Shown here piece by piece: positions 1-64,000 of a DNA stretch of 64,000 nt. The stretch covers positions 96,001-160,000 of the forward strand of contig CAWBQK010000017.1 of assembly GCA_963791045.1 (NCBI GenBank). The letters run 5' to 3'. The position numbers and the translations under genes were made by a program. This DNA comes from Candidatus Latescibacterota bacterium. GTDB lineage: Bacteria > Krumholzibacteriota > Krumholzibacteriia > WVZY01. Each line of letters begins with the position of its first letter. Positions within the stretch are counted from its first letter, which is position 1. The notes under the pieces were generated by a model. The model was not told the DNA's origin, made no database searches, and saw only the letters and a list, made by a program, of their open reading frames with translations.

Positions 1-419
1 GTCGCTCGAGCGGCAGGGCCTGAATCTTGGCCGGCTCTCCGATGAAGTGATATTCGGTGTATTCGAAGCGTACACCGAGGGCAGAATTTCGCGCGAGGGG
101 ATTCTCCATGTCGTCCGGCATCTTCTCGAAGGTCGGAGGGGATGGTCGCCGGAAAGCAATCCATCGCGTATCGGGCAATGCCGAAGCGCTGATTCAAGGC
201 CGCCATTTGACGACCTCGAGATTGACTGCCGATGTCGCAGGATGAGGCGAGACCGATTCGTGATCGAATATCGTCGAGCGGAGCGATCCCCGGTGGTCTC
301 GATAACCGATGTAATAAGAGACACAAATATCTGATGGGGTTTTCATGGAGCAGTTCCTGGGCCGAATCGATGGCAAGATGGTTTCAGGGATGCTCGACGA
401 GATTCTCGGTGCCGCATAG
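1..419 (+). CDS. gatE: Glu-tRNA(Gln) amidotransferase subunit E, C-terminal fragment (truncated at window edge, frameshifted)
   Basis: Frame 2 reads SLERQGLNLGRLSDEVIFGVFEAYTEGRISREGI. After indels it reads KYLMG-FMEQFLGRIDGKMVSGMLDEILGAA* (TAG 417-419). This resembles the archaeal GatE helical/YqeY-like tail, and it lies directly upstream of gatD. Confidence 0.65.
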
Positions 420-486
420 CGGTGTACAGGAAGCCACCGGGAAAGAAGACAAACACAGTGATCGAGGACAAATCGAACTTAACGAA

Positions 487-1875
487 ATGAACAAAACAAC
501 ACACAAAGGATACAGTGGAAGGGGGCTGGCCGTGTTGAAAGAACACGGCGTAACGGTGTGGAGCGACGTGAAGGTACCGGGAAGAGCGGGCGAATTCCGC
601 GGAATCATCCTGCCCAGATCTGAAACAGCGGATGCAAACCACATCGTTTTGAAGCTCAACAACGGCTACAATATCGGTCTTGATGCGGGTCCATCTATCG
701 ATGGAAGAGAAAGGGAGACGGGAGGCGCACTACAAAATTCCTGAGAAAGAATTTCCCTTCGATCCCGGCAAAACCCAACGTGAAACTATTCGGGACGGGC
801 GGTACGATCGCCAGCCGACTCGACTATCGGACGGGCGCGGTGATCCCCGCGTTTTCTCCGGGTGAATTGTATGGATCCGTTCCCGAACTTGCCGACATCT
901 GCAATCTCGATACCGAAAAACTTTATGGCGTATTCAGTGAGAATATGGGACCCGGAGCAGTACATAGCGACGGCCAAGCGAATCGGCGAGGAAATCGAAA
1001 AAGGAACGGCCGGTATCGTGATCGGGCACGGCACCGATACGATGCACCACACGGCTGCAATATTGAGTTTTATGGTCCAGGACTCGCCGGTACCAATCGT
1101 GATGGTTGGGTCGCAGCGGTCGTCCGACCGTCCGTCGTCCGACGCGGCGATCAATTTGATCAACTCGGTAAAAGCGGCGGCCGAAGGCGATATTGCCGAG
1201 GTCATGGTCTGCATGTTTGGCCCGACATCCGATCAATACGGACTTCTTCACCGTGGAACCCGAGTGCGAAAAATGCATTCGAGCTACAGATCCACATTCA
1301 GAACCATCGGCGACATCCCGCTCGCGATGATCAGCCAGAAAAAGGGATTGATTCCTCTGAGGGATGACGTCAAGCGGCGCCGGTCGGACCGGAATGTGAA
1401 GATCAACACCGCGTTCGAGGAAAAAGTGACGATCTTGTACTACTATCCCAATATGCTGCCCGATATCGTTGACGCGTGTGTCGATAATGACTACAAGGGA
1501 ATCGTGATTGCGGGCACCGGACTGGGACATGTTAACAAACCGCTGTATCCGGCGCTCGAGCGGGCCGTCAAAAAAGGCGTACATATATACATGACCGTGC
1601 AGACGCTGTGGGGATACGTTCAGATGTATGTTTACGAAACCGGCCGTGAAATTATGCAACTCGGGGTCGTGCCCGGGTGCAATTTGTTGCCGGAAGTCGC
1701 GTACATGAAGCTCTGTTGGGCGCTCGGCCAGTCGGATGATCGTGATGAGGTTGCCGACATCATGCTGACGCCGGTGAACGGTGAGATCACCGAACGAGAG
1801 CCGTATAACGGGTATCTGATTTATCAGGGCGCGATCCCGGAAGTGCAGGAGTTTCTCAAGACTGTGAAACGATGA
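487..1875 (+). CDS. gatD: Glu-tRNA(Gln) amidotransferase subunit D (archaeal-type GatD), three apparent frameshifts near 700, 770 and 950
   Basis: GatD-specific N-terminal domain (GIILPRSE...HIVLKLNNGYNIG) plus asparaginase-type motifs GTGGTIASRLDYRTGAV, HGTDTMH, GSQRSSDRPSSD, RGTRVRKMHSSYRSTF and GTGLGHV. Reconstructed from ORFs 232, 680, 780 and 862. Confidence 0.9.
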
Positions 1876-1938
1876 GTTGTTCGATGTCAATCCCGGTCGT
1901 TCCGAAGCGGAACGACAACAGTTGAGGTTCAGATGTTT

Positions 1939-1980
1939 ACGGCCCGCTCAAGAAGAAACGGGCCGTTTTGTTTGTGTTTT
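1939..1980 (+). terminator. Intrinsic terminator after gatD
   Basis: ACGGCCCG...CGGGCCGT stem followed by TTTGTTTGTGTTTT. Confidence 0.6.
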
Positions 1981-1994
1981 AGAGGAGGTTTTCG

Positions 1995-2621
1995 ATGAAG
2001 ACGCTGATGTTGATTATCTTGTGCCTGGGTATTGCACTGCCCGCGGTTGCCGATGACATGATGGATGAAATTGTTGCCGAACGCGATGGCAGAAAGGCTT
2101 TACTTTTTAATTTCAACGGACTGAATTTGTCTTCGTTCGAAGGTGGAATCGGCACGAAGTGGTGGTTGTCGGGGTCAACGGCAATGGTTGGCAACCTGAT
2201 CCTGGCAAACCGCGGAACGCAGACGGATGCCAATGAGGATCGGTCGGGCCGCGAATCCACGGATTTGACAATTGGCGCCGCACTTGGCGTCGAGAAACAC
2301 CTCGCGCATTTTGGAAGATTCTCGCCTTATTTCGGCGTGAATCTGGGGTACAGGTATTCTTATTATCTGACGGAGAGCACGCCGCCAACAGGCGTGGAAC
2401 GTCGGACGCTCACAAACAAAAGAGAATCCAATGGTGTATCGCTTGGGATCGTGTTCGGTGTGGAATGTTTTGTCACGAAGCACGTCTCCGTTGGCGGACA
2501 ATACAAGCTCGCGGCGGAATACGCCGCCGGGCAAGAGGAATATAACGGGAATGTCCAGGACTTCACCGAACACAGGCTTGGCATAGGATCGTCTTATGTC
2601 AGTCTTGCAATCTATTTCTAG
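1995..2621 (+). CDS. Outer-membrane beta-barrel protein
   Basis: AGAGGAGG RBS, signal peptide, alternating amphipathic strands (FSPYFGVNLGYRY, GVECFVTKHVSVGGQY), C-terminal Phe (VSLAIYF). Confidence 0.75.
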   Translation: MKTLMLIILCLGIALPAVADDMMDEIVAERDGRKALLFNFNGLNLSSFEGGIGTKWWLSGSTAMVGNLILANRGTQTDANEDRSGRESTDLTIGAALGVEKHLAHFGRFSPYFGVNLGYRYSYYLTESTPPTGVERRTLTNKRESNGVSLGIVFGVECFVTKHVSVGGQYKLAAEYAAGQEEYNGNVQDFTEHRLGIGSSYVSLAIYF

Positions 2622-2656
2622 GTATTGCGTCAAAAGCAAATCGAAAACAAGAGGAG

Positions 2657-3421
2657 GTGATTAATTTGGGTGAGCCGTTTCTTGACCGATTGTTCTTTGA
2701 GATACACAAAGGCCTCGCCCGGGAAGGACCGGGAAGCGATGCGTGTACGGTTCGGGCGCTCGATATGTGCACGGGTCTGCCGGAGACACCGCGGGTTTTG
2801 GACGTTGGATGCGGGCCGGGCGCGCAGACGATCGCCCTTGCGAGACGCATTGGCGGCACTGTAGTTGCCGTGGATAATCACCCCCCGTTTCTCGGCCAGT
2901 TGGGCGCGCGGGCGGCTACGCTCAAACTCCGGGGCAGGATCACTTCCGTCGAAGGCGATATGAACGAGCTTGATTTCACTGACGAAGAGTTTGATCTCAT
3001 CTGGTCGGAGGGCGCGATATACATCATGGGTTTCGAGAACGGACTTCTATCGTGGAGGCGATTCTTGAAGCCAGGGGGCTACATGGCGGTGTCCGAATTG
3101 ACACGGCTTTCTACCGGCGCGCCGGAACAGGTTCGCGCGTTTTGGGAAGGGGAGTATCCGGCGATCCAGGACATAGAGGGCAATCTGTCTTTGGTTCGCA
3201 GCTCGGGATACGAGAGTTCGGGCGATTTTGTACTGCCCGAGTCGGCATGGTTCGATGAGTACTACAACCCCATCGAGCACAAGATCGCCGAATTGAGATT
3301 GATCCTCGAGAATGATGCGAATGCACAGGGCCTGCTCGACATCCATCAAAAAGAAATCGATATGTACCGGGAGGGCTCCCTGTTTTACGGGTATGTGTTC
3401 TATGTGGCGCGGCTTGTGTGA
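2657..3421 (+). CDS. Class I SAM-dependent methyltransferase
   Basis: VLDVGCGPG motif I, FDLIWSEGAIY, LKPGG; GAGGAG RBS before GTG. Confidence 0.9.
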   Translation: MINLGEPFLDRLFFEIHKGLAREGPGSDACTVRALDMCTGLPETPRVLDVGCGPGAQTIALARRIGGTVVAVDNHPPFLGQLGARAATLKLRGRITSVEGDMNELDFTDEEFDLIWSEGAIYIMGFENGLLSWRRFLKPGGYMAVSELTRLSTGAPEQVRAFWEGEYPAIQDIEGNLSLVRSSGYESSGDFVLPESAWFDEYYNPIEHKIAELRLILENDANAQGLLDIHQKEIDMYREGSLFYGYVFYVARLV

Positions 3422-3539
3422 CATGTGAAGGAGGCCTTTCGTGAGAAAAATCGGTTCCGTATTCAGTGAGATGCGTTGTAATATGTGATCAGTTGCTCTC
3501 TTCATGTAACGGTGTCCGATATAACAATTCGAGGACGAG

Positions 3540-4199
3540 ATGCTGAGAATAGTCTTTATTATTAGCGTCATCATGGGGGCGCTTGCGCCGACGGGGTCGA
3601 ATGCCCAGACCCCGACGAACAAGACGGGATGGGATTTCCAAAAGCAGAAACACCGGCTCGAATTCACAGTGCTCGGCGGCAATGTATGGACCTCGTCGAG
3701 GGATGTCCGGTTGGGCGAGGCGCAGGGGGAGCTCGACATAGATAAGAGCGCCTTTATCGGAGTTGCGCTCGACGTCAATCTCGCGGAGAAGTATCAACTC
3801 GAGCTTCTGTACAACCGACAGGAAAGTGAATTCATATTCACGTCGTCGGATCAATCACCCGTCGTGGTTCCGATGTCGGTCGAGTATTTTCATATTGGAG
3901 CGATTGGCGGTATTCAAAAGGGAAACGTCTTGCCGTTCACCCAGTTTACATTGGGGGCCACCAGGTTTGCGGTTGACGGCGGCTCCGATCCTGACTGGAA
4001 ATTCTCGATGATGTTGGGAATGGGGGTCAAATTTTACCTGACGAAGTTTCTCGCCTTGAGACTCCAGGGGCGGCTACCATTTACGTTTGTAGGGAGCGAA
4101 TCACAGATCGGATGCGGCCCGCACGGATGTTTCACAATGCTCGGAGGCGTGGGCATCGCGCAGTACGACATCGCTATTGGTCTTGCGCTGCTCTTATAG
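3540..4199 (+). CDS. Outer-membrane beta-barrel protein
   Basis: Signal peptide; strands QLELLYNRQES, VEYFHIG, PFTQFTLGATRF, GMGVKFYL, LALRLQGR. Confidence 0.75.
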   Translation: MLRIVFIISVIMGALAPTGSNAQTPTNKTGWDFQKQKHRLEFTVLGGNVWTSSRDVRLGEAQGELDIDKSAFIGVALDVNLAEKYQLELLYNRQESEFIFTSSDQSPVVVPMSVEYFHIGAIGGIQKGNVLPFTQFTLGATRFAVDGGSDPDWKFSMMLGMGVKFYLTKFLALRLQGRLPFTFVGSESQIGCGPHGCFTMLGGVGIAQYDIAIGLALLL

Positions 4200-4279
4200 T
4201 CAGCCAGACACATTGCGGCGAGCCTTCGAATCGAAAAAGGCCGAATAAGGAATCCGGCCCGTCGACAAAACTTATATGG

Positions 4280-4314
4280 ACTCCCCGGGCAATTCAGCCG
4301 GGGAGTTTTTATTT
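4280..4314. terminator. Hairpin terminator between convergent genes
   Basis: ACTCCCCGG/CCGGGGAGT stem followed by TTTTATTT. Confidence 0.6.
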
Positions 4315-4732
4315 AATCTCCAACAAGAATGGGTGGTGTGAGGAGGGCCTTGGAACCGTACCCCTGGATGGTGTAACCACCGCCCGCCAGATTTGAAATC
4401 CCCATTTCTCCGGGCACGCCCGGCGCGGCGTTCCAAACCACAACGGCGATGGCGTTTGTGAATGGATTGCGGGGGTAGTTCGCCTGGGGCAGCAGGGCGA
4501 GAAGCTGTGCTTCGTCGGCCGGCTGCGGGTACACACCGAGTCGATCCACCGAAAACAACTCCATTCCCGTCTGGATCAGGTGCATGTTTTCGCGTACGAC
4601 GGCGTCTTTTGCCCGGTCCGCGAACTTAAGATAGTTTGGAATTATTATCGCCGCGAGAATGCCGATGATCATGACGACGATGGCAAGTTCGATCATGGTA
4701 AAACCGGCGTTTGAAATCTTTTTCTTTTCCAT
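4313..4732 (-). CDS. Type IV pilin / pseudopilin (prepilin N-terminal cleavage-methylation protein)
   Basis: Class III signal peptide NAG|FTMIELAIVVMIIGILAAIIIPNY with E5. Confidence 0.9.
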   Translation of the reverse strand: MEKKKISNAGFTMIELAIVVMIIGILAAIIIPNYLKFADRAKDAVVRENMHLIQTGMELFSVDRLGVYPQPADEAQLLALLPQANYPRNPFTNAIAVVVWNAAPGVPGEMGISNLAGGGYTIQGYGSKALLTPPILVGD

Positions 4733-4842
4733 TATTTACCGCCAACAGATTCTGGTGTCTATTAAACGCGGTTATGGGTTCACGTTCCTTCGCTCGGCGA
4801 GGAATGGAACACAAAACTTAGATGTACGGCCGCGCAAGTAAG

Positions 4843-4859
4843 TGAAAGAACCGTGCCAG
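4843..4859 (-). promoter_or_regulatory. Possible sigma54 (-24/-12) promoter for the pilin
   Basis: Minus strand CTGGCACGGTTCTTTCA versus consensus YTGGCACGRNNNTTGCW; the -12 element is TTTC rather than TTGC. Confidence 0.3.
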
Positions 4860-5258
4860 AGCTTTTCGAACGTGACCATAGCGTATCTCGTTAATGTACA
4901 GCATGTTGCGATGTGTGCCGAGGAGTGACGGCTCTTTTGGCTCTTGCAAGGCGCTGAACGATTTGCGACGTGCAATATACACCGTGTCCGCCGGGCGCAG
5001 CCAGAGTGTGTCGGTGAATCCAAAACCGAAGAGTCGCAAAGTTGACGCTGCGGGTAACTTGAGGTGTATCAGCGTGTTAATCGGGTGTCCCGGGTGGGGC
5101 TCCGTCGATAGAAGATTGAATCGGTAAGCCAGAGTTGGAGGAGAACGAGTTGGTTCGGAACTTGCGATAACAGCCCGAGCGCCATGTCGGAATTGGCCGC
5201 AAAAGAATTTGTTACACGTCTCCGGCGACGTCATCAGGCGGGCCGTGAGGAGGAGTTT

Positions 5259-5939
5259 ATGAAATCCCCAAAATTCCCGAAAAAACGGTTCATCGTCGAC
5301 ACAATCCAGTACCGGATAATCGGCGTGAGTCTGCTGTATTTCTTCGCCATAATTATGGTTTTCGCGGGAGTGTTGTTTGTTCCGTTGATGTTTCAATTGA
5401 ACGGCGACTCGCTGTCCTCTCCAGCCGTTCAGCAAGCCGCGAATCAATTTCTCGTTCTTCACACGCGTTTGTGGCCGCCCGTTTTGGTTCTTATGGGGCT
5501 GCTGGTGATCCACAATGTCGTGGTTTCTCATCGTATCGCGGGTCCGCTTTTCAGAATCAGAAATGAACTGAAGAAAATCGGAGATGGCAATCTCTTCGTT
5601 CATATAAGACTACGGAACAACGACTATCTGGACAAAGAGGCGGATTCGATAAACCGCATGGTCGACGCCTTGAGAGGGAAGGTCCAGGGTATCGAGGAGA
5701 ATCATAAAAAAGCAAATTCGGTCCTCGTCGATCTTCAACGCGCGGTGATTCGTGGATCGGCCGATGAAATGAATAACAAGATAGACGAGTTGAATATGAC
5801 GCTCGACGCTTTGAGGGGGAATATCGACGAATTCCAGATCCCTCGTAAAACGAAGCGCCCAACGGAGAACACCGTCGAAAAGGAAATGAGTAAAGAGGAT
5901 CAAGAGCCGGTCGGCGCCGGGACTGCCCCGGTCGCCTAG
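5259..5939 (+). CDS. Membrane protein with two TM helices, HAMP domain and coiled coil
   Basis: GAGGAGG RBS; two hydrophobic segments; SHRIAGPLFRI...IGDGNL...IRLRNND..L HAMP pattern; no obvious output domain. Confidence 0.75.
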   Translation: MKSPKFPKKRFIVDTIQYRIIGVSLLYFFAIIMVFAGVLFVPLMFQLNGDSLSSPAVQQAANQFLVLHTRLWPPVLVLMGLLVIHNVVVSHRIAGPLFRIRNELKKIGDGNLFVHIRLRNNDYLDKEADSINRMVDALRGKVQGIEENHKKANSVLVDLQRAVIRGSADEMNNKIDELNMTLDALRGNIDEFQIPRKTKRPTENTVEKEMSKEDQEPVGAGTAPVA

Positions 5940-5965
5940 CATTCGAATTCAAGCAAAAGAAAACA

Positions 5966-6000
5966 AAAGTCGCCCGTCTCCCCGACGGGCGATTTTTGTT
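5966..6000. terminator. Bidirectional intrinsic terminator
   Basis: AAAAG-TCGCCCGTC/GACGGGCGA-TTTTTGTT between convergent genes. Confidence 0.7.
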
Positions 6001-6080
6001 ATGGACCATTTTCACCAACGGTTTGATGTCGATCACCGTGGAACCAAACGCTGGAAAGCGATGCGGGGTGATGCCTCGGG

Positions 6081-7244
6081 TCAGGAAGAGTGGTCGAGAG
6101 CGGATTCTTGACACTGGGGAAGAAAGACGTGATACGAAGTGCCGCGGCCCAGTCTGTTGTGGATTGTGAGCGCTCCACCACATTCCTCGACAATCTTGTT
6201 GACGACGGCGAGATTCAGTGACGCGTCATCGAGATTTGCTTTGTCGGCGGGGTGTGGTGAGAAAATCCGGGCCATGTTGTCCGGATCGAAACCGGCTCCT
6301 GAGTCCGTTATGCGCAGACGCGCCCACCGGCATCGTCCAATCGGCTCGCCGCGTTTGCTTTTGTGCTCGCCGATTTCGATAGACTCGAGGCAGACTTCAA
6401 TGACGCCGCCCGCATGGATCATTGAATCCCTGGCGTTGATGATGAGGTTCATTACAATCTGGTGAATCCGTATAGGATCGATGGAAACAACAATCGATTG
6501 AGGGGCGAGTTCCTGGCGAGCGATGATGCTCACGGGCAACGAAGCGCGTGCGAGCATTACGGCGTCATTGATTATAGGCTGCAACGAATTACGTTCAAGA
6601 GTGTGGGATCGAACATCACCGACATCGACGATTCTTTGAACGGTGCGTCGCGCCGTGTTGACGTCCTCGAAGGCTCTGTCCAGACAGCGCCTTTCGTTTG
6701 TCCGCTCTTCGGTGAAGTCCATCGCGACGCCGACGTTGCGGCCGATTCGGATCAACGAGTCATTGAGATTGTGTGCAAGCCGCACAGCAATCTTTCCGAC
6801 GGTACGCGTGCGGCACAGATCGACCAGTCTCGATTCCAGGGTTTCCCAGTTGGATTGAAGCCGCTTCTGCGTGGAAACGTCTCGGGCGGAAATCACGAAG
6901 TGGTCGACATGGTACTCGCTGGTCAAATGAGCGGTGACGGACAGCTGAACCGGAACATCGCTTTCATTGGCGGTTCGCAAAACAGTCTCGCGACGCATGC
7001 TGACGTTAGAAGGATCCACGAGATTGCCGTCACGAATAAAAGACCCCACCGACCACTCCGGAAAGAAATCATGGATGTGAGATTTGCTAAGAATGTCATT
7101 CTCGGTGAGGCCTGAAAGTCTGTAAGCCGCGGGATTCAAGAAAAGGAGGCGGCCTTCCTTGTCCGCGATTCCGATAAAATCGCCGGACTCACCAACAAGG
7201 TTGGAGAAGGCGCGGTTCAAAAGAGCATTCGGTTGGTTAGTCAT
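6081..7244 (-). CDS. PAS-domain histidine kinase-like protein with degenerate G2 box
   Basis: PAS (GRLLFLNPAA...ARDVS), H-box LAHNLND, N-box QIVMNLIINARD, G1 DSGAG, GRGTSYHVFLP; G2 position reads DASLNL. Confidence 0.8.
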   Translation of the reverse strand: MTNQPNALLNRAFSNLVGESGDFIGIADKEGRLLFLNPAAYRLSGLTENDILSKSHIHDFFPEWSVGSFIRDGNLVDPSNVSMRRETVLRTANESDVPVQLSVTAHLTSEYHVDHFVISARDVSTQKRLQSNWETLESRLVDLCRTRTVGKIAVRLAHNLNDSLIRIGRNVGVAMDFTEERTNERRCLDRAFEDVNTARRTVQRIVDVGDVRSHTLERNSLQPIINDAVMLARASLPVSIIARQELAPQSIVVSIDPIRIHQIVMNLIINARDSMIHAGGVIEVCLESIEIGEHKSKRGEPIGRCRWARLRITDSGAGFDPDNMARIFSPHPADKANLDDASLNLAVVNKIVEECGGALTIHNRLGRGTSYHVFLPQCQESALDHSS

Positions 7245-7475
7245 CTTTATTTCAAAAAAATCTCCATTAGGCGCGCTTCCAACCGATGCTTCCCCTGGTC
7301 GTAATTAATCTTGGCGGAAGCGCGCCCATGGATTTCCCAAACTGCCAATAGCTCGTTAAACCAGTTTTGCCCACCAGATAAATACACGGTTTACGAACTC
7401 TTGCGTTCGAGACAAAGATGTGACAAACGGAGTCCCCGTACAATAAGGCTATATTGGGTATGGATTGGGTATGCG

Positions 7476-8759
7476 TCAGGCGGGCCGGTCTTTCGACCTC
7501 AGGAAAGCAGCAAGATTTATATCTTTATTTGTGAGTTGGAGTTTGCGGCGAATGGTGCGGCGGTGTTTGTGGATGGTCTGTGTAGAGAGGCCAAGCTGGT
7601 CGGCCATTTCCTTCGAAGAGTGGCCCTGTTTGATCATCTGGCAGATATCGAATTCGCGGGGAGACAACTTCGCGAGATTATTCTCGAACGTGCTGAGATC
7701 CTCTTCGACAATGGTTTGAAGCGCTTCGTCCAGGCGCTGGATTTCGGCTGGAGGCATGTGCCCGCCGGTTTCCTTGAGCCTGTCCAGCAACGGCCTGAAC
7801 AGGTTCTCGACCCGCGCGCTAAGTTCGTGGCGGTAGTCGATCTTCTCCTTTTCGATGTGCGCGAGGATTTGCTCGAGAGCGATGTTCTTTTTGGCGAGGG
7901 TCTCGCGCTCGCCGCGGAGTTCGCGCGCGGTCTGTCTCAGTTGCTCTTCCGCACGCACCCAGTCGGTTATGTCGCTGGTAACCGCCAGGGTAAAAAGTTT
8001 CTGGTCGATTTCGATAACGTCCGCCGAGAACCTGCAGATGCGCGTGTCGCCATTCTTGACGCGAAACTCCGCTTTGTAATTGCGGATGGTTCCGGCCGCC
8101 TTCAGCCTGTCGACGATATCGTCGCGCTGCGCGGGGTCTTTCCACAGATTCAAATCGAATGAGGACTTTCCGACGATATCGTCTCGTTTGTAGCCACTTA
8201 GCTTTTCGAAACCAGCGTTTGCTTCGACGATCACACCATCTTCGAGTCGACTTATGGTTATCGAAGACGGGCACGAATGAAAAGCTTTGTAGAACCTCTC
8301 TTCGGATCGGGCCAGCGCGTATTGTGTCTCTCGTTGTTTCGTAACATCGTGATAGTTGAGAACGATTTCATCGACAAACGGAGGAGATGGAAGGGTCATG
8401 CCCACCAACTCGACTATTCTCAAGGCGCCGTCCTCGCGATAGGCCCTGAGCTCGACATCATACCGTTTGCCGGGGTCATTCGTGACAGTTTCGATAAATT
8501 GCCACGCCTTGTCTCGATCGTCCGGATGAACGTTGTTCATAGACGTTTCGCCGATGATATCATCGGGATCGACGCCCAGGATACTCGTGCACGATGGACT
8601 GACGTAGAGGGTGGTGGTTTCGGTGTCAATGACTTCGACGACATCGAAAGCGTTCTCGATCAAAGATTGGAAAAGCGTCGCAAGCTCGGATTCACGTCTG
8701 TTCTTGAAAATCCTCGGAGTGGTGTTCAGAGATTCGTTATCTTTGGGTGGCTTGCTCAT
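7476..8759 (-). CDS. PAS-PAS-LuxR HTH transcriptional regulator
   Basis: Two PAS/PAC units (YVSPS...VHPDD; EANAGFEKLSGY...SDIT) and a C-terminal LSPREFDIC...G.SSKEMA..L.LS..TI.KHR..IRRKL. Confidence 0.85.
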   Translation of the reverse strand: MSKPPKDNESLNTTPRIFKNRRESELATLFQSLIENAFDVVEVIDTETTTLYVSPSCTSILGVDPDDIIGETSMNNVHPDDRDKAWQFIETVTNDPGKRYDVELRAYREDGALRIVELVGMTLPSPPFVDEIVLNYHDVTKQRETQYALARSEERFYKAFHSCPSSITISRLEDGVIVEANAGFEKLSGYKRDDIVGKSSFDLNLWKDPAQRDDIVDRLKAAGTIRNYKAEFRVKNGDTRICRFSADVIEIDQKLFTLAVTSDITDWVRAEEQLRQTARELRGERETLAKKNIALEQILAHIEKEKIDYRHELSARVENLFRPLLDRLKETGGHMPPAEIQRLDEALQTIVEEDLSTFENNLAKLSPREFDICQMIKQGHSSKEMADQLGLSTQTIHKHRRTIRRKLQLTNKDINLAAFLRSKDRPA

Positions 8760-8936
8760 GGTATGCAGATAGAATACACGACCGTGAATTCAATTTCAAT
8801 GTTCGAGCCACTGGCACCTGGTAAAACTCAACGGCGAGATGTGGGTTGGGGGAAGGCCCATTTGGGCGGGACAATCCGGCCGGTTCCTGTTAAAGTCATT
8901 CGCCCAAACCTTGACCGAAAAAAGAAAGAGATCGAA

Positions 8937-10253
8937 ATGACCTACAATGTCAAAGAATTGCTGCGTCTCGAGGTTGTTCCGGCGCTTGGATGCACCGAGC
9001 CGGTTGCCGTGGCGCTCGGGGCGGCGGCCGCGCTGTCTCTGCTCCCAACCAGAGATTTCGATTTCATCGAAGTGTGGGTGGATCCGAATGTGTTCAAAAA
9101 CAGCGCCGCCGTGGGGATTCCCGGCACGGGCGGTATCACGGGGCTGGATATGGCCGCCGCTTTGGGAGCTATTGCCGGCGATCCGTCCCTGGGACTCGAG
9201 GTTTTGAAACCCGTCGAATTCGGGCACGTCGACCAGGCCAGGGTATTTGTGGAGGGCGGCAATACGAAGGTCAATATTTCCCCCGAAGGGTTTGGCCTGA
9301 GCATCATGATCGTGATCAGGTCAGGTGAACACACCGGCAAAGCCGTTATACGAAATCAACACGACAATCTCGTGGAGCTTTTGCTCGATGGGGAACGTGT
9401 CACCGAGCACCCGCTTCTCTCCCGCTCAAAGGAACAGGGACCCGACCGGGTGGCGGAAGTTGAGAATGCGCTAAAATCGCTCCCGTTCGAAACGCTGTTT
9501 TCACTTATTGAAGATCTCGACGACGAAGATCTGGCGTTCATGAAATCCGGTATCGACCACAACCTCGCGCTTGCCGAGCACGGTCTCGAAGAAGGACCCG
9601 GTCTCGCCGTCGGAAAAACACTAAAGGACCTGGTCGACAAAGGCCACATGAGCGAGGATATGGTGCTGACGGCTCGGATGCTCACGGCGGGGGCGGCGGA
9701 CGCGAGAATGTCCGGGGCAAAGCTCGCAGCGATGAGTTCCGCCGGAAGCGGGAACCAGGGTTTGACGGCGGTACTTCCGTTACAGGCCGTCCAGGATGTC
9801 GTGAAAGCGGACGAAACAGTATTCTTGAAAGCAATCGCGCTGAGTCATATCGTCACCGCATACATTAAAGCTCACACGGGCCGACTGTCTGCGCTGTGTG
9901 GGTGTTCGATCGCGGCCGGCGCCGGGGCGACGGCGGGTATTACCTATATGCTCGGCGGTGACGTCCATCAGGCGTCGGGAGCGATAAAAAACCAGATCGA
10001 GGACCTGGCGGGGGTCATCTGTGACGGGGCTAAGTGTGGGTGCGCATTGAAATTAGCCACCGCCGCGGGCAACGCCGTCCAGGCGGCGTTGTTCTCCATG
10101 GAGGGGCTGAGCGTTCAGGATACCGACGGAATCATCGGCGCTTCGCTCGAGCAAACCACCCAGAATGTCGGAGCGCTCAGTCACAAGGGGATGATCGAGG
10201 CCGACCGGACGATCCTCAAAATCATGCTGGACAAGCAGTTTTCGCGGTACTAA
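8937..10253 (+). CDS. L-cysteine desulfidase (CyuA/YhaM, serine dehydratase alpha-like family)
   Basis: PALGCTEP, AADARMSG, SSAGSGNQG, GRLSALCGC, GVICDGAKCGCALK. The real start is ATG 8937 inside the longer ORF. Confidence 0.85.
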   Translation: MTYNVKELLRLEVVPALGCTEPVAVALGAAAALSLLPTRDFDFIEVWVDPNVFKNSAAVGIPGTGGITGLDMAAALGAIAGDPSLGLEVLKPVEFGHVDQARVFVEGGNTKVNISPEGFGLSIMIVIRSGEHTGKAVIRNQHDNLVELLLDGERVTEHPLLSRSKEQGPDRVAEVENALKSLPFETLFSLIEDLDDEDLAFMKSGIDHNLALAEHGLEEGPGLAVGKTLKDLVDKGHMSEDMVLTARMLTAGAADARMSGAKLAAMSSAGSGNQGLTAVLPLQAVQDVVKADETVFLKAIALSHIVTAYIKAHTGRLSALCGCSIAAGAGATAGITYMLGGDVHQASGAIKNQIEDLAGVICDGAKCGCALKLATAAGNAVQAALFSMEGLSVQDTDGIIGASLEQTTQNVGALSHKGMIEADRTILKIMLDKQFSRY

Positions 10254-10513
10254 GCCGAAGAATATTGCAGCCGGCGAGCGATTCGAGGGCGGGTTTCCCC
10301 GGATGTATTGAAGGTTTGCTTTATATCGCGTACTCGTGTATCTTCTTCTCAAATCACGGTGATAGCGTAATCAACCCAGTTTGTAGACCGCCTGACCCCA
10401 CATCGATTCGGTGATCCATACGGCGGGTATCGGATCGGTTGGCGATTTTTGAGTTAACCCGAGCCAACAGTGTCATTGTCCGCAGTCGATATGCAATCTT
10501 TGGAGGTTTTGCA

Positions 10514-11104
10514 ATGAGATTAGCGCGCTGCTTATTTGTCCTTTTGCTGGTCGCGATCGTCGCCGGCTGCACGAGTTCCGCCGAGAAAACCCAGCAGGCG
10601 ATCGATTCCCCGATGATCGTCAAATCAAAAACTGAGCCGGGTGTGGATTTCAATAAGTTTGAGACATGGGCATGGGTGCCGCTCCAGGCGGGCGCGCAGA
10701 TCGATCCCAAAATCGACAACCCCAAATTCAAGTCGATGATCGGTGACGCGGTCGAGCGTGAGATGTACACGCGAGGATACCGACGCGTGGAGCTCCAGGA
10801 CCAGCCCAGTCTTCTTGTGAACGCACACGTCGCAGTCAATAAAATCGATGCGGACTATATCAGTGAGCATTATAACGGCGAGTATTATCCGGAATATCGG
10901 ATGGAAATTGACGGGCAAAAGCTCGCCGAAGAATGGAATGAAGGGTCGATTATACTCATTCTATTCGATTCGAAGACGATGCAGGCCGTTTGGGGAGGGG
11001 GAGTGGCGACCGAAGCGTTTGAAGATCTGCCCGAAGACGCCGTGCGTCAGAGAGTCGACAAAGGAATCCGCAAAATTATGGAGAGTCTGCCCCGGCGGCA
11101 GTAA
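10514..11104 (+). CDS. DUF4136-like lipoprotein
   Basis: GGAGG RBS, lipobox VAGC; DFNKFETWAW and EGSIILILFD..T...VW.G patterns. Confidence 0.7.
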   Translation: MRLARCLFVLLLVAIVAGCTSSAEKTQQAIDSPMIVKSKTEPGVDFNKFETWAWVPLQAGAQIDPKIDNPKFKSMIGDAVEREMYTRGYRRVELQDQPSLLVNAHVAVNKIDADYISEHYNGEYYPEYRMEIDGQKLAEEWNEGSIILILFDSKTMQAVWGGGVATEAFEDLPEDAVRQRVDKGIRKIMESLPRRQ

Positions 11105-11176
11105 TTCAGATCGGATAAGCGTTTCGGATTCCAATTTGACGGAACCGCGCATGTCCGGGCTCGATCGGATTAGGAA

Positions 11177-12487
11177 TTGAAAAGATCTGTCCACACACTT
11201 CTGGTGAGGCGGCTGGCCATAGCCGCCCTCATCATATGCGTCTTGCTCGCTTCCGCTGTGTATTTGGTCGAGGGGCGCAAGGTCGGTGACGCGGCAATAA
11301 ATCGGGCCACGCAGGCGGCACGCCTGTTTAGTGCTCATGCCTCGGATCTCATGGATGAGCCAGGGCTCACGGACCATGCGGGAATTCAGGGCGAGCTCGA
11401 AGCGTTTGCATCGGTGCAGATGGCCGAGCCCACGGGGAGATTTGTATTGGTACGACTCGTGAATCTCGCGGGAGACAAACTGGCCGACCTGACAGATCCT
11501 GCTTTTGAGCGCCTCGCCGCGGCAGAGAATGTTATGGCGTCAAGGCAGATTCCAGCGCACGCCGGGGTGACGGAAACGTGGAGGGAGTCCGTGTGGGTCG
11601 ATGGCGTACCGTATATTGTCGTGGCCGCGCCGTTATGGAATTCGGGTGGTGAGGTGGTCGGAAGTTTGCAGGGTGTGTTTGCAGTCTCAGCGGCAACCGT
11701 GAAAAACCTGAGGTCTCGTCTCGCCCGCAGCATTGCCGTCGTGGTGTTGATCGTGCTGGTGACGACGGGTTTGCTCTATCCGCTTATTACAACGCTCCTC
11801 CGTCGGATGTCGAAGTTGACATACAATCTGCTGGACTCGAACCTCGAAACACTCCGGGTGCTTGGAAGCGCAGTCGCAAAACGCGATAGCGATACGGATG
11901 CCCATAACTATCGAGTTACGATTATCTCGGTTCGTCTTGCGGAAAAGATCAACCTCGAAGCTGATTTTATGAAGGGGCTTATCAAAGGGGCGTTCCTTCA
12001 CGACGTGGGGAAAATCGGGGTGCGGGACAGTGTGCTGCTGAAACCCGGGCCGTTGTCGACCGATGAGTACAACGCAATGAAGACACATGTGATGCACGGG
12101 CTCGATATCGTTGGCCGCTCGGACTGGTTGAGTGACGCCATCGATGTGGTTGGATATCACCACGAAAAGTTTGACGGCAGCGGTTACAGGAACGGCCTGA
12201 GCGGAAAGACGATTCCGGTCGGCGCGAGAATCTTCGCGATTGCCGACGTGTTCGACGCGCTGACATCGCGGCGTCCGTACAAGGAACCTTTTACGCTTGA
12301 AGAGACAATGGCGATTCTCGATAAGGGCCGGGAGAGCCATTTCGATCCGGAGATCCTCGACGCTTTCGTTGAGATCGCCGAGGGGATATATCAGAATTTC
12401 GCGGACCGTGACGATGATCTCCTTCGAAAAGAAGTGGACGAGATCATCGAACGGTATTTCCAGAAGGAAACGGCGGTTTTACTCTAA
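11177..12487 (+). CDS. Membrane-bound HD-GYP-family phosphohydrolase
   Basis: Two TM segments; KRDSDTDAH..RV, LHDVGK, HHEKFDGSGYRNGL, ADVFDALTSRRPYK, HFDP. Confidence 0.88.
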   Translation: MKRSVHTLLVRRLAIAALIICVLLASAVYLVEGRKVGDAAINRATQAARLFSAHASDLMDEPGLTDHAGIQGELEAFASVQMAEPTGRFVLVRLVNLAGDKLADLTDPAFERLAAAENVMASRQIPAHAGVTETWRESVWVDGVPYIVVAAPLWNSGGEVVGSLQGVFAVSAATVKNLRSRLARSIAVVVLIVLVTTGLLYPLITTLLRRMSKLTYNLLDSNLETLRVLGSAVAKRDSDTDAHNYRVTIISVRLAEKINLEADFMKGLIKGAFLHDVGKIGVRDSVLLKPGPLSTDEYNAMKTHVMHGLDIVGRSDWLSDAIDVVGYHHEKFDGSGYRNGLSGKTIPVGARIFAIADVFDALTSRRPYKEPFTLEETMAILDKGRESHFDPEILDAFVEIAEGIYQNFADRDDDLLRKEVDEIIERYFQKETAVLL

Positions 12488-12499
12488 AGGAGTCGAGAT

Positions 12500-12979
12500 A
12501 TGATGAGATTGCTGGTGGTGTGTTTGAGCGTGATGCTCGTGGCCGGTGTTCTTGGATGCGGTTCGAAGGAAGAGGCCACAGAGTCGACGGAGACGGCGAG
12601 TGCGCCAAAGGAAGAACCTCAGCTCATAGCGGTCCAGCATATCCTTATTGCGTTCGACGGTTCCTTGCCCGGCCGGACCATTGGACGGACGAAGGAAGAG
12701 GCCAAGGTTCTCGCAGAATCAGTGTTCGAGCAGGCGAAGTCGGGCGCTGATTATGACACTCTGGTAAAGGAAAACACCGACGACGCTTATCCCGGAATTT
12801 ACAAGATGGCGAATTTCAATGCCCAGGCGGATATGGCCCAGGATGTATTTCCCAGAGCCAGAATGGTACCCGCTTTTGGAAACGTTGGCTTCGTCCTTGA
12901 TGTTGGCGAAATCGGCCTCGCGGAATTCGATCCGCAGAGCAGCCCTTACGGGTGGCATGTCATAAAGCGTGTGGAGTAG
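12500..12979 (+). CDS. Parvulin-type peptidyl-prolyl isomerase lipoprotein
   Basis: Lipobox VLGC; QHILI, RTKEEA, MVPAF, SPYGWHVIKR. Confidence 0.85.
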   Translation: MMRLLVVCLSVMLVAGVLGCGSKEEATESTETASAPKEEPQLIAVQHILIAFDGSLPGRTIGRTKEEAKVLAESVFEQAKSGADYDTLVKENTDDAYPGIYKMANFNAQADMAQDVFPRARMVPAFGNVGFVLDVGEIGLAEFDPQSSPYGWHVIKRVE

Positions 12980-13029
12980 CTTTCAGTTGAAACGGTTTCG
13001 ACATGCGTGACCGGGCAAAAGAAGGAAAA

Positions 13030-13350
13030 ATGAGCGGCACGATGAAGAAAAGAATCCGGTTGTTCCTGGCCGCCGTATTTTTTGGATATTCGGCGTTCAA
13101 GACGGTCAAGGTGATCGGCGGGCTGATCTCGGGCGGGCATCATGGAAGCCATGCGCCTGTGGACGGAGACGTCCTTTCCATTTTGTATTACCTGGTTTTG
13201 TATCTCGCGCTGCCGCTCCATCTGACCTGCGTGGGGTTGCTCATGCAGCGCCCATATTTACCGGCGTTGTGGCGACGAACCGTGTTTTGGGCGGTGGTTT
13301 TCTCCGGTACATGGTTGGGAATTTCCTTCATCATCAGGAAGTTTGGATGA
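13030..13350 (+). CDS. Small hypothetical membrane protein
   Basis: About three hydrophobic segments; GAAGGA upstream of ATG; colinear with neighbours. Confidence 0.5.
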   Translation: MSGTMKKRIRLFLAAVFFGYSAFKTVKVIGGLISGGHHGSHAPVDGDVLSILYYLVLYLALPLHLTCVGLLMQRPYLPALWRRTVFWAVVFSGTWLGISFIIRKFG

Positions 13351-13503
13351 AGGAAAAGGCGGCCGAGGTCGGGGTTGCGCTCGGACGGGCCGTGTGTTAA
13401 TTTGATTATCTAGCAGCGAGTATCATCCACGGAATACATAATGTTATTGGTTGTCAATTTGATCGTGACTTGATCTTCGGTTGCGGAGAAAAAGGAGGCC
13501 AAG

Positions 13504-13713
13504 ATGGCAGAGAGTGTTTATAAAGTCATTGAGCTTGTAGGAACCAGCACGGAATCCTGGGAAAAAGCCGCGAAGGCGGCGGTGGCCAAGGCCGCCAAAT
13601 CGATACGCGATCTGCGGATCGCCGAAGTCATTCAGCTCGACATGCAGCTGGTTGAAGGCAAGATTGAAGCCTACAGGGCAAAAATCAGAGTGTCTTTCAA
13701 GTACGAAGACTAG
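13504..13713 (+). CDS. Dodecin family protein
   Basis: SVYKVIELVGTS.ESWEKAA...YRAKIRVSFKYE; AGGAGG RBS. Confidence 0.9.
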   Translation: MAESVYKVIELVGTSTESWEKAAKAAVAKAAKSIRDLRIAEVIQLDMQLVEGKIEAYRAKIRVSFKYED

Positions 13714-13846
13714 AACTCACGATTTGTTTCGAAAAGCGGGGGCCTTCCGTGGCGAGGATGGCCCCCGTGTATCATCAAGACGCGCGCTCATGGGTGCGTG
13801 TTCTTATATCGCCGTATAAAAACGAAACCAAGGAAAGGAGCTCGTA

Positions 13847-14446
13847 ATGAGTGTACTTGTTGCAAACCCGGCGCCGGACTTTACAGCGCCCGCCGTGATG
13901 CCCGATGGGACGATCAAAGACGACTTTAAACTATCCGATCTCAAAGGCAAGCATGTGGTGGTGTTCTTCTGGCCGTTGGACTACACCTTTGTGTGTCCGA
14001 CGGAGATCATCGCTCACGATCACCGAATGGAAGAGTTCAAGAAACGCGGGGTCGAGGTCGTCGGTGTTTCGATTGACTCGCAGTTTACGCATTTTGCGTG
14101 GCGGAACACTTCCGTCGAGACCGGCGGGATCGGGGCGGTTCAGTTCCCGATGGTCGCCGATGTCAAACACGAGATCACGCAATCGTTTGGAATAGAGCAT
14201 CCCGCGGGTGTCGCGCTGCGCGCGTCTTTCCTCATCGACAAGGAAGGAATCGTCCAGCATCAGGTCGTCAACAACCTGTCCCTGGGCCGAAATGTGGATG
14301 AGATGCTGCGCCTGATCGATGCCCTCCAGTTCACTGAAAAACACGGGGAAGTGTGCCCCGCGGGTTGGCAGGACGGCGACAGCGGAATGAAAGCGACGAC
14401 GGACGGAGTCGCCGACTACCTGTCCAAGAATTCGGATAATCTGTAG
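13847..14446 (+). CDS. ahpC: 2-Cys peroxiredoxin (AhpC/TsaA)
   Basis: PLDYTFVCPTE peroxidatic motif and GEVCPAGW resolving motif. Confidence 0.92.
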   Translation: MSVLVANPAPDFTAPAVMPDGTIKDDFKLSDLKGKHVVVFFWPLDYTFVCPTEIIAHDHRMEEFKKRGVEVVGVSIDSQFTHFAWRNTSVETGGIGAVQFPMVADVKHEITQSFGIEHPAGVALRASFLIDKEGIVQHQVVNNLSLGRNVDEMLRLIDALQFTEKHGEVCPAGWQDGDSGMKATTDGVADYLSKNSDNL

Positions 14447-14500
14447 AACAAGAAGATTGCCTCGGGCCCGGTCCAGACGGGCTGATATCGAGACATAATC

Positions 14501-14543
14501 AAAGAAGGCGCCGCTGTCAACTGTGACGGTGGCGCCTTTCTTT
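14501..14543 (+). terminator. Intrinsic terminator after the peroxiredoxin
   Basis: AAAGAAGGCGCCGCTGTCA/TGACGGTGGCGCCTTTCTTT stem-loop. Confidence 0.7.
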
Positions 14544-14662
14544 AGGGCTTGCCATTTGTCGGGTTTACCTGCCACCATATAACATCCCGTCTGAGACCGG
14601 TGGGTGCTTTTAGTTGGCGCTCGCGGCAAGAGCGTGGTGGGTGATTTCAAAGGAGACAAAGG

Positions 14663-16114
14663 ATGCTGAGTAACCGGCGTTTGGCGGCAAATATTCTTGT
14701 AATTTTGTTCTGTTGCGGATTGTTGGCCGTCTCTTGCACGACCGACTATGTGACGGGCAAGAAAACCTTCTCGCTCGTGAGCGAATCGCAGGAAGTGGCG
14801 ATGGGGAAGGACGCCGATCCACAGATCGTGGCGCAATACGGTCTCTACGACGATCCGGATATGGGAGCATACATCGATGGTATCGGACAGGCCCTGGCCG
14901 GCAAATCGCACCGCCCGCAGCTCGAGTACACGTTTCGGGTGCTCGACAGTGAGATTGTCAATGCCTTCGCCCTCCCAGGCGGGTGGGTGTATGTGACGCG
15001 GGGGATTCTCGCGAACTTCAATTCCGAAGATGAACTTGCCGGCGTTCTGGGTCATGAAATCGGGCACGTGGTGGCGCGGCACGGCGCCGAGCAGATGTCC
15101 CGGCAACAAATCGCGTCACTCGGGGTGGGTCTGGGGTCGGTGCTGCTCGAGGATCTCGATGAAATCGTGCAGGCCGCCGGGTTTGGCGTGCAGCTGCTTC
15201 TGCTCAGGTACAGCCGGGCACAGGAATCCGAATCCGACCAACTCGGCGTCGAATACTCGACGAAGCTCGGTTACGATTCACACAAGATGGCGGGGTTTTT
15301 TGAAACCCTCGATAGAATGAGCGCGGAAAGTGGACAGAGTTTGCCGTCATTCATGTCGACGCACCCCGATCCGGGTGATCGGGAAGTGCGCGTGCATACG
15401 CTCACCGACGAGTGGCGTCAGAAGGTCAACTATGTTCCTTTGAACAAAGAGCCGGGGGATTATTTGAAACGACTGGATGGGATGGTATACGGCGCTGATC
15501 CGCGGCAGGGGTACGTGGATGGGCAGGTGTTCTACCACCCGACGTTGGCTTTCCAGTTTCCCGTTCCCCCGGAATGGCAGTTGATTAATACGATTACTGC
15601 CGTGTTTTTGCTCAGTCCGGACAAGAAAGCGATCGTGCGCATGACCCTGTCCGAGTCGGGGATGGCGGCGGACGCAGCGGCGGAATTTGTCGAGAAGAAC
15701 GGCGTGACGGTTACGAGTCGTCAAAGCAAAATGTTGAACGGATATCCCACCACGATATTGATTTCGGAACTAAAGGAGGAGGACGGGGTGCTCAAAATCC
15801 TGTCGTACTTCGTGGACAGGAACAGCACCGTATACGTGTTTCACGGCTACAGCGCCAGTGTGGATTTCGACACCTACAGCGCATCGTTCCGGTCGGTGAT
15901 GGAGGGCTTTAACAACGTGACGGACAGCGCGGTTTTGAATATACAGCCGATGCGCATTAAGATAAGACAGGCGCCGAGAAGCGGGTCGCTGTCATCGATT
16001 TTCGAATCCCTTGGGGTGGACAGGGATGACTTTGAAGAGTTGGCGGTCTTGAACGGCCGCCATCTGCAGGATTCGATCGACAAGGGTGCGACGATCAAAG
16101 TAATCGGGAAGTGA
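14663..16114 (+). CDS. M48 family zinc metalloprotease lipoprotein with C-terminal extension
   Basis: Lipobox AVSC; NAFALPGG, HEIGH, YSRAQESESD, STHP. Confidence 0.9.
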   Translation: MLSNRRLAANILVILFCCGLLAVSCTTDYVTGKKTFSLVSESQEVAMGKDADPQIVAQYGLYDDPDMGAYIDGIGQALAGKSHRPQLEYTFRVLDSEIVNAFALPGGWVYVTRGILANFNSEDELAGVLGHEIGHVVARHGAEQMSRQQIASLGVGLGSVLLEDLDEIVQAAGFGVQLLLLRYSRAQESESDQLGVEYSTKLGYDSHKMAGFFETLDRMSAESGQSLPSFMSTHPDPGDREVRVHTLTDEWRQKVNYVPLNKEPGDYLKRLDGMVYGADPRQGYVDGQVFYHPTLAFQFPVPPEWQLINTITAVFLLSPDKKAIVRMTLSESGMAADAAAEFVEKNGVTVTSRQSKMLNGYPTTILISELKEEDGVLKILSYFVDRNSTVYVFHGYSASVDFDTYSASFRSVMEGFNNVTDSAVLNIQPMRIKIRQAPRSGSLSSIFESLGVDRDDFEELAVLNGRHLQDSIDKGATIKVIGK

Positions 16115-16138
16115 CGATGTCCTCGGTTGGAAAATATA

Positions 16139-17759
16139 TCACGGATTGATGGAAAGCAGAGTCGGCACGACAGTTTCCTCGCCGTCGGCGAGACGAGCAA
16201 AATAACGCTGCCGTCCTTCAATTACCCAGTCGACGAGATATTCCCGGTGGTAGAAGTCCATCGCCCGGGCCTGGTATTCCGCAGCTTTCTCGTAGTGACC
16301 GCGCGATGCAAAAATTTCGGCGATCCGGGTCGAAGCAATCATCTGATAAGTGTGATCCCACCTCGGAGCCTCAATGTTTATTGTCTTATCGTAACTCTCG
16401 AGCGCCTCATCGAAGCGGCCCGCGAGAAGGTCGCATTCACCGACGTAAAACAGGGCGATGATCGAGTTATCGGATAGCGATTCGAAACGCGTGCGAATGG
16501 TCGCGAGGGAGTCGAGGTCCGAGGAATATACCTGGGCGATCCATTGGTCCATGATCATTGGGTCGGGTTGTTCAGGATAATCCGTGAAGTTCTCGATATC
16601 TTCGATCGACTTTTTGGCCTCCTCACGGAGGTGATCAAACGAGCCCCCGCTCGGCAACAGATTCAAACAACTCCATCGCCGTTTTCCGGTCTCCGCGGGA
16701 CGCATCCAGCTGCCCGAGTTCAATCCGCGCATAACCCTCGAGCCAATCGGGGTGACGGGGGGATTCGTGGATGATGCTTCGCAAACGGGCACGTGTCATT
16801 CCGGGACTGTTTACATACCTGTCCCCGTAAGCACGGTACATTTGAACCAGGTAGAGGACACTCCAGTCGACTTCACGGTGAGGCGCGCTGTACATGCTGT
16901 TGATCGCGTTTTCGACCAGTTCGTTGTTTTTTGCTATAAATCTGGGTACGAAGGGCCTTGAGATCGCAAGAGGAACTGCGCCCGTACCGAATTCCGGATA
17001 CTCGCCGCAGAATTCCTGAAGTCCGGCGAGGCCTTCCTCATATCGTCCCTCGAAATAAAAATAGACACTGTAGAGAATGAGACGCCAGTCGTTCCTCAAG
17101 AGTCCATCGTTTTCGATCGCGTAATTCAGGTACTTCAGTCCTTTGTCCCTGTCGCCGGTGGGCAAAAGGAGAAGCTTTGAAATAAACTTGTACGCGCTCG
17201 GCACCGTGTCGGCGAAATATAAGAAGGACCCGAGAAGGCCCCGCGCCGTCGCGTCATCGGGGTGAACCTCGAGGTACTTGTTAAGATCGTTCTTGCCACG
17301 TTTGGCCTCACGGCCGGCGGTGAAGAGATTCTTTGTCATGGACCTGACGTAGGCTTTGGCCATCCACGCCCATCCACGATAGAAGTAGTAGTTGATATCG
17401 GGATCGTCGTCATCGATTCGCTTCTTACACAAATCGATACACTTGTCCAGTTCCTCAAGCGAAGGTTCGGAGACGTCGCGGCCGTAATCGGTGTTCGCAT
17501 CGTGCATCGGAATAAACTGCTGGTAGCACCTCGCGCGGACGATATGGAAGAGGGGAGTCCCGTCGCACTCGACGGCGAGCGAATCCGCCATGGCGAGCGC
17601 CGTTCGGGGTCTGCCCTGGAATATCTGGCCGAGGATCTCCTGGGCCTCGTCGTAGGTCAGATCTCGCGAGGGGATGGTTTCGTCTGTGGCAGCGCCCGAG
17701 ATGGGAATTACGGCAAATAGTGACAGGGTTGTAACTAGTGTTGCAATAAAGTGTTTCAT
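16139..17759 (-). CDS. Secreted tetratricopeptide-repeat protein (frameshift near 16640)
   Basis: Signal peptide MKHFIATLV...; helical TPR-like repeats (YFEGRYEEG, ELGQL, GRFDEALESY). ORFs 16635..18008 and 16139..16792 join. Confidence 0.7.
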
Positions 17760-17973
17760 TTGTTTGTTAATGTTGTGTGTCAGGTTGTTGCCGTCAAAAC
17801 AGGGTGTCCGGAGTGCTGGCTGGCGGCGCTGGAAGTCGTGCATTCTCAGTACCACCACGACAGTTGCCGGTCCAATCATATCTTGTCCAGCCGACGTCCG
17901 ATATGGAAATCTAGCGGAGATCGGGCGTTGGCGCAATGTCAAAAGGCGGGAGTAAGTCAGGGCTGCGCGGCGC

Positions 17974-19113
17974 CTATTCGTAACGAAACGCCTTCGAGGC
18001 CAGCACAAGAAGAATCACGGCCGCGAACGCCATTCCCAGGACGTGCGGAAGCACGTCCTGAGGGGGTGCGGCGAAACTGATGATCTTGTGGAGGGCGTCC
18101 ATCGCCCAGCCTGTCGGGAGAAAGAGCTGTATTCTTTGCATCCACGCAGGTGTCACTTCGATCGGCCACCAGCAGCCGCCGAGTGCCGCGAGAATATTCG
18201 CCGATACCACGCCGATCGCCGCCGCCTGACCCTCCGTTCTCGCCAGGCTGCCGAGAAGCATCCCGATCGACGCCATCAAGGCTCCGTAAACGATCATCAC
18301 GGCAATAACGACGGCCAGGTTTGGGCCCCAATCCATTTTGAAAAGAACCGTGCCCGAAATCATCGCGAAGGCTATCTGCACGAGGCCCAGGGTCCACTTT
18401 CCACCCCATTTGCCCACGGTCACGCCAAGGCGTGTGATCGGCGTGTATGCCAGGCGTCGAAGGAGCCCCTGGCGCCTTTCGGTGACCAGCAGGATCGCAC
18501 CGCTCGTTACCATGACCAGAAGCGTGAACATAACCATCATCCCAGGAATTGCCTGTTCAAAACCCGATGGGATCGTTTTTCTTCTTCCGGCCGGTTTGAT
18601 ATCGAGCGTAACCGTGCGGGGAAGTTTGTTGAGTTGTTCGATGTTTTCCAATGTCGGTGAGCCAAAATTCTGAGACGTAACGATTATGTCGGCGAGAATT
18701 GTGTAGATCGCGCGTTTAATTCGAATGGAATCATAGTCGAATCCAACACCGCCGGCGGCGCGGGCGAATTCAATCTTGACGGGTGTTCCGACGAGTACCG
18801 AATCCGTAAATCCTGAAGGGATCGATATACGGCGTCCATATGCCGCGAACAGCGAGTCACTCTCGGGGTAAACGATTTTATATCCGCGGTCAGCCAGGCG
18901 GCGCGAGAGCTGATCGGCGAGGAATCCGGAATTTTCCCCGGATTGGATCGCGAGTGTCTCGGTGCTGGATCTGGGGGGGGAGTACCCGCCGGTGATTTTC
19001 CCAATGAAAAAGAAAAACACAATTGGCATCACAAACACCCAGATAATCGTCTCCTTTGCACGGAGCATATACTTGAGATCTTTGCGTGCGATGAACAGGG
19101 CGTCTTTCAGCAT
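17974..19113 (-). CDS. ABC-2 type exporter permease
   Basis: IARKDL, large extracytoplasmic loop, ERRQGLLRRL..TP, LGGCWWPIE..P.WMQ....LP.GWA. Confidence 0.9.
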   Translation of the reverse strand: MLKDALFIARKDLKYMLRAKETIIWVFVMPIVFFFFIGKITGGYSPPRSSTETLAIQSGENSGFLADQLSRRLADRGYKIVYPESDSLFAAYGRRISIPSGFTDSVLVGTPVKIEFARAAGGVGFDYDSIRIKRAIYTILADIIVTSQNFGSPTLENIEQLNKLPRTVTLDIKPAGRRKTIPSGFEQAIPGMMVMFTLLVMVTSGAILLVTERRQGLLRRLAYTPITRLGVTVGKWGGKWTLGLVQIAFAMISGTVLFKMDWGPNLAVVIAVMIVYGALMASIGMLLGSLARTEGQAAAIGVVSANILAALGGCWWPIEVTPAWMQRIQLFLPTGWAMDALHKIISFAAPPQDVLPHVLGMAFAAVILLVLASKAFRYE

Positions 19114-19117
19114 TGCC

Positions 19118-20365
19118 TCATCCTTGCGCAAATCCGCGCCGCAAACGCTGAGCGCAAACGGCGAATAGAACCGCCACCATCGACAACAGGGCGGCAAAAA
19201 CAATCAACAACGTCATCGGATCCGTCCGCTGGAGGATAATATTCTTAAGCTGCTGAAGCGCCCACCCGTTTGGCGTGAGTTTGCCTATCGCCGCCATCCA
19301 GTCGGGCATGGCCTCGAACGGAAAGAAACTCCCTCCGATCATCATTAACGGGAACATGACGGCCATGGTGAAAATATTGCCCGCCCGCCTTGTTGAACAA
19401 AACAACTGAAGGGTTGTCATGAGTGTCATCAGCATGGTCCCCGAAAATGTCGCCCACACGAGCGCGAGAGGGAGCGAAACGGGGTTGACGCCGATGTACG
19501 TATACCCGATCCCGAGCGCGACGAGTGCGACAACGAAGAAGAGCCCCGCCGCCCCCAACAGTTTGCCCGCCAGAAACAGCGCGACCGGCTGAGGTGAGCA
19601 CACAATGCGTCTGAGGGTGTGTTGCGTCCGTTCGGTCCAGATATCCTCGCTCAACCCCTGGGCCATGAACAACAGGGCCATGAACATGATCGTTGAAATC
19701 AGCAAAAACGCCAGGGGAGGATCGTCGTCACCGCCTTGTTCGGTCTTATCGGTGGATGTTTCGAGCTGAATCAAAAGCGGCGATAAATAAGAGTCGAGAC
19801 CGCCCATCAGAGTATTGATCTTTATGCCCAGCGCGGAGATATCCGAGTTGGGGAATGTGGATGCGCCAACGGGAGGTCCTAGTGCGATTGTTTTTAGTTC
19901 GTCACCGATCATCCGATGTAAATAAAATGTTCCGTCGGCCAACATGCTCAGGCCTTCCTCGACGATGCCGGGAAGAAACCTCTGTGATGGATTTGTAACG
20001 AGTTGAAGCGTGGTTGCTTGTTCCTGGAGAAAGGCGTCGCCAAAACCGTCGGGGATTATTATGAGCGCGGTGGCATCCCCATTATCCATTCGCCGCCGGC
20101 CGTCTTCGCTTTGGACTTCCTCGGCCACAATCATCCCATCCTCGACCCTCTGCTGCATCGCTCCCATGAGCAGGGCGCTGACAAAACTCGCGTCCTCGTC
20201 CGCGACAAGGAGATGAATTTGAGGTTTGGGTCCTCCCTCGCCGCCAAACGCCAAAACGATAAGGAGGCCGATAACAAGAGGAATGCCGATCCACATGAGG
20301 AGCTCCAGCGGGTTCCTGCGATGGCTCCGCCAGTCCTTCATTGCCGTGACCCAGGCAAATCTCAT
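19118..20365 (-). CDS. ABC-2 type exporter permease
   Basis: AMKDW, ERTQHTLRRI..SP, GGSFFPFEAMPDWM..IG..TPNGWA. Confidence 0.9.
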   Translation of the reverse strand: MRFAWVTAMKDWRSHRRNPLELLMWIGIPLVIGLLIVLAFGGEGGPKPQIHLLVADEDASFVSALLMGAMQQRVEDGMIVAEEVQSEDGRRRMDNGDATALIIIPDGFGDAFLQEQATTLQLVTNPSQRFLPGIVEEGLSMLADGTFYLHRMIGDELKTIALGPPVGASTFPNSDISALGIKINTLMGGLDSYLSPLLIQLETSTDKTEQGGDDDPPLAFLLISTIMFMALLFMAQGLSEDIWTERTQHTLRRIVCSPQPVALFLAGKLLGAAGLFFVVALVALGIGYTYIGVNPVSLPLALVWATFSGTMLMTLMTTLQLFCSTRRAGNIFTMAVMFPLMMIGGSFFPFEAMPDWMAAIGKLTPNGWALQQLKNIILQRTDPMTLLIVFAALLSMVAVLFAVCAQRLRRGFAQG

Positions 20366-20398
20366 TGATCGTCTCCACGGGCGTTGAGATAGCTCATA

Positions 20399-21328
20399 CT
20401 ACTCCCGAAGTTCCTTGCCGGTGAGCTTGATGAAAAGGCTCTCGAGGCTTGGCTGGGTCAGCGTGGTATCGCGGACGGTAAAACCGGCGTTTGTCAGCCC
20501 CTCGAGTACCTGTGAGAGTTTCTCGGAACCACGCGGTGTCGCCAGGGTGATTATTGTATCTTCGGATTGGACGATTTCGATGTCATCGACACTTCGCAAC
20601 GCCTCACCCACACGGGCCGGTTCGAATGCTCCGGTGACGCGCAGCACATCCCGTTCGCCGAGGATCGCCCGCAGTTCGCTCAGTGTTCCTTCGGCAATAA
20701 TCTTGCCGTGGTCGATGATCGCCAGGTTGTCACAGAGGTTCTGGGCTTCCTCCATATAGTGCGTTGTGTAAAGAACGGTTGCTCCGCGTTCCGCGAGCGC
20801 GCGGACGAGGTCGAGCAGGTGAACGCGGCTTTGGGGATCGACTCCGACAGTGGGTTCATCGAGGAGGAGAACATCCGGAGTGTGGACGACTCCGCAAGCG
20901 AAGTTCAATCGGCGCTTGAGGCCGCCGCTCAAGGTTCCGGCCCTAGAACCGGCCCTGTCGATAAGTCCGGTGATTTCGAGCGCGTCGTCCGTTTTCTTCT
21001 TCAACTCGGCGCCCCGGAGCCCGTATGCGGCGCCCCAGTACATTATGTTCTCTCGAGCGGAAAGGTCCTCGTAGAGGGCGAGTTCCTGCGGCACAACTCC
21101 AACATTGCGGCGCGATGCGGGCCCCTCGGTTACGACGTTGTATCCGAGAACACGCACGGATCCGGCGCCCGGTTTGATGAGTCCGGATATGCAGCCGATG
21201 GTTGTGGATTTGCCCGCTCCGTTTGGTCCGAGCAGGCCAAATACGGCGCCAGGGTGTGCGGTAAAACTCACGTCGTCGACGGCAAGTATTTCTCCGTACT
21301 GTTTTCGGAGTCCGTTGACCTCGATCAA
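20399..21328 (-). CDS. ABC exporter ATP-binding subunit (DrrA/NodI-like)
   Basis: Walker A GPNGAGKS, signature LSGG, Walker B LLLDEP; TTG start after GGAGG. Confidence 0.93.
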   Translation of the reverse strand: MIEVNGLRKQYGEILAVDDVSFTAHPGAVFGLLGPNGAGKSTTIGCISGLIKPGAGSVRVLGYNVVTEGPASRRNVGVVPQELALYEDLSARENIMYWGAAYGLRGAELKKKTDDALEITGLIDRAGSRAGTLSGGLKRRLNFACGVVHTPDVLLLDEPTVGVDPQSRVHLLDLVRALAERGATVLYTTHYMEEAQNLCDNLAIIDHGKIIAEGTLSELRAILGERDVLRVTGAFEPARVGEALRSVDDIEIVQSEDTIITLATPRGSEKLSQVLEGLTNAGFTVRDTTLTQPSLESLFIKLTGKELRE

Positions 21329-21557
21329 ATGAATCCTCCAGAAAATTGGGGTTGCACGCTCGTCAAGAGCGCCCGTGAATCTAACACGTTCCGGGGATGA
21401 TCGCAATCCGAGGAATTGGTCCCACGGGCCGAGAATGGGGTGTTATTGGGGCGAAGTCATTGCCGTATGGCAGCAAGCTGTGGTAGCATGCGTTATTACA
21501 CAAGGAAGCGGAGTGACCCGCTAAAAAAACGGCTTTTTCAACAGGGAAATAGAAACC

Positions 21558-23313
21558 GTGAACAATAACGACGACACTTCGAAATTGGGGAATGACGGGG
21601 GACTTCCGGAAAACGAAAAAAGCGATTCGTCCCCGGGTCTTGATTTCATTCGCACTCGTATCGTTGAAGACAATACGACGGGTAAGCACAAGGGCCGCGT
21701 ACATACGAGGTTTCCGCCGGAGCCCAATGGGTATTTCCACATCGGGCATGCGAAATCGATTTGTCTGAATTTCGGACTCGCCCAGGAGTTCAACGGACTT
21801 TGCAATCTTCGCATGGATGATACGGATCCGAGCAAAGAGAGCATGGAGTATGTCGAGTCGATAAAGACGGATATTCGGTGGCTCGGGTTCGATTGGGAGG
21901 ATCGGATGTATTTTGCGTCGGATTATTTCGATCAGCTTTACGAATGGGCGATAAAGCTCATCAAGGACGGCAAGGCGTACGTGTGCAGCCTCAGACGACG
22001 AAGAGATTCGTAAGTACAGGGGGACGGTAACCGAGCCGGGTAAGCCAAGTCCCTACCGAGACCGCCCGGTCGAGGAGAATCTGGATCTTTTCAACGAGAT
22101 GAAGAACGGGGAGTTTGAAGACGGCGAGCGAGTGCTCCGGGCCAAGATCGACATGGCGTCGCCGAATATGAAGATGCGCGACCCGCTCATGTACCGGATA
22201 CGGCACATGAGTCATTACCGGACGGGTGACAAATGGTGTATCTATCCGATGTACGATTTTACGCACGGTCAGTCGGATTCGATCGAAAGCATCACCCACT
22301 CGATTTGCACGCTCGAGTTTGAAAACAACCGCGCGCTTTACGACTGGTTCCTCGATGAACTGGACATCTTCCATCCGCAGCAGATCGAGTTTGCCCGGCT
22401 CAACCTGAGCCACACGGTGATGAGCAAGCGACGGCTTCTGGAACTGGTCGAAGAGGGGCGGGTCATCTGGGTGGGACGATCCGCGGATGCCGACGATTTC
22501 GGGGCTGCGCCGACGCGGATACAGCCCGGAGGCGATCCGTGCGTTTTGTGACCGCATCGGTGTGGCCAAAGTGCGAAGCACGGTTGACATCGCTCTTCTC
22601 GAGCATTGTCTTCGCGAGGATCTGAACAGGCGGGCCACGCGGGTTATGGCGGTGCTGCGATCCGCTTCGTGTGGTGATCGAGAACTACCCGGAAGATCAG
22701 GTCGAGGAACTCGATGCGATCAACAACCCGGAGGATCCGAACGCGGGGACGCGGAAGATTCCGTTCTCGCGGGTGATCTACATCGAGCGTGATGATTTTC
22801 AGCGAGGATCCGCCGAAGAAATTTTTCCGGCTGGCGCCCGGGCGCGAGGTGCGGCTCAAGCTACGCGTACTTCATCACCTGCAAGGAGGTGATCAAGGAC
22901 GAACGACGGGCGAAATCGTCGAGCTTCGGTGCACGTACGATCCCGAGACCAAGAGCGGGTCGGCGCCCGACGGGCGCAAGGTGAAGGGGACACTCCACTG
23001 GGTATCCGCCGAGCACGCGATCGATGCCGAGGTGCGGTTGTACGAACCGTTGTTCGACTCGGCGAATCCGTTGGCCGAAGGCGGAGAGGATTACAAGAGA
23101 CTTATCAACCCCAACTCTCTTGAGGTTCTAAGCGGTTGCAAAGTCGAATCGAGTCTGCGTGACGCAGCGCCGGGCGATTACTATCAGTTCTTACGTCAGG
23201 GATACTTCTCGATCGACCCGGTCGATTCGGGCCCGGATGGCCTGGTGTTCAATCGGTCTGTTGGGTTGCGGGATTCGTGGGCCAAAATCGAGAAATCACA
23301 GAAAAAACCATAG
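21558..23313 (+). CDS. glnS: Glutamine--tRNA ligase (about six apparent frameshifts)
   Basis: [84 protein letters not shown], spread across frames. Confidence 0.92.
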
Positions 23314-23322
23314 AGGCAAATT

Positions 23323-23899
23323 ATGTCCCGTGTAATAAGCTCGTGTTTGAAGTGGGCCACCCTCACGGCGTTTTGTGTTTTCGTTTTCGGGGTGACGGGG
23401 TGCGGCGGTGGAAGCGAAACCGTTGGCGACGCGGATATAGAGCGGGCTCGAGAGGCGTTAAAGCCCTTCAAGGGGGAACTCAAGGCTGCCCTCAAGGAAG
23501 GCCTGCAGGAGGGACCGGAAAACGCGATATGGGTGTGCCGTGATAAAGCGCCTGAGATCGCCGCGGGGTTGAAGCACTGACGGGATAGAAGTAGGGTCGG
23601 ACGAGCCACCGGGTAAGGAACCCCGAAAATGCTCCGGAGCCGTGGATGGAGCCTCGCTCCTCGCCGAATACGTCAGGCTTGGAGACGACCGGACGCACCG
23701 TGCCGTGCGTTTGGAGGACGGATCGATCGGGTACGTCGAGCCCATTTACGTCCAGCCGCTCTGTCTCAAGTGCCATGGTGACGATATCCCGGCGCCCGTT
23801 CAGGCCAAGGTCACGGAACTGTACCCGACGGACGCCGCAACGGGGTTTGCGTCGGGGGATTTTCGCGGTCTTTTTTGGGTGCGAATATCAGACCAGTAG
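23323..23899 (+). CDS. DUF3365/Tll0287-like c-type heme lipoprotein (frameshifted)
   Basis: Lipobox VTGC; RTSHRVRNPENAP.PW in a shifted frame; YVEPI..QPLCLKCHG; YPTDAATGF..GDFRG. Confidence 0.75.
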
Positions 23900-23971
23900 T
23901 CGCCGCACGTGGCGATGTGTCGCATCGCGCGGGTGGCAAAGTCGTCAGGGAGGGGTGACCACGAGAAGGTT

Positions 23972-24973
23972 ATGAGCAGGAACCCAATTCGATGGATCGC
24001 CGCCGCAAGTGTATTTCTCGTTGGCGCATTCTTTTTTTTCTACGCAATCATGCCCTTGTCTCAACACCCGACTCCGTCCTCGATCCCGCCCTTTCCCGAA
24101 AACGCGGCCCTTCGAGCGAACCTCGTAGGCCATGTTGGAGTTCTCGCTGCCGATATAGGTGAAAGAAACATCTGGCGCCCCGCCGCGCTTGCGGATGCGG
24201 CCAAATATATCAGAGATGGTTTTCGATCTATGGGCTTTGCCGTCGCCTCGCAGTCATACGACACGGAAGGCGTGACTGTCGAAAATCTTGAAATTGAAAT
24301 TGAGGGGAAGGGAAGACCCGACGAGATTGTGATTCTAGGGGCGCACTACGATTCAGTTGTTGATTGCCCCGGAGCGAACGACAACGGAACCGGTGTTGCG
24401 GCGCTGATGGAAATCGCGCGATGGGCTGTGGCGCTTCGGCCGGAAAGAACCCTGCGTTTGGTCGCTTTTGTCAACGAAGAGCCGCCGTTTTTTCAGACGG
24501 ACCAGATGGGCAGCCGCGTGTACGCGAGACGTTGCCGGGAGCGCGGCGAAAATGTCGTGGCGATGCTTTCGCTCGAAACCATCGGTTACTACACGGATGA
24601 AGAAAAAAGCCAGGATTATCCCTTTCCTATGAATCTGTTTTATCCGAGCGAAGGAAACTTTGTTGGGTTCGTGGGAAATGTGTCTTCGAGGGGGCTGGTT
24701 CGCAAGGCCAAGGCTTATTTCAAAAAGCACTCGTCGTTTCCGTGTGAGGCGGGGGCTGTGCCGGGAGCGATTCCCGGGGTGGGTTGGTCGGATCACTGGT
24801 CGTTCTGGGAGGAAGGTTATCAGGCCGCCATGGTGACCGACACGGCGCTCTTCCGATACGACGAGTACCATACCCGCGCGGACACGCCGGACAGGATAGA
24901 GTTTGATGGATTCACCCGGGTGGTCAAAGGTCTGATGGGCGTAACCGCTGAGCTGGTAGGCGGAGGAGAATAG
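23972..24973 (+). CDS. M28 family metallopeptidase
   Basis: GAHYDS, GANDNGTG, NEEPP, SDH, YH...D; N-terminal TM/signal. Confidence 0.88.
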   Translation: MSRNPIRWIAAASVFLVGAFFFFYAIMPLSQHPTPSSIPPFPENAALRANLVGHVGVLAADIGERNIWRPAALADAAKYIRDGFRSMGFAVASQSYDTEGVTVENLEIEIEGKGRPDEIVILGAHYDSVVDCPGANDNGTGVAALMEIARWAVALRPERTLRLVAFVNEEPPFFQTDQMGSRVYARRCRERGENVVAMLSLETIGYYTDEEKSQDYPFPMNLFYPSEGNFVGFVGNVSSRGLVRKAKAYFKKHSSFPCEAGAVPGAIPGVGWSDHWSFWEEGYQAAMVTDTALFRYDEYHTRADTPDRIEFDGFTRVVKGLMGVTAELVGGGE

Positions 24974-24996
24974 CTTCGTGTGACGAGATTGCCGGC

Positions 24997-25908
24997 CTAT
25001 TCTTCCGAAGGCACGAATACGCTCAGCGCCTGGGGAACCGACTTGATCTCGATACTCGTTTCTTCCATCGTGAATACCTCGCCGTCGACTTCATACCGGA
25101 CCGGTTCCTCGCATGTCACCGTAAATCTGGATGACTGGGAAATCCCGACCTTCTCATGTCCGCGGTGCTTGCCCTTCGCAACCCTGGAGAAGAGTCGCAC
25201 GCGATTTATGGGACCGACATTGTAGATCGAAACCGCGTCGAGCATGCCGTCGTCGAGGCGGGCGTCGGGAGCAATGTGGAAAGAGCCGCCGAAGAAGTTA
25301 CCGTTGGATATTGTGAGCATCAGATGGGCCTGTTTGGTTTTCCGCCCGTCGCTGTCTGTCAGTTCGATCGGTATGCCACGAAACTTGAATAGCTGCCTCA
25401 GCGCGCAGAACTGGTAGAGCGCGTCACCCTGCAGAACGGGGAAATGCTCGGCGTCATCGATGACGGCGATGTCGAATCCAAACCCCACGACGTTGAGGAA
25501 ATACCTGTCGCCTACGCGTCCGACGTCGATCGTACGGCGCCGTCCGTCCGCGATTCCTTTTATAACCGCTTCCACACGGTCAGCGCGAACTCCAATTGAT
25601 TTTCCGAAATCGTTGCCCGTGCCGGCGGGGAGGAGCCCGAGGGTGACGTCGTGTCGCCCGGCGCGGGCAATGCGGTCCGAAACGCTGCTCCACGTTCCGT
25701 CACCGCCGACGGCTACGATTGCCGGGTAGCCGGCGTCCAACGCGCGATCGGTCAATTCAGCTTCGTCTCCGGGATGTGTGGTGACGACATGATCGTAATT
25801 ACCGAGATAACGGTCGAGAAGCGGTCGGTATATATCGATGAGTTTGCGGCCGCGGCCGCGACCGGCGGATGGATTGAAGATCACATAGTGGGAACGAGCC
25901 GATGGCAT
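24997..25908 (-). CDS. Diacylglycerol/sphingosine kinase family lipid kinase
   Basis: NPSAG, GGDGT, LPAGTGNDF, GFD, N..FFGG, DDG.LD, VDGE. Confidence 0.9.
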   Translation of the reverse strand: MPSARSHYVIFNPSAGRGRGRKLIDIYRPLLDRYLGNYDHVVTTHPGDEAELTDRALDAGYPAIVAVGGDGTWSSVSDRIARAGRHDVTLGLLPAGTGNDFGKSIGVRADRVEAVIKGIADGRRRTIDVGRVGDRYFLNVVGFGFDIAVIDDAEHFPVLQGDALYQFCALRQLFKFRGIPIELTDSDGRKTKQAHLMLTISNGNFFGGSFHIAPDARLDDGMLDAVSIYNVGPINRVRLFSRVAKGKHRGHEKVGISQSSRFTVTCEEPVRYEVDGEVFTMEETSIEIKSVPQALSVFVPSEE

Positions 25909-25944
25909 CGGTTGGATATTTGAGGTTGGGGTTTAAGGTTGCCG

Positions 25945-26607
25945 TCAGATGGGTTCGAGTTCTTCGAACGTTTGAACGCCGTCCTTCATCCACATTTCTC
26001 TGAATGGATACGTTGCGATTTCATCGATGCGGAGCTTCTCGCACATCGGATGGTCGTGAAGGATTAGCTCGCCGGTTTCCTCTTCGTGCTGGGAGAACTT
26101 GCCGTCGAAATAAACGTTAACTTTGAACTGCTCCGACTCGCTATTCATGAAAGACTGGTAGAGTTCGTGGGTGTCGACCCATGTGTGCTCGCTGATTTTA
26201 ATCTCGACGATCGGGTTGTCGTTTTCGTGGACGCGGACGGACAGGCGTCCTTCGGCGTTTTTGAAGTCGACGGCGATGTCCTTCATGTAATGGGGCAGAT
26301 GCCAGCGCTCGATCGCGTGCTCGCGCGCGGCTTCGGTGCTGGTCGCAACAAGAAATGGATAAAATGCCGATTTTGGCAGCTGCTCACCCGATTTGACCAC
26401 GGGTGGGACGATAACGGCAAGGACGACTTCGGTGTAGGGGCCGACCATGCTTTCATTGAAATCAAACGCGGTGACGGCGAAGACACCCTGTCCGTGACGT
26501 ATCTCCATCGGGTGGAGATGAGGCGGAAGCAACTCCCGCGCGTTATCACTGGGCATTGCGAAGAAAGCATTGGCCGCGATTTTAAAACCGTATTTTGTCA
26601 GTGGCAT
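25945..26607 (-). CDS. Acetoacetate decarboxylase-fold protein
   Basis: LLPP.L.P, F....VGPYTEVVLAV; the GRE.WG.PK motif position reads AIERWHLPH. Confidence 0.7.
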   Translation of the reverse strand: MPLTKYGFKIAANAFFAMPSDNARELLPPHLHPMEIRHGQGVFAVTAFDFNESMVGPYTEVVLAVIVPPVVKSGEQLPKSAFYPFLVATSTEAAREHAIERWHLPHYMKDIAVDFKNAEGRLSVRVHENDNPIVEIKISEHTWVDTHELYQSFMNSESEQFKVNVYFDGKFSQHEEETGELILHDHPMCEKLRIDEIATYPFREMWMKDGVQTFEELEPI

Positions 26608-27968
26608 AGTCCGTATCTCTCCAGGACACGTTTGATGATATCGGCGCCTTCGGCCAGATCTTCTTTGGAATGGCCGGCCGTGACGGAGATCCGGAAGCGT
26701 GACCGGTGCTTGCCGACGGCGGGGTAACGAACGGGGTTGAGGTAGACGCCTTCGTGAATAATGTCTTCCGCTATTTTGAAGATCCTGTCATCGTCACGCA
26801 CCATGATCGGGATGACTTGTGACTCGGAGTCCCCGATATCGACACCCGCTTTACGCAGGCGATCCTGCATGAACGCGACGTTGTCCCACAATTTGGTTCT
26901 GAGTTCGGGTTCGTTCTGAACGATTTCAAGGGCCTTAAGTATGCCGGCCGTGACGCCGGGCGGGAGCGCGCAAGAGAACACTCTGGAGCGGGCAAATCCC
27001 TTCAGATATGTGATGAGGGTCTCGGATCCGGCCACGAATCCGCCGATGCCGCCAAGAGTCTTCGAGAACGTGCCGAAGTGGATATCCACCTCGTCGTCCA
27101 GACCGAAGTGCTCGGCCACTCCTCGACCGTTCTTGCCAAAGAGAAACGTCGAATGGGCTTCGTCGATCATAATGCGGGCGCCGTGACGTTTGCATACTTC
27201 CACGATCTCGGGAAGTTTTGCGAGGTCGCCGTCCATCGAGTAGACACCCTCGACGATTACGAGCTTTTTACCCTTGAAACCTTTGAGCTTGCGATCAAGA
27301 TCGCCGACGCTGTTGTGTCGGAAGTAACGCACGCTGGCTTTCGACAAAATGATGCCGTCGATGATGCTGGCATGCGCGTACTGATCGGTGACGACGAGGT
27401 CGCCGGATCGCATGAGACCGGATATGACACCGAGGTTGGCGCTGTAGCCCGAAGGGAAAAGCAATGCATGTTGTTTGTTTTTGAAAACTGCGATTTTGTG
27501 GGCGAGTTCGTCATGAAGATCTATCGTGCCGCTTAGAATCGGGGAACCGGAGGCCCCGGAGCCGTATTTCCGCGTGGCTTCGATTATCGCCTCAATGATC
27601 TCGGGCCGGTAGGACAGGCCCAGGTAATTGTATGAGGCAAGATTGATCCGGTTTTTCAGTTCCTTGTTGGTTTTCGTCTCGACAATATCGATCCGTGTAC
27701 CGGGGCCGGTCTTCATGGGAAGGCCGAAAAGGTAATATCCGGCCGGTCGGGCATCCTTGAACCATTCTTCGAAAGGCTCGAAGATATCGAAGACATCATC
27801 GCCGGCGCCCCAAAAGAAGTTACTGTAATCGTAGTCGAGCGTACTGTCGGTGGTATGGGCATCCACTGGCGCGTTTGTCTCAGCGGCCGATTCCTGGGTG
27901 TCGGCGGCTTTATCCGCGGCTGCCTCATCGGCGGCTCGTTTTTGTGCTTGTTGTCTTGACGAATCCAC
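26598..27968 (-). CDS. PLP-dependent alpha-oxoamine synthase, serine palmitoyltransferase-like
   Basis: NYLGL, GSGASGS..LSGT, SGYSANLG, HASIIDG, VEGVYSMDGD, DEAHS, GTFSK(PLP-Lys)TLG; lipid-gene neighbourhood. Confidence 0.85.
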   Translation of the reverse strand: MDSSRQQAQKRAADEAAADKAADTQESAAETNAPVDAHTTDSTLDYDYSNFFWGAGDDVFDIFEPFEEWFKDARPAGYYLFGLPMKTGPGTRIDIVETKTNKELKNRINLASYNYLGLSYRPEIIEAIIEATRKYGSGASGSPILSGTIDLHDELAHKIAVFKNKQHALLFPSGYSANLGVISGLMRSGDLVVTDQYAHASIIDGIILSKASVRYFRHNSVGDLDRKLKGFKGKKLVIVEGVYSMDGDLAKLPEIVEVCKRHGARIMIDEAHSTFLFGKNGRGVAEHFGLDDEVDIHFGTFSKTLGGIGGFVAGSETLITYLKGFARSRVFSCALPPGVTAGILKALEIVQNEPELRTKLWDNVAFMQDRLRKAGVDIGDSESQVIPIMVRDDDRIFKIAEDIIHEGVYLNPVRYPAVGKHRSRFRISVTAGHSKEDLAEGADIIKRVLERYGLCH

Positions 27969-28090
27969 GTTACTCGGTTTAGGTTAAGGGTGTTACTCCA
28001 CTTTGTGCCAATAATCTGTGAATGTCAAGAGTCGAAAAGGCACGGCTTCGGCCAGCACATTGATAACATAACGGGATTCCGGAGGAAAGC

Positions 28091-28873
28091 ATTTTTTTTA
28101 AGCGCCTGAGGGGCTATATCACGATAACGATAGCCGGGCTCGCCTTCTTGATGTGCGACCTTATACAACGAACGTTAATTGTTGTGTTAATTAAAGTTAT
28201 GCCGTCAAAGAAGGAGAAGGTGAAGATATGGTGGATGGAAGTGTGCGCTGAAGTGGCGCTTGGATCCCTCAAGTGGATTGGCGGTGCACGGTTTGACATC
28301 CGCGGCCATATCGCGGCGCGCCCGGGCGTGCTTCTTCTAATGAACCATCAGTCCCTCATAGATATACCGGTGTTGGGCAAGGTCGTTACCGGCAGCTATC
28401 CGAGCGTGATCGCACGCGCGCGTTATGCTCGAGGCATCCCTCTGATTTCACACATGATTCGGTTGTATAACCACATAACGGTCACCCCGGGCGATCGGGA
28501 TCGGGGTCAGCTGAGGGAAATCCGAAGACGGGCAATGGTGATTGAGCAGCCTCTTGGAGTGTATGCCGAGGGGACACGCTCAAGAGACGGCGAGTTGCAA
28601 CCATTCCGGACATCGGGTTTGAGGACGATTCTGACGTGCCGGAAATGGGAGGTTTACATCGTGGTTGTCGATGGGTTGTGGAAGGCAGGGCGGTTCAACG
28701 ACCTGGTGTCCAATGTCAGTTCGATCGATGCCGTCGCCGATGTGGTTGGGCCGTTCGAGTTTTTGCCCGAAAGGGACAATGCAAGGGAATTTATTCTGGA
28801 TATGGAACGACGGATGGGTGATAAACTCGCACAAATGCGTCACGGGAATAGTAACGTGCCGGATGGAGCCTAG
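28091..28873 (+). CDS. PlsC-family (lysophospholipid) acyltransferase
   Basis: NHQSLID (HX4D) and YAEGTRSRDG motifs. The frame is open upstream of TTG 28148, to an ATT at 28091 that sits 5 nt after GGAGG. Confidence 0.85.
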   Translation: MFFKRLRGYITITIAGLAFLMCDLIQRTLIVVLIKVMPSKKEKVKIWWMEVCAEVALGSLKWIGGARFDIRGHIAARPGVLLLMNHQSLIDIPVLGKVVTGSYPSVIARARYARGIPLISHMIRLYNHITVTPGDRDRGQLREIRRRAMVIEQPLGVYAEGTRSRDGELQPFRTSGLRTILTCRKWEVYIVVVDGLWKAGRFNDLVSNVSSIDAVADVVGPFEFLPERDNAREFILDMERRMGDKLAQMRHGNSNVPDGA

Positions 28874-28894
28874 GTAGTTTTTCAAAGCGATTTA

Positions 28895-29986
28895 ATGACG
28901 GACGAAACCAGAAATATGACAACCCATGGAGGCGGGAACGAACGCAAGAGTGTCGTTCATGCTCTTCGGCCCGACGCACCCGGCGGACAGCGATCGGCGG
29001 CGAGGGACGTTGCACCGCAGGTGGTGGAGAGCCTGAAGATTATCGGCGATGCCTGTGGGTCCAATCTGGCCGCCGTGATTTTCTTCGGATCGGTTCTTGT
29101 CGCAACGTCACCGAGCAAAGACAGCGCGGCCGACCTGTTTGTGGTCGTGGAAGATTACGAACGGTTCTATCGGGATATCGGATCGCGATTGCCTCAGGCT
29201 CGACGCGCGAGCATCATGGCCGCGCTCAACAGAATGCTTCCACCCAACGTAATTTATCTCAAGGATCCGGGGGCGTTGCGCGCCGGGGCGAAGTGTTTCG
29301 TGATTAGTCGCAAGGATCTCTCCGTCGGACTCTCGAGGGAGGCGAAGGATCATTTTTGCCGGGGACGGCTCGTGCAGCGGATTCAAATCGTGTACTCGCG
29401 GGATCCGCAGGTACGTGAGGAAATCGAGATGGGGCTCGAAACGGCCCGGCGGGTAGCCCTTGAATGGGTCCCGCTGTATTTGCGGGGATCGTTTACCGTG
29501 CTCGAATTTTGCCTTCGAATGTTGGAAGTGTCTTATGCCGGCGAGATCCGGCCGGAGTCGAAATCGAGGGTGCTCGAAGTTTGCAATGCCCAGAAATCCT
29601 ACTTCCGATTGATGTACGGGCGTTTGCTTGGGGAGGCGGCAAGTGAGGGGTACCTCGAGAAGGAAGAGGATACATACAGGAGGCACAAACCGCCGACGTT
29701 TCGCGAGAAGTTCGAATGGCGGTTGTTTTTTGTGCAGTCAAAGATGCGTGCGACGCTGCGATGGTTCAAATATATGCTCACGTTTGATGATTGGCTCGAT
29801 TACATCGCGCGTAAGGCGGAGCGGCGCACGGGCGTCCGTGTCGAGTTGACGAAATCGGAGCGTCGTTTTCCAGCGCTCCTGCTCTGGCCCAAGCTATTTC
29901 GAGTCCTGAAAGCGATGGGTTTGAGCGAGCGGGTTGACACTCGACGCGACGGTGGAACAACCGAAGAGAATGGTGATCAAAAATGA
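28895..29986 (+). CDS. Nucleotidyltransferase-fold protein, possibly Tam41/Mmp37-like lipid cytidylyltransferase
   Basis: IFFGS...AADLFVVVEDY NTase signature, LNR.LPPNV, SYAGEIRPE; overlaps the downstream CDP-alcohol transferase by ATGA. Confidence 0.55.
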   Translation: MTDETRNMTTHGGGNERKSVVHALRPDAPGGQRSAARDVAPQVVESLKIIGDACGSNLAAVIFFGSVLVATSPSKDSAADLFVVVEDYERFYRDIGSRLPQARRASIMAALNRMLPPNVIYLKDPGALRAGAKCFVISRKDLSVGLSREAKDHFCRGRLVQRIQIVYSRDPQVREEIEMGLETARRVALEWVPLYLRGSFTVLEFCLRMLEVSYAGEIRPESKSRVLEVCNAQKSYFRLMYGRLLGEAASEGYLEKEEDTYRRHKPPTFREKFEWRLFFVQSKMRATLRWFKYMLTFDDWLDYIARKAERRTGVRVELTKSERRFPALLLWPKLFRVLKAMGLSERVDTRRDGGTTEENGDQK

Positions 29987-30720
29987 GAAGCGAACTCCTG
30001 GTTCTCGTTCTGGCCCTGGGGACGATTGTTTTCTCGATGGTTGTGTTTCTCATGACTCCCGCTGGAAGAATCGGACAGGACCGCACCGGTCGCGGCGGAA
30101 GTTTTTTTATGGGTTTCTGGGTGAGGAACTGGTTTTACTGGTTTATCGCGCCGGTTACGCGGGTGTCGCTTGCGTTGCGACTGTCTCCGTTTGTTTACAA
30201 CGTTCTTGCCGTACTGTTTGGGATCGCGAGCATGGTGTTTTACATTCGCGGTCAACTCCCGTGGGCCGGCTGGATGATTTTGCTCAGCGGTTTTGCCGAC
30301 GTGATGGATGGGGAAGTAGCGCGCGGTAGAAATATGGCCAATGCGGCGGGCGCTTTTCTCGATTCTACGTTGGACAGGTTCAGTGAGTTCGCCGCGTTTA
30401 TCGGTCTTGCTGTTTTCTACGGGTCGGGCGCTTCCGGCGTCTGGGTCTTGATTGCGCTTGGGGGTTCGCTCCTTGTCAGCTACACCCGTGCGCGTGGGGA
30501 GAGTCTCGGGGTTCTTTGCAAGGCGGGGTTGATGCAGCGCGCTGAAAGAATGCTGATTCTTGGTTTGGGTTCGATCCTTGATCCGTCGATTTCGAGCGCG
30601 TTCGGACGTCAGCAGGGATTCGTGTTGTTGATTTTGATAATCGTGATCGCGGTTGGGACCGTGGGTACGGCTATTTACCGGACGGCGTGGATCTCGCGGA
30701 AGCTCGAGGGGAAGCAGTAA
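29983..30720 (+). CDS. CDP-alcohol phosphatidyltransferase
   Basis: DVMDGEVAR...GAFLDSTLDR signature; SYTRARGE and G.MQRAER as in PIP/AIP-synthase-like members. Confidence 0.92.
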   Translation: MRSELLVLVLALGTIVFSMVVFLMTPAGRIGQDRTGRGGSFFMGFWVRNWFYWFIAPVTRVSLALRLSPFVYNVLAVLFGIASMVFYIRGQLPWAGWMILLSGFADVMDGEVARGRNMANAAGAFLDSTLDRFSEFAAFIGLAVFYGSGASGVWVLIALGGSLLVSYTRARGESLGVLCKAGLMQRAERMLILGLGSILDPSISSAFGRQQGFVLLILIIVIAVGTVGTAIYRTAWISRKLEGKQ

Positions 30721-31378
30721 CCGGCTCGTCGCCAGTCTGTTGGACGTCTTCATCAACGCCCGCCTCATTCGATTTCTTTTTCCTGTCATCCAAACGGCTT
30801 TTTACAATCGTCACAGCAAGAAGTGCGAGCGCGAGAGCCACGAGACTCCAGTTGGGGAGTCTGAGCATGTGGCCGAGGTAGGCGATCGCCCAGTAGCGGG
30901 GTGTGCGCCCCACAACCAGCGCGAGGAGATAACGTTTGAGGGGATACTTGTCGCCAAAACTCAGGAATTTGATCGGATAGAATGGAATTGGCGTGAGACC
31001 TACGACAACAAGGGCCCAAAAAGGAGATTTTCGGAACAGGACGACCGAACGTTGATAAAGGCTAAAGCTGGCATACTTGGAACGGATCCTCGGGTGGTGC
31101 ATCAGGGGGATAAAAAGCCAGTAATCCCAAATGCCGGCGATCAAGCACCCAATGACCGACGCGATGGCGCAGGCGGTCGCAGAATAATATTTGGCAAAAT
31201 ACAAGAGGACGGGTTCGTGCGAGAAGGGGGAGATAAACATGTGCGAGGGAATTGTGTAAAGCCCAAGCCACAACAACCCTCGTTCGGCGGGATACATAAG
31301 GGCGAAGAGGAGAGACGCAACCGCAAGGATCACGGCGCTTACTCCAAAACTGATCCAGCTATTTTTGCTTGATATCAC
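30671..31378 (-). CDS. DedA/VTT (SNARE-associated) family membrane protein
   Basis: Multiple TM helices; G...AG..DY, GLTPIPF.P.K, GRTPRY. Start is GTG 31378 or ATG 31420. Confidence 0.75.
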   Translation of the reverse strand: MISSKNSWISFGVSAVILAVASLLFALMYPAERGLLWLGLYTIPSHMFISPFSHEPVLLYFAKYYSATACAIASVIGCLIAGIWDYWLFIPLMHHPRIRSKYASFSLYQRSVVLFRKSPFWALVVVGLTPIPFYPIKFLSFGDKYPLKRYLLALVVGRTPRYWAIAYLGHMLRLPNWSLVALALALLAVTIVKSRLDDRKKKSNEAGVDEDVQQTGDEPVTASPRASARSTPSGK

Positions 31379-32399
31379 CGTTCGATTCCGTTGAAGGTTG
31401 GGTTGCGCGACGGCCGCCATTTCGTTTGGAGAATGGCAGGTGAACGGTGTTGTTCTTGATGCTTTTCAGAACGGCCTTCGCAACCGATGGGAAATCATTG
31501 TCGACTTTGGACGCGCGGTAAACGCAGAATACCGAACATCCTTTTTCGCACCCTTTCTTCAGATTTCTCTGCTCTTCGATGTCCGCCCGCGTGTATTCGA
31601 GGATCGGCTTGTTGAGTCGTCCGCGCTGTGACGCGCAGTACTGAGCCATGCCGAACTCGTCGATATAGATGTGACGAGCGCCCGCGCGGCAGTGCCAGTC
31701 GGGTGTTTTTCCCTCGAGAAGATCCTTCCCGTATTCGTACTCGATATACGAAATGACCTTCGAATTGTCATGGTGGTAGTCCCACAGATCGATATATTCC
31801 TGGCCGGAAATCACGGTCTCTCCCCGGTCGTCGTGGAGCAGGTTGACCGTGACGGGAATGTCCATGTTCTTTAGCTCGGTGACGATTTCCTTGAATTCCG
31901 GTTTTGATTCGTCGCAGAGAACGATGTTTGCGTGGACGCTGAAATCAGCTCGCCGCAGAAGGAGTTCGACCTTTTTCTGGACCGTCTTGAGCGATTTCTG
32001 GATGTACATGTTCTCTCGAGGCTTGAGAGTATCGATGCTGATCTGGAGGTGGCCGAGACGCGCCGCGTTCAAGCGGTCGATGATTTTCTCGCTGACGAGA
32101 AAACCGTTTGTAGTGAGTGACGTTTGCGACGCCCGGTTCGCGCGAACAACGATCTTGTCCACATCTTCGTGCAGAAGGGGCTCGCCGCCGAGCAGAGCGA
32201 TCTGTGCCACACCGAGGCGGTGCAGGGCATCGATCCATTGTTCGACCTGGGCGTACGGAATCGATTTCGAGTGATTATCGTATTCGGTGCAGTAGCCGCA
32301 GCTGAGATTGCAGCGCCGGGTGACGATGATCTGGGCTTCCAGGAAAGACTTCCGGATAAATATGTTGTTTAACATCCTCAACGGCGACGATATACGCAT
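31359..32399 (-). CDS. Radical SAM enzyme with C-terminal Cys-rich (twitch/SPASM-like) domain
   Basis: CNLSCGYC, GGEPLL, TTNG, ISID; C-terminal CRAG...YIDEFG..QYC...CEKGCSVFC. Confidence 0.9.
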   Translation of the reverse strand: MRISSPLRMLNNIFIRKSFLEAQIIVTRRCNLSCGYCTEYDNHSKSIPYAQVEQWIDALHRLGVAQIALLGGEPLLHEDVDKIVVRANRASQTSLTTNGFLVSEKIIDRLNAARLGHLQISIDTLKPRENMYIQKSLKTVQKKVELLLRRADFSVHANIVLCDESKPEFKEIVTELKNMDIPVTVNLLHDDRGETVISGQEYIDLWDYHHDNSKVISYIEYEYGKDLLEGKTPDWHCRAGARHIYIDEFGMAQYCASQRGRLNKPILEYTRADIEEQRNLKKGCEKGCSVFCVYRASKVDNDFPSVAKAVLKSIKNNTVHLPFSKRNGGRRATQPSTESNGDIKQK

Positions 32400-32712
32400 T
32401 CGATAACTCCACAGGAATAATAGTTGGGAAGAACATGAACGTATCCGGGAAGTTATGTAATTTCAAGTGAAAAGGCCAGTGTTTTGTCATTTTTTGGCTA
32501 GAATCGATTGTCGAAAATGGCCTAAGGTCTTCGTGGATTCGTGGATTCGGGTGTCGGGTGGGCCCGCCGAATGTTTGTGTGATTTTGTTGAATAAGAGAC
32601 ATTTGGGGTGGTATGTATACTAGTAATTGCGTTCGAAGCTCGTCGCGAAACAGCCACGGCGGACTGTCGCGACAGAAGCGATCACGAAAGTGGAGCTCCG
32701 AGGAGGTGCCAA

Positions 32713-33309
32713 ATGGCGGTCCAGATTTTCAAACCCAGTCCAGGCTATTTGCAGAAAATGATGCTCAATGTGACTCTCATCGCGGCAGCGGCCGCGGTTG
32801 GGGCAGGGCTTTTTGGTTGGCTCATCGGACTCGATGAAGGAGCGGACAAGGGAAGAATGGTGTCGATGATATTCTGGGCAATCATCGCCGTGTGGTGGCT
32901 CGGGGCGATGATACTAGTCCGACCGTATTTTAGAAGCCTCCAGTACGAGATACACGAGGATGAAGTCATCGTACGTGTTGGGATCTTTGTCAAGTCGGTT
33001 AAACATGTGCCGTACAGAACGGTGACGAACGTGACCGTCAAGCGCGACATTTTCGATCGGTGGTTCTTCGGTCTGGGAACGCTAAACATCCAAACAGCGG
33101 GCTTTAGTGGAAACAAGGGGGCGGAGGAGCGGTTGGTCGGATTGCCCAACGTCCAGGAAGTGTACGAATTGGTCGCCGGATCTCTCCGACGTTTCCGGGG
33201 AGGGATGAGCCCGACGCAGGCGGACGTTGATGGGGGTGACGGGATGGACGCGGGGGTACTGCGAGAGATTCTCAGCGAAATCAAGGCGATCCGGAAGGCC
33301 AAACAGTAG
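32713..33309 (+). CDS. Membrane-anchored bacterial PH-domain (bPH_2) protein
   Basis: Two TM helices then Y......V.V..GIF......VPY..V.NV...R..FDR.FGLG.L.IQTAG; GGAGG RBS. Confidence 0.8.
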   Translation: MAVQIFKPSPGYLQKMMLNVTLIAAAAAVGAGLFGWLIGLDEGADKGRMVSMIFWAIIAVWWLGAMILVRPYFRSLQYEIHEDEVIVRVGIFVKSVKHVPYRTVTNVTVKRDIFDRWFFGLGTLNIQTAGFSGNKGAEERLVGLPNVQEVYELVAGSLRRFRGGMSPTQADVDGGDGMDAGVLREILSEIKAIRKAKQ

Positions 33310-33339
33310 TCCGGTTTTTCGACGGCGCGACGGTCTCCG

Positions 33340-33370
33340 AAAGGTCTCCTCATACGGGGAGGCCTTTTTG
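33340..33370 (+). terminator. Intrinsic terminator
   Basis: AAAGGTCTCCT-catac-GGGGAGGCCTTTTT. Confidence 0.7.
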
Positions 33371-33505
33371 TATTTCATGACCGATGGTCTCAACACATAA
33401 ACGGCAATATGGTATTATCGTGAGAATCTCGCGTTCGCCCTGCGAATCAGCGAGATCGGTGCCTCAGCGTGACAAGATGGTTTGGCGCAAACCGGAGGAA
33501 TTGTA

Positions 33506-35167
33506 GTGACAAGAACGAAGTTATTGGGAGTCGCCGCGGTTATGGCCGTCGGACTGATCGTTTTATTGGCGTCGGTTGAAAATGCCCCGCCGTTTGATGC
33601 CGAGGCGATTCATTCGGCGGCGAGTCTCATTGGCCTGGAGTTTTCCCCGGCTGAGCGGGATTCGATGGTTGACGATCTTGTTGACAATCTCGAAAGCTAC
33701 ACAGAGTTGAGAAAAGTAAATATCGATAACGCCGTCCCACCCGCGTTTCAATTCAACCCCTTGCCGCGCGGTTGGCGTCCGGCGGTTGTGGAAAGCCGCG
33801 TCGACCTCTCTCCCGCTGGGATAACCAACCCTCCCGACGACATCGGCGAACTCGCGTTTTCTTCCGTTCGAGATTTGGGGGAATTGATCCGTACGAAAAA
33901 GATCAGCTCTGTCGAGTTGACCGAAATGTATCTCGATCGTTTGAAGAAGCACGGTGGCACGTTGGAGTGTGTGGTGACGCTAACCGAAGAACTCGCGCTC
34001 AGGCAGGCGCGCCGAGCCGATTCGGAGATCGCCGCGGGTCGATATCGAGGGCCGCTGCACGGGATTCCCTACGGCGCCAAGGATTTGCTGGCCGCGAAGA
34101 CCTACAAAACCACCTGGGGGGCAATGCCATACAAGGATCAGGTTTTCGACGAGGACGCGACGGTAATCAGAAAGCTTGAGGAGGCGGGCGCAATTCTGGT
34201 GGCCAAACTCACCCTGGGAGCGCTTGCGTGGGGTGATGTGTGGTATGGCGGCATGACCCGAAACCCGTGGAATCTCGAAGAAGGGTCGAGTGGCTCGTCG
34301 GCGGGCTCGGCATCGGCAACGGCCGCGGGGCTCGTCGCCTTCGCGATTGGCACCGAAACGTGGGGGTCTATCGTTTCGCCTTCGACGCGGTGCGGGACAA
34401 CGGGACTCCGGCCGACCTATGGCCGTGTGAGCCGTGCGGGCGCAATGGCGCTCAGCTGGTCGATGGACAAAATTGGCCCTATCTGCCGGAACGTGGAGGA
34501 CTGCGCCATTGTCTTTGATGCGATTCGCGGTGCGGATGGCGTCGATGAATCGGTGATCGAAGCGGGGTTCGAGTATGGTCCAGACGTCGATCTCAAGAGT
34601 CTCAGGATAGGATATATAAAAGAGTATTTTGAAGAGGACTATCCGAACAAAGAAGCGGACGCCGTTACTCTTGATGTTCTTCGCTCGCTCGGCGCCGATC
34701 TGATCCCTATTGAATTACCGGATTACCCCATCGGGTCGCTCGCCTTTATTCTCAGCGCGGAAGCGGCGGCGGCGTTCGATGACCTTACCCGGTCGAATCG
34801 GGATGATCTTCTCGTTCGCCAGATAAAAAACGCGTGGCCAAATGTGTTCCGTTCATCGCGGTTTATTCCGGCGGTCGAATATATTCAGGCCAACCGTGTC
34901 CGTCACATGGTCATCCAGGATATGCGCGAACTCATGGTCGGCATCGATGTATATGTTGCGCCGTCGTTCGGAGGAAGCAATCTTCTTCTTACCAACCTGA
35001 CCGGTCACCCGTGCGTTGTGCTTCCAAACGGTTTCAACGACGAGGGGAGCCCGGTGAGTGTGAGCTTCATCGGAGGGCTATTCGATGAAGGCACGTTGCT
35101 TGGTGTGGCCAAGGCATACCAGGACGCCACCGAATTTAACGGACGGCGCCCCGATGGTTTCGAATAA
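33506..35167 (+). CDS. Amidase signature family enzyme, exported
   Basis: GPLHGIPYGAKDL, GSSGSSAGS, IGTETWGSIVSP; N-terminal hydrophobic signal. Confidence 0.9.
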   Translation: MTRTKLLGVAAVMAVGLIVLLASVENAPPFDAEAIHSAASLIGLEFSPAERDSMVDDLVDNLESYTELRKVNIDNAVPPAFQFNPLPRGWRPAVVESRVDLSPAGITNPPDDIGELAFSSVRDLGELIRTKKISSVELTEMYLDRLKKHGGTLECVVTLTEELALRQARRADSEIAAGRYRGPLHGIPYGAKDLLAAKTYKTTWGAMPYKDQVFDEDATVIRKLEEAGAILVAKLTLGALAWGDVWYGGMTRNPWNLEEGSSGSSAGSASATAAGLVAFAIGTETWGSIVSPSTRCGTTGLRPTYGRVSRAGAMALSWSMDKIGPICRNVEDCAIVFDAIRGADGVDESVIEAGFEYGPDVDLKSLRIGYIKEYFEEDYPNKEADAVTLDVLRSLGADLIPIELPDYPIGSLAFILSAEAAAAFDDLTRSNRDDLLVRQIKNAWPNVFRSSRFIPAVEYIQANRVRHMVIQDMRELMVGIDVYVAPSFGGSNLLLTNLTGHPCVVLPNGFNDEGSPVSVSFIGGLFDEGTLLGVAKAYQDATEFNGRRPDGFE

Positions 35168-35200
35168 GACGGGTTACTGGCATTGCAAAGAGGAGAACGA

Positions 35201-35905
35201 ATGAACATTCAAGGGTCAAAAATATTGATAACGGGCGGTTCGCTGGGGATCGGTAAGGTGACGGCGAGGGTTCTGGTCGACGCCGGCGCATCCGTGGTTA
35301 TTACGGGCAGAGATGCGGAGCGAATTCAGGCGGCGGAGAAAGAGACCGGAGCCAGGGGCGTCGTCGCCGATGTTCGGAACAGCGCCGACATAGATAAAAC
35401 ATTCGATTTTGTCGGTGACACCCTCGGCGGTCTCGACTGTCTCATTAACAACGCTGGAATCGGTTCGCTCAAAAGACTGGGTGATGTCTCGATCGGTGAT
35501 TTCGAAAAAGTGTTCGAAACCAATGTGTACGGCGCCGCCTTGATGGCCCAACGTGCGGCGGAGATCTTTAAAGAACAAAAACGGGGCGATATCATAAATA
35601 TTGGATCGACGGCATCGCTCAAAGGGTACGAGCGCGGATCGGTGTATGTGGCCAGCAAGTTCGCGCTTCGCGGGATGACGATGTGCTGGCAGGCGGAACT
35701 GAGGAAGTACAATATTCGTGTCATGCTGGTCAATCCGAGCGAGGTTCCGACGGCGATTGCCAGTCGCGATCGGGTTGAAAGGACCGGCCCGCCCAACAAA
35801 CTCAGTTCGTTCGAGATCGCACACTCGATCAAGTCGGTTCTGGAGATGGACAACAGGGGGTTCATCCCCGAATTTTCCGTGTGGGCTACGAATCCGTGGT
35901 CCTGA
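35201..35905 (+). CDS. Short-chain dehydrogenase/reductase
   Basis: TGGSLGIG, NNAG, YVASK catalytic motif. Confidence 0.92.
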   Translation: MNIQGSKILITGGSLGIGKVTARVLVDAGASVVITGRDAERIQAAEKETGARGVVADVRNSADIDKTFDFVGDTLGGLDCLINNAGIGSLKRLGDVSIGDFEKVFETNVYGAALMAQRAAEIFKEQKRGDIINIGSTASLKGYERGSVYVASKFALRGMTMCWQAELRKYNIRVMLVNPSEVPTAIASRDRVERTGPPNKLSSFEIAHSIKSVLEMDNRGFIPEFSVWATNPWS

Positions 35906-35994
35906 TGAATGGACAGTAGTTTACGACTCGTGTAAAATCTTCGATATATGCGAGATCAGCGGGTGACGCGGGTTCAGAAAGAAAAGAGGCAGAA

Positions 35995-36472
35995 GTGACC
36001 GACAGACCGTCGTGGGATGACTATTTCATGGAAGTGGCCAATACGATTTCAAAGACGAGCCACGTGCGACCGGGGGAAGAGCGGTTGCGTGATAGCGAAG
36101 GACCGGCAGCTGATCGTGTCCGGGTATGTGGGGTCGCCGTCGGGTTTCGAACACTGTGACGAGGTGGGGCACCAGATCAAACGAGTGACCCATGAAAATG
36201 GAGAAGTCACAGAGCATTGCATGCGTACGGTTCACGCCGAACAGAACGCGATTTGCCAGGCAGCCCGGCTCGGCGTGTCTATCGCGGGGGCGACCGTGTA
36301 CACGAGAATGACTCCATGCCGAACATGCGCGATGCTGTTGATCAACTGTGGAATCAAACGTATTGTGTGCGAGAGGCGGTACCACAAAGGGGCGGAATCC
36401 GAAGAGATGTTTGCGCATGCGGGCATCGAACTCGAGTTTATGTTTGATGAAGTTCAACAGTACCCCAAATAG
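35995..36472 (+). CDS. dCMP/cytidine deaminase (ComEB-like), frameshift near 36053
   Basis: RPSWDDYFM then RATCDRG, HAEQNAI and PCRTC zinc motifs. Confidence 0.88.
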
Positions 36473-36574
36473 AATAAAATCGTATTTTGGTGAATATCGT
36501 TCGGTTAAAATTCGGAGTTGCCCGATGGAGTGTCAGACGACATTGCCGGGTGATCCGGTGAGGAAGGATTGGCG

Positions 36575-37504
36575 ATGAATTCTGGTAAGAAAGGAACGTC
36601 CGGGGCGGTTCTCCCGGGTGGTATTTATGCGGCCAGTTTGACGCCGCTCAAGGATGATCTGTCTATCGACCACGATCTGCTCGTGTCGCATTGCAAGCAC
36701 CTGCTCGATGACGGCTGCGACGGAATCGCACTTTTCGGTACGACGGGCGAATCGACGTCGTTCACCGTTGAAGAGAGAATTCGAACGCTCGATATCATTG
36801 TGGACGCGGGAGTGCCCGCCGATCGTCTTCTCGTTGGAACCGGGTGTACGGCGATCCCCGATACCGTGGCGCTGACGCGACACGCCGTGGAGATGGGCGC
36901 GGGAGGTGTTCTCGTTCTACCTCCTTTCTATTTTAAAAATGTCTCGGATGCCGGAGTGATTGCCTCGTACAAGGAGATCATCGAAAAGGTTGGAGACGCG
37001 CGTCTGAAGCTTTATCTCTATCATTTTCCGCAGATGTCGGGTGTGAGTTTGAGCCTCGACACGGTGCAGCGGCTCGTGGACGCGTACCCGGAAACGATCG
37101 TAGGGTTGAAGGATTCGAGCGGAAATTGGAACAATCTTCGGCTTCTCTGCGAGAGATTCTCCGACATTCAAATATTTCCCGGTACGGAGGTGTTTCTTCT
37201 GGACGTCCTCCGGCACGGTGGGGCTGGGTGCATTTCGGCGACATTCAACGTAACCGCGGCGAGGGGTGGGGAATTGTTCAAGGGATGGCGGAATGATGAT
37301 GCCGACAGAAAGCAAAACGAGCTGACGGCGATCCGGAGGATTTTTGAACGCTACCCAATTATTTCCGGTCTGAAGAGCACGTTGGCGCGTTTGAACGCAA
37401 AAGAAGGCTGGTTGAATTTGAGAGTCCCGCTCGATCGTCTGACGGATAGCGAAGGCACCGACCTTGCGGCTGCCCTCGAACCGTGGGGAATCGGGAGGTC
37501 ATAG
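36575..37504 (+). CDS. Dihydrodipicolinate synthase / class I aldolase family protein
   Basis: GTTGE, LPPFYFK, YHFP, GLKDSSG Schiff-base Lys. Confidence 0.88.
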   Translation: MNSGKKGTSGAVLPGGIYAASLTPLKDDLSIDHDLLVSHCKHLLDDGCDGIALFGTTGESTSFTVEERIRTLDIIVDAGVPADRLLVGTGCTAIPDTVALTRHAVEMGAGGVLVLPPFYFKNVSDAGVIASYKEIIEKVGDARLKLYLYHFPQMSGVSLSLDTVQRLVDAYPETIVGLKDSSGNWNNLRLLCERFSDIQIFPGTEVFLLDVLRHGGAGCISATFNVTAARGGELFKGWRNDDADRKQNELTAIRRIFERYPIISGLKSTLARLNAKEGWLNLRVPLDRLTDSEGTDLAAALEPWGIGRS

Positions 37505-37574
37505 TCGCCGCTCTCCTGCGGGGTAGGGCGCCGTGGCAACGGGTCGTTGGAGATGGAACAACGAATAGCGGTAT

Positions 37575-39641
37575 ATGAAAAAAAAGACGCAAATCTATAC
37601 GACCGGATGCCCCCGAAACTGTTACAGCACGTGTACCATGACCGTTCATGTCGAAGACGGTCGCCTCGTCAAAATAGAACCTCACCTCGGCAATAAGGCG
37701 ACTTTTGAGGGACCGTGCCTCAAAGGACTCGCCTATGTCGAACGCGCGCACTCGCCCGACCGGATACTCGATCCAGTCCTGAAAAACCCGAACAACGGAG
37801 AATTCAGAAAGATTTCCTGGGACGATGCTTTTGATCTAATCACCGGGAATCTGATCCGTCTTCGGAGTGAGTATGGTCCACAGAGCGTTCTGTATTACAA
37901 CGGTAGCGGGACAAAAGGGCTGTTGAACGGTGTCGGGATGTCCTTCTGGCGCTTGTTTGGCGGTTGTTCGACAACCTACGGAGATCTGTGCTGGCCGGCG
38001 GGGCTCGAAGCCACCAGGTTGATGCTCGGCGAAAACAAGCACAATGCCCCGTGGGATATCGCAAACGCGAAGCTCGTGATTCTTTGGGGAAAGAACACAG
38101 CCGAGACCAACATCCACCAGATGGTTTTTATAAACCAGGCGCTCGACAACGGCGCACGACTTGTTGTGATCGATCCGCGCCGGACGGAATCCTCCGAGCG
38201 CGCCGAGCTTCTCATCCAACCAAGACCCGGCTCGGACGGCGCCCTCGCGCTTGCGCTTGCGCGACTTGTGATAGAAAACGGCAATGTCGATCGGGCGTTT
38301 GTGGATGAGCACGTTTTGGGTTTTCCGGAATTTGAGCAAATGGTGGCGGATGCGACGCCGGAGTGGGCGGCGTCGATTACGGATGTGCCGGTGGAATATA
38401 TTCGCAGGTTGGCGGAATTCATCGGAACAATCAAGCCGGTGACAATAAATGCCGGTTTTGGAATGCAGCGCTATACCAACAGCGGCCAGACGATGCGGGC
38501 GATGATCGCTCTGCTCGCCCTCACCGGCAATGTTGGACGGCCGGGCGCCGGGTGGATCTTTGCAAACCTCCAAAGCCATATCTTCGACGACGTCAAAGAC
38601 CCGATTGCGTTCTACCCACCTGACGAGCCGGACGGTGTTGTTCGTGTTGGTGTGTCGACGAGTCGTCTCGGCCAGGACATATTGTCCGCCTCGGATCCGC
38701 CGCTGAAAATGATATGGGTCGAACGCGGTAATCCCGTCACGCAGAATCCCGAAACGAACACGGTGCTCAACGCGTTTCGTTCGCTTGACTTCCGGGTCGT
38801 GGTAGAACAGTTCATGACCGACACCGCCAGAGAAGCCGACCTCGTCCTGCCGGCAAAATCGATGTTCGAACAAACCGACGTGATCAATGCCTATTGGCAT
38901 CCTTATATCCAATTGAAACAAAAATCTTTTGATCCCCCGGGGAACGTGAAACCCGAAACGGAAATCTATTATCGCCTCGCACAACGGTTGGGGATCGATG
39001 AGAAAGTGGTAGCTGAAAACATCCCCGGCGCAACGGATGCGGATGTTGAAGCCTATCTCGAACGGCGGCTCGAGCCGTTTCCGGAACTGACACTCGAGCG
39101 TCTTCGTGAGGGGCCGATATTGGCGCCCGGGCATCAGGAAATCGCATTTTCCGATTTTGTATTTTCCACGCCGTCGGGAAAGATTGAACTCGTATCGCAG
39201 GAAGCGAAGGATCGCTGGGGAGTGGATCCGCTCCCGCGGTACAGCGAGCCGGTTGAGTCGATACGTACCGCCGGGGCGCGATCGGGACGCTACCCGCTCT
39301 ATTTTATGACGCCGAATACCAAGAACCGGATTCATTCCCAGTTCAACAATCTCGAGATGATCCGCAGGTTGAGCCCGGCGCCGTTTGTCGCGATTCACCC
39401 CGATGACGCAAGCGAGCGCGGAATCGACGCGGGATCACGCGCACGTGTGTTCAACGACCGCGGTTCGATTGAAGTCGATGTTCAGATCGATTTTGGTATC
39501 AAGCGGGGATGTGTGTCGGTAACAAACGGCTGGTGGATACAGGAAGGCGGGACGGTGAACTTTTGTTCGTTTGGGCGCGAAACCGACATGGCCCATGGAG
39601 CGGCTTTTCATGACAATCTGGTCGACGTAGAGCGGGTGTAA
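37575..39641 (+). CDS. Molybdopterin-dependent oxidoreductase catalytic subunit (DMSO reductase superfamily, no Tat signal)
   Basis: CPRNCYSTC...CLKG FeS motif, ISWDDA, VVIDPRRT, PRPGSD, FMTDTAREADLVLPA, IHSQF, IHPDDA.ERGI. Confidence 0.92.
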   Translation: MKKKTQIYTTGCPRNCYSTCTMTVHVEDGRLVKIEPHLGNKATFEGPCLKGLAYVERAHSPDRILDPVLKNPNNGEFRKISWDDAFDLITGNLIRLRSEYGPQSVLYYNGSGTKGLLNGVGMSFWRLFGGCSTTYGDLCWPAGLEATRLMLGENKHNAPWDIANAKLVILWGKNTAETNIHQMVFINQALDNGARLVVIDPRRTESSERAELLIQPRPGSDGALALALARLVIENGNVDRAFVDEHVLGFPEFEQMVADATPEWAASITDVPVEYIRRLAEFIGTIKPVTINAGFGMQRYTNSGQTMRAMIALLALTGNVGRPGAGWIFANLQSHIFDDVKDPIAFYPPDEPDGVVRVGVSTSRLGQDILSASDPPLKMIWVERGNPVTQNPETNTVLNAFRSLDFRVVVEQFMTDTAREADLVLPAKSMFEQTDVINAYWHPYIQLKQKSFDPPGNVKPETEIYYRLAQRLGIDEKVVAENIPGATDADVEAYLERRLEPFPELTLERLREGPILAPGHQEIAFSDFVFSTPSGKIELVSQEAKDRWGVDPLPRYSEPVESIRTAGARSGRYPLYFMTPNTKNRIHSQFNNLEMIRRLSPAPFVAIHPDDASERGIDAGSRARVFNDRGSIEVDVQIDFGIKRGCVSVTNGWWIQEGGTVNFCSFGRETDMAHGAAFHDNLVDVERV

Positions 39642-41014
39642 TGGGCCAAAAAGGATTCATATTCGATGTCAACAAATGCACGGGCTGTTCCGCCTGCCAG
39701 CTCGCGTGTACGATAGAAAACCAGGTGTCGCCGCAAATCGTCTGGCGCCAAATAAACACCTTCAACCCGCAAAAATATCCCGATATCCCCGTCTTTCACC
39801 ATTCCCTGGCGTGCAATCACTGTATAGATCCGCCGTGTATGGCGTACTGTCCGGCGCTCGCGTTCTCGAAGGATCCGGTGACCGGAGCGGTCACCCTGGA
39901 TGACTCGAAGTGCATTGGGTGTAAGTACTGCTCGTGGGCGTGCCCGTACGATGCCCCGCAATACAACATTTCCAGTGGCGTGATGGAAAAATGCACGTTC
40001 TGCGCGCACCGGCTCGACGAAGGCCTTGCGCCCGCGTGCGTGGCCCAGTGTCCGACGGGGGCGTTGGAGATTGGTGAGTACGAAATAAAGGGTGATCGTG
40101 AAGTTGTTGTCGGCTTTCCGTCAAACGGTACGGAACCGGCCATTGAATTCGTGCCGCTCTCCGACAATCGAGTCTTTCCGGAGTGCGTTGACACGGCAAA
40201 GCCACAGGGGGATCAGGCGGATCGGTTCGGGATGACAATGCCGGACGTGCCGGCGAACAAAGTGACGTTGAGATCGGAGTGGACGCTGGTCTTATTCACT
40301 ATCGTGGCGGCTTTTCTTGTCGGGGTGATAGCGGCGGACGTGTCCGGTTCGTTCAGCATCCATCCCGCGTTGTTTGCCGCGACGGGCCTGGTAGCGATGT
40401 TTGTGAGCACCCTGCACCTGGGGCGTTGGAAAAGGGCGCCACGGGCCGTTCTTAATTTGCGGAGATCATGGCTGAGCCGCGAAGTGGCGTTATTTCCGGT
40501 TTTCTTGTTTTTCGGGGTCTGGTATATCGCGAAAGGTGGCGAGCCCGAACTGGTCGGCGTCGTTGCCCTGGGCTTTGGGTTCGCCGCGCTCTTCTCGATT
40601 GACCGTGTGTATTCGGTAACGAAAGCGAAAGGTCTGGGGATTCACAGTGCTGGGGTGGTTCTGACCGGGCTTCTCGTCGTTATGGTTCTGACGGGGCTGC
40701 AGGGATATCTGTTCGCCGGGGTTCTTCTTATCCTGAAAACCGTACTCTATGCGAAAAGAAAGTATGCTTTTGGACGTGAGAAACGCGACACTCGTCTTAT
40801 CCTCAGCGCCGTGCGACTGGCGGGGAGTTGTACGCCGGTTCTCTTGTGGGTCGGGGGTTGGAAGGGGACGGAGGCCGTTGCCTTCGGGCTCGTCGCACTC
40901 GGAGAATTGGTCGATCGTTGCGAGTTCTATATCGAACTCGAAATTCCGACGCCGCGCGGGGAGATGGCGCGGGAACTTCGCCGGCAGTTGATCCCAAGCA
41001 AAAAGGCCGGTTGA
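39641..41014 (+). CDS. DmsB-like 4Fe-4S subunit fused to a DmsC-like membrane anchor
   Basis: CTGCSACQLAC, CNHCIDPPC...CP, CIGCKYCSWACP, KCTFC...PACV..CP; then EWTLVLFT, STLHLG, SWLSRE and multiple TM helices. Confidence 0.88.
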   Translation: MGQKGFIFDVNKCTGCSACQLACTIENQVSPQIVWRQINTFNPQKYPDIPVFHHSLACNHCIDPPCMAYCPALAFSKDPVTGAVTLDDSKCIGCKYCSWACPYDAPQYNISSGVMEKCTFCAHRLDEGLAPACVAQCPTGALEIGEYEIKGDREVVVGFPSNGTEPAIEFVPLSDNRVFPECVDTAKPQGDQADRFGMTMPDVPANKVTLRSEWTLVLFTIVAAFLVGVIAADVSGSFSIHPALFAATGLVAMFVSTLHLGRWKRAPRAVLNLRRSWLSREVALFPVFLFFGVWYIAKGGEPELVGVVALGFGFAALFSIDRVYSVTKAKGLGIHSAGVVLTGLLVVMVLTGLQGYLFAGVLLILKTVLYAKRKYAFGREKRDTRLILSAVRLAGSCTPVLLWVGGWKGTEAVAFGLVALGELVDRCEFYIELEIPTPRGEMARELRRQLIPSKKAG

Positions 41015-41119
41015 ACACCGGCCTCGGGCCGGCCCCCACACCCTTGTGGGGGGGGGCGACCAATCTTGCTAACGAAAATTTCGATCGACGAGACGGATCA
41101 ACCGCCGGTCACGATTAGT

Positions 41120-41746
41120 CTAGTCGTGACCCGGAGGATTCCTGTCAATGACGACCTGGAATGTCACCGCGACACGCCACTTGAACGAAAGCGGGTCAGC
41201 CGCTGAAGGTTCCGGCGTGACGGTTCCGGCATCCATGGTCAGGATCAAGCGCGGATCCATGCCCGCGACGAGATCAACGAGCGCTCTGTCGACAAGCGCC
41301 ACGCCGTCCGAGTTGAGGTCGGCGTAGATCGCCATGTCCTTCGCGGCCATGAGTGACTGATCCGTCATGTTGACGAATGTCGCCGGACCGTCATCCAGGG
41401 CTTCCCCCGGGGTATCCTGACGCTTGATCGTCACGGCGGACGAAACCACCCAATCGTGTTCCGAGGTAAGCCTCTGGACCATGTAGGTACCGCTCACGAT
41501 ATGGATGGACCTGATGTCCTTGACCTTTGTGTCGTGCTTCTCGAGAAGCTTGTACACTCGGTCCGCAAAGTCATCGCAGACAACCGCGCTGCCCAGGGTT
41601 GGGCTCTCACGATATTCGTCGAGGGAGATTTTCACCGTTTCGGTGATAACCACTTCGGTCGACATATCGTCGTATACACAGCCGCTCGCGAGAACGAGAA
41701 CACAGAGAATGGGAAGCACGGCAACGCTCAAGATTGCCTTCTTCAT
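41120..41746 (-). CDS. Hypothetical lipoprotein (paralog 2)
   Basis: Lipobox ASGC; colinear similarity to 41860..42480. Confidence 0.75.
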   Translation of the reverse strand: MKKAILSVAVLPILCVLVLASGCVYDDMSTEVVITETVKISLDEYRESPTLGSAVVCDDFADRVYKLLEKHDTKVKDIRSIHIVSGTYMVQRLTSEHDWVVSSAVTIKRQDTPGEALDDGPATFVNMTDQSLMAAKDMAIYADLNSDGVALVDRALVDLVAGMDPRLILTMDAGTVTPEPSAADPLSFKWRVAVTFQVVIDRNPPGHD

Positions 41747-41859
41747 GGTTCACGCTCCTGTCGTTAGGGACGATGCCTGATGGCCGGGGCGTGGCCTTCA
41801 CGCGCCGGCCGCCACTTGATGTATTTACTCGGCGCCCTTCTTGACACCTCTTGCTGCAA

Positions 41860-42480
41860 CTAGCTGCTGACATCCATATTGATAACAATCTGGAAAACGA
41901 TCCTTGCCTGCCACATGAACGAAAGCGGATCGGCCGCGGTCGGCGCCGGCGTGATGTCGTCGCTTTCCATGGTGACGATGAGTCTCGGGTCCGCGCCGGT
42001 CAGAAGATCGGCAAGTGCGTTATTGACGACGCCCACGCCGGCCGAATTGAGATCCGCCGGAACGGGTTTGCCTTTGGCATCCCCGAGGGGCTGATTCGTC
42101 AGGTTGACGAAGATCTCAGGCCCTTCGGTCACGGGGCCGGACGGGTCGTCCTGGCGTTTGATGGTCACTTCACCGGTAACGGTCCAGTCATGGCTCCTCG
42201 ACGGCTTGGTGACCTTGTACTCACCCGACACCATGGTTATGGCGGTCACGTCTTCAAGCTCGACGTCATATTCGTCGAGTTTCGCCATGAGCTTCATTTT
42301 GAAGTCATCGACGACAACGGCGCTTCCGATGTCCGCGGTTGTGCGGTACTCATCGAACTGGACGTTGATCTTCTCGGTCACGACGATCTCCGTGGCGAGT
42401 TCATCGTAAACACATCCACTCGAAACCGCGAGGAAGCAGAGGACGGGAAGGATGAGTAATTTAAATACCGCTTTATTCAT
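41860..42480 (-). CDS. Hypothetical lipoprotein (paralog 1)
   Basis: Lipobox SSGC; shares GCVYD, DEYR, HDW.V, VTIKRQD, ADLNS.GV, DPRLI and AADPLSF.W with paralog 2. Confidence 0.75.
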   Translation of the reverse strand: MNKAVFKLLILPVLCFLAVSSGCVYDELATEIVVTEKINVQFDEYRTTADIGSAVVVDDFKMKLMAKLDEYDVELEDVTAITMVSGEYKVTKPSRSHDWTVTGEVTIKRQDDPSGPVTEGPEIFVNLTNQPLGDAKGKPVPADLNSAGVGVVNNALADLLTGADPRLIVTMESDDITPAPTAADPLSFMWQARIVFQIVINMDVSS

Positions 42481-42496
42481 TGTGCACGCTCCTGTT

Positions 42497-43416
42497 CTAA
42501 GGGTGATATTTCAAAGCCAAGCCGATCGCGTATGCGTCCTGGCCACCGATGTTGTATTCTCCATGGGCCGCCAGGAAGGCGATGTTGATTGTGGCGCCGA
42601 GTGTTCCGCGGTAGTGATCACCGGAGTCCAACGACATATCGATGTTGTCTTCCTCCGTGTCGCCAACGTAAGACAAATCCATGTTGAAATCGTCGTACGA
42701 AATGCCGGCGTAGGGTTCAAACCACGAAAACCTCTTGCTCACCTGCAACCCCACAGTAAACGCCTCAGCTTTAACTAAGTCATCACCCCTTTCGTTTTCT
42801 CCCATCGCAAAGCGCTGCCAGAAAGCTCCAACAGCCATGTCGACAGGAAAGTTGCCCAAATACTGCGAAACACTGTGTCGAATTCCCAAACCATATAAAT
42901 TGAAAGATCCAAGTTCTCCGCTGTCACCCGTGTACAGAAGGGCGAAACGGACCAACGCTTCCGTTCCGTAGAACGATCCGATACGCAGCTGCGGAACGGC
43001 AAAATCAAAACTATCGAGATCAAATCCTCCGGGAAATGCGAAACGCGTTCCCGACTCACCATCAACATAAACTGCTTTTTGGGATCCCACGACCGTCGGT
43101 GCTTCCGTCGTTTGTTCTGGTCGAAATCCCTGTTCGGTTGTCGCCATAAATGTCTTGTCGCTGTCCGAAAAACGAACCGTCATAAACAAGACTTCGAAGC
43201 TGAGGTGAAGCCCCCCCTTGAAATGCGCGCAGAGTGGTAGAGCCCGGCGTTCAAATCTGCACCAAACGCATCTACCAGCGGCTCGAGATAACCCGAGGCA
43301 TTTCGTCCTGTGTACGATGATAACTGGTTGCCAAGCTGCGCTGACACAGGCGACGCCAGGAAGAGAATAAAAACGCATAGGGCGGTGCCTCTAAAGAGAC
43401 ACGTCATTACTTTCAA
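42497..43416 (-). CDS. DUF6588-like outer-membrane beta-barrel protein (frameshift near 43220)
   Basis: Signal peptide, YLEPL..AFGADLNAG.YHSA, PT.VG, PQLRIG...GTE...RF, G.GIRHS.SQY; terminal amphipathic strands. Confidence 0.65.
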
Positions 43417-43538
43417 TAATCTCTCCCGGTCGAATTTCTAATGCCTTGCATATGATTCTATCACAATGGCTTATTATTTTCAAGAGATAAAGCCCGCTGG
43501 TATGCATCAAACGGGATGTTTGGGCTTGAGGTGGTGGG

Positions 43539-44720
43539 CTACGCGCGTCTCATCCGGTGGAGAACAAGCCAGAAGGCGAGACCGAAAAGCACGCCTGCGA
43601 AGGTGTTGACGGTGACTATGGCTACGGCGGTGAGCATCATGACGGCGGCATCAGGCCGCCGGGTCTGATCGCGAGCGGCGCCGGCAAGTTCGATTCCGGC
43701 AAATACGAGGAGAACGCCCAAAACGGCGCCGGGAAAGACGCTCATGACGGTAATGGCCGCGCCTCCGAAAGCCAGCCCCAGCGCCATCTTGAGGACTCCG
43801 ATCATCACCACAGAACCACCCGTTCTTGCGCCGAAGCGATACTGGGCCGCCAAACCACCGGACCCGTGGCACATCGGCATGGCGCCAAACCAACATGTAA
43901 CCAGGTTAATTACACCGACGGAGACGGCGGTCGCGCGAGAGGACATTTGTCGTGCGGGAAAAAGGTCACGCGAAAGTGCACACACCGCGATAACCGAATT
44001 GAGTACGGTCAGCGGGATCTGCGGGACGGCACCATGGACGAGGCCGTCCACCCATGCGTTGGAAGACGGGAATACGGCAAAAAATGACGGTATCCCTAAA
44101 AATTCTGTTTTGAGTCCGGGTAGAGCGGAAGGTATTGAAATCGCGAGGCCAATCATAAAAAGCACAAGCGCTCCGGGGAAACGAGCGAAACGCAAGGAGA
44201 AGAGAAGGAGCGCGGCAAGAGCCACCGCCGTGGCCACGCTGTCCGGACCTACCAGGGGCGTTGCGGTGATGTATTCGACGGCCCGAGAAAGAAGCTTTAT
44301 CGCTACCCCCACCTGAATTCCCCGAACCACGGAAAGAGGAACGATTCGTTCGATTCGGGTCATCGCGCCGGTCAGGCCGAGAAAAAGAATCACTGCGCCC
44401 GTGATGATACCCGCGGCTGCAATGGCGCCGGGGTGAAGCGCGTCGGCGATGGCCACGGCGGCGATCGCTTTCATGGGTTGCACCGGAACGGGGATGCCAA
44501 ACAGGACACCAGCGAATATGTTCGCCAGTCCGGCGAAAATAAGTATCAACCCGAGATCCATGCCGGACACGACAGCCATGCCCGCCGCGAGCGGAATAAA
44601 AGTACCCAGGTCCCCGAGTCCACCCGAAAACTCAATGAGACTGAACTTGAATCGTTGCGTGCTGAATTGAGGCGTGTCTGCCGTCGAGAGTTTTCGATTG
44701 GTTTCGTGGTGTGTTGACAT
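43539..44720 (-). CDS. MOT1-family molybdate transporter
   Basis: EFSGGLGDLGTFIP, PVQPMKAIAAVA, PQIPLTVLNSVIAV, MPMCHGSGGLAAQYRFGARTG; last gene of the Moco operon. Confidence 0.85.
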   Translation of the reverse strand: MSTHHETNRKLSTADTPQFSTQRFKFSLIEFSGGLGDLGTFIPLAAGMAVVSGMDLGLILIFAGLANIFAGVLFGIPVPVQPMKAIAAVAIADALHPGAIAAAGIITGAVILFLGLTGAMTRIERIVPLSVVRGIQVGVAIKLLSRAVEYITATPLVGPDSVATAVALAALLLFSLRFARFPGALVLFMIGLAISIPSALPGLKTEFLGIPSFFAVFPSSNAWVDGLVHGAVPQIPLTVLNSVIAVCALSRDLFPARQMSSRATAVSVGVINLVTCWFGAMPMCHGSGGLAAQYRFGARTGGSVVMIGVLKMALGLAFGGAAITVMSVFPGAVLGVLLVFAGIELAGAARDQTRRPDAAVMMLTAVAIVTVNTFAGVLFGLAFWLVLHRMRRA

Positions 44721-44729
44721 CGAAGTGGA

Positions 44730-45320
44730 TTAGTCACCGCTCACCGGGCGAAGGTCAAGAGGCGAGTTGATATTGTCAAGTGCCCGGCTTCCCCGTGGGA
44801 GAATCACGGGTGCCCAGGAAAGTTCGCGTATGCCCTCCACCAGTGAGAGGGAGTTGTTTTCAAGACGTTGAGCCCAGAACTTCGCCGTCCTGCGATGGTA
44901 AAGTGCAGCGAGAGGTTCGGGCTCGCCCGATAAGCTTAGCGTGACGATATCGAAACCATCGGAATCTTGCGCGGCGAGTCTCTCGAGGTCGCGGGGCGCG
45001 AGCTTGGGGAGGTCGCCGGCGATGATCAGGCACCATGTGGTGGGTGCGCTCTTCAGGGCGGAAACGAGGCCGCCGAGGGGCCCGCACCCGGGTTTCGCGT
45101 CACGGACGATCCGGGAAGGATCAGTGATGATTTCGTCGAGGTTGTCGCCGACGCAGAAGGGCTCGTTGCCCAAAAAATCACGAAGGAGTTCTCTTGCCCG
45201 GTCGAGCAAAGAGCGTCCATTGATTTCAATAAGACGTTTGTCGTGCCCGAAGCGTCGACTGTCGCCGCCGGCAATAATGTAGCCGGTGATCTCGTTGGCG
45301 GAAACGCTCAATCGATCCAC
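44730..45320 (-). CDS. mobA: Molybdenum cofactor guanylyltransferase
   Basis: IIAGGDSRRFG.DK, GPLGG, DLP, EPLAALY, NINSP.DL. Confidence 0.88.
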   Translation of the reverse strand: MDRLSVSANEITGYIIAGGDSRRFGHDKRLIEINGRSLLDRARELLRDFLGNEPFCVGDNLDEIITDPSRIVRDAKPGCGPLGGLVSALKSAPTTWCLIIAGDLPKLAPRDLERLAAQDSDGFDIVTLSLSGEPEPLAALYHRRTAKFWAQRLENNSLSLVEGIRELSWAPVILPRGSRALDNINSPLDLRPVSGD

Positions 45321-46507
45321 TCCACTTTGACCTTGTCGCCGGCAGAGAGCGAACGTTGGCTTTCGTCGAGCAGTATAAACCCGTTCATTCCGCGGAGGGA
45401 TGATAAGCGTCCTGACCGTTGCCGTGTCGCCGGGTGAACCAAGATCTTCCCACCCGATTCTTCGAGCCGCGCGCCGATGAGGCAAAAACGCCCACCCGTC
45501 ACTTTCAGATTCTCTTGCAGGACTCCGGTGGCCGACCGGATGTGGGGAGGAAGTCCCATTAGCAGGCAAACGATGCGACGGACATAGAGATGGTAAGTCG
45601 CCACGACGCTCACCGGATTTCCGGGCAGGCCAATAAACCATGCCGACGGAAATTTCGCGAGAACGCACGGTTTGCCGGGTTTGATTTTGACCTTCTTGAA
45701 GATGATTTCTCCGCCGAGGCGGTCGACGATTTCCGGCAAGTAATCAAAATCTCCTACTGAGACGCCGCCGGTGGAAATCACCAGGTCGCTATGTTCGAGA
45801 CATTGTTCGAGTGTGGCGGCGATCCTGTCGGGATCGTCGGGTACGGGTATATCGACAACATGCGGTTTGATCGACAGTCTGCCGAGAAGAGAGCGAAGGA
45901 CGACCAGGTTCGAGTCGTAAAGTTTCCCGGGCATGAGCTCATCGCCGGGCCGGATGAGTTCGGAACCCGTCGAGAATATCGACACGCGCGGGCGCGGCGT
46001 GACTGGGATCGATGTAATCCCAATCGATGTCAGTATTCCGGCGTCGACGGGTGTGATCGCGGTTTCCTTTTTGAAGAGGGGATCGTCTCTGCGAATATCG
46101 TCGCCAATGGGACGCACGTCCTTGCCGAGTTGAGGCCTGTCGCTGACAATGACCTGGTCGTCTTCGAAGCGAACGTCTTCGACTCGTATAACAGTGTCCG
46201 CACCGTCGATAAGGGGGGCGCCGGTCATAATCTTGACCGCGCAACCTCGCGAGAGTGGTCTTTCGGAAATATTCCCGGCTCCGATAACGCCTTGAATTCT
46301 CAGCCGCCAGGGGCCGGCGCCGGCGAGGTCATCGAAACGGATCGCGATCCCGTCCATGGAAGAGCTGGCAAACTGCGGCACATCGAACGGCGCGTGAACG
46401 TCCACCGCGAGGCGGCAACCAAGAGCTTCGTCGGGCGTGACGGCGGCGCGGTCGAGCGGTTTTACGGCTCCCGCGATTCGTTCGAAAGCTTCTGAAATTG
46501 AAATCAT
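45308..46507 (-). CDS. moeA: Molybdopterin molybdotransferase
   Basis: SSMDG, IMTGAP, STGSEL, YDSN, TGGVSVGDFD, KPGKP, LPGNPVS. Confidence 0.95.
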   Translation of the reverse strand: MISISEAFERIAGAVKPLDRAAVTPDEALGCRLAVDVHAPFDVPQFASSSMDGIAIRFDDLAGAGPWRLRIQGVIGAGNISERPLSRGCAVKIMTGAPLIDGADTVIRVEDVRFEDDQVIVSDRPQLGKDVRPIGDDIRRDDPLFKKETAITPVDAGILTSIGITSIPVTPRPRVSIFSTGSELIRPGDELMPGKLYDSNLVVLRSLLGRLSIKPHVVDIPVPDDPDRIAATLEQCLEHSDLVISTGGVSVGDFDYLPEIVDRLGGEIIFKKVKIKPGKPCVLAKFPSAWFIGLPGNPVSVVATYHLYVRRIVCLLMGLPPHIRSATGVLQENLKVTGGRFCLIGARLEESGGKILVHPATRQRSGRLSSLRGMNGFILLDESQRSLSAGDKVKVEWID

Positions 46508-46941
46508 TACCTCTCCACTAACTCGATGGGGTCACCTGTGCGAATTTCCCCGCCGCGGATTACTTTCGCGAACATTCCTTCCCGGGGCATGATGCAATCA
46601 CCGACGGTCTCGCGGATCTCGCATCCCATGTGACAATTTTTGCCGATCTGGATTATCTCGATCTCAACGGAATCACCCAGGTTCAATTTCGAGCCGATCT
46701 TCAAATCTGAGAAATCGAGTCCCACGGTTGTCACATTTTCACCAAAATCACCGGGGGAGATCACGAGGTCCGGGTGCGCGAGCTTTGAAAAGCTCTCGAG
46801 GGGCAGCAAACTCAAAGGGCGATCGGTCGGTCCGTGAATGTCGCCTTCGATCCCCGCTCCGGCAGTGATCGTGGCGTGTTCGACATTCAACTTCTTTTTC
46901 CCTTTTACGGCCGAAATGGAAATTTTATGAATTGATCCCAT
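46507..46941 (-). CDS. MOSC domain protein
   Basis: GIEGD.H, GDFGEN.T, QIGK.CH..C.I...GDCIMPREG.FA.V..GG.I..GD. Confidence 0.88.
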   Translation of the reverse strand: MGSIHKISISAVKGKKKLNVEHATITAGAGIEGDIHGPTDRPLSLLPLESFSKLAHPDLVISPGDFGENVTTVGLDFSDLKIGSKLNLGDSVEIEIIQIGKNCHMGCEIRETVGDCIMPREGMFAKVIRGGEIRTGDPIELVER

Positions 46942-46978
46942 TGTTTCTTCTCTTTTAAGGATATGAGAACGTGGCTTG

Positions 46979-47473
46979 CTAATCGTCGGCGTCGACGCGG
47001 TGCCAGTCACCGGAGGCGCCGCCCGATTTGGACTCGAGCCGCACGGCTTCGATTGTCATCCCGCGGTCGAGACTTTTCCCCATGTCGTAAACGGTAAGGG
47101 CGGCTACCGAAGCGGCGGTCAGAGCTTCCATCTCAACGCCGGTATGGTAATTCGCGACCACCGTCGACTGGACGGTTACGCATGGCGGATCCTCCCCGGT
47201 CGTAAGAACAATCGACACGTGCGACAACGGCAAGGGGTGACAAAGAGGGATGATATCGCTGGTTTTCTTTGCCGCCTGTATGCCGGCGATTCGCGCGGCG
47301 GCAAACGCATCGCCTTTTGCCAGTGTGTTATCCACCAGCATCTTGAGGAGTTCCCGTGACATGAGTATACGCGCCGATGCGACGGCCCGGCGCCGCGTGA
47401 TGGGCTTGGCAGTAACGTCCACCATATGAGCGCGCCCCTCGTCGTCGAGATGCGAAAATTTATTGTCATTCAT
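46979..47473 (-). CDS. moaC: Cyclic pyranopterin monophosphate synthase
   Basis: HMVDV..K, AGIQAAKKT..IIPLCHP, TGVEMEAL, YDMGK, KSGG.SG. Confidence 0.95.
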   Translation of the reverse strand: MNDNKFSHLDDEGRAHMVDVTAKPITRRRAVASARILMSRELLKMLVDNTLAKGDAFAAARIAGIQAAKKTSDIIPLCHPLPLSHVSIVLTTGEDPPCVTVQSTVVANYHTGVEMEALTAASVAALTVYDMGKSLDRGMTIEAVRLESKSGGASGDWHRVDADD

Positions 47474-48477
47474 CCGCCGATTCCTCGCATTGATGGACGG
47501 GTTGTTGTGATCGATTGCTCCGATGGCGTTCTTCTGAAACCGGACCGGGTAATGTGTGCGGCCAATATACCGGCAATCTCTTCGGTGTCCAGGTTTCTGC
47601 CAAGAAGGGAGCGGCAATCGAATTGTGAATCGCCGAAAAGACATCCGACGATGTCACCGGAACTCGTGACTCGAAGCCTGTTGCAACTACCGCAGAAACT
47701 GGTCGTCACCGGAGATATAAAACTAACACGCCCAGGTTGTCCGGGGACAAAGAAAGTCGTTGCCGGGCCGTTGTTGTGTTGCTTCGAAGCGTCGGGTTCG
47801 AGGGGAAGACGAATCTTGTCCCTGATTTCCTTTTCGCCGACGAAGAGTTTCTCGCTCCACGAGGCATGCCGTGTGGGCATGAATTCGATGAAACGGATGT
47901 CGAGGCCGGCTTGAATTGCCCATTCACAAAATCCTGTGACCTCGTCATCATTGAAGCCCCTCATGATGACGGAATTGACTTTGACGCGTTCAAAAGCGTT
48001 GGATTCAACGGCGGCTTTGATGCCCTGCATGACACGGGAAAAACCGTCCACTCCGGTCATCCGTTCGAAACGCTCCGGGTCGAGCGTATCGAGACTCACA
48101 TTCAGGCGGTTGAGACCGGCGTCCACAAGAGGGTCGAGGTGCGTGTCGAGAAGAAGCCCGTTCGTCGTTAGGCCGACGATGGAAACACCGTCGAGAGCGC
48201 TTGTGACGCGAACCAGGTCCAGAACACCGCTCCTTAGGAGAGGTTCGCCGCCGGTGAAGCGAAATTTGTCGATGCCGAGATGCGAAAAAGCGGCGATGAG
48301 CTCCAACAGTTGTGCCACGTCGAGTTCCGGAACGTGGTCACAAGTGGCCGACTTGCGGGCGCCGCAGTACACGCACTCCATGTTGCAGCGATTGGTAAGC
48401 GATATTCTTACATAGGAAAGTTCTCGTCCCAGGGCGTCTTTGAATACGCCGAGCGCGGATTGTTGGCTGGAGCTCAT
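47470..48477 (-). CDS. moaA: GTP 3',8-cyclase
   Basis: RISLT.RCNMECVYC, FTGGEP, NVSLDTL, RFIEFMP, FCGSCNRLR...GCLF, C-terminal IGG. Confidence 0.95.
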   Translation of the reverse strand: MSSSQQSALGVFKDALGRELSYVRISLTNRCNMECVYCGARKSATCDHVPELDVAQLLELIAAFSHLGIDKFRFTGGEPLLRSGVLDLVRVTSALDGVSIVGLTTNGLLLDTHLDPLVDAGLNRLNVSLDTLDPERFERMTGVDGFSRVMQGIKAAVESNAFERVKVNSVIMRGFNDDEVTGFCEWAIQAGLDIRFIEFMPTRHASWSEKLFVGEKEIRDKIRLPLEPDASKQHNNGPATTFFVPGQPGRVSFISPVTTSFCGSCNRLRVTSSGDIVGCLFGDSQFDCRSLLGRNLDTEEIAGILAAHITRSGFRRTPSEQSITTTRPSMRGIGG

Positions 48478-48983
48478 TCGTGCGGATTTCCTCCGCGCGA
48501 TAATTCGATAGCGTGGGACAAAACCGGTTCCAGTGCCGCAAGGTTCTCGATGGCGGCCGTGGGTTTTCCGGGCAGATTGACTATCAGAGTCGATCCTGCG
48601 AGTCCTGCAACGGCGCGTGAAAGCATCGCGAAAGGCGTGTGCTGCGACGACGCTTGTCGCATCGCCTCTTCGATCCCCGGTATTCGCTTGTCGATAACAT
48701 TGATGGTTGCTTCAGGTGTTACGTCCCTCGGCGACAAGCCGGTTCCTCCGGAAGTGAGGATCAAATCGATCTCGGATTGTGACCACTCATGAAGTGTGGA
48801 GACGATCCTGTCTTTGTCGTCGGGAAGAACAATGGATGCGACGATCTTAACGCCAATCGTTTCCAGGTGGCGCGCAAGAAGCGGCAGTGTCTCATCCGGT
48901 CGTGTGCCATCCGCGGCACGGTCGCTGGCGATCAGGATTCCGGCCTTCACGGGCGGTCGATTGGATGATGCGTTTTGTGACAT
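48474..48983 (-). CDS. mogA: Molybdopterin adenylyltransferase (MogA/MoaB family)
   Basis: ASDR, TSGGTGLSPRDVTPEAT, AMLSR, NLPGKP. Confidence 0.88.
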   Translation of the reverse strand: MSQNASSNRPPVKAGILIASDRAADGTRPDETLPLLARHLETIGVKIVASIVLPDDKDRIVSTLHEWSQSEIDLILTSGGTGLSPRDVTPEATINVIDKRIPGIEEAMRQASSQHTPFAMLSRAVAGLAGSTLIVNLPGKPTAAIENLAALEPVLSHAIELSRGGNPHE

Positions 48984-49086
48984 TTGGGTAAACCATATAG
49001 GCCGGGAGGTGGTGTGTCCAGCCTCGTGTTTGTTGAAATCCTATTTCGACGGGGAAGTCCTCGACTGGACAGGGGAAGATAAAGGT

Positions 49087-49118
49087 ACGCCCCGCGACAC
49101 GTTGGTCGCGGGGCGTTT
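49087..49118. terminator. GC-rich hairpin downstream of the cytochrome gene
   Basis: ACGCCCCGCGAC/GTCGCGGGGCGT perfect 12-bp stem. Confidence 0.55.
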
Positions 49119-49160
49119 GCATCGGCCGAAGAGGCCGAGCCCCCATAACCTCCCAAAAGC

Positions 49161-51820
49161 CTATTTGAGAAGTACGGCCTTCCTCACAAACATTTGTTCA
49201 GCGGTCTGCATACGGAAGAAGTAGATACCCGATGACACCTGCTGGCCATACTGGTTGGTCCGGTTCCAGGTCGTTGTTTGAGCACCGGCGGGGCGAGTGT
49301 CGTTCACGAGTGTTCGCACCAGCCGACCGGCGACATCATAGACCTCAATTTTTACGTGTTCGCGGGCTTGCAGCGAGTAGCGGATGCTCGTCGAACTTCT
49401 GAACGGGTTCGGGTAGTTCTGGAGCAACGCGGTGCGGGCCGACGGGACGTCACCGATTCCAGTTACGTCGATTTCGAGACTCGTCGTGTCGCTTACCATG
49501 GCGACCGGCGCACAGCGTCCGTGTGCCACCCATGCGTCGTAAAAAATCTGGCCCGCGTCATTTGTAACGTTGTCGTCACGCAGGGCCAGGACATAATCCT
49601 TTGACACACTCTGATAGTAGAGCGTTGCTTCGGCAAAAACAGCCTCCGTGGGGAGTTCGTAGGTCGTGTCATCCCAGTACTGACCGTCGGCATACGAATA
49701 GTGTACGGGCGGAGACTGGATCGTCTCGAAGTTCGCGTTGGTAAACCCGCGGGGCGGGATGCGGTTGTCAGAATACACCGTATCATTGAGAACAAAATGG
49801 AAAGACGGCGCGGCGGGGTGGCCGACTATGGGAGCGAGGCGGGTTGAAATGCCCGGCTTGATCTCGTAGAGCTTGATGTCCTCGTCTTTCGTCAGGTCGC
49901 CGGTGGGTGCGTCGTACGCCCCGGATTCATAGACAAGGTTGTTTCCCGCGTCCCAGGCCTTGATGTTGATCCACATCCGCCGGCCTTCGGGGTAACCCGA
50001 TATGAGCTTGTGGCCGGTCTCGTTTGTAATCGTGACGGTGAGCGTCGGATGCGCTTCATCCTGTCCCGTGGCGAGCTGCCATGGTGGCAGCCTTCTGGAG
50101 CATCGAGATGGCGCGTTGCTTGGCATCCTGGAGCTGGGCGACATCGACTTCACCCGGGTAAAGGTCGGGCAGAATATCCAGTATAAAATAGTTGCCGCCC
50201 GTGAAATCATGATGGGGAAGGTCTGTCCGATTCGGACCGCCGGAGGCTCCTTTACCCGTCACGTCTGCCATATGGCAGTCCTGGCAGGTCGAGACGATTC
50301 CGTCCGGCTTAGCTCCGGCGAATTCGGGTGCAAAGACGCCTGATGCCGCGTACTGACTGGCTTCCCACTCGCTGTAGGTTCGCTCGACGGGGAACATGTT
50401 TCTCCTGTCACCGTCGGGATGTGGCGCGTCGAACGCGTCGAGAACGTACTCGGCCGGAGTGCTGCCTGCGAGAAACACGGGGTTGCTCACATCATGACAT
50501 GTGCCGCATATGTCGCTCTCTGTATGGAACGGGGAGTGAAGGAACTGGTGATCGGCAAGGGCGTCCGCATAGGGTCCGCGCCGGTAGGGATCGGCGTCGG
50601 CGACGATACTGTCCGTTGGCCGCGGAAACGGGCGTCCCATCGAGTGAGTCGAGGACGGCGGCGTCCTGGATCGGGCTTGTGCCGGGTTTGTAGACCGGAT
50701 CGACGGCGCGGTGGCAGAAATCACACTGGATTCCTTTGAAATCCTTATCGTTCAAGAGCCCGCCGCTTGTGTCTACCGATCGACCCTCGAGCCAGCCTGT
50801 CGGCGTGTGACAGCGGATACAAAGGTCTCCGACCGACGGTGCGTCCTGCTCGGCGACCGCCATGCAGGCGAGGAAAAGAGGATCGCGCATCGCCTGGCTC
50901 ATCATGCTGCCGCGCCAGTTGAACCACGGTTCGACATCGGTACTGTAATTCCCGTGACAGGCGACGCATGTCACGTCGGGGTCTTCATGCACTCCGGCCT
51001 CGTGCGGCTGCGAACCTGGGAGAATCATGTCACGGAGCGTAGTGGGCGCGAGTCCGGTAAATGCGTTTATCGTAAACGTCCCATCGCTCCAGTCCCCGCC
51101 GTAGTTTCCCGCCGCATCTCGGGCGATCACACGGATGATATTTTGCGACCCCGGATAATTATGAACAAACCAATCGAACGGTGTGTCCGGCGCATGGTTC
51201 TTTGCTATGGGATCAAAAGTGACGCCGTTGTCGTCCGAAAGATAAATATCAACAAAAGATATCCCGCTGGCGTCGGTCGCCATCCACGTTACCTGGTTGA
51301 CCGTGTTGGCGTCATAGACCTCTCCGCCGTTTGGCGTCATCACGGTGACAACAGGTGGGATGGTGTCCGTTGCGCCTGATGGAGTCAGGTACGGTGTAAC
51401 GTCACTGGCGGTGACGTTGACTATACTTCCAACATTGCCCGATGTCAGGCCGGGGAATGTCGGCGTGTTGGAAAAATTGAGAAGGTCCGTAATCTCAACG
51501 AGATTGATGAAGCCGTCATTGTCGGAGTCGTTATTTTCAACAGACTGGATGGCTTCCTCTGTGGATGCGTACATTCCGGAAGCGATTGCGGCTTCAACCT
51601 GAAGTCCGAAAGGGTTTCGCGTGCCGGACCCGCCAAAATCGAAGTGACAAACCCCGCAGTGGGCGCCGGTACTGGGGAGATCGGAGATCTGCGTGCCGTC
51701 CGCCACCGGGTATACGTTAAAAAAGGCTTTTTTGTATGGGTTTCTCGCGTCGATCTGCGAAGTGAAAAGAAGGCACAGCGCAAGAAATATGAACGCGGTG
51801 AACACAAGTGTCCTTCGCAT
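49161..51820 (-). CDS. Secreted multiheme c-type cytochrome with Ig-like domain and T9SS/FlgD-like C-terminal domain (frameshifts near 50610 and 50080)
   Basis: Signal peptide; six CxxCH (CGVCH, CVACH, CIRCH, CDFCH, CGTCH, CQDCH); PNGGE Ig-like segment; terminal LQNYPNPF..T.I.Y...YDVAGRLVRTL...SSGIYF.RM...K.VLLK. Joins ORFs 50492..51877, 50056..50724 and 49161..50210. Confidence 0.85.
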
Positions 51821-52063
51821 GATTGTGACCTTTCGGTTCGAGTGGCCTGAATGCACCCTTAGACATGAACATGACACCGTATTGCACCCCGGATTGTGGT
51901 TATTTTAACATGGAAAATGCGTCGAAATCAAGCGGTAAGACTCGGGGGAAAGCGAGATGACCGGCTGTGCATAAATGAATTAGGCGCCCCGAACAGTAAC
52001 GAGTTCACTGTAAATGGTTCAGTTAACTTCGAGTAGTTCCTTGTGGTATCCGATGCTTTCTTA

Positions 52064-52072
52064 TGGTATAAT
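52064..52072 (+). promoter_or_regulatory. Extended -10 promoter element
   Basis: TGGTATAAT (TGn-TATAAT) in the intergenic region about 230 nt upstream of ATG 52301. Confidence 0.35.
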
Positions 52073-52300
52073 ACCGCCGTGAGAGAAATCGCCTGGCGAG
52101 GGGGCCGGGCATCGCGGTTTCGTCGAAGAGGACACACAAACCTTCTAGCATCATTCGACCGAAGCCGACTGTGCAGCAAGAATAATAACCAAAGATTTAC
52201 AGCAGCAATCTGCCAAAGAACTGTGATCGATTTGTCGTCGCGGGATCTGGGTATGTGACCGGACCGGCGGGGGGGTGACACGTATTTCGAGGAGGGCTTC

Positions 52301-53013
52301 ATGGAACGATGGCTAAGGGCAGCACGTAGCGGCATGCTTGTCGCTATTGTATTGGTTGTGGTATTCGCCGGTGTCGAGGCGATTGCCGATCCGTGTCTCG
52401 TCGTATATCCGGCGAGTCCGTGCGAATATCATTACGATCCGGGTGAGTACTACACGGTTGGTTTTGGAGATTCTCTTTACGATCCGGCGTTCGATCGGGG
52501 AGGCGAGGTCCTCATCGATTTGCTTACCGGTGAAATCGCTCTCGATGTTTACCAGGCGCCGGTGATCTACGCACTTCGTCATGGATTCCGAAAACCAGGG
52601 TTATTACACGATCGATACCAGCTTTGATCTGGTTGTCGACGGGTTCAACAACGACCCGATAACCTATGAAAACATAATCCTGGTGTTCGACCGCGTGGAA
52701 CCGTCGATGGTGCGTCCCGGGTGTGTGGATCGACGGCAGTCCCGCTATGTATGACGAGTTTTTGGGGTGGTATTACCCGATCGGCGACCTCGTTGTATCA
52801 ACGCCGACACCGCGGGGTGGGAACGTCTCGGATATCGTGACTCAAAATCTCACGTGGGAGAATTGTATCGCCCTCCGGATCTACGCGTTTGCCGATGAGA
52901 ACTACAATCTCAACAGGGACGGCGGCGAGTGCTTCTCCGCGTATTCGCACGACACCACGGTTCCGGTCAAGGAATCGACGTGGGGTGCCGTCAAGGAGTT
53001 GTACTCCGAATAA
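52301..53013 (+). CDS. Secreted hypothetical protein with C-terminal STWGAVKELY motif (frameshifted)
   Basis: GGAGG RBS and signal peptide (AIA|DP). ORFs 52301..52627 and 52723..53013 are joined by a shifted segment (MDSENQGYYTID..FDLVVDGF). Confidence 0.65.
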
Positions 53014-53044
53014 GAGTTATCGTTGTTGGGGGGTGCACAAAGGA

Positions 53045-53100
53045 GAGCCTGAAACGGGAACCGGCAAGCAGCCCGGTTCCCGTTTCGAGGGCTTTTTTTG
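53045..53100. terminator. Intrinsic terminator between convergent genes
   Basis: GAAACGGGAACCGG/CCGGTTCCCGTTTC stem followed by GGGCTTTTTTT. Confidence 0.75.
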
Positions 53101-53111
53101 TCCGCAAACGA

Positions 53112-55158
53112 TCACAGTGTATCGGTATAACGATCTCGCAAGACCCGGCGCATTACCTTGTTTGATGCCGTCCGGGGGAGGGCGTCAACAATCAGAATGG
53201 CGCTGATCTTGAACAGGGGATTGAGCCCGGTGGCGATGGCACGCTGCATCGCTTTTTTTGTCGGCTCGGGTTCGAGTTCGGTGCTGCCGTCGGGAACGGC
53301 ATAAACAACAAGCTGGCTCGGCCCGCCCGCCGGTGGATTGAAAGCGATGGCCGCCGTCTCGAGGATTCCGTCGACCGATGCCAACGTCCTTTCGATCTCC
53401 GTCGAACTCACCTTGATGCCCCCGATATTCATTGTGTCGTCCGCCCGCCCGTGTCCGCGGTAATAACCGCCGGGAAGCTCCTCCGTTTCATCCCCATGAC
53501 GTCTCAACATTTCGCCATTGGGTCCGCGCGGTGTGTCGGTAAAATAGACTTCGTGGTGGTCGCGGTTCAAGAGCGTGTTGGAAAGTCCGATTGAAGGGGG
53601 AATTATAAAGAGCTCGCCGTTTGGGGTTGGGGTTCCGTTCTCGTCGAGGATCACATAATCGAGACCAAAAGATGGTGTTGAGAAAGTGGATGGCGAAGCG
53701 GGCTGGACGATCGTCCCGGAAATGTATCCGCCGCCGATTTCGGTGCCGCCGCAGTATTCGATAATAGGGCGATAGCCTGCGAGCGACATCAAGTAGAGAT
53801 AGTCATCGGAGTTCGAACACTCACCGGTGGAGCTGAAGGCCTTGATCGCGGTCCAGTCGAGTCCATCAACGGCGCCCAGGTTTTGCCAGGCTTTTACGAG
53901 GCTTGGTACGACACCTAGCATCTGGATCTTTGTGTTTTGGACAAACTCACAGAACTCGCGTGTAACCGGGGCTCCGTAATAGAGGGCCATCTTTGCCCGG
54001 TTGACGAGGCTGGCGTAGATGAGCCACGGTCCCATCATCCATCCAATGTTGGTCGGCCACGCGACCACCTCGCCGGGGTGGATATCGTGGTGCAAATATC
54101 CGTCCATCGCACATTTGATCGGCGTCGTGTGTGTCCACGGGATGGCTTTTGGGTCTCCGGTCGTTCCGGATGAAAAGAGGATATTGGTGACGTCGTCCGG
54201 ATCGCACGGAACCGGTTCGAAGACGTCATCGTCCAAAAGAAACTCGCTCCACGCCAGATCCTGTTCGCGGAGCGGTATTTCGATATCACGGGCGAGAGGT
54301 ATCACGATTGTTTTCTGCGGGCCGCGCATCGGCGAGTTTTTGATACATCGGGAGGGTTTTTCCCGCTCGGGATACGACATCCTGTGTGATGGCCGCTTTT
54401 GCGTGCGCAATGCGAAGACGTGTGGCAATCTCCTCGGCGGCGAAACTGTCCGCGATGGACACGACGGCGCACCCCGCCTTCACGATTCCCAGATAGGCTC
54501 CGACGGCCTCGACGGTCATGGGCATGGCGATGGCGATGCTGTCGCCGGGGACCAGTCCCATTTTGCACAACGAATTAGCTACACGATTGGACAGTCGATT
54601 CAACTCGTCGTAAGTCATCTCCTCTATCGGACCGCCCTCACGTTGATAAACGACGGCCGTGTCATCTCCGGGGGCCAGCAGACAGCTCTCCGCGATATTC
54701 AAACGGGCGCCGGGAAACCATCGGGGTGTCTCCGGACCTTCGGACGTATCTACGATCGCGGTTGGCTCCGTCATAAACTGAATGCCCAGGGCATCCACAA
54801 TATGCCGCCAGAAAGATTCACGGTTTTCGGCGGACCATCGGTGTAGCTCCTGGATCCTGGGAACACCGGCGCGCGTACAAAATGCCTTGATATTTGAGGA
54901 CTCGATTTCAGCCTCGGTTGGGATCCACGCGGGCGGTGGGCTTTGGGCGAGATCCCAGTCTTCAAACACTTTCTTATAGAGATGATTATGAATGGGATAG
55001 GGGATTTCAGGTGTGAGCACCGTCTCGGTGATCCGGCGCCAGGTCTCCGGGGCACTTTCACCCTCGGGAAGCTCCTGCAAAATGTCCGCAAATCTCCCCG
55101 CCTCATCCTCGCCGAGTCCGTGTTCGCGAAGCTGTTCCAATGACATTGTCGGCCGCAT
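53112..55158 (-). CDS. Acetyl/acyl-CoA synthetase-like AMP-binding enzyme (frameshift near 54320)
   Basis: WFPGARLNIA, FSSGTTGDPK AMP-binding motif, STGE, YCGGTE, HGD, GRADDTMNIGG.K, LPRTASNK. Confidence 0.88.
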
Positions 55159-55479
55159 TCGTGCCCCCTTCATAGATATGCAAGCTAATCCCTCTTCTGC
55201 CGAGTTCCCTGAAGGGTCGAGTATAGTACGATTTGGCCGCTCCCAAAAAAGAAAAAATGCGCCTCAAAAATTTGAACTTTTTAACGGGGTCTTCGTATGT
55301 AACTATATGACCCCATTGGAGCCTCAAGATGATACCAACGTGAAGTGTGGTGCCACGGCTCCGGGAAATCCCAATCGATATGACCGTTCGCCCGCCGGTA
55401 CAAGCAGGGCGAAGGGGTAATCTGCGTTTATACCGGTCTGAAGCCGGGTGTTGTGGACTCGTAAAGGAGGGAAGAGCAC

Positions 55480-58400
55480 ATGTTTAAATGGAGACTTCTC
55501 GCGATCATCCCGATCGTGATGCTTGTCACTATGGCCGCGCAGGCGGCGGGCGTTGAACCGCACGGTGCGATGATGCGTTATCCGGATGTGAGCGATTCGC
55601 ACATCGCGTTTCTTTATGCCAACGATTTGTGGTTGGTTTCGAGGGATGGCGGGGTTGCGACACCGCTGGCGAGCCCGCCGGGGGAAGAGGCCTACCCCAG
55701 GTTCAGTCCGGATGGCCGGACGATCGCCTTCATGGGGAATTATGATGGCGACATGGATCTGTATACCATCCCCGTTTCGGGTGGCGTTCCTTTCCGCGTG
55801 ACCCATCATCCAAGCAACGAAGTGCTGACTGGGTGGACGCCGGACGGCTCATTGATATACTGGATGTGGGGTTCATACGAGTACCCGCGGGCCCAGGAGC
55901 TGTTCACCGTGCCTGCCGGCGGTGGCCTTCCGGTCAAAATGCCGGTCCCTTACGGCGCGAGTGCGTGCGTCAGCGACGACGGGCAGTGGCTCGTTTATAC
56001 GCCATACAGCCGGGACCACAGGACCTGGAAGAGGTACCGCGGCGGAATGGCTACGGATATTTGGCTTTTCAATTTGACGGATAACACGTCGAAGAAAATC
56101 ACGGACTGGGAGGGTACGGACTCGCAGCCGATGTGGCACGGGGGCAAGGTTTATTATCTTTCTGACAACGGATCTTCCCACCGCTTGAACATCTGGGTCT
56201 ATGACATAGCGACCGAAGAGACCCGGCAAATTACCAAGTACAAAGATTATGACGTAAAATGGCCGGCCATCGGTCCGGGACCTGATGAACAGGGCGAAAT
56301 CGTTTTCCAGCTCGGCGCTGATATCTATCTCCTCGATCTGGAGTCGGAGAGTGCGGAGCGCGTTTCGATTTCGATCCCGGGCGATCGGCCGAAGGTGCGC
56401 GAACAAGCGGTCGATGTCTCCAAATTGATCTTTAACCTTGATATATCATCGACGGGCAAGAGAGTGGTCGCCGAAGCCAGGGGCGACATCTGGACGCTTC
56501 CGGCAAAAAAAGGATCCCCTCTCGCCATCACAAGAACGAGCGGCGTGGCGGAAAGGGATCCCGCATGGAGCCCCGACGGCAAGTCGATCGCGTACTTCTC
56601 CGACGAGACGGGCGAATACGAGCTCTACGTTACGCAGTCGGACGGACGCGGAGAGACACGCAGACTCACAAATTTGAAGGTCGGTTTTCTCTACACTCCT
56701 GTGTGGTCGCCCGACTCCAAGAAAATCTGTTTCTGGGATAAGGCGGGAGTGTTTTATCTCGCGGACGTAGAGAGCGGAAAAACCAAAGAGATCGACCGCC
56801 GGCGAGACTGGGGTCGTACCACTCCGGTGAGTTGGTCGAATGATTCGAAATGGATGGCATATGCGCTTGCCGACGGAATGATCGGTCAGAATGCGATATG
56901 GCTCTACAACGTTGAAACGGCGAAGAAACACCAGGTCACGAGCGGAATGTTCAATGATACCTGGCCGGTGTTTGACCGTGAAGGCAAGTACCTATATTTT
57001 GCGAGCCAGAGGGAATTCTCGAGTCCCATGTACGAAGACTTGGGGACCACGTGGATTTATGCGAAGACTGATCGCCTCTACATTGTCCCGTTGACAAACG
57101 AAGTCGATTCGCCGCTTTTGGCGAAAAGCGATGATGAGACGTGGGATGATGGCAAGGATAAGGAAGAAATAGACAATAAGGATGAGAAGGATAAAGACGG
57201 CAAGGACGACGACGCAAAGAAGGATGAAGAGAAAAAGACAGAGCCCGTCAAGATTGACATTGATGGGTTCGAACATCGCGCAGTGGAGTTGCCCGTGAAG
57301 CGCGGCAACTTCAGCCGCCTGTGTGTCAACGACAAGGGCAAGTTGATTTACACGCGCAATACGACACGCGGCGAAGACGGAGAAGCGTCGGTTCATATTC
57401 TTGATCTCGACGAAGAAAAGGAAGACAAGAAGGAACAAACCGTCGCGGATGGGATTCGCTCGTTCGTTATGACGGCGGACGGGAAAAAGCTTCTTCTGCT
57501 TACCTACAAACATCAGATGGCAATCGTTGACGCGAAGCCCGAGCAGAAACTCAAGGACATGGTGTCGACGTCGGGTATGACAAAACAACTCAACCCGCCG
57601 AAAGAATGGCGCCAGATCTTTGTCGATGCATGGCGGGTCCAGAGGGATTTCTTCTACGATCCCAACATGCACGGAGTGGACTGGAATGCCGTACGTCGCC
57701 AGTACGAAGCGATGCTAGAAGACTGTGCGACGAGGGAAGATGTGAGCTATGTCATCCGCGAGATGATCTCCGAGCTCAACGTCGGTCATGCATACTACTG
57801 GGGAGGCGATCTCGAGGATACCCCGACGGTAACAGTCGGTATGCCGGGCTGTGATTTTGCACTCGAGAACGGCGCTTACAAGATTACCCGGATTCTCGAG
57901 GGAGGCGCCTGGGATGTGGACGGACGCGGTCCGCTCAGTCAGCCAGGCGTCGATGTCAAGACCGGTGACTATCTGCTCGCCATAAACGGTGTGCCCGTGG
58001 ACACGGCGAAGGATCCGTGGGCCGGTCTTGCCGGACTCGCGAACCGCACGGTTACGCTCACTGTGAGCGAAGAACCGGTGATGAGCGACAAGGCGCGTCA
58101 TGTCCTGGTCAAACTGGGTGACAGCGATTACACACTCCGGTACCGGGCGTGGGTCGAGAAAAATCGCGCGTATGTCGCGGAGAAGACCAACGGCCGGGTG
58201 GGGTACATTTATGTGCCCAATACTTCGATCTCGGGGCAGAACGAACTGGTTCGCCAGTACTATAGCCAGCTCGACGCCGATGCGCTGATTATCGACGAAC
58301 GCTGGAACGGCGGCGGGCAGATCCCGACGCGTTTTGTTGAGCTTATGAATCGGCCGATCGCCAACTATTGGGCGCTCCGCGACAGGGACGATAGTTTTCC

Positions 58401-58824
58401 GTGGCCGCCGGACGCCCACCAGGGCCCGAAATGCATGCTGATCAACGGTCTTGCCGGGTCGGGGGGAGACTATTTCCCGTTCTGGTTCCGTGAAGCGGGG
58501 CTCGGGAAACTCATCGGCACCCGTACCTGGGGTGGCCTGGTGGGAATGAGTGGAAACCCAGCCCTCATCGACGGCGGATACACGAGTGCGCCCACGTTTG
58601 GGTTCTACGAGAAAGACGGAACCTGGGGGATCGAGGGACACGGTGTGGACCCTGATATTGAGGTCGTGGATGATCCCGCGCTGATGGTGGGCGGCAAAGA
58701 CCCGCAGATCGACGCGGCAATCCAACTGATGCTCGACGAAATCAAGGCCAACCCTTACAAAAAGACGAAACGGCCGAGATACCCGGATCGTAGCGGTATG
58801 GGGGTCACCGACAAGGATAAGTAG
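55480..58824 (+). CDS. Tricorn protease (peptidase S41)
   Basis: Signal peptide, beta-propeller repeats (P.WSPDG), KRYRGG, ELNVGH, PDZ-like segment, IIDERWNGGG, AGSGGD, RTWGG, IEGHGVDPD. Confidence 0.93.
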   Translation: MFKWRLLAIIPIVMLVTMAAQAAGVEPHGAMMRYPDVSDSHIAFLYANDLWLVSRDGGVATPLASPPGEEAYPRFSPDGRTIAFMGNYDGDMDLYTIPVSGGVPFRVTHHPSNEVLTGWTPDGSLIYWMWGSYEYPRAQELFTVPAGGGLPVKMPVPYGASACVSDDGQWLVYTPYSRDHRTWKRYRGGMATDIWLFNLTDNTSKKITDWEGTDSQPMWHGGKVYYLSDNGSSHRLNIWVYDIATEETRQITKYKDYDVKWPAIGPGPDEQGEIVFQLGADIYLLDLESESAERVSISIPGDRPKVREQAVDVSKLIFNLDISSTGKRVVAEARGDIWTLPAKKGSPLAITRTSGVAERDPAWSPDGKSIAYFSDETGEYELYVTQSDGRGETRRLTNLKVGFLYTPVWSPDSKKICFWDKAGVFYLADVESGKTKEIDRRRDWGRTTPVSWSNDSKWMAYALADGMIGQNAIWLYNVETAKKHQVTSGMFNDTWPVFDREGKYLYFASQREFSSPMYEDLGTTWIYAKTDRLYIVPLTNEVDSPLLAKSDDETWDDGKDKEEIDNKDEKDKDGKDDDAKKDEEKKTEPVKIDIDGFEHRAVELPVKRGNFSRLCVNDKGKLIYTRNTTRGEDGEASVHILDLDEEKEDKKEQTVADGIRSFVMTADGKKLLLLTYKHQMAIVDAKPEQKLKDMVSTSGMTKQLNPPKEWRQIFVDAWRVQRDFFYDPNMHGVDWNAVRRQYEAMLEDCATREDVSYVIREMISELNVGHAYYWGGDLEDTPTVTVGMPGCDFALENGAYKITRILEGGAWDVDGRGPLSQPGVDVKTGDYLLAINGVPVDTAKDPWAGLAGLANRTVTLTVSEEPVMSDKARHVLVKLGDSDYTLRYRAWVEKNRAYVAEKTNGRVGYIYVPNTSISGQNELVRQYYSQLDADALIIDERWNGGGQIPTRFVELMNRPIANYWALRDRDDSFPWPPDAHQGPKCMLINGLAGSGGDYFPFWFREAGLGKLIGTRTWGGLVGMSGNPALIDGGYTSAPTFGFYEKDGTWGIEGHGVDPDIEVVDDPALMVGGKDPQIDAAIQLMLDEIKANPYKKTKRPRYPDRSGMGVTDKDK

Positions 58825-59031
58825 TCGACAGGACCCGCGCCGGTGTAAACCTTCTGGATGGCCGGTCCCTTTTGGGGCCGGCCGTCGCGTACGGGAGATG
58901 AGGGCCCATCTGTGATTTCACGACGGAAGGTATCGAATTTGGTTGCCCTGGTTAACGATTGCAAGTAACCTCTACTAGTTTTAATCCAAATCACCAAAAC
59001 GGGCATATTGCTAACGCAAAGAGGTTTTGAC

Positions 59032-60249
59032 ATGAGCATTAGTGAGATCGCAAAAACGATCCACGCCTCGCCCACCCTGGCCTTGAACGAAAAAGCCGCG
59101 ATTCTCCGCGAAAAAGGGGATCCGGTTATTCATCTAGGTGGTGGGGAGCCGAAGACGAGATCGCCCGTAGACGCGATTCTCGCGACAACGGGTCTGTTGA
59201 ATTCAGGTGAAGTGAGATATACGCCGGCGGATGGGGTTCCCGCCCTCAAAAAGGCGATCATTCGCTACACCGAGGAGTTTTACGGCCGAAAAGTCGCGCC
59301 GGAAAATGTGATGGCATCCGGCGGCGCCAAGCAGGCGATCATGATCGCGCTGCAGACCGTTCTCAATCCGCAGGAAGAAGTCATCTATCCGGCGCCTTAC
59401 TGGGTGAGCTACCCGGATATGGCGAAGCTGTGCGGCGCCATCGGCATTGCTGTTCTTCCGGAGGATGGAACGTTCTACCCGCGGCTCAAAGATATAGAGG
59501 ACCGTGTTGGCTCTTACACAAGGGCCGTCATCATCAACAGTCCAAACAACCCGAGCGGCGCGATGTATTCGGAAGAGTTCATTGCCGATATTGTCGGATA
59601 CTGTGAGAAGAACGATCTCTATCTCATTATGGATGACATCTATCACCGGCTCGTGTTCGACGGCAAGAAAGCGCCTAACGTCTTCGATTATTCGAAGAAA
59701 CCATTGGATGAATCGAAGATCATTGTCATCAACGGCGTGTCGAAGCAATACGCGATGACCGGTTTTAGAATTGGTTGGGCGGTGGGGAGCAAGAAGTTAA
59801 TCGAAGTGATGACCAATATTCAGGGTCATCAGACTTCGGGGCCGTCGGTCATTCTTCAGATGGCGGCGGTAGGGGCGATCAACGGAATTCAGTCGAGTGT
59901 CGAAAATTTGCGTGTCACGCTTGAAAACAATCGTAACGTGATGATCGATCAACTCAAGTCGTTCGATGGTGTGAAAGTCTCCTCCCCGGACGGGACATTT
60001 TATTGCTTTGCTGATTTCAGCGTGTACGAGAAAAACTCGAACAAGCTCTCGGCATTTCTGATCGACAAAGTACAAGTGTTGACCGTTCCCGGCGCCGAAT
60101 TTGGTCTGGATGGATTTTTGCGGTTGAGCTACTGCGGCTCGATCAAAGATATCACCAGCGGGATCGAGAGGATGAAGTGGGCGTTGGATCCGAACTCGCC
60201 CAACGAGCTTTACATCGGTGATCGAAAACTCGTGAGGGATTGGACATGA
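59032..60249 (+). CDS. Aspartate/class I PLP-dependent aminotransferase
   Basis: GEP, YT..DG...L, P.PYWVSY, NSPNNPSG, DDIY, SKQYAMTGFRIG. Confidence 0.92.
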   Translation: MSISEIAKTIHASPTLALNEKAAILREKGDPVIHLGGGEPKTRSPVDAILATTGLLNSGEVRYTPADGVPALKKAIIRYTEEFYGRKVAPENVMASGGAKQAIMIALQTVLNPQEEVIYPAPYWVSYPDMAKLCGAIGIAVLPEDGTFYPRLKDIEDRVGSYTRAVIINSPNNPSGAMYSEEFIADIVGYCEKNDLYLIMDDIYHRLVFDGKKAPNVFDYSKKPLDESKIIVINGVSKQYAMTGFRIGWAVGSKKLIEVMTNIQGHQTSGPSVILQMAAVGAINGIQSSVENLRVTLENNRNVMIDQLKSFDGVKVSSPDGTFYCFADFSVYEKNSNKLSAFLIDKVQVLTVPGAEFGLDGFLRLSYCGSIKDITSGIERMKWALDPNSPNELYIGDRKLVRDWT

Positions 60250-61893
60250 GCAAGTATTTAAAATTCAAAACACCGGCGTTGGCTCAGGCCAAAGATCTGA
60301 AGTCGGATTACGGCCTCAAGAATCATGGCCTCGAAGGACTCTACTCGGTGTACTGGAACCTGCCGGACCCGGCGTTGTACGAAGAGATCGTTTTTCGGAA
60401 CGAAGGCAAAATTGCGCACGAGGGTCCCATCCTGGTTGACACCGGGCGACACACAGCCCGGGCTGCGTCGGACAAATTTGTCGTGAAGGAGACATCCACC
60501 GAGGACAAGATATGGTGGGGCGTCTACAACCGTCCGTTCAGCACCGAGAAGTTCAACGGGTTGATGGCGCGTGTTCAGGCGTACTGCCAGGACGAAGAAG
60601 TGTTCGTCCAGGATTGTTATGCCGGGGCGGATCCGGATTACAGACTAAAAGTCCGGATTATTACGGAGAAAGCATGGCACAGTCTTTTTGTCCGGAACAT
60701 GTTTATCACCATTGACGATCAGGACACTTTGAAGAAGTTTATTCCTGATTTCACCGTCATTACGCTCGACGGGTTCAAGGTGGATCCAAAGATCGACGGC
60801 ACCCGCAGTTCGACGGGCATCGTCTTGAACTTCGATCAGCGTGTGGCCGTTATATGCAACTCTCTCTACGGCGGGGAAATCAAGAAGTCGGTATTTACCG
60901 TCCTCAATTTTCTTCTGACGTTCCAGGGCGTTTTGCCGATGCATTGTTCGGCGAACGTGGGTGACGATGGCGGTGTCGCGCTCTTCTTCGGTCTTAGCGG
61001 AACGGGAAAAACCACGCTTTCGGCGGATCCGACGCGACGGCTCATCGGGGATGATGAACACGGGTGGAGTTCCACTGGGGTATTCAATTTCGAGGGTGGG
61101 TGTTATGCAAAGGTGATCAGGCTTTCGGCCGAACACGAACCGCAGATCTATGCCACAACCCGCCGTTTTCGGACGATTCTCGAGAACGTGGTATTCGATC
61201 CGATTAGCCGCAGAATCGATCTCGATGACGACATACTTACCGAAAATACCAGGGCGTCGTACCCGATCGAATTCATACCCAATGGGGTTGGGGAAGGCTA
61301 TGTCCATACACATCCGAAGGACATCATATTTCTCACGTGCGACGCCTCGGGAGTCATGCCTCCGATCGCAAGGCTAAGCCCGGAACAAGCGCAGTATCAC
61401 TTTATTAGCGGATACACCTCAAAGATCGCTGGAACTGAGATCGGTCTGGGTATCGAACCCGAGATCACCTTCAGCGCGTGTTTTGGGGCGCCGTTCATGG
61501 TCAGGCATCCATTTGAGTATGCCGAGATGCTCAAGGCCCGGATGCTCAAACACGGCGCCCGGTGTTGGCTCGTCAATACCGGTTGGGTCGGTGGGCGTTT
61601 TGGCGTCGGGCAAGCGGATCAGCATCCGCCATACGAGAAACCTTCTCGATGCGGCGCTCACCGGGAAGCTCGACGATGTTAAATACCGCAAGGACAAGCT
61701 GTTCGGTTTCAAGGTGCCGGAGACGTGCCCGGACGTTCCGGAAGATGTGCTCGAACCGTCGAGCTCGTGGGGCGACAAAGATGAATACTGGAAGAAGTAT
61801 GACGCCCTTGTAGCGCGGTTTGTCGAGAACTTCAAGCTGTTTGAGGAAGGGTGTTCTCGCGAAGTTATCGACGCCGGCCCCAAACGCTTGTAA
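60246..61893 (+). CDS. pckA: Phosphoenolpyruvate carboxykinase (ATP), frameshift near 61610
   Basis: YGGEIKKS, MHCSAN, FFGLSGTGKTTLS, LIGDDEHGW, FNFEGGCYAK, TENTR, FSACFGAPF, LVNTGW. Confidence 0.95.
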
Positions 61894-61917
61894 CAGCGTA
61901 GGTGTGACGAGAAGTTC

Positions 61918-61972
61918 AAAAACTCGGCCGTCCGGACGTGCAGAAAAGCAAAAGTTCGGACGGCCGTTTTGC
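61918..61972 (+). terminator. Hairpin/terminator after pckA
   Basis: CGGCCGTCCGGAC/GTTCGGACGGCCG stem followed by TTTT. Confidence 0.55.
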
Positions 61973-62373
61973 GTGTTCCGTCACACGGGTTTTCTGGCAG
62001 ACGAAATGATAACTGAGTAGTAAACGGCGCGGCTGACTTAGTGAAAAGATTAACAAGCGGGCGAAATATTGAGCTTTCAAGTCGTAGTCCTTGCGGCAGT
62101 TCCGACAATCTGATAATCTCGGTTTGAAAATAATTTGGTGATCGGAGAGTTGTGGCTGGGACAAGAATGCATGCCGAACGGTTCGCTTGCCTCTTTATCG
62201 AGTTAACTACAAGCGTGTAATCAGGCTTTGAATATATTGACCGTTTGTGAAACGCGAAGGGCGAATTCAAGCGGGTCGGGTTTTTGTCCCTCATAATGGC
62301 GTCGGTCGGTGATTTCAAGTGAATGATTTCTCTTGCCGGTGTCTTGGACTTGAACGGATCAGGAGGTGTATCA

Positions 62374-63687
62374 ATGCCGGAAAAGAAGGACAGTGTTACC
62401 ATAACCGATAACCGGACTGGTAAGACATACGAGTTGCCGATTTCATACGGGGTTTACCCGGAATACGGCGCCGCGATCAACGCAATGGAACTGCGGAATA
62501 TCAAAGTGTCCGACACTGATTTCGGACTTCTCGCGTACGATGCCAGTTTTAAGAACACCGCTTCTTGCAGGAGCTCGATAACGTTTATCGACGGCGAAAA
62601 GGGGATTCTGCGTTACCGAGGGTATCCGATCGACGAACTCGCCGAAAAGAGCACCTTCCTGGAAGTTGCGCATCTGATTCTGAACGGGGAGCTGCCGACG
62701 AAGTCCGAACTGGCGGATTGGAAAAACGAGATCACCCATCACACCATGATCCATGAGAAGGTCAAGGAGTTGATGAACGGGTTCCGGTTTAACGCTCATC
62801 CCATGGGTATGTTTGTCAGCACTGTGGCGGCTCTCTCGACATATTATCCCGATGCACGCGATATCGCCTGCGAAGAGTGCCGGGACGAGCAGGTCGTCCG
62901 TTTGATCGCGAAGGTTCCGACGATCGCGGCGTTTGCATACCGCGACAGCGTCGGCTTCCCATATGTGTATCCGGACAACGAACTCAGCTTCAGCGGCAAC
63001 TTCTTGAACATGATGTTCAAGATGACCGAGCAGAAGTATACGCCGGACCCGATCCTTGAACACGTCCTGGATGTTCTTTTTATTCTTCACGCCGATCACG
63101 AACAAAACTGCAGCACCAGCGCGATGCGCGTCGTCGGCAGCTCGTTCTCCGATCCGTACAGCGCCGTCGCCGCCGCTGCCGCCGCCCTCTACGGGCCGCT
63201 GCATGGGGGCGCCAACGAAAAGGTGCTTCGTATGCTCAGGGAAATCGGCAGCAAAGACAATGTGCCGGAATACATCAAGAAGGTGAAGGACGGCGAATTC
63301 CTGCTTATGGGATTCGGTCACAGGGTGTACAAGAACTACGATCCGCGCGCGTCGGTTCTCAAAGCGCTCGCGCCGAAAGTGTTCGAGGTAACCGGCATCA
63401 ACCCGCTTCTTGAGATTGCCGTTGAACTCGAACGAATCGCCCTCGAAGATGATTTCTTCGTGAAGAGGAAGCTGTACCCGAACGTTGATTTCTATTCGGG
63501 AATCATCTACCAGGCGATGGGTTTCCCGGTCGCGATGTTCCCCGTGCTTTTCGCCATCGGCCGTACCGTGGGTTGGCTGGCCCAGTGGCAGGAGATGCTC
63601 ACGGACACCGATCAGAAGATCGCGAGACCGCGCCAGATTTATACGGGCGCCGACTTGAGGGAATACGTGGAAATGAAAAAACGCTAA
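62374..63687 (+). CDS. gltA: Citrate synthase (type II)
   Basis: GILRYRGYPI, HPM, LHADHEQNCST, GPLHGGAN, MGFGHRVYKNYDPRA, YPNVDFYSG. Confidence 0.96.
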   Translation: MPEKKDSVTITDNRTGKTYELPISYGVYPEYGAAINAMELRNIKVSDTDFGLLAYDASFKNTASCRSSITFIDGEKGILRYRGYPIDELAEKSTFLEVAHLILNGELPTKSELADWKNEITHHTMIHEKVKELMNGFRFNAHPMGMFVSTVAALSTYYPDARDIACEECRDEQVVRLIAKVPTIAAFAYRDSVGFPYVYPDNELSFSGNFLNMMFKMTEQKYTPDPILEHVLDVLFILHADHEQNCSTSAMRVVGSSFSDPYSAVAAAAAALYGPLHGGANEKVLRMLREIGSKDNVPEYIKKVKDGEFLLMGFGHRVYKNYDPRASVLKALAPKVFEVTGINPLLEIAVELERIALEDDFFVKRKLYPNVDFYSGIIYQAMGFPVAMFPVLFAIGRTVGWLAQWQEMLTDTDQKIARPRQIYTGADLREYVEMKKR

Positions 63688-63754
63688 TCCCTGAGGGCGC
63701 ATCGAGAGCGTGGGGGCGGAAGCCTTCGCATTGTCGATTGGTATCCGCAAGAAA

Positions 63755-63797
63755 GAACCGGTTGCCGGGGCCTCGGAGCTCCGGCAACCGGTTTTCG
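63755..63797 (+). terminator. Intrinsic terminator after gltA
   Basis: GAACCGGTTGCCGGGGC/GCTCCGGCAACCGGTTT stem followed by T residues. Confidence 0.65.
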
Positions 63798-63846
63798 TTC
63801 GTTGGCGTCTGTAAGCTTCCTTGCAAATAGTTGAAAGGACCGGGCC

Positions 63847-64000
63847 ATGTCCAGGACTGTGCGATTCGTCGTCTCCGCCGCTTGTGTGTTTGTTGCGATT
63901 GGCGGATGCGTCAAACCCAACGGAAAGAATTCGAATGTGCGTGAAATTGTCGAAAGAGAGCGAGCGTTCGCCTCGACGGCGGTTGAACGCGGCATACGGT
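63847..64000 (+). CDS. Lipoprotein, probable NTF2/DUF4440-like N-terminus (runs off window)
   Basis: AAAGGA RBS; MSRTVRFVVSAACVFVAIGGC lipobox, then IVERERAFASTAVERGIR. Confidence 0.5.
   Translation, partial: MSRTVRFVVSAACVFVAIGGCVKPNGKNSNVREIVERERAFASTAVERGIR

Follow-up and report, generated by a model that had tools for sequence, protein, structure and literature searches.

The 64,000-nucleotide stretch of DNA that we analyzed (the window) begins inside a gatE gene that is followed by gatD. We consider it likely that the two form a real gatE-gatD operon residing in the chromosome of an uncultured bacterium, and that this operon belongs to a large and strongly conserved bacterial clade whose nearest relatives are the Asgard-archaeal GatDE enzymes. 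The window corresponds to G000:C17:96001-160000, where G000 is the genome studied (GCA_963791045.1; a 3.66-Mb bin of 21 contigs, with an estimated completeness of 80.9% and an estimated contamination of 5.8%) and C17 is a contig of 378 kb. Its GC content is 0.538, against ~0.55 genome-wide, and the closest named homologues come from metagenome-assembled genomes (MAGs) labelled Latescibacteria or Latescibacterota. As the reference for gatD we used P0002, an intact and near-identical homologue of 462 aa, and as the reference for gatE the intact GatE of the relative G007, which is a syntenic copy. G010 and G012, two single-contig genomes from the same family as G000, served for comparison of gene order. 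The coordinates of the features are collected in Table 1.

Table 1. Features of the gatE-gatD locus and its surroundings (window coordinates unless a contig is named)
Feature	Position	Strand	Remarks
gatE 3' end	1-419	+	YqeY-like tail domain; at least 3 frame pieces; stop at 417-419
gatE, whole gene	G000:C17:94427-96419	+	begins ~1.6 kb upstream of the window
gatE-gatD spacer	420-486		67 nt
gatD	487-1875	+	~462 codons; stop at 1873-1875; three +1 frame shifts; tblastn of P0002 covers 487-1872
gatD frame shift 1 (frame 1 to 2)	688-700	+	located only to that range
gatD frame shift 2 (frame 2 to 3)	764-768	+	one extra base in cccGGc; DNA compared with P0002
gatD frame shift 3 (frame 3 to 1)	951-955	+	one extra G in cccGGag; DNA compared with P0002
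TGGT motif	795-806	+	conserved in the alignment to 1ZQ1 and 2D6F
HGTDT motif	1027-1041	+	conserved in the alignment to 1ZQ1 and 2D6F
glnS (GlnRS)	21699-23286 (G000:C17:117699-119286)	+	TIGR00440 pieces; at least 4 frame pieces
OMP beta-barrel	1995-2618		neighbour annotation
Methyltransferase	2657-3418		neighbour annotation
Pilin-type N-methylation motif	4316-4732		neighbour annotation

Identity of the two subunits

The original prediction, made from the letters of the window, described a GatD with its diagnostic N-terminal domain and intact TGGT and HGTDT motifs, preceded by the C terminus of a GatE, and both halves of this description were borne out. The gatD of G000 is not an uninterrupted reading frame; it contains three frame shifts and is read in frame 1 to ~690-700, in frame 2 to ~766, in frame 3 to ~954, and again in frame 1 to its end. 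Read through these frames, it scored 403.2 bits on the NCBIfam model TIGR02153 (gatD_arch; cut-off of 324), and the unbroken piece at 862-1872 alone reached 374.2 bits on the same model and 370.6 bits on NF003217 (cut-off of 310). The intact reference P0002 lies over the curated cut-offs of both models, at 501 and 500 bits, respectively, and is composed of a GatD_N domain (Pfam, 49.8 bits) followed by the Asparaginase and Asparaginase_C domains. Its best matches in the PDB were the GatD subunits of 1ZQ1 and 2D6F, at 384 bits, with asparaginases scoring at most 129 bits; with P0002 as the query, the alignments to PDB GatD begin at residues 9-17. In the window itself, 505-741 matched the first positions of the GatD models (2-32 and 5-45), that is, the N-terminal domain. 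In the asparaginase fold, TGGT contains the first catalytic threonine and HGTDT the second threonine together with an aspartate. Both motifs are present in the GatD, as is the conserved RKMH lysine region.

The predicted gene order, gatE and then gatD, was confirmed by translation and by tblastn. Matches to TIGR00134 (gatE_arch) at C17:94469-96130 came to 190.7, 67.8, 36.9, and 33.9 bits, which are values for single pieces of a frame-shifted gene and are to be read as such against the cut-off of 319.55. By tblastn, the G007 GatE aligned to the G000 gene along residues 1-633, from C17:94427 to window position 342, in at least four frame pieces; residues 376-565 matched up to window position 127, and residues 597-633 corresponded to 229-342 in a different frame. 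This G007 protein scored 560 bits on NF003107 (cut-off of 456) and 475 bits on TIGR00134, and it contains a GatB_N cradle with a GAD (AspRS-like) insertion and a GatB_Yqey tail. It matched 1ZQ1 and 2D6F over its full length, at 363 and 311 bits, with GatB structures far lower, and the GatB models scored its cradle domain at 145-166 bits, under their cut-offs.

The archaeal GatDE enzymes of Methanothermobacter thermautotrophicus (2D6F) and Pyrococcus abyssi (1ZQ1) consist of the same two subunits, which align over their full length, and they share the architecture of GatD_N plus asparaginase in one subunit and of GatB_N with a GAD insertion and a YqeY tail in the other. Bacterial GatCAB carries out the same chemistry, and its GatB is homologous to GatE, but the ammonia-releasing subunits are unrelated, being the amidase GatA in one case and the asparaginase-like GatD in the other; GatDE also differs in having no GatC and in the GAD insertion on GatE. 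Elsewhere in the window, 33881-35131 (G000:C17:129881-131131) encodes an amidase-family GatA paralogue that scored 204.6 bits on TIGR00132, against a cut-off of 481, and is not the GatA of GatCAB.

Residency in a bacterial chromosome and origin of the frame shifts

The prediction had also described the neighbouring genes as bacterial, which we could confirm for the OMP beta-barrel and the pilin-type N-methylation motif; a bacterial-type GluRS and tRNAs with encoded CCA are further bacterial marks. ADH-like and EamA-type genes upstream of the operon and several genes downstream of it occur in an order common to G010 and G012. Searches of the window and of the sequence preceding gatE yielded no Rfam family, and scans for promoters and terminators gave matches at chance level. 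On another contig, a predicted tRNA-Sec (UCA) gene at G000:C18:158792-158891 indicates that the organism probably uses selenocysteine.

An upstream gene other than GatE, a protein clustering with AnsA asparaginases, and a contig chimeric with archaeal DNA had been named in advance as findings that would speak against the prediction, and none of them was found. The first of these is answered by the GatE alignments above. AnsA, the type I L-asparaginase, has the same catalytic fold and motifs as the C-terminal part of GatD, and our protein did pass the broad subfamily model TIGR00519 (asnASE_I; 311.6 versus 260.5 bits). On the AnsA equivalog NF006998, however, the piece at 862-1872 reached only 122 bits against a cut-off of 376. 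An AnsA has neither the GatD N-terminal domain nor a GatE partner, whereas here the domain is present and gatE lies directly upstream, and G000 has its true asparaginase at another site (C9:277115-278104), which scored 156 bits with the GatD model and was placed in the outgroup by our trees. We give the identification as AnsA practically no credence. Chimerism or contamination by archaeal DNA might be suspected from the 5.8% contamination estimate of the bin and from the archaeal names of the family models. Against it, the operon lies ~94-98 kb into the 378-kb contig and is flanked by genes syntenic with those of the single-contig relatives, composition is uniform, and the closest homologues are bacterial-labelled proteins of 74-90% identity, versus 42-47% for named archaeal proteins. 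One public contig is, in addition, identical to 1830-1980, across the gatD stop. Chimerism is effectively excluded, and we regard its probability as negligible.

The indels noted in the original prediction are real in the assembly, in which gatD falls into four frame pieces and gatE into at least four, making ~7 or more shifts in 3.4 kb of an operon that is genetically redundant in G000. They are most likely errors of the assembly consensus and not signs of decay, because GlnRS, 20 kb away, is broken in the same way: its TIGR00440 matches are split into pieces of 245.7, 175.9, 127.1, 78.6, and 39.5 bits, which show 75-89% identity to GlnRS from G010 and G012. One could instead take the shifts at face value, with gatE-gatD and glnS as decaying pseudogenes in a lineage reliant on the GatCAB genes of contig C21. 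The large number of frame changes (at least four in GatE and three in GatD), the redundancy of the operon, the equally broken GlnRS, the intact GatA and GatB on C21, and the loss of GatDE in parts of the same order, such as genus g13 (0/17 genomes), would all fit such decay. We nevertheless judge it quite improbable, considering that shifts 2 and 3 of GatD are +1 insertions, each a single extra G in a short G/C run, and that the C-terminal 306 GatD residues show no nonsense or radical substitutions and are 100% identical to an intact ORF of another assembly. A joint loss of GlnRS and GatDE, accompanied by a break in an unrelated gene 50 kb off, also looks more like local assembly noise, and the cover by long ORFs falls across C17 80-140 kb, a dip that spans 60 kb of the contig.

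The unrelated gene, at window 52304-53007 (G000:C17:148304-149007), is the orthologue of a 289-aa ORF in G012 and is split over three reading frames, which suggests that the indels affect this region generally and not gatED alone. The neighbouring ADH-like and EamA-type genes are intact. Three public sequencing runs contained 6-9% of the sampled words of the window, as short fragments of relatives that bridged no shift site. Besides the public contig that spans the gatD stop, a second one corresponds to 1998-2148 with two differences.

Distribution and phylogeny of bacterial GatDE

A 2022 review describes GatDE as found only in archaea (PMC9499178). In our sample of the phylum, GatD exceeded the curated cut-off in 139/201 genomes; the same was true of 16 of 41 close relatives, and a GatD match at E <= 1e-90 was present in 101 of the 125 high-quality genomes of the phylum sample. 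With each GTDB species represented by one genome, a scan gave at least 600 matching stretches. For the best 80 of these loci (74-83% identity), every record bears the title of a bacterial MAG, of which single labels may be wrong; the labels among these 80 include Phycisphaerae, Planctomycetota, Krumholzibacteria, Calditrichia, Gemmatimonadetes, and Zhuqueibacterota, and further Ignavibacteria/Melioribacter, Aminicenantes, Bacteroidota, and Cloacimonetes. Most of the best 80 loci have a gatE of 633-694 aa directly upstream, adjoining or overlapping gatD, and no conserved neighbour beyond gatE occurred in more than 9 of the 80. With these counts, the option of an under-described bacterial GatDE clade, one of two that the prediction had offered, proved right. 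NCBI and JGI already name the bacterial homologues GatD. Our literature searches, which covered sources other than subscription journals, found neither a discussion of bacterial GatDE nor an activity measurement on any such enzyme, and a search for GatDE with Latescibacter likewise found no paper. The locus is an ordinary, poorly polished member of a large bacterial GatDE group that is labelled in databases and overlooked in the literature.

Many GatD matches in the phylum sample sit in reading frames that run for over 1000 codons from stop to stop, and we considered fusions of gatE and gatD as an explanation. In G036, the part ahead of GatD does not match GatE, and the long frames ahead of GatD are open alternative frames, not fusions. 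Protein P0122 (943 aa, from one 12.8-kb Logan contig) combines GatE residues 17-474, without the YqeY tail, with a complete GatD (510-920). Both of our trees place it within the bacterial clade, and it could be either a true fusion of GatE and GatD or a product of faulty assembly. At locus L078, from an Aminicenantes-labelled MAG, a 910-codon ORF (4189-6918) ends at the gatD stop and may be another in-frame gatE-gatD join or an open alternative frame.

The nearest named archaeal GatD proteins, taken as representatives at 50% identity, are 42-47% identical to the bacterial protein and carry the labels Sigynarchaeota, Thermococcus, Nitrososphaerota, and Bathyarchaeia. In a FastTree phylogeny of 157 rows, the bacterial clade had a support of 100 and grouped with a Sigynarchaeota-labelled protein and three unnamed relatives (SH-like support of 96); the named relatives of this Sigynarchaeota protein are all Asgard except for one Bathyarchaeota label. 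A quick IQ-TREE search under LG+C20 PMSF was run on 72 rows, for which ~90 representatives without names and half of the bacterial sequences were dropped, along with L117, a long outgroup row. It again gave the bacterial clade a support of 100, on a stem of 0.46 changes per site, and joined it with all 13 named Asgard sequences (Sigyn-, Loki-, Hod-, Thor-, Hel-, and Odinarchaeota and Promethearchaeota) in a clade with an SH-aLRT of 97. Four unnamed divergent representatives are included in the bacterial clade of both trees. Asgard-archaeal GatD is the nearest branch in both, but it is set apart from the bacterial clade by the long stem, and neither the order inside the joint clade nor the root is fixed.

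An AU test was carried out on 18 named archaeal rows with 16 bacterial and 4 asparaginase outgroup rows. Contrary to our expectation, the tree in which the archaea were constrained to stay together, against the bacteria plus the outgroup, was not rejected (p-AU 0.611), and its log-likelihood even exceeded that of the quick free tree by 8.84 units. Because this constraint is not rejected, a transfer from Asgard archaea cannot be claimed. Within the bacterial clade, the internal branches that follow the stem are very short, and from this shallow divergence, which is discordant with the phylum labels, we argue for a late spread of GatDE among bacteria. Horizontal acquisition, the other option that the prediction had offered, may apply at most to the deep past; it does not describe the locus itself, where the operon lies in a context shared with two single-contig relatives.

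Glutaminyl-tRNA pathways and the probable role of GatDE

Besides the operon, G000 encodes GlnRS on the same contig, AsnRS, and one bacterial-type GluRS (TIGR00464, 517 bits), and intact GatA and GatB genes are found on the 17-kb contig C21 of the same bin. The possibility that C21 is foreign DNA was considered, given that its GatB is 57-61% identical to those of relatives, and found no support: the relatives differ among themselves to a similar degree (57-64%), and the tetranucleotide similarity of the contig is 0.975. GlnRS and gatD are also close together in G010, at ~16 kb (C1:472665 versus 489380; 20 kb in G000). In the sample of the phylum, GatD and GlnRS occurred together in 113 genomes (G000 being counted as GlnRS positive), GatD with GlnRS not found in 27, GlnRS with GatD not found in 24, and neither was found in 37; kin in these counts are non-independent and MAGs are incomplete. 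Among the 16 GatD-positive close relatives, GlnRS was detected in 15, GatB in 10, and AsnRS in all 16 (one match being partial and below the cut-off), and among five carriers from other phyla the corresponding numbers were 4, 2, and 5. In family f8, GatD was present in 7/8 genomes and GlnRS in 0/8. Because GlnRS and AsnRS co-occur with GatD, gene content does not require GatDE.

The identity elements of archaeal GatDE are given in the review as the A1:U72 pair and the D-loop of the tRNA (PMC9499178). The tRNA-Gln(UUG) of G000 has a U1-A72 pair, as do 29/29 such genes obtained from 30 loci of relatives (11 in GatD-positive and 18 in GatD-negative genomes), and the A1-U72 pair is absent from the tRNA-Gln of G000 and these relatives. 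It is here that the original prediction found no support: the archaeal-style pathway that it implied is at odds with the presence of GlnRS, AsnRS, a bacterial-type GluRS, and a U1-A72 tRNA-Gln, in which the bacterial host of this operon differs from the archaeal hosts of GatDE.

The GatD of G000 shares 85-88% of its residues with that of G007 or G012, compared with 57-59% for the GatB of the same genomes, from which it follows that the operon is strongly constrained. Within one family (G010, G012, G007, and G000:C21), which includes two genomes of the same genus, GatB identity is no more than 57-64%, a striking difference in rate from GatD.

The most likely function of the operon is a putative amidation of Glu-tRNA(Gln) alongside GlnRS. 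By analogy with the archaeal enzyme, GatD, the asparaginase-like subunit, would free ammonia from glutamine or asparagine. GatE, which is GatB-like with a GAD insertion and a YqeY-like tail, would bind Glu-tRNA(Gln), activate the side-chain carboxylate by means of ATP, and amidate it to give Gln-tRNA(Gln). In G000, this route would run beside the direct GlnRS route and would act on any Glu-tRNA(Gln) that the bacterial-type GluRS produces, and the enzyme would have to accept the bacterial U1-A72 acceptor end. Our reading of the sequences is that GatDE is probably a working Glu-tRNA(Gln) amidotransferase that is adapted to the acceptor stem of bacterial tRNA-Gln and works side by side with GlnRS.

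A different role is conceivable, in which the bacterial GatDE clade was retuned after its split from the Asgard enzymes and has a shifted job, working either as a route for quality control or for particular conditions, or on a substrate that is not Glu-tRNA(Gln) of the archaeal type. The co-occurrence of GlnRS with GatD (113/140), and of AsnRS as well, would agree with such a shift, as would the U1-A72 pair throughout tRNA-Gln, the long stem (0.46) followed by very short internal branches, a GatD far more conserved than the GatB of the same genomes, and the fact that GatB was not found in 6/16 GatD-positive relatives and 3/5 carriers from other phyla. We regard it as unlikely, since all the catalytic-domain features and the GatE tail domain are kept, no conserved third gene points to another pathway, and the distribution in f8, with GatD but without GlnRS, fits the classical role there. 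Somewhat more room, although still only a modest chance, is left for a bolder version of the amidotransferase reading. In this version, the enzyme would not be a remnant of the archaeal pathway; it would have been retuned to U1-A72 tRNA-Gln and maintained, by selection of unusual strength, as a second way to Gln-tRNA next to GlnRS, one that may be conditional or serve proofreading. It could even represent an ancient bacterial GatDE lineage instead of an Asgard-like import, because placing the outgroup on the bacterial stem costs no likelihood. If the latter were true, one would have to ask again whether GatDE is older than the divergence of archaea and bacteria.

The occurrence of GatDE in bacteria bears on how this enzyme is generally used. 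Reviews treat GatDE as an archaeal signature, and on this premise rest arguments on the co-evolution of GatDE with archaeal tRNA-Gln and on the absence of GlnRS from archaea (PMC9499178). A large bacterial clade that adjoins Asgard GatDE and is accompanied by GlnRS and a bacterial acceptor stem contradicts the archaea-only premise. The present locus adds one more, poorly assembled example, and it is the wider phenomenon that is more deserving of study, with its Asgard affinity, its coexistence with GlnRS, and the question of how it may recognize tRNA. With bacterial GatDE, the way in which GatE reads the first base pair can be tested directly.

Follow-up and report, generated by a model that had tools for sequence, protein, structure and literature searches.

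A six-gene cluster recurring across several little-studied bacterial phyla is a candidate phosphosphingolipid pathway

We analyzed a 64,000-nt stretch of a Candidatus Latescibacterota genome (contig CAWBQK010000017.1, positions 96,001 to 160,000), referred to below as the window. Eight open reading frames were verified between window positions 24997 and 32399 on the strands given in the original prediction, and the profile matches support its gene families. Three genes on the minus strand encode an SPT-like alpha-oxoamine synthase of 456 aa (spt, 26598..27968; PF00155, 198 bits), an ADC-fold protein of 220 aa (adc, 25945..26607; PF06314, with support from AlphaFold and Foldseek) and a YegS/DgkB-type soluble lipid kinase (24997..25908; DAGK_cat and YegS_C domains, GGDG motif). 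Three genes on the plus strand encode a PlsC/LPLAT-type acyltransferase (28148..28873; PF01553, 58 bits, HX4D motif), a Tam41/Mmp37-like cytidylyltransferase (28895..29986; PF09139, 33 bits against a cut-off of 24) and a CDP-alcohol phosphotransferase, cdpOH (29983..30720; PF01066, 48 bits, with the full signature motif). The spt and adc genes overlap by 10 nt and the tam41 and cdpOH genes by 4 nt, and the six genes appear to form two operons, A (SPT-like synthase, ADC-fold protein, kinase) and B (PlsC-like, Tam41-like and PIP-synthase-like proteins). The 179-nt divergent region between them (27969..28147), identified by direct reading, presumably holds the promoters; a sigma-70 consensus scan of this region gave no signal above shuffled sequences. 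Two further genes lie on the minus strand: a DedA/VTT-like membrane protein (30671..31420; PF09335, 29.7 bits, below the cut-off of 33.9) and a radical SAM enzyme (31359..32399; PF04055, 77 bits, CX3CX2C motif). As originally noted, bCerS, CerR and an acyl carrier protein are missing: a domain search of the cluster and its flanks found no GNAT, epimerase-type reductase or ACP domain, and every intergenic gap in the cluster is too short to hold an ACP gene.

The six-gene arrangement recurs across phyla far beyond chance, and we found no description of it in print. The core was found in 80 loci, with Latescibacterota, Krumholzibacteriota, Gemmatimonadota and Vicinamibacteria among the lineages represented, and is complete in 9 of the 10 loci from the window's phylum. 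Among these 80 loci, which are anchored on the ADC-fold gene, represent at least five named lineages and in many cases end at contig ends, the kinase gene is present in, and adjoins the ADC-fold gene in, 78 loci, followed by the genes for the PlsC-like (73), Tam41-like (71), SPT-like (70) and cdpOH (62) proteins. Within the window's phylum, 21 of 151 genomes have the Tam41-like gene; a synthase ortholog (at least 69% identity) is encoded in 20 of these 21 genomes and in none of the remaining 130, where the best alpha-oxoamine synthase is at most 44% identical to the cluster synthase. A second phylum (401 genomes) contains 46 genomes with both the Tam41-like and ADC-fold genes, 7 with the former only, 2 with the latter only and 346 with neither. 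Where the cluster lacks spt, an ortholog is located elsewhere in the genome (5/5 genomes), and the relocated spt carries a second adc copy along (5/5 genomes). Both the synthase and the kinase have the ADC-fold gene as an obligate neighbour.

Of the eight genes originally grouped together, six form the conserved unit, and the radical SAM (10/80 loci) and DedA-like (4/80 loci) genes are accessory, lineage-restricted extras. Orthologs of the radical SAM enzyme, which carries five C-terminal cysteines besides its CX3CX2C motif and matches no equivalog, are present in 4 of the 151 phylum genomes, all four cluster-bearing. A copy with 33-36% identity adjoins an SDR-spt pair in Vicinamibacteria; searched against the genome studied here, it matches the cluster radical SAM protein best (184 bits, next match 48). 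The DedA-like protein, with about four hydrophobic segments, is a possible lipid flippase, and 2 of the 10 phylum loci have an ortholog of it next to the cluster. In one locus (L098), a VTT protein unrelated to the DedA-like one comes after the kinase gene.

The synthase scores below every NCBIfam equivalog cut-off (SPT-CFB 375/640, bioF 372/426, Kbl 341/460), including further curated SPT models (340/500, 281/670). Its closest solved relative is the Sphingobacterium SPT (290 bits, compared with 252 bits for BioF/KBL). The TFSK lysine is invariant, whereas the N-terminal ~45 residues are variable. In a tree that contains no experimentally characterised sequence, the synthase forms its own clade (100/100 support), apart from both the Kbl clade, which scores above the NCBIfam cut-off, and the BioF-like paralog; it sides with a near-cut-off CFB-SPT-like clade at 89/76, which is not strong support. 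By this phylogeny the synthase, which belongs to neither the Kbl nor the BioF group, is assigned to a distinct SPT-like clade.

The ADC-fold protein barely exceeds the PF06314 cut-off (30.0 against 29.8), and 309 relatives were found in species-representative genomes. Its AlphaFold model (pLDDT 92.3) has as top Foldseek matches MppR, the Sbi aldolase-dehydratase (Sbi00515) and ADC (E ~1e-11, TM 0.63-0.69). An alignment of 42 sequences contains invariant His, Glu and Arg residues and no position with an invariant Lys, and the protein is predicted to lack the Schiff-base lysine. Complex prediction for the SPT-like and ADC-fold proteins gave a score of 0.48, compared with 0.01 for the best of three controls; the prediction runs share at least 91% of contacts, with partner pLDDT of at least 90. 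Of 80 solved complexes, 58 attain the mark for such predictions, as do 2 of 110 mismatched pairs, and the score range up to 0.60 holds only 7 of the 80 solved complexes together with both passing mismatches, so that the result hints weakly at a physical complex.

The kinase (PF00781, 95 bits; PF19279, 96 bits) exceeds the TIGR00147 cut-off (165 bits against 118.65), has the diacylglycerol kinase DgkB as its closest solved relative (2qv7, 90 bits) and is proposed as a candidate long-chain-base or ceramide 1-kinase. The PlsC-like protein has the HQSLID motif at residue 67, falls below the TIGR00530 cut-off (41 against 103) and is nearest, among characterised relatives, to the glycerolipid enzyme PlsC (5kym). 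Its gene was found in none of four Tam41-only loci and none of four loci with only spt, adc and the kinase gene; being confined to loci with both halves, it looks like a bridge between two modules, and we propose the protein as a candidate N-acyltransferase joining them, although we know of no firm precedent for N-acylation by a PlsC-type enzyme. A candidate 3-keto reductase is encoded outside the cluster: Vicinamibacteria have an SDR upstream of spt, and its best match, at 41% identity, is the SDR at G000:C11:170271-171287. The latter is present in 18 of the 21 genomes with the cluster and in 16 of the 130 others, these being related genomes and not independent observations.

The Tam41-like protein, the only one encoded in the genome, is proposed from its modelled fold (pLDDT 85.2) as a candidate CDP-lipid synthase. 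The five best PDB chains in the Foldseek search are all Tam41 (6ig4, 6ig2, 7ecd; E 2e-9 to 1e-7), and the matches after them have E-values of 1e-4 or weaker. The CDP-alcohol phosphotransferase has several hydrophobic segments and the motif DxxDGxxAR..G..D..D at residue 106. Its closest solved relatives are PIP synthases (5d92, 6h53, 6wm5), with PgsA at just 19 bits, and it scores below the cut-offs of the AIPS (134/180), PIPSynth (102/170) and BT1523-type (109/350) families. We propose it as a candidate head-group transferase nearest to the (archaetidyl/phosphatidyl)inositol-phosphate synthases.

Taken together, we propose, with a probability of about one half, that the six-gene core encodes a phosphosphingolipid pathway running from a long-chain base through its 1-phosphate, N-acylation and a CDP-lipid to an inositol-phosphate-type head group. 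The SPT-like synthase would form a 3-keto long-chain base by condensation of serine and an acyl thioester; the ADC-fold partner would help to handle this base, and an enzyme encoded elsewhere, for which the SDR is the candidate, would reduce it. The kinase would then phosphorylate the 1-hydroxyl. The resulting long-chain-base 1-phosphate would enter operon B as an analogue of lyso-phosphatidate, to be N-acylated by the PlsC-like enzyme to ceramide 1-phosphate and cytidylylated by the Tam41-like enzyme to CDP-ceramide, from which the PIP-synthase-like enzyme would move ceramide-phosphate onto an alcohol acceptor, inositol 1-phosphate being the likeliest. The substrates, the sequence of steps, the head group and the CDP-ceramide in this scheme are inferred from the observed gene families, folds, motifs and conservation. 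In some lineages, the radical SAM enzyme would add a modification step and the DedA-like protein possibly a flipping step. Acylation before phosphorylation, as first suggested, fits less well, because gene order and module distribution favour phosphorylation first. Such a sphingolipid route has so far been shown in no organism, and its hosts would belong to several little-studied phyla.

The main rival, which we consider possible but doubtful, is that the halves belong to separate, linked routes. Operon B, perhaps joined by the kinase in the role of a diacylglycerol kinase, would be a self-contained glycerolipid route that converts lyso-PA or DAG through PA and CDP-DAG to phosphatidylinositol phosphate, and the SPT-like and ADC-fold proteins would make a sphingoid base or ceramide in some other way. 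The routes might converge only in a last step, such as one in which phosphoinositol passes from PI to ceramide (as it does in yeast and Bacteroides) and the kinase recycles the DAG, or they might merely supply co-regulated envelope lipids; in Bacteroides, inositol phosphoceramide is reportedly made from PI and not from CDP-ceramide, a finding ascribed to Heaver et al. in 2022. The nearest characterised relatives of the kinase and the operon B proteins are all glycerolipid enzymes, and the modules do come apart: the Tam41-like and cdpOH genes are found in genomes with no cluster-type synthase or ADC-fold gene (5 of 5 tested), accompanied by the kinase in 2 of 4 such loci, and spt-adc-kinase occurs without the Tam41-like gene in two genomes. 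Since the head-group half exists without the synthase, it may act on another substrate than the synthase product, and a glycerolipid substrate is therefore possible. The originally predicted CDP-activated lipid intermediate is plausible. The MIPS gene, read in several frames in this genome, is present in 144 of 151 phylum genomes, which agrees with separate routes and, being near-universal, says nothing specific to the cluster. However, the genome also encodes CdsA and a second PIP-synthase-like protein that outscores cdpOH (AIPS 152, PIPSynth 143/170) and is found in 143 of the 151 phylum genomes, all 21 with the cluster among them; the cluster's enzymes are thus extras, and a second plain PI route would be redundant. 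Separate routes are also at odds with the co-occurrence of the Tam41-like gene and the synthase (20/21 against 0/130), the tie of the kinase to the ADC-fold gene and of the latter to spt, the absence of the PlsC-like gene from Tam41-only loci, and the absence of an IPC-synthase-like gene from the cluster.

It is improbable, to our judgment, that the amino acid used by the synthase is not serine but another one (glycine, alanine, threonine or cysteate), with a non-canonical amino lipid as the backbone, such as an amino-ketone or a base of the 1-deoxy or sulfonolipid type. Its separate clade, the equal scores of BioF/Kbl-type models and the failure to reach any SPT equivalog would allow this, as would its clear relationship to cysteate acyltransferase (224 bits). 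The ADC-fold protein might then be a lysine-independent beta-keto acid decarboxylase, such decarboxylation being the ancestral chemistry of the fold and the invariant His and Glu forming a putative metal site. But the closest solved relative is an SPT, and a kinase, CDP activation and CDP-alcohol transfer would need a free hydroxyl, which serine provides at C1 and glycine, alanine and cysteate do not. A further reading, in which the synthase would do housekeeping work as BioF or Kbl beside unrelated neighbours, is largely refuted: bioF and BioF/Kbl-family models do match the SPT models in score, and no second intact alpha-oxoamine synthase was seen in this 81% complete MAG, but three closed or near-complete relatives (G126, G079, G114) encode a separate above-cut-off Kbl besides the cluster synthase, which forms its own clade, is restricted to genomes with the Tam41-like gene and keeps its synteny with lipid genes across phyla.

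Compared with the ADC superfamily (ADC 3BH2, MppR 4JMC, Sbi00515 6EEJ), the cluster protein shares the beta-cone fold, but it is shorter, has no conserved Schiff-base lysine and always lies behind an SPT-like gene. The Tam41-like protein shares its fold and an alignable SY.GEIR stretch with the Tam41/Mmp37 CDP-diacylglycerol synthases (S. pombe 6IG2/6IG4; Firmicutes 7ECD), at 14-17% identity and a profile-to-PDB E-value of only 0.27. The known substrate of Tam41 is phosphatidate, whereas the cluster enzyme, encoded next to spt, would act on ceramide 1-phosphate. The CDP-alcohol signature of cdpOH is common to the PIP/AIP synthases (Renibacterium 5D91/5D92, Mycobacterium 6H53, NF040950/NF045883, Bacteroides BT_1523 type), from which it differs in scoring below each of the three curated cut-offs; it is a second, more divergent paralog beside the PIP-synthase-like gene found throughout the phylum. 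The bacterial ceramide pathway of Spt, bCerS and CerR, reportedly described by Stankeviciute et al. in 2022, starts with the Spt-type condensation also proposed here, but its GNAT-type synthase and epimerase-type reductase are absent from the cluster. A Black Sea study (PMC11334938) mentions Spt-like genes without adjoining bCerS or CerR and raises the option of non-homologous replacement.

The closest parallel, already drawn in the original prediction and borne out by the sources, is the spt-cpgA/B/C(/D) locus of Caulobacter crescentus (PMC9393093, PMC11324152, PMC12275187). Both loci combine spt with a YegS/LCB5-type kinase, which in Caulobacter is the ceramide kinase CpgB, and with a CDP-alcohol phosphotransferase (CpgA in Caulobacter). 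Together with CpgC (CC_1161), for which an NDP-activated ceramide was suggested, these Caulobacter enzymes make ceramide phosphoglycerates (PMC9393093, PMC11324152). An InterPro domain resembling CDP-DAG synthase is ascribed to CpgC in part of this literature, whereas Zik et al. report that it has no conserved domain; the Tam41-like protein may be its counterpart by role, and PF09139 matched none of 14 control genomes, Caulobacter among them. In place of the Caulobacter bCerS, CerR, AcpR and AasR, the cluster has the PlsC-like acyltransferase and the ADC-fold protein. Finally, CpgA is described in these sources as PgsA-like, whereas the cluster transferase is PIP-synthase-like, with nearest families and structures that are all inositol phosphate users, and the head group of the cluster lipid probably differs from that of Caulobacter.

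The cluster at 24997-32399 consists of eight intact ORFs in three units, and these ORFs with their family assignments bear out the genes, units and strands given in the original prediction. The first unit (operon A, minus strand) comprises an SPT-like alpha-oxoamine synthase (spt, 26598-27968), a 220-aa ADC-fold protein (adc, 25945-26607) whose gene overlaps spt by 10 nt, and a YegS/DgkB-type lipid kinase with a GGDG motif (24997-25908). A spacer of 179 nt separates it from the divergent second unit (operon B, plus strand), which encodes a PlsC-type acyltransferase with an HX4D motif (28148-28873), a Tam41/Mmp37-like nucleotidyltransferase (28895-29986) and a CDP-alcohol phosphotransferase with the CDP-alcohol signature (cdpOH, 29983-30720; 4-nt overlap with the Tam41-like gene). 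The third, convergent unit on the minus strand contains a radical SAM enzyme (31359-32399) and a DedA/VTT-like membrane protein (30671-31420). A scan for sigma-70 promoters and terminators gave nothing above shuffled sequences; the lineage may use other promoters. The source MAG is 3.66 Mb and 81% complete, and the close protein relatives of the window are found in MAGs named Latescibacteria, Krumholzibacteria and Gemmatimonadetes.

Pfam analysis of the cluster and its flanks found no GNAT, epimerase-type reductase or ACP, and hence none of bCerS, CerR and ACP of the Caulobacter-type pathway, in agreement with the earlier remark that the cluster lacks them. PF13444, tried as a stand-in for bCerS, has no match in the source MAG; as it is silent in the Caulobacter control too, it was rejected as a proxy. 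Among the neighboring genes is a stand-alone 174-aa ORF (22789-23313, plus strand) whose only domain is the anticodon-binding C-terminal one of class I Glu/Gln-tRNA synthetases (PF20974, 78 bits). The genes at 37575-44720 have no connection with the lipid cluster; they encode a molybdopterin oxidoreductase and a 4Fe-4S dicluster subunit on one strand, and a MOT1-type molybdate transporter and a DUF6588 protein on the other.

A Tam41-like probe matched 21 of the 151 genomes sampled from the phylum. The six-gene core formed by operons A and B is complete in nine of ten loci from these Tam41-bearing genomes, whereas only two of these loci contain DedA and a single one contains the radical SAM gene. 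The exception is the closed genome G079, in which the kinase is absent and the ADC-fold gene is truncated, aligning over 144 of 220 residues (~12998-13573 of locus L028, G079:C1:2630500-2650499). As with the kinase, no radical SAM gene was found next to the cluster in this locus, and this copy may be decaying. An ADC-fold alignment search with one genome per species gave 309 relatives, of which the best 80 loci all lie in MAGs, named Latescibacterota, Krumholzibacteriota, Gemmatimonadota/Longimicrobiales, Vicinamibacteria/Acidobacteriota, Eisenbacteria and 'Gammaproteobacteria'. By tblastn, these best 80 loci, many of which end at contig edges, contain the kinase in 78 cases, PlsC in 73, Tam41 in 71, spt in 70 and cdpOH in 62; the radical SAM gene was found in 10, DedA in 4 and an amidase in 2. 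In Vicinamibacteria all genes lie on one strand in the order rSAM-SDR-spt-adc-kinase-PlsC-Tam41-cdpOH. Because the core recurs and the radical SAM and DedA genes are rare among the loci, the conserved unit consists of six genes, and the other two are accessory. Thus, of the predicted conserved eight-gene set, the six-gene part is kept together across loci and the third unit is not.

Three genes on the right-hand side of the cluster (amidase, bPH and SDR) were considered and rejected as unit members, being nearby solely within the order: the amidase is near the cluster in 6 of the 10 phylum loci as compared with the 2 of the best 80, and in one family (f2) a peptidase and an oxidoreductase separate these three genes from the cluster. 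An ABC-2 type exporter (ATPase and two permeases, 17974-21406, minus strand) lies 3.6 kb to the left of the kinase; ABC ATPase matches of 29-65% identity are present near the cluster in 7 of the 80 loci.

The radical SAM enzyme (PF04055, 77 bits) has a CX3CX2C motif formed by C30, C34 and C37 and five C-terminal cysteines, and reaches no equivalog cut-off. Its orthologs are present in four of the 151 phylum genomes, all cluster-bearing, and the Vicinamibacteria copy has the window gene as its best match (184 bits versus 48 for the next). The DedA/VTT-like protein, a membrane protein with about four hydrophobic segments, scores 29.7 bits with the profile, under the cut-off of 33.9, and elsewhere recurs at the family level only. 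In locus L098, from a MAG labelled Proteobacteria, a VTT/DedA-domain protein (8590-9141, plus strand; 42.8 bits, above cut-off) is encoded 13 nt past the kinase; BLASTP found no similarity between it and the window DedA protein. The ORF that follows Tam41 in the same locus was considered as a transferase and ruled out as unrelated.

We assign the six-gene core, with a probability of about one half, to a phosphosphingolipid pathway that would be a sphingoid copy of the Kennedy pathway; the gene order in both operons fits such a copy, and its substrates and order of steps are inferred. The SPT-like enzyme with its ADC-fold partner would carry out the condensation, and an enzyme encoded outside the cluster would reduce the keto group. 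The kinase would then phosphorylate C1, and the PlsC-like enzyme would N-acylate the resulting base phosphate, which resembles lyso-PA. Finally, the Tam41-like enzyme would cytidylylate the product, and the PIPS-like enzyme encoded by cdpOH would transfer it to inositol phosphate.

The PlsC-like protein (PF01553, 58 bits) carries HQSLID at residue 67 and scores 41/103 (bits obtained/family cut-off) with the AGPAT model TIGR00530. The Tam41-like protein matches PF09139 over 125 residues (33.3 bits; cut-off 24), and its structural model (pLDDT 85.2) has Tam41 as its five best Foldseek matches in the PDB (7ecd: target TM 0.71, rmsd 3.7). Another cluster-bearing MAG has an additional Tam41-like gene, distantly related and scoring 121 bits with the profile, away from its cluster at G157:C37:40121-41014. 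The transferase (PF01066, 48 bits) has the signature D106xxDGxxAR...G...D...D and is nearest to synthases that use inositol phosphate, as judged by NCBIfam and solved structures, while remaining under three inositol-phosphate synthase equivalog cut-offs (134/180, 102/170, 109/350). The source MAG also encodes CdsA and four other CDP-alcohol transferases, one of which is a better PIP-synthase-like gene (152; 143/170) present in 143 of the 151 phylum genomes and missing from none of the 21 that carry the cluster. The cluster thus adds its Tam41-like and PIPS-like genes to a housekeeping route, which argues for a special lipid substrate of the enzymes that they are predicted to encode.

Co-occurrence with MIPS was discarded as uninformative: PF07994 has a match in nearly every genome (144 of 151), whether the cluster is present (20 of 21) or not (124 of 130). 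The MIPS gene of the source MAG (C15:199378-200481; L129:5337-6655) is split over several frames with two ORFs of 191 and 341 aa, reflecting either a frameshift or an assembly error; in most relatives it is a single open frame. An inositol monophosphatase gene is located two genes away.

In the main competing explanation, operon B constitutes a glycerolipid route to PI phosphate in which the kinase may take part, and the distribution of the genes bears on this explanation. A second sample comprised 401 genomes from the phylum of one of the 'Gammaproteobacteria'-labelled MAGs and resembles Gemmatimonadota-type loci. It contains the Tam41-like gene in 53 genomes and the ADC-fold gene in 48: 46 genomes have both genes and 346 have neither, with Tam41 unaccompanied by ADC in 7 and the converse in 2. 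Of the 7, G314, an unpublished genome, is used in these counts only. Such Tam41-only genomes are what a glycerolipid route would fit: none of the five searched has a cluster-type synthase, and four Tam41-only loci consist of Tam41-cdpOH, with the kinase in two and PlsC in none. Conversely, spt-adc-kinase stands alone in four loci (L052, L066, L174, L175), and in the two such cases searched the Tam41-like gene is absent from the whole genome. Since loci of both kinds exist, the cluster is composed of two modules, in most cases found together. The PlsC-like gene was not seen where one of the modules is lacking, a distribution that suits a glycerolipid route poorly, as does the tight co-occurrence of Tam41 with the synthase; moreover, such a route would be redundant with CdsA and the housekeeping PIPS-like gene. 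We consider it rather unlikely.

The synthase (PF00155, 198 bits) has K303 in the motif TFSK, which we take to be the active-site lysine of the PLP-dependent AOS fold, and this residue, H199, D269 and H272 are invariant in 34 sequences. It is under all curated SPT equivalog cut-offs (NF047600 375/640, NF047599 340/500, NF047603 281/670), and its scores with the BioF/Kbl-family (376), CFB-SPT (375) and bioF (372 bits) models are nearly equal, none at cut-off. Its best solved relative is the Sphingobacterium SPT (290 bits), followed by Thermus BioF/KBL (252), Sphingomonas SPT (245) and cysteate acyltransferase (224 bits); it is quite unlikely that the enzyme condenses an amino acid other than serine. 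Orthologs with at least 69% identity were found in 20 of the 151 genomes, all among the 21 Tam41-bearing ones; in the 21st the contig with the Tam41 gene is 2.9 kb long. The remaining alpha-oxoamine synthases in these genomes do not exceed 44% identity. NCBIfam labels 19 of these paralogs as Kbl (8, above cut-off), CFB-SPT-like (9, with 500-607 bits versus a cut-off of 640), BioF-like (1) and ambiguous (1), and an above-cut-off Kbl is present in the cluster-bearing genomes G126, G079 and G114.

In a 34-row maximum-likelihood tree, which contains no experimentally characterised sequence and whose reference clades are named by NCBIfam scores alone, three clades stand apart from one another, namely those of the cluster synthases (100/100), the CFB-SPT-like proteins (100/99) and Kbl (100/100); the first of them falls on the SPT-like side without strong support (89/76). 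By these comparisons the cluster synthase is probably neither BioF nor Kbl, in line with the SPT-like assignment of the original prediction. Its identity as a housekeeping BioF or Kbl is extremely improbable in view of its separation from Kbl in the tree and the higher score of the solved SPT, even with the near-equal profile scores. An intact housekeeping paralog was not seen in the 81%-complete source MAG. A second alpha-oxoamine-synthase-like stretch in this MAG (G000:C11:362588-363214, locus L002; 32% identity over residues 186-391) contains two in-frame TGA codons and may be a remnant of Kbl or BioF.

The ADC-fold protein is predicted to have a beta-cone fold (pLDDT 92.3) and matches MppR, Sbi00515 and ADC at E ~1e-11. 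The 42 aligned family members have invariant His, Glu, Arg, Trp and Tyr residues and no invariant or nearly invariant Lys. Because they share no lysine, the protein does not belong to the Schiff-base ADCs. In 9 of the best 80 loci spt is absent between PlsC and adc. An spt ortholog was found elsewhere in all five of these genomes that were searched, each then with a second, more divergent ADC-fold gene (41-51% identity). In the spt-relocated genomes (loci L118-L122, L130 and L131) the divergent copy is translationally coupled to spt, and the conserved copy is with the kinase. Since relocated spt carries a second adc and the conserved copy stays with the kinase, the ADC-fold protein is tied to both the synthase and the kinase. 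At least two ADC-fold copies are present in 21 of the 48 ADC-bearing genomes of the second phylum sample.

The predicted complex of the synthase with the ADC-fold protein scores 0.48, compared with 0.01 for the best of three controls, on a scale where the mark is passed by 58 of 80 solved complexes and 2 of 110 mismatched pairs, with only 7 of the 80 and both passing mismatches at 0.60 or under. The runs share at least 91% of contacts, with a partner pLDDT of at least 90, and lend weak support to such a complex. The ADC-fold protein may be an enzyme, namely an acyltransferase or a decarboxylase that processes the beta-keto acid intermediate without needing a lysine; alternatively, it may be a subunit or hand lipid over. 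Fused ADC-fold forms (five singletons) were rejected as Rosetta-stone evidence; three of them are read-throughs that start mid-synthase with partial domains, and these are probably gene-calling artefacts.

A candidate for the missing 3-keto reductase is encoded outside the cluster. The Vicinamibacteria SDR, whose gene adjoins spt directly upstream, was used as a query, and its best match in the source MAG (41% identity) is a classical SDR of 339 aa (G000:C11:170271-171287; L128:7269-8288, minus strand). This gene is present in 18 of 21 cluster-bearing versus 16 of 130 other genomes, counts in which related genomes are not independent. A PALP-family PLP enzyme gene adjoins it. The SDR of the window itself (35183-35905) was rejected as the counterpart, not being the best match of the Vicinamibacteria protein.

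A bolder reading, which we hold to be possible but doubtful, is that the sphingoid Kennedy copy represents a third, independent bacterial sphingolipid route, widespread in four uncultured lineages (Latescibacterota, Krumholzibacteriota, Gemmatimonadota and Vicinamibacteria). Here the lysine-less ADC-fold partner would serve as a subunit, hand-over protein or metal-type decarboxylase of the condensation intermediate; the base would be phosphorylated first, with PlsC-type N-acylation in place of ceramide synthase; and a Tam41-type enzyme would make CDP-ceramide, to which a PIP-synthase paralog would add inositol phosphate. We know of no demonstration of CDP-ceramide as an intermediate, and our literature search found no mention of 'CDP-ceramide', no report joining Tam41 to bacterial sphingolipids or serine palmitoyltransferase, and no relevant report joining acetoacetate decarboxylase to bacterial serine palmitoyltransferase.

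If the phosphosphingolipid assignment is true, abundant uncultured soil, sediment and sponge-associated phyla, for which to our knowledge no sphingolipids have been described, would make them, likely of the inositol phosphoceramide type, a point that matters for tracing environmental sphingolipid biomarkers to their sources. The assembly of ceramide would then dispense with the ceramide synthase and reductase genes known from bacteria, a CDP-activated ceramide, as suggested for Caulobacter, would exist, and an ADC-fold protein would have a new role beside a PLP enzyme. With six intact genes in ~5.7 kb, the cluster is open to a direct test by heterologous expression.

Searches found no report linking sphingolipids or serine palmitoyltransferase to Latescibacter, and none on sphingolipid spt or ceramide synthase in Gemmatimonad lineages, with the reservation that the supplementary lists of a Black Sea study may include these lineages (PMC11334938). 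As far as its available text goes, that study describes Spt-like genes in MAGs of 38 phyla, many without neighboring bCerS/CerR, and raises replacement by non-homologous enzymes (PMC11334938).

The nearest described system is the spt-cpg locus of Caulobacter. According to the available portions of the papers, CpgB is a ceramide kinase (PMC11324152, PMC12275187) and CpgA a CDP-alcohol transferase with a PgsA domain (PMC9393093, PMC11324152, PMC12275187), while CpgC/CC_1161 is given as without a conserved domain in one paper and elsewhere as having a CDP-DAG-synthase-like InterPro domain, with an NDP-activated ceramide suggested (PMC9393093, PMC11324152). The 401-genome sample gave no Caulobacter-like CpgC, and a profile search with PF09139, the family of the window Tam41-like protein, has a match in none of 14 control genomes including Caulobacter. 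The window cluster resembles the Cpg pathway in having an LCB5/YegS-type lipid kinase beside spt, but differs from it in that the cluster and flanks are without bCerS, CerR and ACP. Overall, the six lipid genes form a genuine cluster that is intact here and conserved widely, with two accessory genes beside it. It is predicted to belong among the bacterial phosphosphingolipid clusters, in which it would be unusual for its ADC-fold partner, its PlsC-like enzyme in place of a ceramide synthase, and its Tam41-like and PIPS-like route.
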